Translations under genes and position numbers: made by a program
Origin: Antedon mediterranea
Taxonomy: Eukaryota; Animalia; Echinodermata
Assembly: GCF_964355755.1 (NCBI RefSeq)
Contig: NC_092677.1
Coordinates: 5,292,101 to 5,356,100 of the forward strand
Direction of reading: 5' to 3'
DNA: 64,000 bases
Notes under the pieces: model-generated
The model's input: the letters and a program-made list of their open reading frames with translations, nothing else
The model's database searches: none
What the model was told of the DNA's origin: nothing
Part shown: piece by piece, positions 1-64,000 of the stretch
Position numbering within the stretch: position 1 is the first letter of the stretch
Layout: every line of letters begins with the position of its first letter

Positions 1-281
1 TTAACACAATATCGCAAAACAGAACACCAATAAGACTGGAAATTGGCACAGCCATTCTTCTTAACCAGAAATAGAAAACATTTTTATAAAATTGTGGTCA
101 GTTGAAGAATTCACTAATTGCATTTTTAAAAATCACAGTAAATACTGCTGCAGGATATTTAACTGTAATGTATATTCATTTAAAACATTGATAGAGGTTT
201 TTCAACGATAAGATGTATTTCCATTGAAATAACTTTGTTTTGATAATTGTTTATAATTGATAATAAATTTGTTGTTAACAG

Positions 282-3200
282 TTATTTCAGAAGATTCAGG
301 ATCATCATATGCCATAATTCTGATTATTTTGTTTGTTGGTTTATTGACATGGTTTCTTCTTCTTGTTTGTAAGTATCATGTACTGTATTACTTAATGTCA
401 CTTTGGAATATCATAAGCCCTTTTTATTTCAGTGAATTTTAATAACAGTATTCACAAATTTGAAACCCTCAACTATGTTAGGGTTACATGGAGTACTATT
501 AGAATGTTTTTATTTAGAATTTTTTATTTAGAATTTTTTATTTTTGGGATTTTGATTATTAATTGTAGTTTGATGAGTAATGAAACGAAATAAATACTGC
601 ATGGACATAGATTACATAATATTTCATAATGATATTGATACAAAGATTGCTTTTACAGTATATTGGTAGACCAATAGGATTTATTTTAATTTAAAAAAAT
701 TTATTTTGTTTTAGATTTTATTTTTTACAAGAACATTGAGTGGAGCAATCAAGATAATGATATAGTGAGAGTTGAAGGTGGTAATCCAGTTGTGATGAGT
801 TTTAAATACCGTCCAAGTATTGCAAGGTTCAAGACTTTTGAAATAAAGAAAGACAACAAGGTGCTTGGTTCAAATCAAAAGCAATTCATTAGTTGTAAAA
901 CAGTCTGTCAGTTTGTCTGTTATTGCTGTCTTTACTTTTTTGGATTTTTTTGTATTGAATACTGCATAAATAAAGGTAAGTTACATATTTTAATTTTGTT
1001 AGTAGGTCATTGTTTCTCAAGTCATCATTTCTGACAGTTCTAAAAGTTAGTAGTCTGATGTTGTTATTATTGATATATAAAAGTTTTTAAATACAGCACT
1101 TTTTTAGTTTATTCTGCTGGGAGAATGATACATTGTTTGTATATCATTTCTGTTCATTATACCTGTACATTAGATGAATATTTTCTTATTTTTATTTAAT
1201 AGTTAAATACAACAATAAAGATAAAAAGAAACATGGAAGGAGGTGAGTTGAGTTTGTAACATTGGTGGGATTTATTTTGATTATTATATTTTAGCTAATT
1301 ACAAATTTTATTGAAAGGTTATGGTTAATAAAAGAGAATGTCCTGGTGATGCATAGGTCTTCTTTGTAGTTTAATATTATTATCTTGTATTGTGTTCCTT
1401 ATAGCAGTGGCAATAGAGGTGGTGAAGAGTATCAGATGATGGTCAATGAAAGACAAGGTCCTGATGGTGCAGAGTTACCTGCTGTTGTAATACAATTACC
1501 TAACAAGGATACAACAACTGACGAAACTGCTGTACAACAACCAACAGCAGCCACTGAATCTGAACAAAGTTCAGAGGTATTGTGAAAATACTAAATCCTT
1601 CATTCCTTGAATTGAAAGTACAAAGATACAAAAAGAAAAAAGACATGTTTGTTTAATAAAGTATTGTGTGTTTTGTGGTGTTTCAAAAAGGAAATTTTGA
1701 CTCCTCCAATTTGATTCCTCTTTGGTACTTAAATTCTGTTTTTTACAATAAAATGTTATCCTTTTTTTTCTAATTAGAGTAAAACCTATTCTTTGGGACA
1801 CCTCTATTCAAGGGCCACCCCAATTAAGGGGATACTTATCTGTGAAATGAATGAGACGCAATTTATTATATTGTAGCACTATGGCCAACCTTATTGTGAG
1901 CCAAATGTGACCCTTATGGGTTTTACTATATTAACAAAATATAATTGTTTTTTTCAAAGACAAATCCTGATGACGAAGATACTGAACTTTTAGCACAACA
2001 TCAAGCAACATCTGATGTTAATACTGAAATTTCTGAAGAGGAAGGTAAACTTTTTTATTATTTTCTAGAATACTTTTTTAGTATTTGGTAGGGGAAATGT
2101 TAACATTTGTTGTCACTATAATGTATTCTCAAAGCTGAGGTTTCCATTTTGAAAAAGTAAATTCGATATTACCTGATACTTTTATTGTCAATATGAACAG
2201 ATTGACTTTAGAATTCTTTTTCAGATGTAATAAAAACATGATGACATTAAAATGTTAAACACATGAGCAAATCAAAAGATATATAATCCTATTTGCACTA
2301 TATATTGTGTACCGGTATATTGAATTATGGGTAGCATTTTAACAAACCTGACCACCTCCAACCTACAATACAAAATATATTAATTAGCTGTAGATGGCAA
2401 GATTTATTGAATATGAGTTCATGATGTGGGATGCGAAATGTTTCTGATATTAAAATTCAATTCTTTCTCTCTGCTCTATTTTTACAAGTCTGAAATCAAA
2501 ATCATTATAATTATATTTTTTTAATCAATTTTGTTTACGTTTTGCTTGATAAATCTCAAACTCAATACTACTGATCAGTAAAGTACTTTTTATGTTTTTT
2601 GTTTAAAAGGATGACATTTCGGCAACAATCATACAGTAAGAATTTATTAACATAAAAGCTTTAGAATGAGGCCTCCTCATTTTTTAAAATAATTTCTCAC
2701 TTCCAATTCTAATCCTATAAATCCTAACAATGCATAGGATATTATTTGATAATGTTTCTTGGGTTTTTAAATTCATTGGCTTTTAACAATCATCAAAAAA
2801 TTAACACGTGAAAGATAATTACAGGCTCTTTTTAATTTATAGACAAACCCTTTTTGCAAATAGAATATTCTCTAGGTTTGCTCAAACAAACATAGAGCAG
2901 AGGGTATGCATGTAGCAGCATCTCAAAACAAGATTTTGTTTATTTGTTTTTAAAAAGTGGTATTCCAATTCAGTGGTTCTTTGTTATATACAGTTTATTT
3001 CTGGCTAAATATTTTAATGAAATGTTAGTTTCTAGGTTTATATATATATATTCAGGTTGAAATTTTCAGACCGTTTGGATAGCTGAGTGCTCAATACTGT
3101 ACCAAGGTAGAGCATAAAACAAATTACTCAATTAAATGGAAAATTATAAAGAAATGCAAACCTTACTCAAATATTAACAAAAGATGTAATTTATGTATAT

Positions 3201-3517
3201 ATGAAAAGTATGTTATTATATGTCAACCAGAGCTATGCTCACTGAACCGTAAGAACGAGTTAGTCTCTACTTGTAGACATAGGAAAAAATTCTTACTAAA
3301 TTGCAGATCCAAACAGTTTATCTAAAACAATAGGCTATTGTATACGACTTCCTGATGACTCACTTTTATTAAGCACTATGAGACAACTGTGTCACTTATG
3401 TTTTATATTTCACCTGAAGAGTGCGGCCAGCTACATGCTGGTCGTACGAAACAAATTTGTAGTGATTAAAACAATGAAGTAACCAAGTTTTCTGCTGTTA
3501 TTTTATTTATATATATA

Positions 3518-3552
<35 letters not shown>

Positions 3553-6500
3553 CCTCTTACATTCTATAACATTTGCAACCATTAATTAAGTACTCTAACA
3601 CTGCCTTTGATTTTTAAGATCTACCTTATTTTTTCCTTTGTTTCTTTGTACTTTTTCATGTAAAAGTTGGGGATACTCATTTCCATTGTATTACAATATT
3701 GTCTACTGTGTAACCTTTACTTATGAAAAAGTAGAATTAAAAATTACCGAACCTGACTAAAGCTGAAACCACAAGAAAAAAAGGCTAGAGGACATCTACA
3801 TGCAATTTATATTAAGATTTTATTTATGTACAGTATTTGTTGCTACTACTCAATTGGATTTTATTTTTAAAAAGCATGTTTCTTAAATATTTTTGCCCTT
3901 CAACAGATTATGTATACTTTTTCTAAGACTAAGTTGTATTGTTGTTGTTTTTATTTTGTTTTAGCAAAAGACTCAAATGAAAGGTAACGGTTTGTGGTAC
4001 TATAGCAATAAAAGCTTATTTAATGTTTTGCTTTAATTGCTTAGATTATTTATGTTGACAATTTAAAACACCAGAATATTATCTATCATCTTATTTACCT
4101 AATCATTTTCTACTTTTATTCTTCTGTTTGTTAGTTACTGTGTAGTACAGCTGTATCTGCCAATATTTGTTTGTTAACTGAAATCTAAATAAAATACACT
4201 ATGTACATCAAGCACCTTTAAACCACAAGCTTCTATTTTGTGTGCTACATCTACAAACACCAACAATGTATTTTGGTTTATAAACATAACTGATTTTGAT
4301 TTGAATTCTGATTCTTAACTTTTTTTTCCCTGCTCTAAAGTTACAATCTTCGTCGCATACTTTGTGATCTTCAATATGCTTAATTTAGTGAATCTTCACT
4401 ATGTGTTTGTTGGAATATTTGCTGCGCTTATTTGTAAATCTTTGGTGAACTTACTTTTCGTAGTATATTGCTTTTTTTATACCACTGTATTTTATACTCC
4501 CACTTTGTGTGGTATAAGATGAATAAATTCCCTTACAATAACCTTTAAATTTTACATTCAATGGTTTAGTATTACCATGTGTTATTGTTTGTTTTAAATT
4601 CTAATTCTTTCTTCATTCTTTCTTTTTTTTTAGATCTGATAAGTACTCAAGTAAGTAACAACCATGATATTTTCTTTTAATATGACATTTACAAAGTGAC
4701 ATTACATTTATTTAAAGCTGATTCCTTCATAAAAATATGAAGTTTGTTTTAAGTAGAATAGAAACTTTCGTGTATATCAACATACCAGTATTTTATTCAT
4801 TGATCTATATACTCCATGGAAATTCACAAAAGCCCATTTTTTTATTGAATGGTGGATATCAAATTAATATTTTACTTTCAACTTGAAGGTAAATCATCTG
4901 CAATTAATATATATTTACTTTTCAGTGTTTACAAATGGAAGAGGAAAAATCAGCCTAACGGTTTCAAATCTCGTGATATCTGATTCAGGAGAGTACAACT
5001 GCAACATAGAGGGCAATAGACAGCAAGATCAAGGTGTCAAAAATGTAACTGTTTATTGTGAGTTTTATAAATGATTCATTTTATTATTTTATTTTTTTTT
5101 AATCACTTCACTCTACCATGTCAGATAAGATTACAATTAAATAATGTATTAAATAATTGTTTAAGTTAAATCAGTTCCATCTTACTTGAATCTTCGGGCT
5201 CTTGATTAAGGCAAATGCCTTTTAAACGCCCTCCATTTCTTCTGTATTTATCTAGAATTGGTAGCAAAATTTATCTCCCATTGCTCTGTCTTTGTTTAGT
5301 TGATCCTTGAATGCATTTATGTTTTCTGCTTGTACTGTAGTGTGGTATAGATTGTTCCATGTGTTGACGATTCTACATGAAAAGGAGTGGCTTCTGATTT
5401 TCAGTCGGGCTCTTGGCTTTCTTAATTTGAATTGATGGCCCCTTGTTCTACTGTCCTCTCTAAAGTCAAAAAAGGTTTCGGCTTCAATATCATCCAAGCC
5501 CTTGATAATTTTAAACACTTGTATAATGTCCGCTCTCCTTCTTCTGTAATTCAGTGTAGGTAATCCAAGCTCTTTTAATCTCTGATCGTAAGATTTATCT
5601 CTTAACTTTTTGACAATTTTAGTGGCCCTACGCTGCACTCTTTCAAGCTTATCCAAATCACCTTTTAGGAGAGGGTACCATATACAGCTTGCGTATTCCA
5701 GATGAGGTCGAATTATACTTTTATAAAGGGGCAGGAACATATCCTTATCCATGTAAGCAAAAGATCGCCTTACCAATCCAATGAGTCTATTTGCTTTATT
5801 TACAGCTTCATTCGTATGTAGTGAAAATTTTAAAGACTGATCAAAAGTAACTCCAAGGTCCTTTTCAGTATTGGCATTTGGCAGATCCTCGTCACCTTCC
5901 TCTGTTGGCATAGTGAATTGCATTTGTGGATTTGAATTTCCATAATGTATTACTTTACATTTATTAATGTTAAATTTCAGCTGCCATCTTTTAGACCAAT
6001 CGGATAATGCCTTGAGATCATTTTGAACAGTATCATTTCTGTTTTCATACACAACATTAAACATCTTAGTGTCATCTGCAAACATCCATACTTTAGATTT
6101 AACTGCATCAGGTAGGTCGTTTATGAAAATGATAAATAATAAAGGGCCTAACACGCTGCCTTGAGGGACTCCGCTTTTAACCGTAGACCATTCAGAAAAT
6201 GCTGCGGCCACTCTAACTCTTTGTCTCCTCGCTGTCAAAAATTGATGTATCCATCTCAGTAGGTTTCCTTTTATTCCGTACGCTTCCAATTTTGTTATTA
6301 ATCTCTGGTGGGGGATAGAATCGAATGCCTTACTAAAATCCAAATATACAGCATCAAAGTTTTCTCCCGCATCCAGCAATTTCGTCCATTCTTCCATCAC
6401 CTCCAGCAATTGTGTGACGCAAGATCTACCTTTCCGAAACCCATGCTGTGCTTTTATAATAAGGTTTCTATCATTTAGAAACTGTATAATTTTGTCTCTC

Positions 6501-9500
6501 ACAATTGATTCCAAAAGTTTGCATACGACAGATGTCAAACTTACTGGCCTGTAGTTTCCAACCTCCGTCTTGTCCCCTTTCTTAAAAATTGGTACTACAT
6601 TTGCACATTTCCAGCACTCCGGTAACTTTCCAGTCGATAGTGATTTGTTGTATATTGACGTCAATGGAGTTGCAACAATTTCTTTAAGTTCCTTCAGTAC
6701 TCTTGGATGCACGTCATCTGGTCCAGCTGATTTATTTGAGTTCATCTGCTGAAGGCATGTAAGCACTTCCTCCTTTGTCACTTCAATTGACTCCAAATGG
6801 TCATCCACGTCAACTCTTGGTGTAACTTCTGGCAATGACTCGAGGTCTTCATTCGTGAATACACTTGTGAAAAATGCGTTGAAAATTTCCGCTTTATGCT
6901 GATTGTCATCAGCCATATTACCCTTTCCATCCTTCACCAATCCAATAGATTGAGTTGTTTTGGTTTTCTCTCTTACATATTTCCAGAAACTTTTAGGATT
7001 TGTTTTTACTTCATTGCAAATTTTCCGCTCCAGTGCAATCTTTGCTGCCCTTTTTTCACCTGTTACTATATTTCTTGCCTTTTTGTAACTGTCATAATCC
7101 TTCTGTTGTCGAGACCTTGTAAACTTTTTCCATGCATTTTGTTTCATTTTAATTTTCCTCTGAACGTCACCAGTCATCCAGATAGGTTTATTTTCTTTTT
7201 TTATGTTTGACTTGGGAATACAGATCTGAACAGCATTTCTTATTGATTTATTTAAAGCTTCACAGGCCTCTTCAACATTTGTATTTTCAAATTGGTAGTC
7301 CACCTCAGTAATCAGTTCTTTCATTTTAATATAGTCACCCTTGTTGAAATTTAGCTTGTATTCCATTTTCTCTTGTATTTTAGTTACACAGTCATATGAA
7401 AACAAGATTGTTACGTGGTCGCTTTTTCCTAATGGTGGACCTATCTCAATTTCACTTATTTTGGTTTCATCCATGGTGATTACTAAGTCGAGTATGTTAG
7501 GTGTTTGACCATCTCGAAATCGTGTTGGTTGCTGTATACACTGGCATAGAAAATTATCTCTAAGGCATTCTATAAACCGATTACTTTTATGTGTTTCATT
7601 TTTATTTGTACTCCAAGAAATCCAATCAATTTCAGGAAAATTGAAATCTCCTAACATGATGAAATCAGAAATACCATTTAGTTCACTTGCTTTGTTGATA
7701 GCAGATAGTAACGCTTGATTTTTTTCGTCAATACTGTTAGGACTTCTGTAAATACATCCGCATAATAGTTGTTGCCTTTTATTTATTTCAATTTTGATCC
7801 ATAGTGCTTCCACAAAATTTAAATTCAGTAATTCGTTACAGATACTGGCATTCAGCTCTTCCTTCGCAAAAATAACCACACCTCTACCACTTCTGCCAGA
7901 ATCAAATTTTGTGTATCCCTTGATGCTTAACTCAACTTCCAATATGTCTGTACAAGTTTTGTTATTTACTTCAGTTATTGCAACCACATCAGGTTTCCTT
8001 TGATTTATAATATCACGTAACTCACCTATTTTATTTCTCAGGGCATCTGCGTTTGTGTAAAGAAATTTCAACGACTTCTCATGAAAATCAACAATATCAT
8101 CGTTTCTTAAACTAGATTTCTTCTGCTTTAATCCTTCTATAAAAGTTTTAAATTTTTTCTTGTCCTCTGAACATTTTTTTTTTCTTATAAATTTTTGTTT
8201 CACTTTTCTTTCTAAGTTAAAATAATTTTCTTCAAAACAAAAAGATTCTATATTTGAAAATTCTTTATGATGATGAACTAGGGCCTCGAAAACGATCAAA
8301 CGCCGGTTCGCTATCCCGCTTCATAATTTTACCTCTTCTTATAACAAGATCAATCTCGCCGTTATCTTTCCTTGATCTTAGTTCCTGTCTTAACTCATAG
8401 TTCATTTGCCTCTCTTTTTTTGATCTATCAGGATTAATATATATGTTCTTTAGAAATGCGTGATCCGTGCTTCTAAGTTTTTTTGCATTTACCATCACTT
8501 CCCTTTTACTTTTCAGGCTATCCAGAGAAACTCTTGCCATTCTACACCCGTCTTCCGTGTATTTCCCAAGCCTGATCACTTCTGTTATTTTAACTCCCTC
8601 TATCTCTAGACACTCATTGAATAATTTCTCAATAGCAACCCTGTCTTCCTTCAGTCTCTGCTGAGAACTTTGGTTATCAGATTCAGGTAGATTTTCGATC
8701 ACAATATTTAATTTACGAGATTCTCTATCTCTATATTCTTCAATGCCTTCCTGAACACTCTCTTTAATTTTCCCATCCATTAGATCGTAGCTCTCTTTTA
8801 ATTCTATCAAATTATTTCTTGTGTCGACCTGGATTTTTTCAATGACTTCAATGTTTTTATTGTTTAGTGATGCTCTAAGCGCCTGATCTTTTTGCGTTTT
8901 TTCCACAATATTTAATCTCGCATTCATATTTTCCATGTGTTACGTTCATAATTTTTATCTATCTAGTGGATAAGTAGTGGCCACCATTCCTTCATCTATG
9001 TAAAATGAATTATAACAATGTAACTTAGCTCTGTTTACACTATCAAACTAGTTTGAAAAAAAAGTGTGATGTTCCAAAATATGGTAGTGATGCTCAAATA
9101 CGGTAGTGATATGACATCATCATGTCCATATATGGGCACATCACATTGTTTTGTAAAGTTTGATAGTGTAGACAAAGCTTAAGAGCAAATTTCATCAGCT
9201 TATATATTTTTTTAAAGGGATTGAGAGGAAAAATCATGAGTACTCAACAGAAGAAGGTATCAATAATTTTGAAATGAAGTGCAGATATGGACCAGCAGAT
9301 ATGCCATTAACAGGTTACAAGTGGAAGAAGATTAGGGAAGATGGCACAACAGAGATTGAGGATTGTTCTAAAGATTCTAGATTTGAAGTAACAAGTTACC
9401 AAAATAGCATTCTGTCTTTGAAGATAAAGAATGTTGTACTTGGTGATGCTGGGATGTATCAATGTGAAGTGAAGCCAGTTGATGGAGAACAAATACTGAA

Positions 9501-12500
9501 AGATACTACACATCTGACAGTGAAGGAAGGTAATTTTATAGAATTAAATGAGAACCTGTTTATTTTTTTTGTATGGTTTAGAAAATGTGTGTGATAGTAA
9601 AGTATATGGTACAGTTGAGAAAATGTTGATGTTTATAATGCCTGATAAAGTGAAGAGATTGCCTACTGTAGTATTTCCAGAAGTTTTTTCTTTAAAGGCC
9701 TATACATGGAATGTTTGTTTATCCTGTGTAATAATATACATATTGATAATCTATTATTTACTAGCAAAATATAATGTAAATTTTGTATTAAGCTGATGAA
9801 TATATTTTTGTTTAAAAACATTTTTTCCTGGAAATGTCTTTTATAGATGTTATCAAAATGGAGATTTCTGATGTTACTATCTATGAGGGTATCAATAGTG
9901 CTACATTGTTGTTAAACATAAAATATGTTGATGATTCTGTTAACATATCAAAAATCACATGGTATAACCTTGTTGAAGGTGAAGAAATTATGTTGCTGAC
10001 ATCAGCTGATTCACGCTATGAATGTGAATATTTGGATTCAAAGAACAGTGTATGTTTTAATATCAACAATGTTGAACCTGAAGATGAAGGAGAGTACATA
10101 TGTGAAGTAGAAGTTAAAGGAAGACAGAAAATATACAGATGTTCTGGAAGGCTAACGGTTAAAGGTAATGTATATGCTGCCAAATTAAAATACCTGGAAT
10201 ACCGGAGGTTGCAAATTCTTGAAATTTAATTGTGAATCCAAATCAAACATACTGTAAATTTGAAGATGTAAACAAAATTTTTCCACACACTTGCTTATAG
10301 CAATACTCATCAACAAATGCATTTCTTAGGTAGTTTTTTTGTTTGAATTCAAATATTTGGTTCAACAGAAATTTATAATTCCCAGCAATGTTTTAACTGT
10401 ATATATGAACTGTTTTATAAGTTGTTTTGTGACTGTGTAATTTGGTAGTAGTCACTCTCATACTGTAGGCCTACATTTAAAAGTAACACATCCAAATGCC
10501 AACTTTAAGTCAATGGCTACCAGATGTCTCTGTGAGACGGTTATCTGAACCAGTACCAGTATTCTGTCATTAATATCTACTGTTTTGAAACTGTGTTCAT
10601 ATTATGGTATCATTACATGAGTTGATTCTTTTTTTATATATAGAAACATTAGGGGCCTATACTCCCAAAAAAAGTAAGCAACTCTTACAAGTTTCAGTTA
10701 CTGTATAATAACAAAAATGTTTGTTTTTAATTAAATTTTGTTTGGACCATTTGTATTTGTAGGTCCTATAAAAATGGATATTCCTGATGTTATAACCAAT
10801 AAAGGTGTGGAATGTGATAAGTTGTTGTTGAAACTTACATATTTTGATAAGTCTGCTGAAATATCTAATATCACATGGTATAAGCAGGTTGAAGGTGAAG
10901 CAAAAGAGCTGACATCATGGCAGTCACCTAATCCAACGTCTGCACAGTCACCTGATCCAAGATCCGCACAGTTACCTGATCCAAGTTCCATACAATCACC
11001 TGATCCAACATCAGTACAGTCACCTGATCCAACATCATCACAGTCACCTTATTTAACATCACACTATGAAATGGGATTTGTGGGTCAGAGCAATGTATAT
11101 CTCAACATCAGGAATGTTGAATTTGAAGATGCAGGAAAGTACACATGTGAAGTGAAAATTGCAGGAAGACGGAAAACATACAGTTGTTCTGGAACTTTAA
11201 CAGTTCAAGGTATATCTAAAAACATTTCTTGGCTGAAATTAAATACTACACTACTAATACAACCTTGGAAGTAATATGTTTAGAAATGGCAAATATGGTG
11301 TTTTCTACAAAAGATTAACAATAATAGTGAAAACTAATTGTATATTCCTACTTTCAGATATGACACTAAATGACTGTCTTGTGACAGTTGAAGATAAAGC
11401 TGTTTTAACTTGCAGGTATCAAATTAAGAATCCAGTAAAAGCTATCAATTGGTATAAGAAGACTTTTGGTGAATACAAGATGATATATACTTCTGATGCA
11501 TTCAATCAAAAGATAGCAAATGTACCAGAAAGATATAAATCAACTTTTAAGGATAATGAAACAAGCTTAGAGTTTGAGCAAGTGTCGGTAACTGATGCTG
11601 GAGAGTACATGTGTAAACTTGAGACTGAGCACTGTACACCCATGACCAAATTAGCAAACTTATCTGTACAATGTAAGTAGATTTTGAAATATTTAATTTT
11701 CCATAAAAACTGATATATTAATGTTGACTGTATTGAGGGGCATTATAGGCTATTTTATACCTATAGACTGGCTATTATAATCAATCAAATAGTATGTAAA
11801 CCATGTGATTTAAATGTATTTATAGTACTTGTTAATAATAAATTTCTCTTGTGCCATTTGGCCATTTATTCACAATATTATACAATCAGTTCAATACATA
11901 AAATTAAGAAGATAGATATTTTTCAAAATGTTTGCTCCATTTACGTTTAATTGCTTCTTTTTGTAATATAATTGAAATGTTATTAATAATGTTGATTTCA
12001 AATATACCCAATTAAAATGACAAATCAGTTTGAAATTTAATGGCTTGACTTGTTATTTTAAAGTAAGTAAGTCAAGTTTGCTGACACCTATACATTAATA
12101 TGTTTTGTTTTGTAGTTGATGTGTTTACTGGAGTTGATGAACTAGGTAACACATACAGGTAATTGCCTTAATATTTATTACCATCATGATTCGAAAAATC
12201 AAGACATTTAAAACTGCATGATTGGTTTGTTGATATCCATTCAATTGTTAGGTTTTTTTTTGTTATACTTCACAAGACTTTTTATTTCCCATTTTCAATC
12301 TTTTTTTTCCCTTGTTTTATAGACACCCTGCGGTAGTCTTTTTGAATTCCCATTTACTTGTCTTTTGTGTGAAAAACAACTCGGATGTAATAATGAGAAG
12401 AGGAAAGATGAACAAGAAGAGTTTGATTGAATGGGAAGAATCAAGAGTTATTTTACGTGAAAAAGATACTAGGTATTAGATAATGAAAATATTAATCTAA

Positions 12501-14434
12501 TTTTGTATTGCATAAAAAGATTATTAAAGTTTATTTTAAAAATTCACATTAAAAATTGATTCTAACTCTTGAGTACAATGCTTTAATGAAATGTATCTGC
12601 TTAAAAAAAGGGGATACAATTACAAATCTCAGTATTATTTTAAAGCACTAATTAATTATAAAATTACCATGACTATTTTTGCACTGTTGCATTGTTTAAT
12701 ATTTACTGTACAGCTATCATAATCTAGTACCAATTGTAACAAATAATGGAAAGGTGATTCTAATGTGTGGTAAAAAAGATAATAACAACACAAAAGAGAG
12801 GAAGATGATAAGGCTGAAATCTGATGATAATGGAGAGAATTGGATTGAAGCATGTAATGTAGAAAACTCTCCAGGCGATATTCTAAGTAAGTTATTTTTA
12901 AATATTAAAGCTGAGATTAATGCACTTTTCAGGGTTGGATCCATGATTTATTTTGTTTTATATATGGTTTTATGTGTCTTTTATCGGTTTTTATGTGAAA
13001 TCTTTTGCCAACAACTTTTTATTTTTCAGGCCTAGGTCATGGTGTATGTTTAGATTCAGGGAAATTAGTTATTGCAGGAGTTGAAAATCTGGACAATAAC
13101 GAGAGTAAGAAAAGTAACACAATTAATAAACTTTTGTAAAATTATGGATGTGCTTAATATTAATATTCAAACAATAATAAAAAAATGATTTATCTTTTGT
13201 AAGTTCAACATACTGTAATTTAACATAACATCACTAATTGTATTGTGTATCATTAAAAATAAATATAACAGTGACATTGTTTTTTTTTGTGGAATTTGAA
13301 GAATTGTGTTTGTGTTGTTTTTGCAGGAAAACTATTTGTAATGACCAGTACTGATGATGGTGACACTTGGAGTATTGTATATGCTGAAGAGAACACTGGT
13401 ATGCATCTCATAAGTCTATATTTAAAGAAACATTGATTTTTCTTCCTTTCTAAACACCTTACAGATTTTATCTGACAAATGTTATTTTTAGAAAATTGTA
13501 AGAAAAGTATGAATTGTGCAAATAATTCAGCAAATCTTTTGTTTGTGTAGAAAATCTTTGGAGTACTGATAACCTTAACAGTTGGGAACTTCTAAATACT
13601 GTTAAACCACATGATGCTACCTTAGGAGAACACATACAAGTAAGATTAAAGAAGCTTTTCATAAAGAGACACTCTAGTAGTTTAATAGTATCTCTATGGT
13701 TTAGTTTGAGAATGGATTATTTTTGTCAAACACGAACTTTAGTTTACTGCTTTAAGTGCCATTTTGGCATAATATCTCATTTGTTCATTAGGTTGTTGAA
13801 TATGCAAATGACCAAGTTTACATCAGCTGTTCTTTGGAGAACAGTAATCAACGTTTGACTGCATACAGCAATGATGGATGTGAAACATTTGAAATTGATA
13901 ATGAATTATTGGAGGCAAATCCAGAATGTCAGGTAATCTACATGCAAGTCTTGTATATCTAATGTATTGTCAACTGTCTAGTCTCATCTATTGTGGTACT
14001 GAGTGTTGTCGTTGCTATGGTGTGAGAACGTATAATTGTTGTGTCCAATCAAATGACAAAGATCTACGTAACTGTAAAAAACTGCTTTGTCTCATATTAA
14101 TATAATTAAAATGTTATTTAAATTGTATTATATCAAGGGTGGTATTGTACGTTTACCAACCAAGACAGATGAGTATTACCAAATAGCAATGGCAAGTCAT
14201 GGAAATGAAACAAAGAAGGATCTTACACTTTACTTAAGTGAAGATGGTTGTAAAACCTGGTGTCAGTTTAACACACTAGGTGCAGTGAATGCAAGAGAAT
14301 CTGACCTAGCTTACTACAGTGTAAAAGAAGGGAAAAAAGAAGCAGAAGGAATAGTGTGTGTTTACAGTTATGGTTCAGATACAGAGGGGTATAAGATTGG
14401 AATGCAGTTAAATTCTAACAAAGAAATTATGTAA
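282..14434 (+). CDS. Gene A1 (5' end outside window): TM, Cys-string/split Ig, 4 Ig domains, sialidase-like (GH33) domain
   Basis: Phase-compatible GT-AG exons: 282-368 (TM, YAIILIILFVGLLTWFLLLV), 715-975, 1203-1242, 1405-1576, 1960-2044, 3965-3983, 4634-4650, 4926-5057, 9218-9529, 9847-10164, 10763-11209, 11358-11672, 12116-12158, 12323-12472, 12714-12886, 13030-13104, 13327-13398, 13551-13639, 13792-13932, 14138-14434 (stop). Ig DxGxYxC motifs and Asp-boxes are present. The exons are conserved in A2 and, up to the window end, in A3. Confidence 0.8.
3051..3508 (+). mobile_element. Penelope-like retroelement 3' fragment inserted in a (TA)n tract
   Basis: Encodes KWKIIKKCKPYSNINKRCNLCIYEKYVIICQPELCSLNRKNELVSTCRHRKKFLL, resembling the C-terminus of a PLE GIY-YIG domain. 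It is followed by a hammerhead, flanked by TA repeats and absent from A2. Confidence 0.75.
3410..3465 (+). ncRNA. Type I hammerhead ribozyme
   Basis: tcac-CTGAAGA-gtgcggccagc/tacat/gctggtcgtac-GAAA-caaatttg-TA-gtga: conserved core, stem II, palindromic stem III and stem I. Confidence 0.8.
3509..3549. repeat. (TA)n microsatellite
   Basis: Seen directly; the corresponding tract in A2 is at about 34203-34236. Confidence 0.95.
5252..8299 (-). CDS. CR1 ORF2: APE endonuclease plus reverse transcriptase, uninterrupted
   Basis: 1015-aa ORF with YTNA, GDFN, LDLV, SDH, NYRPVSLTS, QHGF, YLDFSKAFDS, GVPQGSVLGPLLF, FADD and the CR1 C-terminal RTRGH motif. Confidence 0.95.
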   Translation of the reverse strand: MIVFEALVHHHKEFSNIESFCFEENYFNLERKVKQKFIRKKKCSEDKKKFKTFIEGLKQKKSSLRNDDIVDFHEKSLKFLYTNADALRNKIGELRDIINQRKPDVVAITEVNNKTCTDILEVELSIKGYTKFDSGRSGRGVVIFAKEELNASICNELLNLNFVEALWIKIEINKRQQLLCGCIYRSPNSIDEKNQALLSAINKASELNGISDFIMLGDFNFPEIDWISWSTNKNETHKSNRFIECLRDNFLCQCIQQPTRFRDGQTPNILDLVITMDETKISEIEIGPPLGKSDHVTILFSYDCVTKIQEKMEYKLNFNKGDYIKMKELITEVDYQFENTNVEEACEALNKSIRNAVQICIPKSNIKKENKPIWMTGDVQRKIKMKQNAWKKFTRSRQQKDYDSYKKARNIVTGEKRAAKIALERKICNEVKTNPKSFWKYVREKTKTTQSIGLVKDGKGNMADDNQHKAEIFNAFFTSVFTNEDLESLPEVTPRVDVDDHLESIEVTKEEVLTCLQQMNSNKSAGPDDVHPRVLKELKEIVATPLTSIYNKSLSTGKLPECWKCANVVPIFKKGDKTEVGNYRPVSLTSVVCKLLESIVRDKIIQFLNDRNLIIKAQHGFRKGRSCVTQLLEVMEEWTKLLDAGENFDAVYLDFSKAFDSIPHQRLITKLEAYGIKGNLLRWIHQFLTARRQRVRVAAAFSEWSTVKSGVPQGSVLGPLLFIIFINDLPDAVKSKVWMFADDTKMFNVVYENRNDTVQNDLKALSDWSKRWQLKFNINKCKVIHYGNSNPQMQFTMPTEEGDEDLPNANTEKDLGVTFDQSLKFSLHTNEAVNKANRLIGLVRRSFAYMDKDMFLPLYKSIIRPHLEYASCIWYPLLKGDLDKLERVQRRATKIVKKLRDKSYDQRLKELGLPTLNYRRRRADIIQVFKIIKGLDDIEAETFFDFREDSRTRGHQFKLRKPRARLKIRSHSFSCRIVNTWNNLYHTTVQAENINAFKDQLNKDRAMGDKFCYQF
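8265..8936 (-). CDS. CR1 ORF1, C-terminal part (coiled coil plus RRM-like region)
   Basis: RKLNIVIENLPES, RLGK and IYINPDRSKKER are typical of invertebrate CR1/L2 ORF1. The apparent ATG lies in the junction microhomology, so the ORF is likely truncated. Confidence 0.85.
   Translation of the reverse strand: MENMNARLNIVEKTQKDQALRASLNNKNIEVIEKIQVDTRNNLIELKESYDLMDGKIKESVQEGIEEYRDRESRKLNIVIENLPESDNQSSQQRLKEDRVAIEKLFNECLEIEGVKITEVIRLGKYTEDGCRMARVSLDSLKSKREVMVNAKKLRSTDHAFLKNIYINPDRSKKERQMNYELRQELRSRKDNGEIDLVIRRGKIMKRDSEPAFDRFRGPSSSS
9028..9178. mobile_element. Harbinger/Tourist-like MITE
   Basis: Imperfect TIRs GCTCTGTTTACACTATCAAACT / AGTTTGATAGTGTAGACAAAGC with TTA on both sides. The left half is deleted in the A2 copy. 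Confidence 0.65.
10921..11064 (+). repeat. 24-bp coding tandem repeat (QSPDPTSV-like x6) inside an Ig exon of A1
   Basis: Seen directly in ORF 10738..11274. Confidence 0.9.
12116..14434 (+). CDS. Sialidase/neuraminidase-like beta-propeller domain of A1 (8 exons), probably catalytically dead
   Basis: YRHP (the Y/FRIP motif), IMRRG...IEW, LGHGVCLDSGKLV, Asp-boxes SDDNGENW, STDDGDTW, SNDGCETF and SEDGCKTW, LLEANPECQGGIV, ESDL and CVY occur in the same order as in NEU2/3/4. Confidence 0.85.
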
Positions 14435-15636
14435 AAAAAAAGAAAATGTCTTTATGCAGTAAATATCATCTACACTATTTATTGTCTTTTTTTTAGATTT
14501 AACAATGTTGTCTTATTTATACAGATAATAATGGATTTGATTGTTTTTGTAGGAAATCTGTATTAATGCTGTATAACAATATAATAGGTTTTAGTGTGAA
14601 ATGGTAATTTGTTTTATGAGTATAAGTCGTTGTTATCTTTTATGTATTTCCACCTAGCTTAATGGCATAACCAAACGTTGCTACCTACTTTAAAATAGTA
14701 TTAAAGATTGACATTTTTTTAAATAGTTAGATTTCAGAATATATAGTATGTAATTTGCATGGTAATGCCAGCAACAGCGGTAAAATTAAAATTAAATTAG
14801 GCCTGTTTAACTTTATTAATAACACGTTCAAGCTAATTTCTATCATTATTGTTATCATCTAGCATTTGTAATTGTGAATACAGTACTAAAATGTAAATAC
14901 TCAATAATTAAGTTTTTAATATTACAATAACAAGAACAATGACGTGATTATTACATGATTGTGTATCTTTTCAATAGAGTATCGTACGATAAAATTTAAC
15001 ACATTTTCGGTGTAAACGTCTGCAATAATAAAGTATTTTCCTTTTTAAAACGTTAATTAAGCATTATAGAATGTGGTTATCGGTGATTTTTTGTTGTTGA
15101 AAATACTGCAATCGCCAAATGAAATGGTTAGTATACTGCTGTTGACCTAAAAATACCGTGAAGTTGTCCTTACTGATGTGTGGTGGTCGTAATACTCAAT
15201 CCACCAATTTAATCTATTAACTGTACATATTTTTGTGAACTTTTGCATTGATTGATTGATATGATACCACAATCGTGTGCTATCGTTTACAATATAAAGC
15301 TCTATAGGTACCGATATTACTGACTTTAATACTACCATGTAGGCGCTAATGGCTGATCTAATCTAAACTTCCTCTCCAGTTGGCGCGCAATTTCAACTGC
15401 CCCTAACATCCCGTGAAATATAATATCTAATGTACAGAGTAGGCTGTTTCTACCGCAAAACTATTAAAAAGGTTTTTGTTTAATATTTTTTTTTTTAAAC
15501 GAGCAATCAGCACCGCTTACTTTGAGTAACAAGCAAATGTTAAAATGTAAAAATACCATGGGAAAGTATTTCATTTTTAAATTCTCTAGAACTCATGCTA
15601 CTTAATTTACTTTAAACTTGGTGATCATGAATATAG

Positions 15637-18600
15637 TTAGTCATAAAACTGTTTACAGTAATAAGGTTCTTCAACCTTTCCTTTTTGTGACGTACTACTA
15701 ATTACAGCATCATTAGGTTCTGCATAAACTTCCAAATAACTTGCAGAAATAAGACCTTCGTACTCGGGATTTCGGCGTTCCATTTTAATTTCTCCTCTTT
15801 CCTAAAGAAGCAAAACAAATATTGGTATTAACCTCATTGAGTGTGAGCGAATATTTATTACTGTATTTAAGTTAGATTAAAAATCAATTATTGTTTGTCT
15901 TGGATGACGGTCCCATAAATGGTGTCACAGTGTGTAAATTTTAAATAGTTTTACCTCTACTTTGTCAATGCATTCTGTTTTCGACATAGGCTTGACATAT
16001 CCCTCGTCATCTAGGCATTCTGTTTTCGACATAGGCTTGACATATCCCTCGTCATCTAGGCATTCTGTTTTCGACATAGGCTTGACATATCCCTCGTCAT
16101 CTAGGCATTCTGTTTTCGACGTAGGCTTGACATATCCCTCGTCATCTAGGCATTCCGTTTTCGACATAGGCTTGACATATCCCTCGTCATCTAGGCATTC
16201 TGTTTTCGACATAGGCTTGACATATCCCTCGTCATCTAGGCATTCCGTTTTCGACATAGGCTTGACATATCCCTCGTCATCTAGGCATTCTGTTTTTGAC
16301 ATAGGCTTGACATATCCCTCGTCATCTAGGCATTCTGTTTCCGACATAGGCTTGACATATCCTTCGTCATCTAAGCATTCTCTTTTCGACATAGGCTTGA
16401 CATATCCCTCGCCATCTATGTTTACATCTAAGCTTGTCGAAATTTGCAAACATTGATTCTTAGGATTTTTATGTTCCATTTCTGTTACTTCTCTCTGTAA
16501 AACAGCCAATATATAATTTAGGTTGTGAGTTTTCATCATACAATTTTGATGTTAAATCTTGTCACTTATTGACACATTTTCGGTATGCTCTTCTGGAAAT
16601 AGATTGTAGCTAAACTAAATTTAAACATGACTGATCATTTTTAAAGTCAGACATAGTTAATGAATCAGAACTTAAATATAAAACTATTATCTTTAACTTG
16701 TTATGTCACAGTTTTGTATCTACAGAAATGTTTGTTTTATTACCGACTGGTAACCAATTGTTACTTTAGTAGGTGACGTAGGCTTGACATATCCCTCGTT
16801 ATCTGTGTCGACATCAGAGGTTGCTGACACTTGGTTCTTAAGATTTTGATACTCCAATTGTATTACTTCTCTCTGTAAAACATACAATAGATTATTTTGG
16901 GAAGTTTTCGTGATAAGTTCAAAAAACATTTATTTATTCAACAATGGCATTATACAGTATAATATAATTATAGGTGTGTACATAAATGAAAACATAGTAA
17001 TAAGCCATCATTTGGGGTCTTCTCTAGAAGAAAACAAGTGTCTTGTCTCGAGAAAGACCCCAGAAACAATACACATACATTTAATGTATCACTTATCTAT
17101 CTGTTTAAAAATCTTGAGGTACCGGTACGCTCTGCTGGAAATATAACTAAAAGGTAGGATTTGAGTATTAAACTATGAATTGGTAAGACACAGTCTCTAA
17201 ACTACAGAAGTGTTTTCTACTACCAAAACTTATAAACAATTGTTACTTTATTAGAAGTTGGCTTGACATATCCTTCGTCATCATAGCTAGTCGAAATTTG
17301 CAGACTACTAATTACAGCATCATTAGGTTCGTCATAAACTTCCAAATAACTTGCAGAAATAAGACCTTCGTACTCGGGACTTCGGCGTTCCATTTTAATT
17401 TCTCCTCTTTCCTAAAAGAGCAATACAAATATATTTATTATCATCATTGAGTGTGAGAAAATAATTTGTAAATTTTTCTGTTGAGTGAAAGTCTGTGGCT
17501 TTTTAGAAAATGTAATATATAATATTTCGTACGCCGGTGGCAAATAGCTGAGAGTGGAATGTACCCCAGATGTTCTTTTCGCTAAACCACAGGTACTAAC
17601 AGTAAAAAAATTTAAAGAGCCATTAAAATTACACCTCTTTTCTGAGGCATATGAAATTAATGAATAAAAGAAATCGGATTCTCAATCAGCTACAGTATGT
17701 GGTTGCTAGGAGCACTTGTAGTGGATATGTGCGCTATATAAATTATTATTGTTATCGTTATTATTACAGTCGATCGAATCAACTTCGCCATACTTTTTCT
17801 ATGTCTGATTTTTATGGTATAAAGTAGCAATTACAATGTAAAGTAAGAGGTACTTTAATTGTCAAATATGTACCGCACTGATACTTCCAACACGCTTGGT
17901 GGTCCTCGCGCTTCGTTGCTATGTTTTTGTCTGTCATCACTAGTCCTTTGTACTTAAAATGTTGCAATTCTATTTCTATTACTTCTCGACTTCCGATGGT
18001 GAACTGGTGTCGCAATGTAAAATGTATATTTTAAATTACCTCAACTTTTGCGATACATTCTGCTTCAGACATAGGCTTGGCATATCCCTCGTCATCTATA
18101 TTTACATCAGAGTTTGTCGAAATTTGCAGACATTGGTTCTGGGGAATTGGAAGTGCCATTCGTGTTACTTCTCTCTGTAAAACATGCAATAAATCATTAA
18201 TTATGTTTTGTATATTTTGTGTTGAATTTTGACAGCCAACTGGTAACTTGTCAATGAATAATAATTATGTTAAACTCCATTCTGTATCATTTTGAATCAG
18301 TTCGCATTTGTCGTAATGGGAAAATAACTGCTTTTGAGTGTCAAGTCCGACCATAAAGTTGAAATTTAGTTGAGTTTTAGTATTAAACAATATTTACCTG
18401 TATTCTTGTTCTAGGCCTTGCTTTATTTGTCGTCCTGGTATCACCGGCGTCCACGGTATGCTCTTTGTTTATCTCTTTGTAATCTCCAACATTTGAAGGA
18501 AATTTCAATGTTTGATATTGAGGATTTTGATAATCAAAATGGATTTCTTTTATTTGTCTTACCTTAAAGAAACAATACTGATAACAGTAGATATAATATC

Positions 18601-21600
18601 TATTAAAATTACATTTTAGGCCTACCTTTCTTTTTTAGTTAACCACTTTCGTTTTATATTGTATTAATATATTAATAAGTTTTAGTAAAAGTCAATATTT
18701 TATATTGATTTAAAAGTACTTACAAAAATATAACGGGTTATTAGAAACGTCGGGACGGAGCAAATAATTGAAGTTAGAGCTACAGTTATGACCACAGTTA
18801 TCAAAGCATAACCTAAAAATGCAATGTAAATGTTGAACAGAACATAGGCCTAGTACTTAGTATAATTAATTATGGTTATAATATATTGGAAATCTCACTT
18901 TAGTAACAGAGGCACACTTTGTTGATAAAGGTGCGTTCAAATGATAAGTTAAATGAATGAAAATAAATGCAAACATGTGTATAATACAGCAGGCATACAA
19001 AAATAAAATTAATAACTTAAAATGAATAAAATGAATCAAAAAATGAAACTGTAATAACCTAATCCAAAATGTATACAAAAAAACCAATAAAGAACATTGA
19101 ATGCAGATAATTTGAAATATTTTTTCTTTTTAGTCAACTTTACCTGTATTGCAGTTCTCTAGTGATGTTGTTTCATTAAATATTTCGTTCTGTACATAAC
19201 ATGTACAATTTGATTGATATATCTCATCATTGATTTCTATAGTTTCTGAATAGTTTTCTTTCTTAGTCACTTCTCCATTTTGCAATATCAATAGGCCTAC
19301 TGATGATGTTTTTGGGTATCCCTCTACTGTAAATGTTGCAAGTCCATCTTCAGTTTTTAATGTTACAATGATATCTAAACAAAACAGAAGCTAAAAACGT
19401 AACTATTAAACTACTATTAAAACACTGCTTGGTTTAAACTAAAACACTCACTAACTGGTTTAATACTCTTTAACAATGTTGAATCAATGTAGGTATAACA
19501 CATAATGTAGGCCTAGCATAATAATCAATTACGCAACAGCAGTTGAACATATTTTGAACTTTCTGTCATTTTTTCTAAAAAAAATAATTATTAACTGAAA
19601 AACTTTTAAAACATGTTTACATTTTTTCTACCTTAACTTGTTCTACTGTTAAGTTTTTTGTTTTACATTTTGTTACGTCGATTAAGCTTTTTTTTAGCGG
19701 TTGATTGTTACGTTTACATACAATAATATGCTCAACTGTATTTATTTTCAATACTGGTCTAAAGTGGTGAATGATTAACAAGTTGAAATGTAATCATTCA
19801 GACACTAACACATATTACTTGGTAAATACAGTATGGTGACATACCTTTCAAATTTTCTGTAGGCCCATCTGTAGGCATATCTGCTTTGGGCCTACAGTTC
19901 TCAAGTGATGTAGAGGCATTCAGTTTTTCATTCTCTGCATAACATGTAAGATTTGATGAACATATCTCATCATTAATTTCTATAGTTGCTGTATTTTCTC
20001 CTTTCTTAACCACTTCTCCATCTTGTAATATCAATACTGATGATGGCTTGGGATGGCCCTCTGCTGTACAGGTTGCAAAACAATCTTCATGATTGAATGT
20101 TGCGATCATATCTAATGAGGGAAGATAAAGCTTAAAGCTTAAGAAAATGAATATTCTTTTGGAATCGATATAGGCCTAACAGCAAGAAAATTAAGCTTGT
20201 TATTACAGATTCAGTTCATCACACCTTTATTTAGTTATGAATATATCTGGGCCCTTACAGAAAAGGACCCACCACAGGACTCTAAATGAAAGAAAAAGAA
20301 ACGAAAGAAAGAAAACTTTTAATAAACAAAGCAAATTCAAAAAGTTATTTTTAATTATGGGACCCTTTCTAGAAGTACAGTACAATATATGGTAAATGAT
20401 GAACAAGAAAACTATTTATAAACAAAGCAAATTCTAAAGGTAAATGAAACATTCAGTAGGTGGGGGAGTAGGGGCAGAAAAAATAATAAGGATATTCAAA
20501 ATTTAAGTATTCAGAATATATATAGAAAGTTTATTTTTACAAGAAAACAAAACAAAGGAAAACAAAACAGTGATATTTTTTCTAATTCAACTTATCAAAA
20601 TTACTACCGTATATTACATAAAAACTATATTTTTGATCGGCTCATATCATTAATAGTAGGCTATCATTAGATACAAACAAATGTACCACAACATATATTT
20701 TCTACGTACAAAATATTTCCAAATGTTTTCCGGCACTAATTTTAGCATCAAGTCCCTTAAAAGGATCACTTTCTGCTTTACATGTGTATATACCACTGTC
20801 TTCCATAGTGGCTGCTTCAATCTTAAGGGCATTGCCGTTGGTATTCATCTTCTGTCCATCTTTATACCAAGTAATGTAAGGAATAGGATCACCATCAGGT
20901 TTACTACAAGTAAATGTGACTGTTTCACCTTCATAAGCAGTGCTTGCTGAGGCATTAAGACGTGGTTGATCCAAGTCTGAGAAAAACAACGAAAATAATG
21001 GTATAAAAATTTACAAATGTAAGAATGAAAGACATTTATAGAGTAGACCTAGTATTAATGAGGCATTAAGACGTGGCTGATCCAAGTCTGAGAAAAAGTA
21101 TAAAACAAATTAGACAGCAGACAAATAAAGATGTAGTCAACACAAATTACAACAAAAAGAAGTGTATATAGTACTATGCCTATTGATACTCAAGAAAATG
21201 TAACTCTAATTCCGGAGTTATACTATTGGCGTGACGTGGGAACATTTACAATTATAGGCCTACTATTTAGTAAAAAAATTATTAAGGATGTCGGTTTATG
21301 ATAGCTTTTTTTTCAGGCTACATCATGATTATCTGGTATACTCACAATTTACAGTTAGCATAGATGGACTTAATAATGTAATCATTCCAGTTGCTGTTTG
21401 TATCTGGCATCTAAATATTCTTTGAGAATCATATCTCAAGGGCTGTAAGATCACCAGACTAGCTTCACCAGGAGCAGTGTGTAACAACCGGAAACGTCCA
21501 TTTTCCATCTTTTTATCATTCACAATTCCTGGGTAGATCGTTACTTCATCTTCATTTAGTTCATCCCATTGTAGTGAAGTAGGAGTAGAAGTAAATTGTG

Positions 21601-21989
21601 AATAATCACAAGTTATCACCACTTCAGCATCTCCTTCTTTGGCTGTCTGGTTAAAGGTCGTTTGACCATGTGCTTTAAAATATCAAGCATATCCTATTGT
21701 TTATATTTAACCAATGATAATTCAAAATTTAACTGTCTCAACCTAAAAATATATATATTCTACGAAGTCATGCAAACAAGTAAAAGAATAAAACTGCTCT
21801 CAATCAGCATCAGCTGTTTTTAGTTTTACGCGTTCGTAATCTGGTTATTGAAAAATAGTTTAATATTAACTGACTGACTAAAAAGTGTATGGTCGTTTAG
21901 TTGTTGATTATCATATTTAATTATATTTTAATTATCTTACCGACTAAAGATTGTATATATACAATAAATAAAATTCGCTTCAAACCCAT
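15637..21989 (-). CDS. Gene B1: type I Ig receptor (SP, IgV, 3 Ig, TM) with an ITAM/ITIM/YxxP-rich tail
   Basis: Exons 5'->3': 21989-21941 (MGLKRILFIVYIQSLVG), 21672-21346 (V), 20976-20710, 20111-19845, 19374-19144, 18812-18724 (TM), 18562-18398 (ITAM), 18174-18040, 17411-17247, 16872-16765, 16494-15955, 15801-15637 (stop). All are GT-AG and in frame. Confidence 0.82.
15967..16416 (-). repeat. 45-bp coding tandem repeat, DDEGYVKPMSKTECL x10
   Basis: Seen in ORF 15925..16539; lies within a phase-0 exon of B1. Confidence 0.95.
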
Positions 21990-22169
21990 CTGAAAAAAAA
22001 AAATAGAGAAAAAAACTTTTTATTAATATTGGTTTACAGCATGGAGGAAATCTATGTTATTTCGTCCATGAATATATAAAGTTTATATTATCTATAATGA
22101 AATCCTCATCGTAAATAATCGTTAACAACTAACAAACTAGAACAGAAGGATAGTATATTTCAAAAGAAT

Positions 22170-22316
22170 AAAAGCTATTATACATTCACGCTTGTTTCGT
22201 TTCACGGAACCGGAGACGGTGCCGTTCAATTCTGTATATGATTTTCCATTGTTTTAATAACAATACGGCGCCGTGTTCCTTTCCCTGAAACGGAACAAGT
22301 GTGAATTTAGCTTTTT
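22170..22316. mobile_element. Palindromic MITE-like element
   Basis: Imperfect inverted repeat aaaagcta..attcacgcttgtttcgtttca / tgaaacggaacaagtgtgaatttagctttt. Confidence 0.5.
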
Positions 22317-25236
22317 CAATGCCCAGCATAAATACAAGTTATATATCTCTTACAAGATTCTTCTTCGATATCTCAGTAAGTTTTTTTTTATCGTCGCTGT
22401 CGGCTCGTTTCGTTTAGTTATCTTTATTATCATAATAGTCATCTTCACAATCAATGAAAACATTACTAATTTGTTCAATCTCTCATTCATCTTCTTTTTT
22501 TAATTTATAATTAGTTATGGTTAAGCTACTTACCTTTGTCTTCTCTGTCAAGAAATTAACACTGTGTCGATTATTAGTATTCGTTATTATTTTAATAAAA
22601 TTGTACTTTTTTGTTTCATTTTCGATCGCATTCAAGGACGTAATCCACCATGACATTGATATTTAAACTGATGATTGGTTGATTTTTGATATAATGCAGT
22701 GCCATTATTTACAGATAATCAATTATATGTTCTGTTAATAATAGGGAAGAGTTAAATTGTTAACTCTTCCCTGCTACAACGATCTTGTGTCAACTCATGT
22801 ATTCAAATTCAATTTAGGCTTAAATATGTTGTATTCTTATAGGCACCCATCACTCTCGGCTTATTCTTTATTGTTGCTACTATAGTAGGTTATAGAGGAT
22901 TACGTCGGCATAAATAAACTATAGGCCTAATTCCCGTTAAATTTTATATACAAATATCATCTTCCAGAAAATAGTGTACATCTTCATAGCGAATACCGTT
23001 AAAGATGTATTGTCTCCCTTTTTTGTTGACTATGCCATTTTAATTTTAATGTTCCATAATACTTATTCACTTTGACCAAAAATTTGATCGGAAAAAACAA
23101 TTATTTACCTGCAGAACCTGTTACCTGCTACAAGAAAGTAGTGACATTGGCTGCCAGACAATAATGGGTTTTGGGTTTAATTTAACCGCGTTATGTCGTC
23201 TTTATAAGTGAAAACATTATTTGTTTTAGTGTTTTTCATGCGGGTGACTTTATTAAACTAAAAAATGGCCTATTCAAAATCTGATTTTATTAATCTTAAT
23301 TTTAAATGTTTTTTGGTGACTATACATCTTATTATTACGGTGTATCCATTATTAATGATAAGAACAATCTACACTGTATATGCTAACAAATATGAAAAAC
23401 AAGATTCACGTAATTACCCTTTTTGGCACTTCAGGCGTTCCATAACATTTTATTTTTGCAGTTCAGGGATGTTTAAAAAAAGTGGGCGTATCCGATTTCC
23501 CACAAGTCGCGTACAAATTAAAAGAATTGAACATGCTCAGAAGAGGAGAGGTAACTATAGCCCCATTCTACTTAATTTTAAGGAGATTAGATTTAGCCTT
23601 TACAACCAGCAACTAACGAAATGGGGGCCAGTAGTGCTTAGGCCTAGTTAGTGGGTTTTATTTAGTTAGAGAGTTAGGCTACCTAAAGCGTCTACCACCC
23701 ACGCTAATTTTGTCGGGGGAAAACCCAGAAACAGTGATTTTCATTTGTGTGGGGTTTATTATTGATTTGTCCAAAATTATTTTGTTTTGCAAATTGTGTT
23801 TAGCCAGACAGGGATTTCCCATAATTTTATTCTCAACTTGAAAAAATGAAATATCGGGAGGTTTAAAAAACTATAGAGGGCGCTAAAATAATATATCAAA
23901 CCATAGAGGGTGCTATATGCACAACCTAAAAATATTTGTCGTATTCAAGTGGACCGTTCAGTAGTTTTTCCTTTGAGTACTTATTTAACGGAGTATTTTG
24001 AGCGTTGAGATTGTTCTTAACGAAAAAGCTTTCGTTGTCAACGTTTTCTATTCGAATGACTTTCTGTTGAGCACAAATTTACAATTCGAATACTAAAAGT
24101 ACTCAACGAATCTTTACGTTACAACGAAAGTTCCCGATCGAATACGACAATTGTTAATGTGTGTATTTCAGGCGTCCAGAAGGCGGAAAATAGGGTGCCA
24201 GCTCATTATTTCAATTCAGAATCATATATATAAACTCATGAATGGATTAGGCTATATATCTTATATCGCGTGATAGTGATTAGTATCTTTTATATTCTCT
24301 TATCAATATCTAAAGTAATATAAATCATTGCTACATACATATCAGGAGAATTTTTTGGTTTATCCAAAATTTGAGAAAGACTAGAAATTGCATTTTAGCA
24401 GGAGACTTGAAGTATCGTGAGACTCCCATCATCCCTATTGGGAAAGTTGACAGGTCATGCTAGTACTGTATATATTTATGTATATTTTTATATGATTGAT
24501 ACCGAATATATATTTATATTTCCGTATATCTTTAATTTCTGTAGTAATTAAGAATGTTTCATAGTACAAAACACTCATGTGCAATGTACACATTGTTTTT
24601 TTTTTTGGTAAAAAATATGCTACAATTATATACTGTAAAATGAAAAACAACTAGCAACCACTGATTGCTTTTGAAATGTAAATCAAATTTCATTGCATTT
24701 TCACATGACTGAACACCAGTAGGCCTAACTAACTGTTCAAACAACAATCGTAGGTACTGTAATGGAAGCTTTATAGTCAATTTACACAGACATGGGGTAA
24801 CAGTAAGTCGAAAACCATGTAGGTTGTCTCACATAGAATCTTGCATCTATCCTGAAAACCGCCTGTCTGCTCTGTGTTGTATGTAAATTGTCATAAGGAA
24901 TAACATAGATTCTATATTTGTATTACCGTTACCGCTCGTCTGTGTAAATTGGCCTGTAGTACTACAGTAGTGTGTTTACTATTGTGGAATTTAGTTTCGC
25001 TTTTCATTGACATTTTCATTCCAAAGAATAGAACAATACAGAGCAAAATTGGGAAAATGGAATGGGATACAATTACTGTAAAGCTTTGTTTGTCAATCGG
25101 AAAACCGTTTTTGTCAGTAAATGCCATTTCTAATCTCAAAGACAAAATATATTTTTAAGATCAGTTTTTCTTGCCAGCAGAAACATACTGTGAACCCTAA
25201 CGAATAAATAAAAGTTATAAACAAATTATATATCTT

Positions 25237-28200
25237 ATGCATTTACTAGTAGGTGTAGTCATATTCCTGGTTTTTACTAATGGTAAGTACTTTGTATTTC
25301 ATGTCAATACAGTTTTATACTTCATGCTTATTATGTGATTGAAAGTATCATTTTCTGTGATAGTTGGTGTATCCAGGGAGATTTATTTTACATCTCCCTG
25401 GTGTATCTAAGAAATATTCAAAATCATCACTAACATGAAGGATGAAAATAAGTAAGCCACATAAAAAGACAAATAAAAAAGCATAAAAATATTTTTTTTA
25501 ACTTTAGACCTAATATATTCTTTCATTTCTAGAGGCCAATTGCCAGTTGGTGACATCATCTGACCAGGAAGCAAATGAAGGCAATGCTAAAGTATTGATA
25601 ACTTGTGATTATTCACAATTTACTTCAACTACACCTTATGCAATACAATGGGATGAACTAAATGCTGGTGACGTAAATATTAACCCAGGAATTGTAAATA
25701 CTAATAGGGTACAAAATGGACGTTTCAGGTTAGACACTGCTGCTGGTAAAGCTAGTCTGGTGATGTCACAACCGCTGAGAAACGATTCTCAAAGACCATT
25801 TCAATGTCAGATAAAAACACTAAGTGGAGATATTCAGTTATCAAATCCATCTATTGTAAACTGTATATTGTGAGTAAAGTAGATTTAATATTCTGTTATA
25901 ATACCACTATTGCTGATGTAATACAATATTGCACCTCAGTAGAAGTTAACCTTTTACTAGATAGAGTCCTGGGGCATCAATTTGGTAGTAGGGGTGTGAG
26001 AGACTGAGGTGAACACATTTTAGACAATGGACCTTTAGCTGCACCTAGAAATTTCATTTAAACTTGGAATTTACTGACTTTATTTATTATTATTTTTCTG
26101 TTCTATCAATTTTTTATCTGAAAAATATAGTACACTAATAATGAAAGTGCTAAAAGTATAAAGAATAAAAATATCCAATCTGCAGACAGTAGTATTTCGA
26201 TCTTAGATCTTGTCAGTGCAGCTCAGGTTTCACAATTATTATATAGCTTAAGCTAGTTATGTTGGACATGGTACAATGATTATGAACACAAAGAGTGCAC
26301 AAACTCAACGAGCGTGAAATGAAAAATTCTATTAAATAATTAATTATTCTAACAAAAATGCATGGTTTCGATTGGAAGAGTGCTAGTCTACAAAACAACA
26401 TGCTTTTTTATATAGCAGAATGTAGAGAAGCGTAATATCTTATCTGCATAACGAACAAATATATAAACAAAATTATTTAACAACACTGATGATCTTTAAT
26501 CTTTAAATGTATTCTTAAAATACAATTTATATTTTCTTTCTATTGATAATCAGACTTAAATCAACCACTTCTTGATGCCTCAGCAAGTACTGTCTACGAA
26601 GGTCAATCATTGACCTTTACCTGTAGTAAACCTGATGGTGATCCTATTCCTGACATTATTTGGTATAGAGATGGACAGACAGTCAACACCGACAACCCTT
26701 CTAGATATGAGATTGCAAATAGCAGTACAGAGTCAGTTCTTAAGATTAAATCAGCTACTGAAGAAGATGGTGGGGGATATACATGTAAAGCAGAAAGTGA
26801 TCAGTTTAAAGGAGATGATGCTAAAACAAGTGAAGGAAAACAGTTGACTGTAATTGGATATTGTATGTACACATTACTTTTAACATTACTAATAATAATT
26901 GTCTTGGTAAAAGTACGATTTATGTGATTTAGTTCAGATCTATAGACAGCATTAACATGAGCTAAATTTGTCTTTTTAGATATTGCTGTTACTTTTAAAC
27001 CTGAAGCTGGTTTAGCAACATGTACAGCAGAGGGCCATCCCAAGCCATCATCAGTATTGATATTACAAGATGGAGAAGAGGTTAAGAAAGGAGAAAATAC
27101 ATCAAGTATAGAAATAGAAGATGATGAGATATGTCAATTAAATCTTACATGTTATGCAGAGAATGGAAAGCTTAATAAAACAGCAGCATTAGAGAACTGT
27201 AGTTCAGGTAATCATACAGTATTCAGTAAATACAATTATTACAACAAGTTTAAAAACAATACAACTTATTTAAAAAAATTTTGTTAGAAAAATAATCTTC
27301 CAGGTTTATAAATATACCATTCACCAGAAAGAATAATACATTGCTTGAATGTTAGACCTACAGATAAAATTAATTTACATTGACATCTGAGCTGATCTTG
27401 TACCCCTTTTCAGATATCACGGTTAAGTTTACATCTGAAGATGGTTTAGCGACATGTACAGCAGAGGGCCATCCCAAACCATCATCTGTATTGATATTAA
27501 TAGATGAAGAAGTGGTTGAGAAAGGAGAAAATACAGCAACTATAAAAATAGATGACGAGATATGTCAATCAAGTCTTACATGTTATGCAGAGAATGGAAA
27601 CCTTAATGACACAGCCGCACTAGAGAACTGTAGGCCCAAAGCAGGTAGACCTACAGATGGGCCTACAGGCAATTTGAAAGGTATGTCACCATACTGTATT
27701 TACCAAGTTAGGTTAGTGACTGAGTGATACATGTTGGTGGGATTTAGTTTAATGTAAAATGCAACCAACCATTGTTAAAAGATGATTTATAATCGTGGTG
27801 ATGTCTCAAAAGAGAAAGAAAGTTAAGAGAAAAAAACAAAATGATTAAAGACCCCTTCCCTGCAATTTTGGACGTTTTTTGGAAAATAATACATATATAT
27901 CACTTTAAAAACATGTCATTCCTTGTCTTAAATGTACGTTTTATGGTAAATTATGATAAAAAGTGAGAAACAATGCACTACCTAAGTAGCTCGCGGCGAT
28001 CGACCTCTCGTGGATGGTCTTAGGCCTAGCCTAGCTAGGCTTTATTTTGTAGGCCTAGCTGGTAAACATCGGTAACGTACGAACATCGTACACTAGCTAT
28101 ATACCTAGCCTGACGTTGTATAGTTGCTGCATTAATTGTCTTTCTATTTTTGCCAGACTCCGTTGATACAAAATTGGGGAAAACCCGGTATTTTCACTGA

Positions 28201-31200
28201 AAAGTTAGGAGTCTTCCATTTGTTTTGGCCTCACGATCGATCGAAAAGTGGGCGAATTACAGGTGAAAAACAAAAATATCAATCCGCGCGCAATGCATTT
28301 TGGGATTTATAGCGGGCCGCTATAATTATTAGAATCGACTTATTTTTCACATTTTTAACCGTTTGAAGACGAAAAAAGTTATCGCAATAAGACCATATAG
28401 TATTATTTTTACATTAAATATAGTTTGTGATCTTAAATTCGATCTAAAAAACGTAGGGAAGGGGGCTTTAAGAAAATGTGTCAATATGAGTTAACAAATT
28501 AGAAAATAGTATAAAAAAACAATGTTAATGTGTAGAAGAAAAAAAAATGGGTTGAAAAATAATGTTAGTTCTATTGTATAGCACTATAAAATATTTTATA
28601 GATATTTATATTTATTGATTTTATTTTTTACGTGCAATGTATTTTAATATTTTAAAAGAACATGAAAAAAAAGTGGGACAAACCCACATAAGACAAAAAA
28701 ATCTAGCAAGTAGATCACCTACTGTATCACCAAAATACATTGCTCTTTGGGTCATTCTTCAGTAAGTGTCTAAAATCGTGTCCCGATACTTTGGTGGGAT
28801 AGAGACTGAAAATTCATCATTAAAATATAAAAATTCTTGACTTAAATCATAATCAACATTATTGTAAATATAATTAATTACATAAAATAAAGATAATTAC
28901 ATTGATATTGTTAATTTTTATAAAAATGTTTCAGGCAACCCCCTAAAATCCTATGTCCCGATCGTACATCTTCAATTTTATGATCGCCGTATATATTTGA
29001 TAACAGGACCTTTGTTATCGAAAATATTGTAAAAAGTTAGTTAATCATGATTTCATGCGATTATATTCTTCGAAATACATCTCTACATACATTAAATCTC
29101 AAACTTTAAAGTTTTTGTTTGGAAAAAGCTTGTCCCGCAGTTTTGTGTCATTTCCGTCTACAGTTTAATGAACGGCGGTGAAAAAAATTGACTGTGCGTT
29201 GTAAACATACGAAGATATTGAAATTAAACTAGCCACACATCATTTTCAATAAAAGAGGAAAAAAGCTAAAAAAACGAGGTTTTAGAAAAATTACAGCTGC
29301 GTACCTTTATTGAATGTCATATCCGAACGGTATAGAACTCATTAAATAATTATAATTTCTGGTTTTTTTCAACTGGAAGTACAAGTTATTCACGGTATCT
29401 AGAAGTATGCAATCCGTCTCCGCTGTCAGACATGCCTACGATGTGATCCTAGGCTGTCCAATGCTAAATACATCATCTCCGTCACGGTCAGCTCCGTCAC
29501 ATTTCCCAATGTTTCGTTGTGACGGAGATGACGGCCCGTGACGGATATGACTTTTTGTTATTGCCAGGGCCTTTTTTTGTTGTACATTTTGTTTTGTATA
29601 TCTTTATTATGTTATTACATTGTATATCTATGTGACTCTGGTCAATAAACATAATCAAATCATATCTTAAAGTCATCTCCGTCACATGATTTTTTAGGTT
29701 CGTCATATCCTTCACGGTTTCATCTCCGTCACATGGATATTTTATCCTTTTAAATCCTAAAATATTTAAATAATGAACGCAATATATATTGAAATATAAA
29801 CAATATTCTTCTACTATGTCAATGGATAGTAATATTAGTTCAACAGAATTTTGTAAAACATCAGTGACAGTCATACTATTTTCTGAAAATTATTATTTTT
29901 TGGAATAGTAAATGGTTTTGAACGTATAACATCATACTTATAAATGTTAAAACAATCATTTTTTGATTAATAGAGACAAAAATAATATATAGTATCAAAG
30001 AATTAATAATGGAAATAATTTTATAATTCCTGAACCGTTATTTTTTCTATCTTTGTATATCCCATAAATGTGACGGAAATGACAGTAACATAGAACCATG
30101 TATTTATAAATACGAATAAAACATGAAATATATAATAAAGATTGCGCCAAACATACGCTTGCCATGTAATACATGTTCATTTATCTGAATAAACTTTTAA
30201 AATTTAAAAAATGCAAATTTTAAAATTGATTTTTTATAAACCTGAAATTAGACACTTACTGAAGAATGACCCCTTTACACACTCCTTTTTTGTTGACACA
30301 ATTGGAATCAATGCAACTGTCAGACATTAATAACATGATTTACATCTCAAAGTATTGCTTTATTTCACGTTCATCCAGACAAAAACTTTTAATTACCGTC
30401 CATCACAACAGGCTTCTGCCATTTCCATCTTTCGTATGGAACGCACAACCTTCCTACAGTTAACACAACATCGCAAAACAGAGCACCAATAAGACTGGAA
30501 ATTGGTACAGCCATTCTTCTTAACCAGAAATAGAAAACATTTCTATAAAATTGTGGTCTGTTGAAGAATCCACTAATTGCATTTTTAAAAATCACAGTAA
30601 ATGCTGCTGCAGGATATTTAACTGTAATGTGTATTCATTAAAACATTGATAGAGGTTTTTAAATAATAAACAATAAGATGTATTTCCATTGAAATGACTT
30701 TGTTTTGATAATCGTTTATGATTGAAAATAAATTTGTTGTTAACAGTTATTTCAGAAGATTCAGGATCATCATACGCCATCATTCTGATTATTGTGGTTA
30801 TTTTTGGTTTGTTGGCGTGGTTTCTTCTTCTTGTTTGTAAGTATCATGTACTGTATTACTTAATGCCTCTTTTGGCATAAGCCCTTTTTATTTCAGTGAA
30901 TTTTAATAACAGTATTCACAAATTAGAAACCCTCAACTATTTTAGGGTTATTTACATTGAGTACTTCTAATATTTTATACAAATTATTATAAATGATATA
31001 CTATATTTATTAGAATGTTTTTATTTAGAATTTTTAATTTTTGGGATTTTGATTATTAATTGTAGTTTAATGAGTAATGAAACGAAATAAATACTGCATG
31101 GACATAGATTGCATAATATTTCATAATTATATTGATACAAAGATTGCTTTTACAGTATATTGGTAGACCAATAGAATTTATTTTAATTTTTAAAAATTTA

Positions 31201-34198
31201 TTTTGTTTTAGATTTTATTTTTTACAAGAACATTGAGTGGAGCAATCAAGATAATGATATAGTAACAGTAGAAGGTGGTGAATCAATTATGATGAGTTTT
31301 AAATACCGTCCAAGTATTGCAAGGATCAAGACACTTGAAATAAAGAAAGAACACAAGGTGCTTGGTTCAAATCAACAGCAATTCACTAGTTGTAAAACAG
31401 TCTGTCAGTTTCTCTGTTATTGCTGTGCTTACTTTTGTGGATTTTTTTGTATTGAATACTGCATAAATAAAGGTAAGTTACATATTTTAATTTTGTTAGT
31501 AGGTCATTGTTTCTCAAGTCATCATTTCTGACAGTTCTAAAAGTTAGGAGTCTGATGATGTTGTTGTTATTGATATATAAAAGTTTTTAAATACAGCACT
31601 TTTTTACTTTATTCTGCTGGGAGAATGATACATTGTTTGTATATCATTGTTAATGGCTTACTGTCGATTTCTGTTCATTATACCTGTACATTAGATGAAT
31701 ATTTTCTTATTTTTATTTAATAGTTAAATACAACAATAAAGATAAAAAGAAACATGGAAGGAGGTGAGTTGAGTTTTTAACATTGGTGGGATTTATTTTG
31801 ATTATTATATTTTAGCTAATTACAAATTTTATTGAAAGGTTATGGTTAATAAAAGAGAATGTCCTGGTGATGCATAGGTCTTCTTTGTAGTTTAATATTA
31901 TTATCTTGTATTGTGTTCCTTATAGCAGTGGCAATAGAGGTGGTGAAGAGTATCAGATGATGGTCAATGATGGTGCAGAGGTACCTGCTGTTGTAATACA
32001 ATCACCTAACAAGGATACAACAATTGACGAAACTGCTGTACAACAACCAACAGCAGCCTCTGTTGAATCTGAACAAAATTCAGAGGTATTGTGAAAATAC
32101 TAAATCCTTCATTCCTTGAATTGAAAGTACAAAGATACAAAAATAAAAAAGAAAAAAGACATGTTTGTTAAAGTATTGTGTGTTTTGTGGTGTTTCGAAA
32201 AGGAAATTTTGATTGACAATTTGATTCATCTTTGGTACTTAAATTCTGTTTTTTACAATAAAATGTTATCCTTTTTTTCTAATTAGAGTAAAACCTATTC
32301 TTTGGGACACCTCTATTCAAGGGCCACCCCAATTAAGGGGATACTTATCTGTGAAATGAATGAGACGCAATTTATTATATTGTAGCACTATGGCCAACCT
32401 TATTGTGAGCCAAATGTGACCCTTATGGGTTTTACTATATTAAAGACCCCTTCCCTGCAATTTTGGACGTTTTTTGGAAAATAATACATATATATCACTT
32501 TAAAAACATTAAACCATGTCATTCCTTGTCTTAAATGTACGTTTTATGGTAAATTATGATAAAAAGTGAGAAACAATGCACTACCTAAGTAGCTCGCGGC
32601 GATCGACCTCTCGTGGACGGTCTTAGGCCTAGCCTAGCTAGGCTTAGTTTTGTAGGCCTAGCTGGTAAACATCGGTAACGTACGAACATCGTACGCGAGC
32701 TATATACCTAGCCTGACGTTGTATAGTTGCTGCATTAATTGTCTTTCTAATTTTGCCAGACTCCGTTGATACAAATTGGGGAAAACCCGGTATTTTTGCT
32801 GAAAAGTTAAGAGTCTTCCATTTGTTTTGGCCTCTCGATCGATCGAAAAGTGGGCGAATTACAGGTGAAAAACAAAAATATCAATCCGCGCGCAATGCAT
32901 TTTGGGATTTATAGCGGGCCGCTATAATTATTAGAATCGACTTATTTTTCACATTTTTAGCCGTTTAAAGACGAAAAAAGTTATCGCAATAGGACCATAT
33001 AGTATTATTTTTACATTAAATATAGTTTGTGATCTTAAATTAGATCTAAAAAACGTAGGGAATGGGGCTTTAACAAAATATAATTGTTTTTTTCAAAGAC
33101 AAATCCTGATGATGAAGATACTGAACTTTTAGCACAACATCAAGCAACATCTGGTGGAAATTCTGAAATTTCTGAAGAGAAAGGTAAACTTTTTTATTAT
33201 TTTCTAGAATACTTTTTTAGTATTTGGTAGGGGAAATGTTACACATTTGTTGTTACTATAATGTATTCTCAAAGCTGAGGTTTCCATTTTGATAAAGTAA
33301 ATTCGATATTACCTGATACTTTTATTGTCAATATGAACAGATTGACTTTAGAATTCTTTTTCAGATGTAATAAAAACATGATGACATATTAAAATGTTAA
33401 ACACATAAGCAAATCAAAAGATATATAATCCTATTTGCACTATATATTGTGTATATTGAATTATGGGTAGAATTTTAACAAACTTGACCACCTTCAACCG
33501 ACAATACAAAATAGATTAATTAGCTGTAGATGGCAAGATTTATTGAATATGAGTTCATGATGTGGGATGGTAAATGTTTCTGATATTAAAATTCAATTCT
33601 TTCTCTCTGCTCTATTTTTAAAAGTCTGAAATCAAAATCCTATATCTGTAATTATATTTTATTAATCAATTAATCAATTTTGTTTACGTTTTGCTTGATA
33701 AATCTCCAACTCAATACTACTGATCAGTAAAGTATTTGTTATGTTCTTTGTTTAGAAGGATGACATTTCGGCAACAATCATACAGTAAGAATTTATTAAC
33801 ATAAAAGCTTTAGAATGAGGCCTCAATTTTGAAAATCATTTCTCACTACTTCCAATTCTAATCCTATAAATCCTAACGATGCATAGGATATTATTTGATA
33901 ATGTTTCTTGGGTTTTTAAATTCATTGGCTTTTAACAATCATCAAAAAATTAACACGTGAAAGATAAGTACAGGCTCTTTTTAATTTATAGACAAACCCT
34001 TTTTGCAAATAGAATATTCTCTAGGTTTGCTCAATTGAATAAACAAACAAACATAGAGCAGAGGGTATGCATGTAGCAGCATCTCTCAACAAGATTTTGT
34101 TTGTTATTTGTTTTTAAAAACTGGTATTCCAATTCAGTGGTTCTTTGTTATATACAGTTTATTTCTGGCTAAATATTTTAATGAAATGTTAGTTTCTA

Positions 34199-34240
<42 letters not shown>

Positions 34241-37200
34241 GCCTTTGGATATATATCCATATCCAAAGGCAAATTACTGAAAAAAATGACAATGCTGTGG
34301 GTATCAGTGGCTGGATCTCAATGGAGATACAAAAATAAAAAGCGAAAAGCTAAATCAAAACGATAAAGTAAACAGCCAGAAAAGTTAGCAGAGCTTTCGG
34401 GCAACACTAGCCCTTCATCAGTGCAAGTGAAGGAATTTGGATAAGGTCATAGTATAAAGCTGGCAAGTGCTGCCTGGGTGGACAGGAATAAAAGAAATAT
34501 AACAAAGGGAGCCAGGGTGGAGTCTGAATAAGAGTAGAAAACAAAGAAGGTAGCTTGGTAGAGATATAAACAATTTTGGAATGAGACTAAAAAACAGCTA
34601 AAATGGTGGTTAATATTGAAACTTAAATTTTGGTAGTCAATGGAATAATTTTACCGATCTGGGAGTATGTTATATATATATATATATTACCTCTTACATT
34701 CTATAACATTTGCAACCATTAATTAAGTACTCTAACACTGCCTTTGATTTTTAAGATCTACCTTATTTTTTTCCTTTGTTTCTTTGTACTTTTTCATGTA
34801 AAAGTTGGGGATACTCATTTCCATTGTATTACAATATTGTCTACTGTGTAACCTTTACTTATGAAAAAGTAGAAATAAAGATTACCGAACCTGACTAAAG
34901 CTGAAACCACAAGAAAAAAAGGCTAGAGGACATCTACATGCAATTTATATTAAGATTTTATTTATGTACAGTATTTGTTGCTACTACTCAATTGGATTTT
35001 ATTTTTAAAAAGCATGTTTCTTAAATATTTTTGCCCTTCAACAGATTCTTTATAATTTTTCTAAGACTAAGTTGTATTGTTGTTGTTTTTATGTTGTTTT
35101 AGCAAAAGACTCAAATGAAAGGTAACGGTTTGTGGTACTATAGCAATAAAAGCTTATTTAATTTTTTGCTTTAATTGCTTAGATTATTTATGTTGACAAT
35201 TTAAAACATCAGATTATTATCTATCATCTTATTTACCTAATCATTTTCTACTTTTATTGTTCTGTTTGTTAGTTACTGTGTAGTACAGCTGTATCTGCCA
35301 ATATTTGTTGTTAACTGAAATCTAAATAAAATACACTATGTACATCAAGCACCTTTAAACCACAAGCTTCTATTTTGTGTGCTACATCTACAAACACCAA
35401 CAATGTATTTTGGTTTATAAACATAACTGATTTTGATCTGAATTCGGATTCTTAACTTTTTTTTTCCCTGTTCTAAAGTTACAATCTTCGTCGCATACTT
35501 TGTGATCTTCAATATGCTTAATTTAGTGAATATCACTACCTGTATGTGTTTGTTGGAATCTTTGCTGCGCTTATTTGTAAATCTTTGGTGAACTTACTTT
35601 TCGTGGTATATTGCTTTTTTTATACCACTGTATTTTATACTCCCACTTTGTGTGGGATAAGATGAATAAATTCCCTTACAATAACCTTTAAATTTTACAT
35701 TCAATGGTTTAGTAAATTACCTTGTGTTATTGTTTGTTTTAAATTCTAATTCTTTCTTCATTCTTTCTTTTTTTTTAGATCTGATAAGTACTCAAGTAAG
35801 TAACAACCATGATATTTTCTTTTAATATGACATTTACAAAGTGACATTACATTTATTTAAAGCTGATTCCTTCATAAAAAGATGAAGTTTGTTTTAAGTA
35901 GAATAGGAACTTTCGTGTATATCAACATACCAGTATTTTATTCATTGATCTATATACTCCATGGAAATTCACAAAAGCCCATTTTATTATTGAATGGTGG
36001 ATATCAAATTAATATCTTACTTTCAACTTGAAGGTAAATCATCTGCAATTAATATATATTTACTTTTCAGTGTTTACAAATGGAAGAGGAAAAATCAGCC
36101 TAACGGTTTCAAATCTTGTGATATCTGATTCAGGAGAGTACAACTGCAACATAGAGGGCAATAGACAGCAAGGTCAAAGTGTCAACAATGTAACTGTTTA
36201 TTGTGAGTTTTATAAATGATTTATTTTATTATTTTTTTAATCACCATGTCAGATAAGATTACAATTAAATAATGTATTAAATAATTGTTTAAATCAGTTC
36301 CATGTGTTAAGTTCATAATTTTTATCTATCTAGTGGATAAGTAGTGGCCACCATTCCTTCATCTATGTAAAATGAATTATAACATCATGTCCATATATGG
36401 GCACATCACATTATTTTGTAAAGTTTGATAGTGTAGACAAAAATTAAGAGCAAATTTCATCAGCTTATATATTTTTTGAAGGGATTGAGAGGAAAAATCA
36501 CAAGTACTCATCAGAAGAAGGTATCAATAATTTTGAAATGAAGTGCAGATATGGACCAGCAGATATGCCATTAACAGGTTACAAGTGGAAGAAGATTAGG
36601 GAAGATGGCACAACAGAGATTGAGGATTGTTCTAAAGATTCTAGATTTGAAGTAACAAGTTACCAAAATAGCATTCTGTCTTTGAAGATAAAGAATGTTA
36701 TACTTGGTGATGCTGGGATGTATCAATGTGAAGTGAAGCCAGTTGATGGAGAACAAATACTGAAAGATACTACACATCTGACAGTGAAGGAAGGTAATTT
36801 TATAGAATTAAATGAGAACCTGTTTATTTTTTTTGTATGGTTTAGAAAATGTGTGTGATAGTAAAGTATATGGTACAGTTGAGAAAATGTTGATGTTTAT
36901 AATGCCTGATAAAGTGAAGAGATTGCCTACTGTAGTATTTCCAGAAGTTTTTTCTTTAAAAGGCCTATAACATGGAATGTTTGTTTATCCTGTGTAATAA
37001 TATACATATTGATAATCTATTATTTACTAGCAAAGTATAATGTAAATTTTGTATTAAGCTGATGAATATATTTTTGTTTAAAAACATTTTTTCCTGGAAA
37101 TGTCTTTTATAGATGTTATCAAAATGGAGATTTCTGATGTTACTATCTATGAGGGTTTCAAGAGTGCTACATTGTTGTTAAACATAAAATATGTTGATGA

Positions 37201-40200
37201 TTCTGCTAACATATCAAAAATCACATGGTATAAGCTTGTTGAAGGTGAAGAAATTATGTTGCTGACATCAGCTGATTCACGCTATGAATGTGAATATTTG
37301 GATTCAAAGAACAGTGTATGTTTTAATATCAACAATGTTGAACCTGAAGATGAAGGAGAGTACATATGTGAAGTAGAAGTTAAAGGAAGACAGAAAATAT
37401 ACAGATGTTCTGGAAGGCTAACGGTTAAAGGTAATGTATATGCTGCCAAATTAAAATACCTGGAATACCCGAGGTTGCAAATTCTTGAAATTTAATTGTG
37501 AATCCAAATCAAACATACTGTAAATTTGAAGATGTAAACAACATTTTCCCACACACTTGCTTATAGCAATACTCATCAACAAAAGCATTTCTTAGGTAGT
37601 TTTTTTGTTGTTTGAATTCCAATATTTGGTTCATTCTGTCATTAATATCTACTGTTTTGAAACTGTGTTCATATTATGGTATCATTACATGAGTTGATTC
37701 TTTTTTTATATATAGAAACATTAGGGGCCTACTCCCAAAAAAAGTAAGCAACTCTTACAAGTTGCAGTTACTGTATAATGGTGACAAAAATGTTTGTTTT
37801 TAATTAAATTTTGTTTGAACCATTTGTATTTGTAGGTCCTATAAAAATGGATATTCCTGATGTTATAACCAATAAAGGTGTGGAATGTGATAAGTTGTTG
37901 TTGAAACTTACATATTTTGATAAGTCTGCTGAAATATCTAATATCACATGGTATAAGCAGGTTGAAGGTGAAGCAAAAGAGCTGACATCATGGCAGTCAC
38001 CTAATCCAACATCCGTACAGTCACCTGATCCAACATCCATACAGTCACCTGATCCAACATCTGTACAGTCACCTGATCCAACATCCGTACAGTCACCTGA
38101 TCCAACATCCGTACAGTCAGCTGATCCAACATCCGTACAGTCACCTGATCCAACATCCGTACAGTCACCTGATCCAACATCATCACAGTCACCTGAGCCA
38201 ACATCACGCTATGAAATGGGATTTGTGGGTCAGAGCAATGTATATCTCAACATCAGCAATGTTGAATTTGAAGATGCAGGAGAGTACATATGTGAAGTGA
38301 AAATTGCAGGAAGACAGAAAACATACAGTTGTTCTGGAACTTTAACAGTTCAAGGTAATATATCTAAAAACATTTCTTTGCTGGAATTAAATACTACACT
38401 ACTAATACAACCTTGGAAGTAATATGTTTAGAAATGGCAAATGTGGTGATTTCTACAAGATTAACAATAATAGTGAAAAATAATTGTATATTCCTACTTT
38501 CAGATATGACACTAAATGACTGTCTTGTGACAGTTGAAGATAAAGCTGTTTTAACTTGCAGGTATCAAATTAAGAATCCAGTAAAAGCTATCAATTGGTA
38601 TAAGAAGACTTTTGGTGAATACAAGATGATATTTACTTCTGATACATTCAATCAGAAGATAGCAAATGTACCAGAAAGATATAAAGCAACTTTTAAGGAT
38701 AATGAAACAAGCTTAGAGTTTGAGCAAGTGTCGGTAACTGATGCTGGAGAGTACATGTGTAAACTTGAGATTGAGCGCTGTACACCAATGACCAAATTAG
38801 CAAACTTGTCTGTACAATGTAAGTAGATTTTAAAATATTTAATTTTCCATAAAAACTGATATTAATGTTGACTGTATTGATTGTATTATTTTATACCTAT
38901 AGACTGGCTATTATAATCAATCAAATAGTATGTAAACCATGTGATTTAAATGTATTTATAGTACTTGTTAATAATAAATTTCTCTTGTGCCATTTGGCCA
39001 TTTATTCACAATATTATACAATCAGTTCAATACATAAAATTAAGAGGATACATATTTTTCAAAATGTTTGCTCCATTTACGTTTAGTTGCTTCTTTTTGT
39101 AATATAATTGAATTATTATTAATAACGTTTATTTCAAATATACCCAATTAAAAGGATAAATCAGTTTGAAATTTAATGGTTTGACTTGTTATTTTAAAGT
39201 AAGTAAGTAAGTAAAGTTTGGTGACACCTATACATTAATATGTTTTGTTTTTGTAGTTGATGTGTTTACTGGAGTTGATGAACTAGGTAACACATACAGG
39301 TAATTGCCTTAATATCTATTACCACCATGGTTCTAAAAATCAAAACATTTAAAACTGCATGACTGGTTTGTTGATATTCATTCATAATTGTAAATTGTTT
39401 TTTTTCTCGTTATACTTTACAAGACTTTTTTTATTTCCCATTTTCAATCTTTTTTTTTTTCTTGGTTTATACTTTATAGACACCCTGCGGTAGTCTTTCT
39501 GAATTCCAATTTACTTGTCTTTTGTGTGAAAAACAACTCGGATGTAATAATTAGAAGAGGAAAGATGAACAAGAAGAGTTTGATTGAATGGGAAGAATCA
39601 AGAGTTATTTTACATAAAAAAGATACTAGGTATTAGATAATGAAAATATTAATCTAATTTTGTATTGCATAAAAAGATTATTAAAGTTTATTTTAAAAAT
39701 TCACATTAAAAATTGATTCTAACTCTTGAGTACAATGCTTTAATGAAATGTATCTGCTTAAAAAAAGGGGATACAATTACAAATCTCAGTATTATTTTAA
39801 AGCACTAATTAATTATAAAATTACCATGACCATTACCTATCTTTGCACTGCTGCATTGTTTAATATTTACTGTACAGCTATCATAATCTAGTACCAATTG
39901 TAACAAATAATGGAAAGGTGATTCTAATGTGTGGTAAAAAAGATAATAACAACACAAAAGAGAGGAAGATGATAAGGCTGAAATCTGATGATAATGGAGA
40001 GAATTGGATTGAAGCATGTAATGTAGAAAACTCTCCAGGCGATATTCTAAGTAAGTTATTTTCAAATATTAAAGCTGAGATTAATGCACTTTTCAGGGTT
40101 GGATCCATGATTTATTTTGTTTTATATATGGTTTTATGTGTCTTTTATCGGTTTTTATGTGAAATCTTTTGCCAACAACTTTTTATTTTTCAGGCCTAGG

Positions 40201-41598
40201 TCATGGTGTATGTTTAGATTCAGGGAAATTAGTTATTGCAGGAGTTGAAAATCTGGACAATAACGAGAGTAAGAAAAGTAACACAATTAATAAACTTTTG
40301 TAAAATTATGGATGTGCTTAATATTAATATTCAAACAATAATAAAAAAATGATTTATCTTTTGTAAGTTCAACATACTGTAATTTAACATAACATCACTA
40401 ATTGTATTGTGTATCATTAAAAATAAATATAACAGTGACATTGTTTTTTTTGTGGAATTTGAAGAATTGTGTTTGTGTTGTTTTTGCAGGAAAACTATTT
40501 GTAATGACCAGTACTGATGATGGTGACACTTGGAGTATTGTATATGCTGAAGAGAACACTGGTATGCATCTCATAAGTCTATATTTAAAGAAACATTGAT
40601 TTTTCTTCCTTTCTAAACACCTTACAGATTTTATCTGACAAATGTTATTTTTAGAAAATTGTAAGAAAAGTATGAATTCTGCAAATAATTCAGCAAATCT
40701 TTTGTTTGTGTAGAAAATCTTTGGAGTACTGATAACCTTAACAGTTGGGAACTTCTAAATACTGTTAAACCACAAGATGCTACCTTAGGAGAACACATAC
40801 AAGTAAGATTAAAGAAGCTTTTCATTAAGAGACACTCTAGTAGTTTAATAGTATCTCTATGGTTTAGTTTGAGAATGGATTATTTTTGTCAAACACGAAC
40901 TTTAGTTTACTGCTTTAAGTGCCATTTTGGCATAATATCTCATTTGTTCATTAGGTTGTTGAATATGCAAATGACCAAGTTTACATCAGCTGTTCTTTGG
41001 AGAACAGTAATCAACGTTTGACTGCATACAGCAATGATGGATGTGAAACATTTGAAATTGATAATGAATTATTGGAGGCAAATCCAGAATGTCAGGTAAT
41101 CTACATGCAAGTCTTGTATATCTAATGTATTGTCAACTGTCTAGTCTCATCTATTGTGGTACTGAGTGTTGTCGTTGCTATGGTGTGAGAACTTATAATT
41201 GTTGTGTCCAATCAAATGACAAAGATCTACGTAACTGTAAAAAACTGCTTTGTCTCATATTAATATAATTAAAATGTTATATAAATTGTATTATTACCTA
41301 GGGTGGTATTGTACGTTTACCAATCAAGACAGATGAGTTCTACCAAATAGCAATGGCAAGTCATGGAAATGAAACAGATAAGGATCTTACACTTTACTTA
41401 AGTGAAGATGGTTGTAAAACCTGGTCTCAGTTTAATACACTAGGTGCAGCGAATGCAGAAGAATCTGACCTAGCTTATTACAGTGTAAAAGAAGGGAAAG
41501 AAGAAGCAAAAGGAATAGTGTGTGTTTACAGTTATGGTTCAGAAACAAAGGGTTATAAGATTGGAATTCAGTTAAATTCTAACAAAGAAATTATGTAA
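25237..41598 (+). CDS. Gene A2 (complete span): SP, IgV, 3 Ig, TM, Cys-string/split Ig, 4 Ig, sialidase-like domain; possible +1 frameshift at the end of the V exon
   Basis: Exons 25237-25282 (MHLLVGVVIFLVFTNG), 25533-25869, 26554-26862, 26980-27207, 27414-27680, 30747-30836 (TM), 31212-31472, 31724-31763, 31926-32085, 33099-33183, 35103-35121, 35779-35795, 36071-36202, 36482-36793, 37113-37430, 37836-38354, 38504-38818, then sialidase exons 39257-41598 collinear with A1. Confidence 0.78.
27849..28467. mobile_element. Non-autonomous TTAA-TSD DNA transposon (Kolobok-like, AG...CT termini), copy 1
   Basis: TTAA-AGACCCCTTCCCT...AGGGAAGGGGGCT-TTAA; near-identical to 32444-33069. Confidence 0.75.
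28749..30272. mobile_element. Non-autonomous DNA transposon with 4-bp TSD (Sola2-like GGG...CCC termini)
   Basis: TIRs GGGTCATTCTTCAGTAAGTGTCTA / TAGACACTTACTGAAGAATGACCC, flanked by CTTT on both sides. An internal CATCTCCGTCAC motif is repeated. Confidence 0.75.
32444..33069. mobile_element. Non-autonomous TTAA-TSD DNA transposon (Kolobok-like), copy 2
   Basis: The empty site actataTTAAcaaaat at about 1925-1940 in A1 shows the TTAA duplication. Confidence 0.85.
34236..34672 (-). mobile_element. Penelope-type pLTR-like insert in the (TA)n tract of A2
   Basis: Not similar by eye to the A1 insert at the same site. It starts with a 17-bp inverted repeat (34236-34275) and carries a minimal hammerhead. 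Confidence 0.55.
34386..34426 (-). ncRNA. Minimal type I hammerhead ribozyme
   Basis: Reverse complement reads gca-CTGATGA-agggc/tagtgtt/gccc-GAAA-gc-TC-tgc. Confidence 0.7.
37994..38209 (+). repeat. 24-bp coding tandem repeat (QSPDPTSV x9) in an Ig exon of A2
   Basis: Seen in ORF 37811..38422. Confidence 0.92.
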
Positions 41599-42798
41599 AA
41601 AAGAGAAAAATTTTTTATGCATTAAATATCATCTACACTATTTATTGTCTTTTTTTTAGATTTAACAATGTTGTCTTATTTATACAGATAATTGTTTGTT
41701 TTGTAGGTAGGAAATCTGTATTAATGCTTTATAACAATATAATAGGTTGTAGTATGAAATGGTAATTTGTTTTATTAGTATAAGTCGTTATTATCTTTTA
41801 TGTATTTCTACCTAGCTTAATGGCATAACCAAACGTTGCTACCTACTTTAAAATAGTATTAAAGATTGACATTTTTTTAAATAGTTAGATTTCAGAATAT
41901 ATAGTATGTAATTTGCATGGTAATGCCAGCAACAGCGGTAAAATTAAAATTAAATTAGGCCTGTTTAACTTTATTAATAACACGTTCAAGCTAATTTCTA
42001 TCATTATTGTAATCATCTAGCATTTGTAATTGTGAATACAGTACTAAAAATAATGTAAATACTCAATAATTAAGTTTTTAATATTACAATAACAAGAACA
42101 ACGACGTGATTATTACATGATTGTGTATCTTTTCAATAGAGTATCGTACGATAAAATTTAACACATTTTCGGTGTAAACGTCTGCAATAATAAAGTATTT
42201 TCCTTTTTAAAACGTTAATTTAGTGTTATAGAATGTGGTTATCGGTGAATTTTTGTTGTTGAAAATACTACAATCGCCAAATGAAATGGTTAGTATACTG
42301 CTGTTGACCTACAAATACCGTAAAGTTGTCCTTACTGATGTGTGGTGGTCGTAATACTCAATCCACCCATTTAATCTATTAACTGTACATATTTTTGTGA
42401 ACTTTTGCATTGATTGATTGATATGATACCACAATCGTGTGCTATCGTTCACAATAAAGTTCTATCAGTATCGAAATTACTGACTTTAATACTACCATGT
42501 AGGCGCTTATGGCTGATCTAATCTAAACTTCCTCTCCAGTTGGCGCGCAATTTCAACTGCCCCTAACATCCCGTGAAATATAATATGTAATGTACATAGT
42601 AGGCTGTTTCTAGCGCAAAACTATTAAAAAGGTTTTTGTTTAATAATTAGTTTTTTTTAAACGAGCAATCAGCACCGCTTACTTTGAGTAACAAGCACAT
42701 GTTAAAATGTAAAAATACCATGGCAAAGTATTTCATTTTTAAATTCTCTAAAACTCATGCTACTTAATTTACTTTAATCTTGGTGATCATGAATATTG

Positions 42799-45700
42799 TT
42801 AGTCATAAAACTGTTTACAGTAATAAGGTTCTTCAACCTTTCCTTTTTGTGACGTACTACTAATTACAGCATCATTAGGTTCTGCATAAACTTCCAAATA
42901 ACTTGCAGAAATAAGACCTTCGTACTCGGGACTTCGGCGTTCCATTTTAATTTCTCCTCTTTCCTAAAGGAGCAATACAAATATCGGTATTAACCTCATT
43001 GAGTGTGAGCGAATATTTTTAGATTATTTAAGTTAGATTAAAAATCAATTACTGTTTGTCTTGGATGACGGTTCAATAAATGGTGTCACAATGTGTAAAT
43101 TTTAAATAGTTTTACCTCTACTTTGTCAATGCATTCCGTTTTCGACATAGGCTTGACATATCCCTCGTCATCTAGGCATTCTGTTTTCGACATAGGCTTG
43201 ACATATCCCTCGTCATCTAGGCATTCCGTTTTCGACATAGGCTTGACATATCCCTCGTCATCTAGGCATTCTGTTTTCGACATAGGCTTGACATATCCCT
43301 CGTCATCTAGGCATTCTGTTTTCGACATAGGCTTGACATATCCTTCGTCATCTAAGCATTCTCTTTTCGACATAGGCTTGATATATCCCTCGTCATCTTT
43401 GTTTACATCTAAGCTTGTCGAAATTTGCAAACATTGATTCTTAGGATTTTCATGTTCCATTTCTGTTACTTCTCTCTGTAAAACAGCCAATATATAATTT
43501 AGTTTGTGAGTTTTCATGATACAATTTTGATGTTAAATCTTGTCACTTATTGACACATTTCGGTATGCTCTTCTGGAAATAGATTGTACCTAAACTAAAT
43601 TTAAACATTACTGATCATTTTTAAAGTCAGACATAGTTAATAAATCAGAACTTAAATATAAAACTATTATCTTTAACTTGTTATGTCACAGTTTTCTAAC
43701 TACAGAAATGTTTGTTTTACTACCGACTGGTAACCAATTGTTACTTTAGTAGGTGACGTAGGCTTGACATATCCCTCGTTATCTATGTCGACATCAGATG
43801 TTGCTGACACTTGGTTCTTAAGATTTCTATACTCCAATTGTATTACTTCTCTCTGTAAAACATACAATAGATATTTTGGGAAGTTTTCGTGATAAGTTCA
43901 AAAAACATTTATTTATTCAACAATGGCATTATACAGTATAATATAATTATAGGTGTGTACATAAATGAAAACATAGTAATAAGCCATCATTTGGGGTCTT
44001 CTCTAGAAGAAAACAAGTTTCTTGTCTCGAGAAAGACCCCAGAAACAATACACATACATTTAATGTATCACTTATCTATTTAAAAATCTTGAGGTACCGG
44101 TACGCTCTGCTGGAAATATAACTAAAAGGTAGGATTTGAGTATTAAACTATGAATTGGTAAGACACAGTCTCTAAACTACAGTGTTTTCTACTACCAAAA
44201 CTTATAAACAATTGTTACTTTATTAGAAGTTGGCTTGACATATCCTTCGTCATCATAGCTAGTCGAAATGTGCAGACTACTAATTACAGCATCATTAAAT
44301 TCTTCATAAACTTCTAAATAACTTGCAGAAATCGGACCTTCGTACTCGGGACTTCGGCGTTCCATTTTAATTTCTCCTCTTTCCTAAAAGAGCAATACAA
44401 ATATATTTATTATCATCATTGAGTGTGAGAAAATAATTTGTTAATTTTTCTGTTGAGTGAAAGTCTGTGACTTTTTAGAAAATGTAATATATAATATTTC
44501 GTACGCCAGTGGCAAATAGCTGAGAGTGGAATGTACCCCAGATGTTCTTTTCGCTAAACCACAGGTACTAACAGTAAAAAAATTTAAAGAGCCATTAAAA
44601 TCACACCTCTTTTCTGAGGAATATAAAATTAATGGATAAATAAAATGAATCGGATTCTAAATCAGCTACAGTATGTGGTTGTTAGCACCTTGAGCACTTT
44701 TAGTGGATATGTGCGCTATAAAAATTATTATTGTTATCGTTATTATTACAGTCGATCGAATAAACTCCGCCATACTTTTTCTCTGTTTGGTAAATTAAGA
44801 AGTACTACTGTAGTCTTTTGTACTTAAAATGTTGAAATTCTATTTCTATTATTATTATATCAATATTTATAAAGCGTCAATTCAAAGACCGAGGTACAAA
44901 ATCAAAGGCGCTGGGCATGTTAGTGGTCGAAAAAATGAGTTTTGAGCAATTTTTTATATAAGGCAACAGAAGAGCAGTGTTTAATTTGGGGGGGGGGGGG
45001 AGTGAATTCCAGAGTGTGGGTGCTGCAAAAGAAAACGATCTATGACCAAAGGTTTTAGTGGCTATGCGTGGAACAGAGAGTAAAAAATCATCAGATGATC
45101 TAAGAGTCCGTCCAGGAACATAAAAGGTAATTAATTGACGGATGTAAGCAGGTTGGTTGCAAAGAAGTGCTTTGATACTTCTCGACTTCCGATGGTGAAC
45201 TGGTATCGCAATGTCAAATGTATATTTTAAATTACCTCAACTTTTGCGATACATTCTGCTTCAGACATAGGCTTGGCATATCCCTCGTCATCTATATTTA
45301 CATCAGAGTTTGTCGAAATTTGCAGACATTGGTTCTGGGGAATTGGAAGTGCCATTCGTGTTACTTCTCTCTGCAAAACATGCAATAAATCATTAATTAT
45401 GTTTTGTATATTTTGTGTTGAATTTTGACAGCCAACTGGTAACTTGTCAATGAATAATAATTATTTTAAACTCCATTCTGTATCATTTTGAATCAGTTCG
45501 CATTTGTCGTAATGGGAAAATAACTGCTTTTGAGTGTCAAGTCCGACCATAAAGTTGAAATTTAGTTGAGTTTTAGTATTAAACAATATTTACCTGTATT
45601 CTTGTTCTAGGCCTTTCTTTATTTGTCGTCCTGGTATCACCGGCGTCCACGGTATGCTCTTTGTTTATCTCTTTGTAATCTCCAACATTTGAAGGAAATT

Positions 45701-48700
45701 TCAATGTTTGATATTGAGGATTTTGATAATCAAAATGGATTTCTTTTATTTTTCTTACCTTAAAGAAACAATACGGATAACAGTAGATATAATATCGATT
45801 AAAATTGCATTTTAGGCCTAATTTTCTTTTGTAGTTAACTAACTGTCGTTCTATATTGTATTAATATATTAATAAGTTTTATTGATTTAAAATTACTTAC
45901 AAAAATATAACGGGTTATTAGAAACGTCGGGACGGAGCAAAGAATTGCAGTTAGGGCTACAGTTATCACCACAGTTATCATCGTGCCTATTGTATATAAA
46001 GCATAACCTAAAAAATGCAATGTGAATGTTGAAATTGGCCTATACACAATTGAACAGAACGTACAATATGTTAATTAATTATTATTATAATATATTGGAA
46101 ATCTCACTCTAGTAACAGTGGTACACTTTGTTGATAAAGTTGCGTCCAAATGATAAGTTAAATGAATGAAAATAAATGAAAAAATGTGTAAAATACAGCA
46201 TAGGCATACAAAAATAAGATTAATAACTTAAAATGAATAAAAATGATTCAAAGTAAATATGTTATTAAAAAAATGAACTGTAATAACATAATCTAACACA
46301 ATTTATACAAAAAAACAATAAAGAATACTGTGAATGCAGGTAATTTATTTATTTTTTTAAAATTTATTTATTCGACTTCTCACTAACTCAGTTAGTGAAG
46401 GATCTGGACCAACAGGTGGTAAACACCTCTAAAACGGTCCAGTCCCAATTTGCACAGTGGCTGTGAGTGACAGTGGCTGTGTTTGTGTGGACTAGTACAC
46501 CGGGGTAACCCCCTACTCGTCTCGAAAGATGTACTAGGTTCTTTAAAGTGCGCATGAGCTATGTGTACACTGGACCTACGGTTTATAGTCCTTATCCGAG
46601 AAGACTCGTTCTACCACCAGAACCATGGAGCGAGTGAGCCTCGAACCCTTGCCGATGTTATGGCTACTTAATTACGGTTCCACTGTCTTAACCGCTCGGC
46701 CACTCACTCACTCAATTTGAAATATTTTCCTTTTTAGTCAACTTTACCTGTATTGCAGTTCTCTAGTAATGTTGTTTCATTAAATATTTCGTTCTCTACA
46801 TAACATGTACAATTTGATTGATATATCTCATCATTGATTTCTATAGTTTCTGAATAGTTTTCTTTCTTAGTCACTTCTCCATTTTGCAATATCAATAGGC
46901 CTACTGATGATGTTTTTGGGTATCCCTCTACTGTAAATGTTGCAAGTCCATCTTCAGTTTTTAATGTTACAATGATATCTAAACAAAACAGAAGCTAAAA
47001 ACGTAACTATTAAACTACTATTAAAACACTGCTTGTTAAATCTAAAACACTGACTAAAGAACTTTTTAAAATGTTTAAATTTCTTCTACCTTAACATGCT
47101 CTACTGGTTTTTTTTTACATTTTGTTACGTCGATTAAGCTTTGTTACGTTAGTGGTTAATGTTAAATTAGCGGTTGATTGTTACGTTTACATACAATATA
47201 TGCTCAACTGTTTTCCTTCACTTGTTTTAGCATCTTCTCCTTTAAACTGATCACTTTCTGCTTTGCATGTGTAATCCCCATCATCTTCTTTAGTAGCTGA
47301 CGTAATCTTAAAAACTGACTCTGTACTGTTGTCTGTGATATTAGATCTAGAAGTATTAACTGTCTGTCCATCCTTATACCATGTAATGTGAGGAATAGGA
47401 TAACCATCAGGTTTTCTACATGTAAAGGTTACTGATTGACTTTTAAAGACAGTGCTTTCTGTTGCACGAAGACGTGGTTGATCCAAATCTAATAATAAAA
47501 AGTATCGTCTACTCAAAACACTTACGTTACAAAGAGTAAAGAGAATTATGTAACTTAACTTTCTGTTTAATTGTTATTAAAATAGTTATTACATCAAGTG
47601 TAACTGGAATTTCCATAGATGTGATATTTAATGTGTAAAAGGATGCCATTTTATTTCCATTTAAACGCAAATATTTGAATTACTAATTCTAGGGAATTAT
47701 TTACATAGCTGGATGTTGTTACTCACAATATACAGTTAGTATAGATGTGTTTGATCTTTCAATATCTCCATCTGTTGTCGTTACCTCACACTGAAATCTT
47801 CGTTGAGAGTCATATCTCATTGGCTCTAAGATCACCAAGTCACCTTTCCCGGGTGATGTGATTAATTTAAAACGGTCATTTTCTGGCTTATTATCATTTA
47901 CAAGGTTTATGGTAGATCCATCTTCATTTATTTCATCCCATTGTATTCCAGCAAATGTAGAAGTAACTTTTAAATAATCACAAGTTATCACCACTTGGGC
48001 ATCACCTTCCTTGGATTCCTGGTCAGATGTTGTCACCAATTGACCACGTGATTCTAACAAATGAGAATACAAAACGTTAGCCTCATTAGGTAGTAAAATG
48101 ACTAATTAGAACTATTTAAATATACTATTTTCATTGTTAGTTTAGCAACACAACTGAAATGTGAACTGCATTATTCAAAGTCATTTTCATTTTCAAAATC
48201 ATTTTCATTTTCAATTGCTCTAGTACATAAACACGCAAGTTGGAAAGGTTGTTGAAAAACATCAAATGACGTAGGCCTACCGTTAGCCTACTTCCATTAT
48301 TCGTCGAATAATGACTGACTACTTAGAAACATAGTAAATATCTAACCTTATATTATTTCATTATAAACAATAATAAAGATATTTATTATAATTACCAATT
48401 AAATAATTTGTAACAATTAGCACCGCCAACCATATCTGAGAAATACAAAATAGTTAAGCCATTTATTGAATAAAAAAAGTAATATTCAACTTCACTATAG
48501 TATTTTAGAGTTTACATAGACATAATGATATATTGCTACTCCCCCGGAACGACCTTCTTCATCCTCATCTTATGTATAATCAGAATGAATTTTGGTTTAA
48601 CATCTAACATCCTCATACAAATGCAATTGTATCGACTTCGTATAGCAGTTGCAATAAGAGACCAGTACTTCAAAATAATGCAAGATCATTCGTAACACAT

Positions 48701-48922
48701 AATAGAAATGTCATCTTGCTGGTATCATTGTTCACCATGATACATCATAGACCAATCAGCATTAAAAATCAAGATTGTCATCAAAATCAAATGACACATT
48801 TGTAGATGCCTTTGTCATTATCGATATTTATTTCATTATGATCATTGTTAATTCACATCAGTAGGCCTACCCCACCGATCATAATAAAAAGATTAACTTA
48901 TAAATGATTAACTTACCGCCAT
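42799..48922 (-). CDS. Gene B2: type I Ig receptor (SP, IgV, 2 Ig, TM) with an ITAM/ITIM/YxxP-rich tail
   Basis: Exons 48922-48917 (MA), 48435-48396 (IWLAVLIVTNYLIG), 48053-47727 (V), 47488-47195, 46978-46748, 46007-45901 (TM), 45758-45594 (ITAM), 45370-45236, 44383-44219, 43852-43745, 43475-43116, 42963-42799 (stop). Confidence 0.8.
43128..43397 (-). repeat. 45-bp coding tandem repeat, DDEGYVKPMSKTECL x6
   Basis: Seen in ORF 43086..43517. Confidence 0.95.
44851..45176 (-). mobile_element. L2-clade LINE 3' fragment
   Basis: Minus strand encodes PAYIRQLITFYVPGRTLRSSDDFLLSVPRIATKTFGHRSFSFAAPTLWNSLP, with a short (TAA)n tail. Absent at the B1 site near 17980. Confidence 0.8.
46347..46713 (-). 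mobile_element. tRNA-derived SINE
   Basis: Minus-strand A box TGGCCGAGCGGTTAAG, B box GGTTCGAGGC, (AAAT)n tail and flanking AATTT repeat. Absent in B1 (about 19110). Confidence 0.8.
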
Positions 48923-50889
48923 CTCTACAGTTAGGCCTATAATATACCACCCGCAACACGCTTGTTAAAATTATAATTATGCGATAAGATTTACATGGCA
49001 GTCTTATAAACTGTGTAATTGTTTATTTCGCTTTCGTGGAAAGACATCCTACTAGTAACAGTCGTAAAGTAATTACGTTGTTGAATTAAATTGTTATTAC
49101 TAATTATATCGTTTAATTTGATTCAATTATACCATGAGACAATAAAGACAGTTATAGACCTATTAGTATTATTATTATTAAAAAAAATCATGTCCTTAAA
49201 AAAAACAATAAAGCAATAGTAGCCTAATATTAATAATTGTATTTAATATACTTTATTCAAACACTTACTAACTATCCTACGCAACTAGAGGGCGGGCAGC
49301 CTCCAAAGATCGAATCGAACTTCGCTCTCTCCACCTCCTGCACCACCCAACCCACACCTACACCACTACAAAACAAAAAAGATGGGAGTGTTTGGTAGGC
49401 GTAACCTACATAACGTAAGCAGATTGATCTTTTATTTTAAACGGGAGCTACAGAAAATCCATTTGTTTGTAACTGTACCTCAAAGCTAGGTCTGGTTAAG
49501 TCGGCCCAATAATTTTATTTTTAAATCATTGTGATTGATTTTGTGCCGATATGGTGAAACTGAAAGTGAAGGTTCAAAGTCCCATTCCCAGCGAGACTGG
49601 GTGTGGTAGGCCGGGTGGGCTAGCTAGGATTAGGATAAGTTTTTAAGAATGTGCCATTTGGCATCTGCTGTCTGGTATTTAGGCCTACTGTAGGCCTACT
49701 TCCACACCTTGAAAACTCAATTTAAAACATTCACCAACTGTACAATGATGGTTTTCACGCAGCTGCTGCTCTAGCCCGCTACGTCACAAGAGATGACGTA
49801 ATCCGATATAAAGCAAGCAGCAGTAGTACTGAAGCCTGGTTTCCAGTCGACGTAAGAAATTAGAATTTCTTACGATTGCGTCGTTTTTACATTGGAAATT
49901 GAAAATCGACAGGAAACCGGTTGAAAAAAGCTAAATGTCAAAACGACGTAACGCAAGTAGAAATCGTCGTAGTACAAGTGTTTGACAGGAAACCGGTGAC
50001 TGAAGCTTCCGTCTGTTACGTCGATATTCGACGGTTCGACAGGAAACCGGTGAATTTCTGGATGAACATGCCTTACGATTCGATTTTTTACCCTTCCGCT
50101 TACGCTTACGAAAGTTGACTTGAAGTCAACTTTCGTAAGCGTAAGCGCAATGATCGTAAGAACCAGCCAATCAGTGACGAGGATTATGTGACGTTGGCAA
50201 GAAGGTCAAAGCTTCGAAAGGTGATAGAAAGTAGAAAGTACCGTATATATTAAGAATTGTTGACAATAATGATACGTAAATAAACATGAACCACTTTTTT
50301 TTTTTCAATTCGTGATAGAATGTAATAATTTAGGTGGATGAAATACGAAATAGATGTAAGAAATATACAAAATTGTCTTGCTTGTTACTTATTATAATTA
50401 TATAAACATTATAAAAATACGATATAATGGGTAAAAATAATACACACAGACGGACTAAATTAAAAACGTTATGGCAATACCATTTCATAAAATGTCAGAG
50501 AACAGTGTCATCATCAGGATCATCAGTATAACAATACGTTCACCTGGCATAGTTTGCGTTCAAAAGCAGGTGAGGAAAAGTTACGTAATGATTTTGTTTT
50601 AATTGTATGATGAAGGTAGGTTGGGAAATAAATTAATGATATATATTTATTAAATTCACCGAAGTGTTTGCTTGAATCATGGATTAAAGAATAGATTCTT
50701 TAATCCATGCTTGAATCTAAACACAATTTATAGGCATATGATAATTCATTTGATAATGAAAATAAATAATTATAATTAGCCTACATCATTTGAATTTATT
50801 TATAAAAAAGGAAATAAAAACCGGGTAAAAAAATCCAATAGATGAACTGTAGGCCTATATGTAAATAACATCGCTGGGTAAAAAAATCC

Positions 50890-51433
50890 AATAGATGTAA
50901 AGAAGTCCGTGTGTTTGACGCTATTCAAGCTTATCTTTGTCTATATGACAAAAATACCAAAGAATACAAAAGTGGAAAACGGGGAAAAAAAATGCGTGGG
51001 AAGCTGTTTCTAAAGATGTTAACGTCGCAGTAGAAGAGTGCCAACAAATTTATAACACTCGAAGAACAGCATTTTCCAGGTAGAGTGTAAGGCCTAGGCT
51101 AGGCCCTTATTATTATTATTATAATCATAATTATAGTTATTATAATAATCGTTATTATTATTATTGTAATAATAATTATAATTATTATTACTTTTGTAGA
51201 CATCTAAAGAAGGTTAGGGCTAGTGTCCGTAGTGGTGCAGGCAGGGATGACATCCTCCCAATTGGCCATGAGTGGGAACACATGAGATGGTTGATTAAAC
51301 ATATAAATCATAGGAAGACACTAGAGTCCGAAGAAATGTCGATTTCATTAACCGAGTCGGAAGCTTCATCTGAATGCACACGGCTTTTTTTCCGAAACTC
51401 AACAAGTGTTGGAGCTGGACTTTGACGACTCAG
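50890..51433 (+). pseudogene. Harbinger accessory MADF/Myb-like DNA-binding protein (frameshifted)
   Basis: LYDKNTKEYK..KNAWEAV..EECQQIY..RTAFSR|HLKK..SGAG..WEHMRWL across an intron (51080-about 51199). Confidence 0.7.
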
Positions 51434-51890
51434 GTAAATAATTGTATTTATCAACCACCACACACTAAATTTTTTATCACACTATTTGAAATGAGGATAA
51501 ACAAATAAAAGTAATTTTACATCTCAATATCTCATTAACAACATTTAATAACATCTTCAAGTAGCAATCAAATATAAATATTTGTTAACGTTCTGCAACA
51601 TCAGCAATATATTTAAATAATTTTTGCTCATGTGAAATCGATTTTTATTTGGAATGTTTGGAAATGTAAACCATAGTACAAGGACAAGACAACAAAAAAT
51701 AATTATGAATGCAAGTTATAGCAAGCATAAACTACAACATTGTTATTTTTTTCTTCAATAAACAAGATTTGTCAATATTAAAAATTACTCAGAACATATT
51801 TGAAAATAGATTTAAAAAAATGTCATATAGATTATTTACAAAACAGGAAGATTACAAATACATATTTTAAACAATTTACTAACAACACTT

Positions 51891-54120
51891 TTAAGATGCC
51901 AAAGGACCGCAATTGTGTACCACATCATACTGCCAAGGAACAGCACCTTCCTGGCTGTTAAAGTAGTCTCGAAACCTATCTCTTGTTTCTTTGGCAGTAG
52001 CCGTATAATTGTTTGACCCCACACTTCTTATATTTTGAAGGCCAGTTTCATCATCTTACACAACACTGCGCCATTCCTCTTCTTTAAATTCTGCATTGCT
52101 CCAGCTGTCAACAAACCCGCTGGGTATGTAGTGTGCGTTATCAGTTTGCATTAGGTAATTGTGTAGGCAGATTACAGCTTTTGTAATCTGGTCAACAGTT
52201 TCAATATTTGCTCTTATAGGACGCCTAAATATGCGCCACCTTGCAGCCATTACACCAAAGGTGTTTTCGATGGTTGGGCGTCCTCTCGATGTCCTATAAT
52301 TTGCCACTTCCTCTTCATCAGTCAAATTGTTGCCACCATATGGTTTTATTAACCAAGTTTTAAGAGGAAATATATCATCCCCTAATAAAACATAAGGCAA
52401 TTGTTGACCACCCACAACCGATGGTGGTGGCAGCTTTAGCGTTCCAAAATCAGCTCTTTTGAAAAATGATGACGCACCAAAAATAGCGGAATCATTGTCC
52501 CGCCCATATGAGCCAATGCTTGTCCATACAAATGAGTAACTGGCATCACAAATTGCCATTAATACTGTACTATGAAAGCCTTTATAGTTATAGTACATCG
52601 AGCCGCCAAATTTGGGACACTCGATAGCAATGTGCTTACCGTCTACTGCACCAATCGCATGAGGAACATTCCAATCATTTTCAAATTTTTCTGCAATTGT
52701 CATCCATTCACTCTCACTTGAGGGTAGCCTTAGGTATTTCTTATTTAAAGCTGTCCAAATTGAATCACAAATTTCCCGGATTATGTTAGAAACTGTTGCA
52801 CGACCAACCCGAAAGTTAAATGTTTGTGATGCCATCGAATCACCCGTAGCCAGATAACGCAAAGTTATCACAAGCCTTTCTTCTGCTGAAATTGCAGTAC
52901 GACCTCTGTCTTGTCTTATCTTTAGATAGGGCTCAACCGCAGACAGAAGATGACTAAATCTTTCCGGCGTCATCCTTAAATACCTGAAGACAATAAACAA
53001 AATTATAAATAACAAAAAATAATATTTTACATTTACATTACTACAAAATAGTTTGTACCAACACTACATACTTTCAAGGCTTAAAAATAAAAAAAAAACA
53101 TTATTTATTGTCATTTTAGGAGAAGGTACTGAGTTGCAAAATGAAACAGAAGAAGCCGACTTATTGGGTAATGTCTCGGACGACTTGGAAGACAAGGAAG
53201 ATATGGAACTACAAATTATGCAATTGTTCCGTGACTATTTTAAGAAGTAATAACAGAATTGATTTGCCAAATGTCAAAGTTAATTCATGATTAGTAAATG
53301 TATTATTTGTGATTATGTTATGTATTCAATCTTCTACGGCAATAAATGCACTTTTGTTTGGGATATTTTATTTAGACTACAATTGTTCATTGTGTACTGC
53401 ATGCACTATTTAATCAATTTAGATTTTAATTTTTCAACATAATAATAACAGTAGGAGTAATACATACTTCCTATCCGTTTAGTACTTCTCTAGGCTACCA
53501 CTGTAGATGGGTGTACAGTAGTAGTAGTAGTGTAGACCATGTGTGGACTGGATTCTAGTTGTAGTAACCTACCTACTTTACTAGCCTAGAATAAAGATCT
53601 GTCTAGGAGTGTCTTGATCATAGCATATAGGCCTAAATACTGTAAGCCTATATAGGCCTATCCTAGCCTAGGCCTATTTTACTCACCATCGTCTTTATAT
53701 AGACGCCAGCTCGGCGGCTGAAATGAACTGTGACCTTCATCTTTATTTAGCCAGGTCCATGTATGATGGCCATGTACTCTACTAGGCCTAGGCCTAGGGC
53801 CTTTATAATTATAAATGCAAATTACAATTAAACATCTAGGCCTAGGCCTAAAAGTAAAAAGATATTAATAATAATTAAATGTTATTAATATATATAGGCC
53901 TAGGCCTACCTAAAAAACCATTCTCTGTCGTTTTTTATCAGGGTCTTAAATAATGTATGGTACTGCCCGAACTCTATTCTTTCTTTTAGCACTTTCCTCT
54001 CCCAGAACTTGTGGATTCTTGGTTCTTTGTTCAACTCCTTTCTCCTCTAATCCTTCTCGTTAATATTCTTAAATATAGTATCTTTTTGGCCAACTCACGT
54101 CCTCTCCTACGAATAACCAT
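51891..54120 (-). pseudogene. Harbinger DDE transposase (HARBI1-like), 2 exons, with a premature stop
   Basis: Exon 53910-54120 (..GQYHTLF..WFF) joins 52983-51891 (RYLRM, GAVDGKH, LGDDIFPL, IENTFG). An in-frame TAA at 52056 is followed by the conserved RDRFRDYF..GAVPWQ. Confidence 0.88.
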
Positions 54121-54167
54121 ATTGAAATCGCACTGCACTGTTTATGTTTTGGAAAATGGCCTCCTCT

Positions 54168-54313
54168 CTTTTCGCGAGGAGGAATTGTGTGAGCCATGTG
54201 TTGTCGGAAGGAAAAAATTCAACTCGACGTAAGCGCAAGCTCTTTTCGCGAGGAGGAATTGTGTGAGCCATGTGTTGTCGGAAGGAAAAAATTCAACTCG
54301 ACGTAAGCGCAAG
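54168..54313 (+). repeat. About 73-bp direct tandem duplication in the Harbinger subterminal region
   Basis: tcttttcgcgaggaggaattgtgtgagcc...gacgtaagcgcaag occurs twice. Confidence 0.85.
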
Positions 54314-55194
54314 AAGGACAGACTTGCGATAAATTCAACTTTCGTAACGACGGAATCAGCACATGTAATAATCTAAATTTTTGCGGTCCAACGCGATTAT
54401 GACAATTTTGTGTCGACGTTAGTTTTTTGTCTACTGATCGGAACGCAAGCGTAATCGTAAGAAAACGACGCAATCGTAAGCGGAAGCAAGTCTTACGTCG
54501 ACTGGAAACCAGGCTTGAGAGACTGACATTTTTGTGAAAATGGAAACTCCACTATAATTTATAGGTCCCAGCTGCTAGACCCAAAAAACGTCTGGGAAAA
54601 GAGTCTAATGGTTGAATGACAAATCCCAAAGCATTTCTGGTATTTATGAGTCCCATGATATTATATAATACTGTAAATCAAAACAGTCCATGGAAGTTTT
54701 TGTTTGTACCATAGAACTATAATTATAGTTCCATGTTTGTACTAAAGTGACAGAAATTGAGTCTGTATTAGTCATATCAAAGTTATTCACTTCTGTAACA
54801 AAAAAACAATATTTATTCACATATAAAGAGAAAGAAACGTTTAATTATAACTAAAAAACCATTGTCTGACAGACAATTTAAGTATTTTTTGCTTTAAATT
54901 ACATTTTTTCAGGTTAACTAACTATTATGTGACAATAAAATGACACATTCAAAAACAAATTTGAAATATATATATCTTTAAAAGCGATCAGCATTTTTTG
55001 TAAGAAATATTTCTTGTTTATCTGTCAACAATGAACATATCCACATCAGTAGTAGTAGTAGTATAAACAGCGAAGTTTTACTGTCCAAGCCTTCATTTTT
55101 CTTAAACTGGAAGGTCAAATTGTTTTTATTTTTCACATTTCACATGAAGTAAGCATTTTACACAAAAGTGTTATTACAGTTGTGTTCTTTTCAG

Positions 55195-58100
55195 TTGTGT
55201 GTTTACTTTCTAGTAGTACTATTGCAGCTGGGTATTGCCAAAATGGGTAAGTTCCTGTTTAATGTTTTTAAAAATATGTCACAGTTGGTGCTGAAAAAAA
55301 AAGAATTATCAGCTTATTATCATTTCAGTCTTAATATTTGTTGTTTGTACTTACAAGCCCTATCATTCACATCATTTTCACTGTCTAAACTCAAGCCTAT
55401 GGTAGATATACTGTAGTTCATTCTTAACTTACTTTCTTTAATTTTAAGGAGTACATGGTCAATCTGTGACAACATCTGACCAGACAGCCAAGGAAGGTGA
55501 TGCTGAAGTGGTGATAACTTGTGATTATTCACAATTTACAGCTGATGTTCCGGATGAAATACAATGGGATGAACTAGATCAAGATGGAGTAAACATTAAT
55601 CCTGGTTTTGTTAATAATAGAAAAAAAGAAAATGGTCGTTTTAAATTACTCATAACACCTGGGAAGGCTGACTTGGTGATGTCACAGCCAATGAAAAATG
55701 ATTCTCAACGAACATTTCAGTGTGAGATACAAACAACAGATGGAGATATTGAAAGATCAAATCCATCTATTCTAACTGTATATTGTGAGTTAACAAGTTA
55801 AATCAACCTTTAAATAGAAACATAATTTTGCACCTTTAATTTATCATCTGCTGGAGTGGAAATTGTTATTAAATTAGAAAATAGCAACTAACTTTAAAAA
55901 TGTAAAAATTAATAAAAAGCTGAAAAAGACAGATGTAAATTGCCCATAACCCCTTAATTCCAATGGTGTCCTCTTAAGGGAAAAAATACAAATAACAAGC
56001 GAAAGCAAAACACATCTAAATACACTAATACATTTTATACACAGTAATCTGAACACGAGTTAAAGATTTAAAGTAGTTGGCCATAAGTCACAGATAACCA
56101 TAGAATGTGCAGGGTTTCGTGTAACGCAGTGAAGGTTCAGACCTAACTTTTGGGTTTTTTTTTTCAGATTTAGATCAACCATTTCTTTCTGCCTCTGGAA
56201 GTGCTGTCTATGAAGGTCAATCAGTGACCTTTACCTGTAGTAAACCTGATGGTGATCCTATTCCTGACATTACTTGGTATAAAGATGGACAGACAGTCAA
56301 CACCAACAACCCTTCTAGATATGAGATTGCAAATACCAGTACAGAGTCAGTTCTTAAGATTAAATCAGCTACTGAAGAAGATGGTGGGAGATATACATGT
56401 AAAGCAGAAAGTGATCAGTTTAAAGGAGATGATGCTAAAACAAGTGTTGGAATACAGTTGACTGTATATTGTATGTAAACAGCAAATATTTAAAACACAT
56501 AGAAATATTTACAAATCACTATCACAATTAAAGACATTAATAAGGAATATATAAAAAATATAAAAAGATAGACAAAATGTAGGCTTAACTAGGCTTTAAT
56601 GGACTAATTATTGCACTAAATCATTTTTTCTAATTTATAGGCCTACTAACCTAATATAAATACAACTATCTATTAATGAATATTTATTAATTCATAATTA
56701 ATGAAAAAATATTTTAAGTGAAATATGAGTAGGCCTATAAGTTTTTTTTTTTCTGTTTCATTTCTTTTGTTTTACTTGCTTACTATTAATTTTTGTAAAC
56801 AATTGTTGTTTATATTAGATATTAATGTTACATTTATACCTGAAGATGGTATTGCAACATGTACAGCAGAGGGCCATCCCAAGCCATTATCAATATTGAT
56901 ATTACAAGATGGAGAAGTGGTTGAGGAAGGAGAAAATACAGCAACTATAGACATTAATGAGGAGATATGTCAATCAAATCTTACATGTTATGCAGAGAAT
57001 GGAAAGCTTAATAAAACAATGACACTAGAGAACTGTACAGAAGGTAATATAGTATATTGTTATAAGTAGCTTAACTTATATATAACATTGAAATACTTGT
57101 TGGTGAGGCTTGTAATTAATAGAATACTAAGAAATGACAAAAACTAGGGATCCACTGCTATTACCTTTTACCTTTTTAATTTTAAAATTGTGGCCTCTAG
57201 TTACAGTAGATGGTGCTAATTCAAAAAAGACACCCGGATTAACATTATCATACTTTTGTATCATTCTAAAAATCTGTAAACAGCAAGACCTTTTTCTTCG
57301 AAATGCTAATGATGGTAGTTTCATAAAGTTCATGCGGTCACTGTATGGTTGAGATTTAATTTCAAGAGCAAGTTTTGTGGCTTTTGAATCACCAGCAGAC
57401 TAGCAGACTAAAGTATGAATAATAATTGTAAAAACGGCAACCAGATATGTTACTGTTATACCTGTTTCACATCCGCAAAAAGTAACGTGTTCATGTAGTG
57501 TGAATGCAATTTTGAAAAAATTAGGCATTTTTAAAGGGAATTTTTTTACACATTTTTTAAATAATTGATGATAATGAAAAGACATTTGTTTACAGCTATT
57601 CCAGCAGATTCATACGTTATCTTGATTGTGATGTTGGTTGTTGTTGGTTTGGTTATTGTGTGGATAATGCTTCTTGTTTGTAAGTAAACCATATTCTTTA
57701 TATTACTGTATTCTTTAGAATGGCATGCACATAATATGTTAGTTGGTCTTCTCATATTCATCAATATATAAATTTTTCAGATATTATAATTACCTATTAT
57801 AACACATCTGATTGTATTTTTGATTGGCCAATTATGTATCATTTTAAATTAGCCCTATCTTGTAAAAAAGTGATATCTGATGGTGATAATAAACCCGCTC
57901 TAATGCACTTTCAGCTTTTTGTATATCATTTGTCAATGATTTACAATGAATAAATTGAATAAAAGTAGTAGTATAAATGTATACAAATTTTATACTACTA
58001 CAACAAATACCTCAGTGTATCCTACTAAATGGTAAAGTGATATTTGATAATGAATGCTACAAATTGTTGTTCAGGTTTTGTAAACTCGAGTTCTGTATAC

Positions 58101-61100
58101 AATTTTCAAAAATCAGTTTTTAGCCTAATTTTTAATATGAATAGTTATTAGGTTTCTTTTATAAACATTCTTATCTAAACGTTGTTGTTTTGTAATTTTA
58201 TTTACATACATACAGTATTAGATAAATATTTGCTACCATGGCTAATTGTTTTTTATAGATTTTATGTATTGCAAGAATATTGAGTGGAGCAATCAAGATA
58301 TTGATACAGAGACAGTTGAAGGTGGTAATCCAATTATGATGAGTTGGAAATACCGTCCAAGTATTGCAAGGTTCAAGACAGTTGAAATAAAAAAAGACGA
58401 CAAGGTGGTTGGTTTAAATCAACAGCAATTCAGTAGTTGTAAAACAGTCTGTCAGTATGTCTGTTATTGCTGTCGTTACTTTTGTGGATTTTGTTGTAGT
58501 GAATACTTTGACAAATCGTGTAAGTAATTTTAAGTTTATTAGATTATCATTTTATTATTCTAAGACATTTTATGTTAGTGATTTAGGCTTTACTGTCAGA
58601 ACAGTTTATATTTGCTGTAGTAACCTGTACATACATTCAGTAAATTAAATAATCATTCAATTTAAATCAAATCATTTTTATTTCATAGTTGAAAACCAAC
58701 CGAATGCAAGCAGGTGAGTTATTTCTATACTGTTTTTTGATTAATATAAATGAGTACATCACTACGACACTAATAACATTGAAATTGAAGATTGATGATA
58801 AATGTGGTGGTATATCAATGATCAAAAGTTAAAAAAAAACATTTGATTGTGTTAACTACAGAAGTGGAGGAAAAGTTCCTGATGGTACAGAGGTTCCTTT
58901 TGATGTAATCAAATCAAGTTCACCAAACCAGGTTGGCTATAAAGAGTATTTACAACTTAATTAAAAGTTTTACACAATTTTACAGATGCGGTTCCGCATA
59001 GCTTCATATAACCATCGACTTTTCTATGTAACGCAAAACAAAAGACTGTCGACTCCATTTTAAGAACGATCAACAATTGGCAATTCCCACAGAACACGCA
59101 AAAACAAAATTGTGTCACTTGTATTTTTACTGGTGGAAAATTTGATTTCTGATTTGTTGGTAATACATGGAAGTTTCATTTCATTTCGGGCCAATTAGAG
59201 GTTCCATGCATCATGAATTTTATGTGTGAGTACCAGGTGGGGCTGTGGCTCATGTGCTTAGTGTCTGGTCTGGCCCCCTATCCCCTATTTCAACATCATG
59301 GACCCACCCCTGATTTTTAAACAAGCTGATTGTTGTGTGTTTTTGGGTTTCACATTAAAAGTAAATATGCAAAAATACGGTTTTGGGTGTAATTTCTGTG
59401 GTCCACAATACTTGTTAAAGCTTATTAAATTCCATTGGTTTTACTTTTAACCAGTTACATCCAGACGGTAACAAAGCACTGCAGCATAGAATTTGTGAAA
59501 GTGTTTACATTATTTGAAAACAATGTTCTTAATAAATTCTTTTTTTCAGACAACTTCTGATGATTGTGAAGACAGCAAACTTTTAGCAGAACATCAAGAA
59601 GAACAAGGTAAACTTTGACATTATTCTCTATACTTTCAATGTCAACATTCTATGAGAATGCATTCAAACAATAAAAAACAACTTGTGCGTTTAGTTTTGG
59701 CTTATTGAGTGTACTATATTTTTTAGTTTGTCTTTTATAAACATTTTCAATTTAATGAGAGAAGTCTGTGTTTTATTGAGCCAATTATTTTACTATTATT
59801 GGAAGTACAATTGAATTTTCCTATGTATACATAACTACAGTAAGAATTTATATAAGAAAACATAGGAAAGCTTTTAAATGGTTAAACCTGAACTAAAATG
59901 TATATAGTATAGAATAATAGTATATTATAAAGAAATATATGCTATGTCATGTCATTTTTTTAATTGATAGTATTTTTTAGTGTAGACTTTATTAATTTGT
60001 TTGTTTTTGTTATAGCAAAAGGCTTGAATGAAAGGTATATAGTTTTTCGATAAAGATACACATATTGCTTACACTTAACGCAATGCTAAAATTACTACCG
60101 TACCTTTATAATGTGCAGTATCACATAAATTACATAATGTTTTTTTCAGTATCACAAAAGACCATTGCTACCAGCCAATCAAATTAATGTATAAATACAT
60201 GATCCAAATAAAAAAGCCGAACTATAGGTTTACTATCACACAAAATAATCTCCAAATATAAAATTCAATCTCAAACTCAGTGTTCACTATTTATAAACAC
60301 AAAAATACAGAAATACTGATTTTTATTCTCAGTATCTTCTACGAAATACATCATATGTGTCATTACGTTTTTTACTGTGAGCATTAATATTTACACGCAC
60401 TTAACACAAGCCATTAAGGTGTTGTTGGTTAAAACTGTTACTCTGCATCCAAGTTGGAGCTCTTTCTTTATTAACAGTTTTAGCCTTTAAAAATCATGTA
60501 TTTTTAAATTCCATGATACAACTATCAAAATAGAACACTTATCACGCTCATGAAATATTCTTGCCATTCAACTCATAGGTAGTAGTCAAAACGTATATTG
60601 TTGTTTATAAATTGTTTCTCTGTACTCCCTCCTGATATTAATAATCACCACTGATTCATTGCAAAGCATACATACAGTACTCATGGCAACATTTTTGCAA
60701 CCACTTCATAAATTTATTTTATTAGTTATTTTTCTGAATAATAATTTTATGTTTATTTTTTTTCTCTAGATCTGAAATGTCATACTCAAGTAAGTAACAC
60801 CAATACTATTTCGTTTCAATTTGTTATATTTACAAAGTGAAAATTGTTAGACCGTAAATTATAAATCTGTAAAAAGTCTTGGTTGATTAATTATGTATTA
60901 TGTGCGGGTGTGTATAGTTTAACTTAACGAAAAGTTTAAAATTGTACTGTGGACGTCCAGCTGTTTGTAAACATTTGGAAAATAGAGGCTGGAGATTTGC
61001 GGATCTAACCAACCTGTAGTGTTCTCCGTCTATAACTTTTCTCATCTTCTTCCAAAATTAAAGTGCTGTCTTTTTAAATAACCTTGTTTAATAAAACAGT

Positions 61101-63775
61101 CAACTCATAAACATTCACTACTCTTGGTTTAGGTTATCAATATATGTCCTTGAGCAGTAAGCATAAAGTGTATAGCAATATAAGCATTTAGTGAATTGCA
61201 TAGAAACAAAATACATCAAATTTACAAATATTTATTTAACTTAAAATGTTTATTTGTACTTAGTTAGTAGAGGAAGAATCAACCTAAAATTTACAAAGCC
61301 TGAGAAATCAGATTCAGGGAAGTACAACTGTAGCATACAGGGCAGTAGACAACAGGGTTCAGATGTCAACAAGTTGTCTGTTCGTGGTGAGTTTTAAATA
61401 AATGGTACTTTTTGTTCATTTTTTCCTAGGTACAAAAAAATGTTTTTCTTGCGTACGAACAATTTTTCGAGACCATTACTGTGATTCTAAACGTGAAATC
61501 TAATAGCGCCGCCTATTTTTAAACGACAACAACAATGAATACTACTGTATTAATTTAGACTAAAAAAGCATTTAAATTAGCATGAGATCACTAGTATGAT
61601 TTTGATTAATTAATAGGAACAACTCTACAACAGTTGGAATTGTTGAAAAATTAGCCTAGATTAGTTTCAGTTGGCTGGCAAAGTTTTGTCATGGTATCGA
61701 TGCCTTTCTAGCCTAGTAAGCCTAGGCAATATGGCTTAGGATTTGCCTCGTGGAAATATTTGTACCGTTCCACTAATTAACATTCATTATTTGTATAATA
61801 ATTTGTGCTCTGGGAAAATAATTCGTCAAGAAAAATATCATTCCCTCAGGGATGTCAATTGTTTCATCTCTATAGCAGGCAATATTTGTATATTATAACA
61901 CATGTGGGTGAGTATTCTTGCAATTTGATTGGTTAATTACGCATCACATGCCATTCGTTATTAGTTCTACCCAATGGAAAAGTGATATCCAATGGTAATA
62001 ATGGTTTGAATGCATGTTAACGAACAAAAAATTGTTCTTGCGTACGTACTGTATTTCAGCTCAAAAGTTGCGGTTCTTCAATTTGTTTTGCTTGATCAAT
62101 CAAAAATGGGTGCATCACAGAACATAAAATGCAGTTTGTGACCTTAAATTAGATCGAAAAAACGTAGGGAATGTGTCTTTAAAAATGTTTTTTTTTATTA
62201 GGTCCATTGTACTATGATTCTTTGTCTTCTATCATTTCCTTTTTACTTGTTGTTTTTTCTTTTATTTTTTTACTTTTGTTCATATCATTTTTTCATTTCT
62301 TTACTTTTATTTTAAAATGTTTGATGAGTAGATCAGAAGTTTCATACAGAGAAAAAAAAAATTAAAAAAAGACGTGTCTATAATAGCAGTAAAAAAGATT
62401 AATATTACAATAAATTAATAAAGTCTATCCCATTGTTTCTCAAAATCATATGATTCTCCATTTTGCCTTGAAATATACCTTAACATCATTAAATAATTTC
62501 GTAAATAAATATTTAAAGCCTTAATACATGGCAGAGTTTTACCAATTCTACATTTATAAATTAAATACTTTGTAAGAATAATAATTGTAATAACAGAAAA
62601 ACATTGTGAAATATCTCCAAACAAAATCGAATCAATTGTAAAAGTTATTTTTTTAAAGGAAATACTAATTTTTTGTTCTATATTTGACCATAGTGGTTTT
62701 ACATATTTGCAGCTTACAAACAGATGAGGAAGTGTTTCAAGTACAATGTCACAGAAAGTACATGCTTCATTTTGTCGAATACCAAATCTTGTCAAAAAAA
62801 CATTTGTTGCAATTATTCTATTATTTTTCTATATTGGAACCATTGTAGGTTTGTTTGTCTGACACATTTAAAAGGAAGTTTGTACATTTGTTTCAGTTCA
62901 TCTGTTTTAATGACATTAATTTTCTCTTCCAATTTTCTCATACTTTTCGGTCTGACAAAAACATTTTCTTTAAATTTGTTGTAAAAAGCTTTACACCCTG
63001 TTGGATTTTTAATAAAAATATCTAAATGAAAAGGAATTATTGGTGTTTGCAGTTTAGTCAAATTACTTATATTGTAACTATGTTTTATTGAATTAATTAT
63101 ACCTTGGTACAGTAAAAAATTATATTGAATATTATAATGTTTTCTGAAATGTTCCCAAGACATAAAAGAATTTTTTTCTGAACGTAATACATCGTTGATA
63201 TAAACTATTCCCCTTTCATACCAATTTTTTAAAAACACTGGCCTTGGCAACTTTTATTTCGTTATTTCCCCACAAAAATATTCTTGGGTAGTAGATGGAT
63301 GTTGTTGGATGCATTATAGCCTATGTTTTATAGAAATATATATAGAAATTATCTTACACATTTTTCTTTGTATATGAACGTTGTAAAACAATACATTTTG
63401 CTATTTCATAAAATGAGGTGAACTTTTGTTTAAAGGATTATTGTTTCTCTGTTGTTTTTATAGATGCTCTCAAATTGGAGATTACAGATGCTACTACATA
63501 TGGGGGAAGAGATGTTAAAATGGTCTTAAACATAACATATGTTGATGATTCAGTTGAAATATCCAATATCGAGTGGTATAAGCAAGGTGACGATGGAGAA
63601 AAAGTCCTGTTGACAACACCGTCAGAGAAGTATGAATATGAAAATGAGGACAAGTACAATGGATATCTTAAAATAAAAAATGTCCAGTTTTGTGATAGAG
63701 CAGAATACATATGTAAAGTTCATGTTAAAGGAAGACCAAGAATATATGAATGTTCTGGAAGTTTAACAACTAAAA
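55195..63775 (+). CDS. Gene A3 (3' end outside window): SP, IgV, 2 Ig, TM, Cys-string/split Ig, Ig...
   Basis: Exons about 55195-55246 (start codon not located), 55449-55784, 56168-56470, 56819-57043, 57596-57679 (TM), 58259-58519, 58689-58713, 58862-58931, 59550-59607, 60016-60034, 60770-60789, 61264-61386, 63464-63775. Phases match A1/A2. Confidence 0.78.
57127..57385 (-). mobile_element. CR1 3' fragment
   Basis: LPSLAFRRKR..QIFRMI..FFEL..TRGHNFKI resembles the ORF2 C-terminus. Confidence 0.7.
62400..63260 (-). mobile_element. L1/Tx1-clade LINE 3' fragment (frameshifted)
   Basis: WYERGIVYINDV, LQWFQY and CTFC..ETLPHLFVSC (C-terminal CCHC zinc finger). Confidence 0.8.
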
Positions 63776-64000
63776 GTAAATAAACCATCCTTGAAATGGG
63801 TGTCATGTAAACTCAGATTTTAGTTTCATTAAAAAAATAATTTGTTCTAATCAGAGGGATTTCAAAAAGACTGTATCTTTTTATAAATATTTCATTAAAT
63901 ATATTATTACTGTGATAATATAATAATTTTAGTTTAGATACTCTAAAGTAATAGTATTCCACATAACCTACCCTCTGATTATAGAGCAATCCATTTTAGT

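Follow-up and report, generated by a model that had tools for sequence, protein, structure and literature searches.

The domain encoded by the last eight exons (12116-14434) of a 20-exon open frame (282-14434) in the feather star (crinoid) Antedon mediterranea is, as judged by alignment, a pseudoenzyme derived from GH33 that has lost five of its six essential residues, and classing it as a GH33 enzyme would be wrong. Sialidase activity is very probably absent. The domain is the tail of an Ig membrane protein, and we think it somewhat probable that this pseudoenzyme tail would serve as a cytoplasmic platform for protein docking.

The stretch of DNA that was analysed (the window, 64,000 nucleotides) contains a tandem duplication (about 1-19454 versus 30460-47057), and a third copy begins within it. 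The parts of its pseudo-sialidase genes are as follows.

282..368, + strand: transmembrane exon of copy 1; the ectodomain exons are upstream of the window
715..5057, + strand: split Ig domain of copy 1, with the N-half and Cys-rich segment at 715-975, five small linker exons, and the C-half at 4926-5057
9218-9529, 9847-10164, 10763-11209 and 11358-11672, + strand: four post-membrane Ig exons of copy 1
12116-12158, 12323-12472, 12714-12886 and 13030-13104, + strand: exons 1-4 of the pseudo-sialidase propeller of copy 1, spliced frame
13327-13398, 13551-13639, 13792-13932 and 14138-14434 (stop), + strand: exons 5-8 of the same propeller, spliced frame
13551..13639, + strand: exon 6 of the copy 1 propeller, its 5' part similar to exon 5
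25237..41598, + strand: copy 2, complete gene (RefSeq P0008)
25237-25282, from 25533, and 30747-30836, + strand: signal-peptide exon, four Ig exons and transmembrane exon of copy 2
31212-31472, then to 39257-41598, + strand: Cys-rich exon, Ig exons and propeller exons of copy 2
55448..63783, + strand: 5' part of copy 3, with Ig ectodomain, transmembrane segment near 57600, Cys-rich exon at 58246 and Ig exons

The same 20 exons are found in copy 2 between 30747 (the transmembrane exon) and 41598, and the 46-base signal-peptide exon at 25237 joins the first Ig in frame. In both copies the eight propeller exons have AG/GT splice sites and one terminal stop. The intact frame and splice sites that had been described in an earlier, sequence-only reading of this DNA are thus confirmed, and all of the motifs quoted there (YRHP, LGEHIQ, VFCVKNNSD, ISCSL, TKKDL/TDKDL and RESDL/EESDL) occur in the spliced frame. 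The spliced copy 2 domain is identical to the tail of RefSeq P0008, and the propeller of this copy spans residues 1109-1454 of XP_071958852.1. Copy 1 is broken into fragments in the RefSeq models (P0156 and P0001), and P0001 carries its end; one intron of copy 1 contains a LINE. No splice joints occur among the matches listed, which come from two contig sets that behave like genomic DNA and so have no bearing on expression. A single-exon Pfam search gave sub-threshold matches only, and a match to Embigin was judged to be spurious. The copy 1 Ig exon at 10763-11209 contains a Ser/Pro/Asp repeat insert. The 5' part of propeller exon 6 encodes an insert of ~21 residues, which is predicted with low confidence and is absent from five older paralogs. 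The propeller of copy 3, if it exists, is located beyond the end of the window.

The six essential residues of animal sialidases, as described in PMC3431349, are R21, R237, R304, Y334, E218 and D46. Their positions were located in a multiple alignment of 14 family rows and 31 comparison sialidases, the latter being intact by sequence alone. In copy 1 these positions are occupied as follows.

12157-12158+12323, + strand: codon equivalent to R21, the sole essential residue kept; an intron divides the codon as AG|A
12369..12386, + strand: shortened loop with Val at E39, Asn at R41 and the D46 loop deleted (alignments including profile-profile)
13631..13633, + strand: His at the E218 position (multiple, profile-profile and BLAST alignments)
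13831..13833, + strand: Ser at the R237 position (multiple alignment)
14213..14215, + strand: Lys at the R304 position (copy 2 has Asp at 41377)
14297..14299, + strand: Glu at the Y334 nucleophile position (multiple alignment)

Thus R21 alone remains of the Arg triad R21/R237/R304, and both the nucleophile pair Y334/E218 and the acid/base D46 are absent. R21, the Arg of YRHP that had been recognized as retained in the earlier reading, is kept in all 11 family rows covering the site, as it is in 27/27 comparison sialidases. Its retention in Antedon may be helped by splice constraint because an intron splits its codon. The R237 position is Ser or Thr in 12/12 family rows and Arg in 31/31 comparison sialidases. 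Arg is found at the R304 position, and Tyr at the Y334 position, in 0/13 family rows each (30/30 comparison sialidases in both cases). The Tyr is replaced by Glu in 11 Antedon rows and by Ser and Cys in Anneissia. None of the 11 family rows has Asp at position 46, compared to 27/28 comparison sialidases; the loop is deleted in eight Antedon rows and contains Thr/Ser in the three Anneissia rows. The alignment therefore bears out the losses at these four sites that had been read by eye, the window having Ser at R237, Lys or Asp at R304, Glu at Y334 and a deletion at D46. Furthermore, R41 has been changed to Asn or Gln and E355 survives in Anneissia only. N86 and E39 are mostly kept across the family.

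E218 had been considered probably kept as the Glu of LGEHIQ, but this Glu is one position off. The E218 position is His in 12/12 family rows and Glu in 31/31 comparison sialidases. The multiple alignment, the profile-profile alignment (99.9%), a BLAST alignment to the intact Antedon enzyme (XP_071940874.1) and an alignment to NanI all give His, and thus E218 is not kept. The spacing of 16 from the His to the Ser is equal to the Glu-to-Arg spacing of the intact Antedon enzyme, and residue 217, immediately before the His, is variable (E/G/I/N). A direct phmmer alignment of P0014 to NEU2 shifts this stretch so that Gly is opposite E218, and phmmer alignment to NEU2 misplaces the intact enzyme's own Glu in the same region. 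Neither register has Glu at 218. With five of the six essential residues lost, the view that the domain is maintained for something other than hydrolysis is supported.

The Pfam family PF13088 (BNR_2) matches P0001 with an E-value of 9e-20 and scores above the Pfam cut-off in six of the first seven paralogs. A six-bladed sialidase propeller is predicted by AlphaFold2 (pLDDT 90.1, pTM 0.90, 140-row alignment), although the model is not independent of sialidases because real sialidases were present in its input alignment. Comparison of a predicted structure with NEU2 had been proposed as a check, and human NEU2 entries are indeed the top structural matches of the model (Foldseek E 1e-16, TM 0.76; Z 37.4, 311 residues at rmsd 2.5), and the scores of bacterial sialidases come to within about one Z unit of those of NEU2. 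This is a comparison of whole folds, and the placement of individual residues rests on the sequence alignments. The Asp-boxes noticed earlier are present as four Asp-box-like motifs, some of them degenerate, at domain residues 101, 155, 227 and 282, and the F/YRI/VP motif of GH33 is present as its YRHP variant. A search of the ESM Atlas with P0014 returned sialidases alone.

The evidence that the domain is conserved comes from its paralogs and from a second genus, and not from the two window copies. The intactness of these two copies had been offered as a sign of conservation, and it cannot carry that weight. Between them there are 23 coding changes (18 non-synonymous, 5 synonymous; dN/dS 0.97), and 118 of 400 neutral simulations at this distance still keep an open frame. 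The last-exon variants of related copies in genomic contigs comprise 9 synonymous and 31 non-synonymous changes and no stops among the 40 listed of 100, a split equal to chance expectation (P 0.55 for these 40); the sole depletion among the listed variants is at second codon positions (6/40, P 0.008). By profile search, more paralogs were found in Antedon, as well as three proteins of Anneissia japonica, of which two have Ig domains in front. Antedon and Anneissia belong to different families of Comatulida. The cross-genus identity of the dead domain is 42-44%, compared to 52-56% for the intact enzymes of the same two genera, the orthology of which is an assumption. Identity across the genera is higher in strands than elsewhere (0.46 versus 0.28, P 2e-4), and conservation of individual columns correlates with that in the intact enzymes (rho 0.36, 315 columns). 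At 68%, 53% and 41% identity, 0/400 neutrally simulated pairs stay open; the simulations comprise substitutions only, and open frames are sampled with a bias when they are taken from annotated proteins. The fold is thus under selection, since the dead state is common to two genera, conservation is greater in strands than in loops and neutrally evolving frames close at these distances. The 'conserved pseudoenzyme' of the sequence-only reading is therefore supported more strongly than was claimed, with five of six residues lost in two crinoid families and the fold constrained.

The whole domain is present in eight Antedon and two Anneissia rows, as well as in window copy 1. Of 346 columns, 49 are invariant in 8/8 rows, and 24 of these differ from, or match poorly, the intact-enzyme consensus. 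Broken copies also occur: the tail of P0007 is frameshifted, P0015 is fragmentary, and some contigs contain indels and skips. Decay in other copies, which had been named as evidence that would speak against a maintained fold, is thus seen in some of them, such as P0007, but not family-wide. Pseudogene decay of the whole family is rejected on the strand constraint and on the neutral simulations, none of which stayed open at 68%, 53% or 41% identity. The pattern fits a birth-and-death gene cluster around a constrained family. Ten matches below 1e-30 were found among 1.84 billion representatives, and all named ones are from Antedon or Anneissia. Other crinoids may simply be missing from this sequence set.

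The constraint could have an origin other than a binding partner. The propeller may be a structural passenger that has no partner and is folded only to spare the receptor, with weak selection that is relaxing in Antedon. The dN/dS of 0.97 between the window copies, the long branches (1.34 leading to the clade, with a further 0.79 to Antedon), the additional Antedon losses (E355, the D46 loop and the PGHG motif), the broken copies and the truncated isoform P0012 are all consistent with this. However, one stop codon could cheaply remove the tail, yet the domain is whole in the Antedon and Anneissia rows listed above and in copy 1, and the invariant columns include many that are unlike the enzyme consensus. 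We therefore consider the passenger explanation unlikely, if the least so of the alternatives to a docking platform.

In a 40-row tree the 11 dead rows form a clade (support 100/100), which has a branch length of 1.34 and is sister to four intact crinoid enzymes (100/98). The tree leaves out the fragments P0007, P0015, P0020, P0021 and P0265 and has no NEU1 row, its branches are long, and none of its rows was identified as one of the named NEU5 sequences of PMC3431349. From the description in that paper we infer that the intact crinoid enzymes are NEU5-like. Forcing the dead rows together with seven bacterial or metagenomic rows gave a p-AU of 0.046, and a bacterial origin is disfavoured only at this value. 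No hydrophobic signal stretch is found at the start of the intact crinoid enzymes P0017 and P0171; even for human NEU3 the topology is described as unsettled (PMC5482835). The dead domain is 25-32% identical to the intact enzyme. A crinoid NEU5-like gene would have become fused to the 3' end of a receptor gene before Antedon and Anneissia separated, and catalysis would have been lost. The sequence-only reading had missed both this origin and the membrane topology.

Read from the sequence, the protein starts with a signal peptide and 3-4 Ig domains; one strongly hydrophobic helix follows, then a split Ig domain that contains a Cys-rich segment, 3-5 further Ig domains and the propeller as the C-terminal end. 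The succession of Ig ectodomain, transmembrane helix, Ig string and propeller is seen in RefSeq P0002, P0003, P0005 and P0008, and P0157 covers the helix onward. The helix is absent from every A. japonica model examined. The predicted signal peptide, Ig ectodomain and single transmembrane helix are those of a type I Ig receptor. Because the propeller comes after all of these and after more Ig domains, it is predicted to be cytoplasmic, and a cytoplasmic C-terminus is likely on this evidence.

The membrane-span score of the helix is between -5.8 and -7.7 in 7/7 copies, compared to +1.0 to +6.9 for the Cys-rich segment. With a KD of 1.77 the Cys-rich segment is of moderate hydrophobicity, and it is predicted to be an S-acylated anchor of the CYSTM type. 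In CYSTM/CYSPD proteins a Cys-rich hydrophobic stretch, formerly annotated as a transmembrane segment, is reported to have proved a palmitoylated anchor (PMC10840359). The likeness is compositional only, the segment being internal in the present family, and Pfam CYSTM was not among the matches listed. The halves flanking the segment match complementary parts (positions 2-49 and 70-109) of an Ig profile made from 26 Ig domains of this family, which suggests that both are on one side of the membrane. The C-halves score 11-20 bits and the N-halves 5.9-14.2 bits, and the best two of 200 shuffles score 11.7 and 5.1. Sequons are enriched before the transmembrane helix (33 versus 15.8) but not after it (25 versus 21.9; 15 versus 13.2), as counted in four related, non-independent proteins. 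The Cys pair is present in 13/13 pre-membrane Ig domains (by inspection) compared to 17/26 post-membrane ones. A full-length AlphaFold2 model (38 sequences) has one confident helix, four Ig domains and the propeller, with the split Ig domain unfolded (pLDDT <50). In the ESM Atlas the matches to the juxtamembrane region were limited to generic Ig leads (0.85-0.86). The 17/26 Cys pairs and the moderate hydrophobicity of the Cys-rich segment leave room for a second membrane span.

The pseudo-sialidase genes alternate with receptor genes on the opposite strand.

15600..21682, - strand: neighbour receptor A1, with a related Ig ectodomain, a transmembrane exon from ~18812 and 13 acidic Tyr repeats (EGYxKP type)
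42760..48105, - strand: neighbour receptor A2, with the same plan as A1 and nine repeats, head-to-head with copy 3

A1 is positioned tail-to-tail with copy 1 and head-to-head with copy 2. Each minus-strand receptor has one transmembrane exon, and the V exons of the two kinds of genes are 53-66% identical. The neighbour repeats are of the YxxP and not the YxxM type. Paired receptors of the Ig superfamily have clustered genes, related variable ectodomains and contrasting tails, and related ectodomains with contrasting tails are found together in this cluster. We infer from the gene sequences that the pseudo-sialidase proteins and their neighbours may form a paired recognition system. The partner tail differs from those of known paired Ig receptors in having YxxP-type repeats and not canonical ITAM/ITIM. 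The variable ectodomain would bind a ligand, either foreign or on a cell surface, and cytoplasmic partners would be recruited by the propeller, probably together with the adjacent Tyr-repeat receptors, so that in a pair one tail would be phosphorylated and the other would recruit partners through its Ig domains and propeller. In crinoids, the immune and self/non-self receptors of which are little studied, the cluster offers a concrete candidate for such a system of variable recognition.

The same arrangement could be explained by an integrated bait. The propeller would be a cytoplasmic decoy that is engaged by a microbial effector or by regulators of host sialidases, and the head-to-head Tyr-repeat receptor would relay the signal; the model for this analogy is the paired plant NLRs with integrated decoys. 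The alternating head-to-head pairs with related ectodomains, the rapid duplication and loss, the fast-changing pocket face and the descent from the host's own enzyme are in keeping with it. The 25-32% identity to the intact enzyme weakens mimicry, however, the adjacency may merely reflect an inverted duplication, and no link to immunity or pathogens was found in this analysis. A bait is thus quite unlikely; if true, it would be an animal cell-surface counterpart of the plant integrated-decoy receptor pairs.

The pocket face, assigned from secondary structure like the opposite propeller face, is 89-108 residues long compared to 128-130, with loops 20-40 residues shorter. It has 6 Lys and Arg and 17 Asp and Glu in copy 2, compared to 22 and 12, respectively, in the intact Antedon enzyme, and its cross-genus identity is 0.26 compared to 0.51 in the intact enzymes. 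Sialoglycans face away from the cytosol. Since the carboxylate clamp is gone, the face is short, acidic and weakly conserved, and sialoglycans are not cytosolic, both hydrolysis and sialic-acid binding are implausible. For a propeller that is under selection, terminates a receptor tail and has no plausible catalysis or sugar binding, protein docking is the role that would remain; Plasmodium CyRPA, a sialidase fold without activity, is a precedent, as it works within a protein complex (PMC5349848, PMC5349852). No docking surface stands out, because both faces are weakly conserved across the genera (0.26 and 0.35). The dN/dS of 0.97, the chance-like 9:31 variants, the broken copies and the modest scores of the N-half Ig domains were counted against the docking platform, as were the fragmented RefSeq models of copy 1 and the A. 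japonica models that lack the helix. Of the 'binding, scaffolding or decoy' function proposed in the sequence-only reading, scaffolding fits these properties, but binding of glycans, or a glycan decoy, fits poorly with the Arg loss, the acidic face and a position behind the transmembrane helix.

A glycan binder or decoy would require that the Cys-rich segment is a second membrane span, so that the propeller is extracellular and binds glycans without cutting them. R21 is kept in 11/11 rows, N86 and E39 are mostly kept, the Cys-rich segment has the KD of 1.77 given above and both Cys are present in 17 of the 26 post-membrane Ig domains. Furthermore, the inactive trans-sialidase of Trypanosoma cruzi is reported to bind sialic acid (PMC5504189). 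That lectin, however, differs from the enzyme by one Tyr-to-His change, whereas the crinoid domain lacks R41 and two Arg of the triad and has an acidic face. The pocket that PMC5504189 describes as retained save for the nucleophile is not found in the family. R21 may persist in Antedon through splice constraint, and the sequons, helix scores, Ig halves and full-length model favour the cytoplasm. Glycan binding is accordingly improbable. A re-purposed enzyme, in which His 218, Ser/Thr 237 and R21 would form a new active or metal site, is more improbable still, because position 334 differs by genus (Glu versus Ser/Cys), Antedon has lost E355 and conservation is lowest in the pocket loops, even though the His and the Ser/Thr are each found in 12/12 rows from two genera.

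The family shares the six-bladed propeller, the Asp-boxes, YRxP and the SDL motif with the metazoan GH33 NEU2/3/4/5 branch. It differs from members such as human NEU2 and the crinoid P0017 and P0171 in lacking five essential residues, in its shorter acidic loops and in the fusion to Ig domains and a transmembrane helix. The survey that defined NEU5 is described as having retained only sequences with all essential residues, and it reports their complete conservation (PMC3431349). Dead sialidase folds are known already from parasites; here is a natural animal case in an architecture that was not found described in the open-access literature. Plasmodium CyRPA is an inactive sialidase-like propeller with one possible Arg equivalent and is part of a ternary protein complex (PMC5349848, PMC5349852). 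According to these reports CyRPA is a parasite invasion protein that stands alone and does not exceed 16% identity to its structural homologues, whereas the crinoid family is a traceable descendant of a host enzyme and a predicted cytoplasmic receptor tail. The inactive trans-sialidases of T. cruzi are likewise expanded dead paralogs beside active ones, as described in PMC5504189, but they are sialic-acid lectins on the parasite surface that arose by a single Tyr-to-His change, and the crinoid family has lost the carboxylate clamp. An earlier description of the family or of an animal pseudo-sialidase was not found in the open-access literature, nor was an Ig receptor whose predicted cytoplasmic effector end has a glycosidase fold. 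Receptor pseudokinases and pseudophosphatases have a dead enzyme domain as their cytoplasmic end. In the crinoid family, unlike in those receptors, the dead domain is a glycosidase and follows a string of predicted intracellular Ig domains. The intact sister enzymes are present in the same genomes, and the path from enzyme to non-enzyme is thus traceable. The family proteins are named 'uncharacterized', 'sialidase-3-like' or 'obscurin-like' in the databases.

The last of the eight exons encoding the propeller differs by 5.7% between copies 1 and 2, the two propeller-bearing genes, whereas exons 3-7 differ by 0-1%.

14138-14434, plus strand, last propeller exon of copy 1
41302-41598, plus strand, last propeller exon of copy 2

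Across paralogs, this exon is the most uniform one (80-89%). Its divergence between copies 1 and 2, yet uniformity among the paralogs, makes gene conversion at this exon possible. In two RefSeq models of the family, P0012 and P0156 (P0156 being a fragment of copy 1), a retained intron ends the protein partway through the propeller, following domain exon 5 in the former and exon 1 in the latter; the two may be genuine truncated isoforms or annotation artefacts. The family member P0011 has diverged more (53% to copy 2) and lies on another, 39-Mb Antedon sequence.

Further features lie in Ig exons of the propeller-bearing genes.

715-5057 (copy 1) and 31212-36202 (copy 2), plus strand, apparently split Ig domain
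10921-11060 (copy 1) and 37994-38205 (copy 2), plus strand, 24-bp Ser/Pro/Asp/Thr repeat inserted within an Ig exon
26961-27727, plus strand, tandem duplication of the third ectodomain Ig exon of copy 2

The split is apparently due to an insert of 100-170 aa, which carries 7-9 Cys and an acidic linker made of tiny exons (17, 19 and 40 bases). The Cys-rich part is left out of P0008, the RefSeq protein of copy 2, but is retained in other models. The copy number of the 24-bp repeat is unequal between the two genes.

The neighboring receptors, A1 and A2, have tails with 13 and 9 Tyr repeats, respectively, and these tails also contain the short motifs EYEGL/YLEV.

15600-21682, minus strand, A1, Ig receptor with one TM exon and 13 acidic Tyr repeats in its tail
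42760-48105, minus strand, A2, Ig receptor with one TM exon and 9 such repeats
15970-16418 (A1) and 43131-43398 (A2), 45-bp tandem unit encoding the Tyr repeats

Transposable or transposon-like elements and repeats lie in introns and between genes.

5252-8939, minus strand, LINE-type retrotransposon in a copy 1 intron
9027-9179, very high-copy short inverted-repeat element adjoining the LINE insertion
52056-53063, minus strand, open 335-aa frame between A2 and copy 3 (the 5' part only of a third gene)
62415-63253, minus strand, fragments like the C-terminal part of LINE reverse transcriptase, in a copy 3 intron

The LINE-type element, which copy 2 lacks, encodes endonuclease/RT in an open frame of 1022 aa; a second frame, of 224 aa, lies upstream. 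The short inverted-repeat element has a contig depth of ~1e5. The 335-aa frame presumably resembles a PIF/Harbinger transposase.
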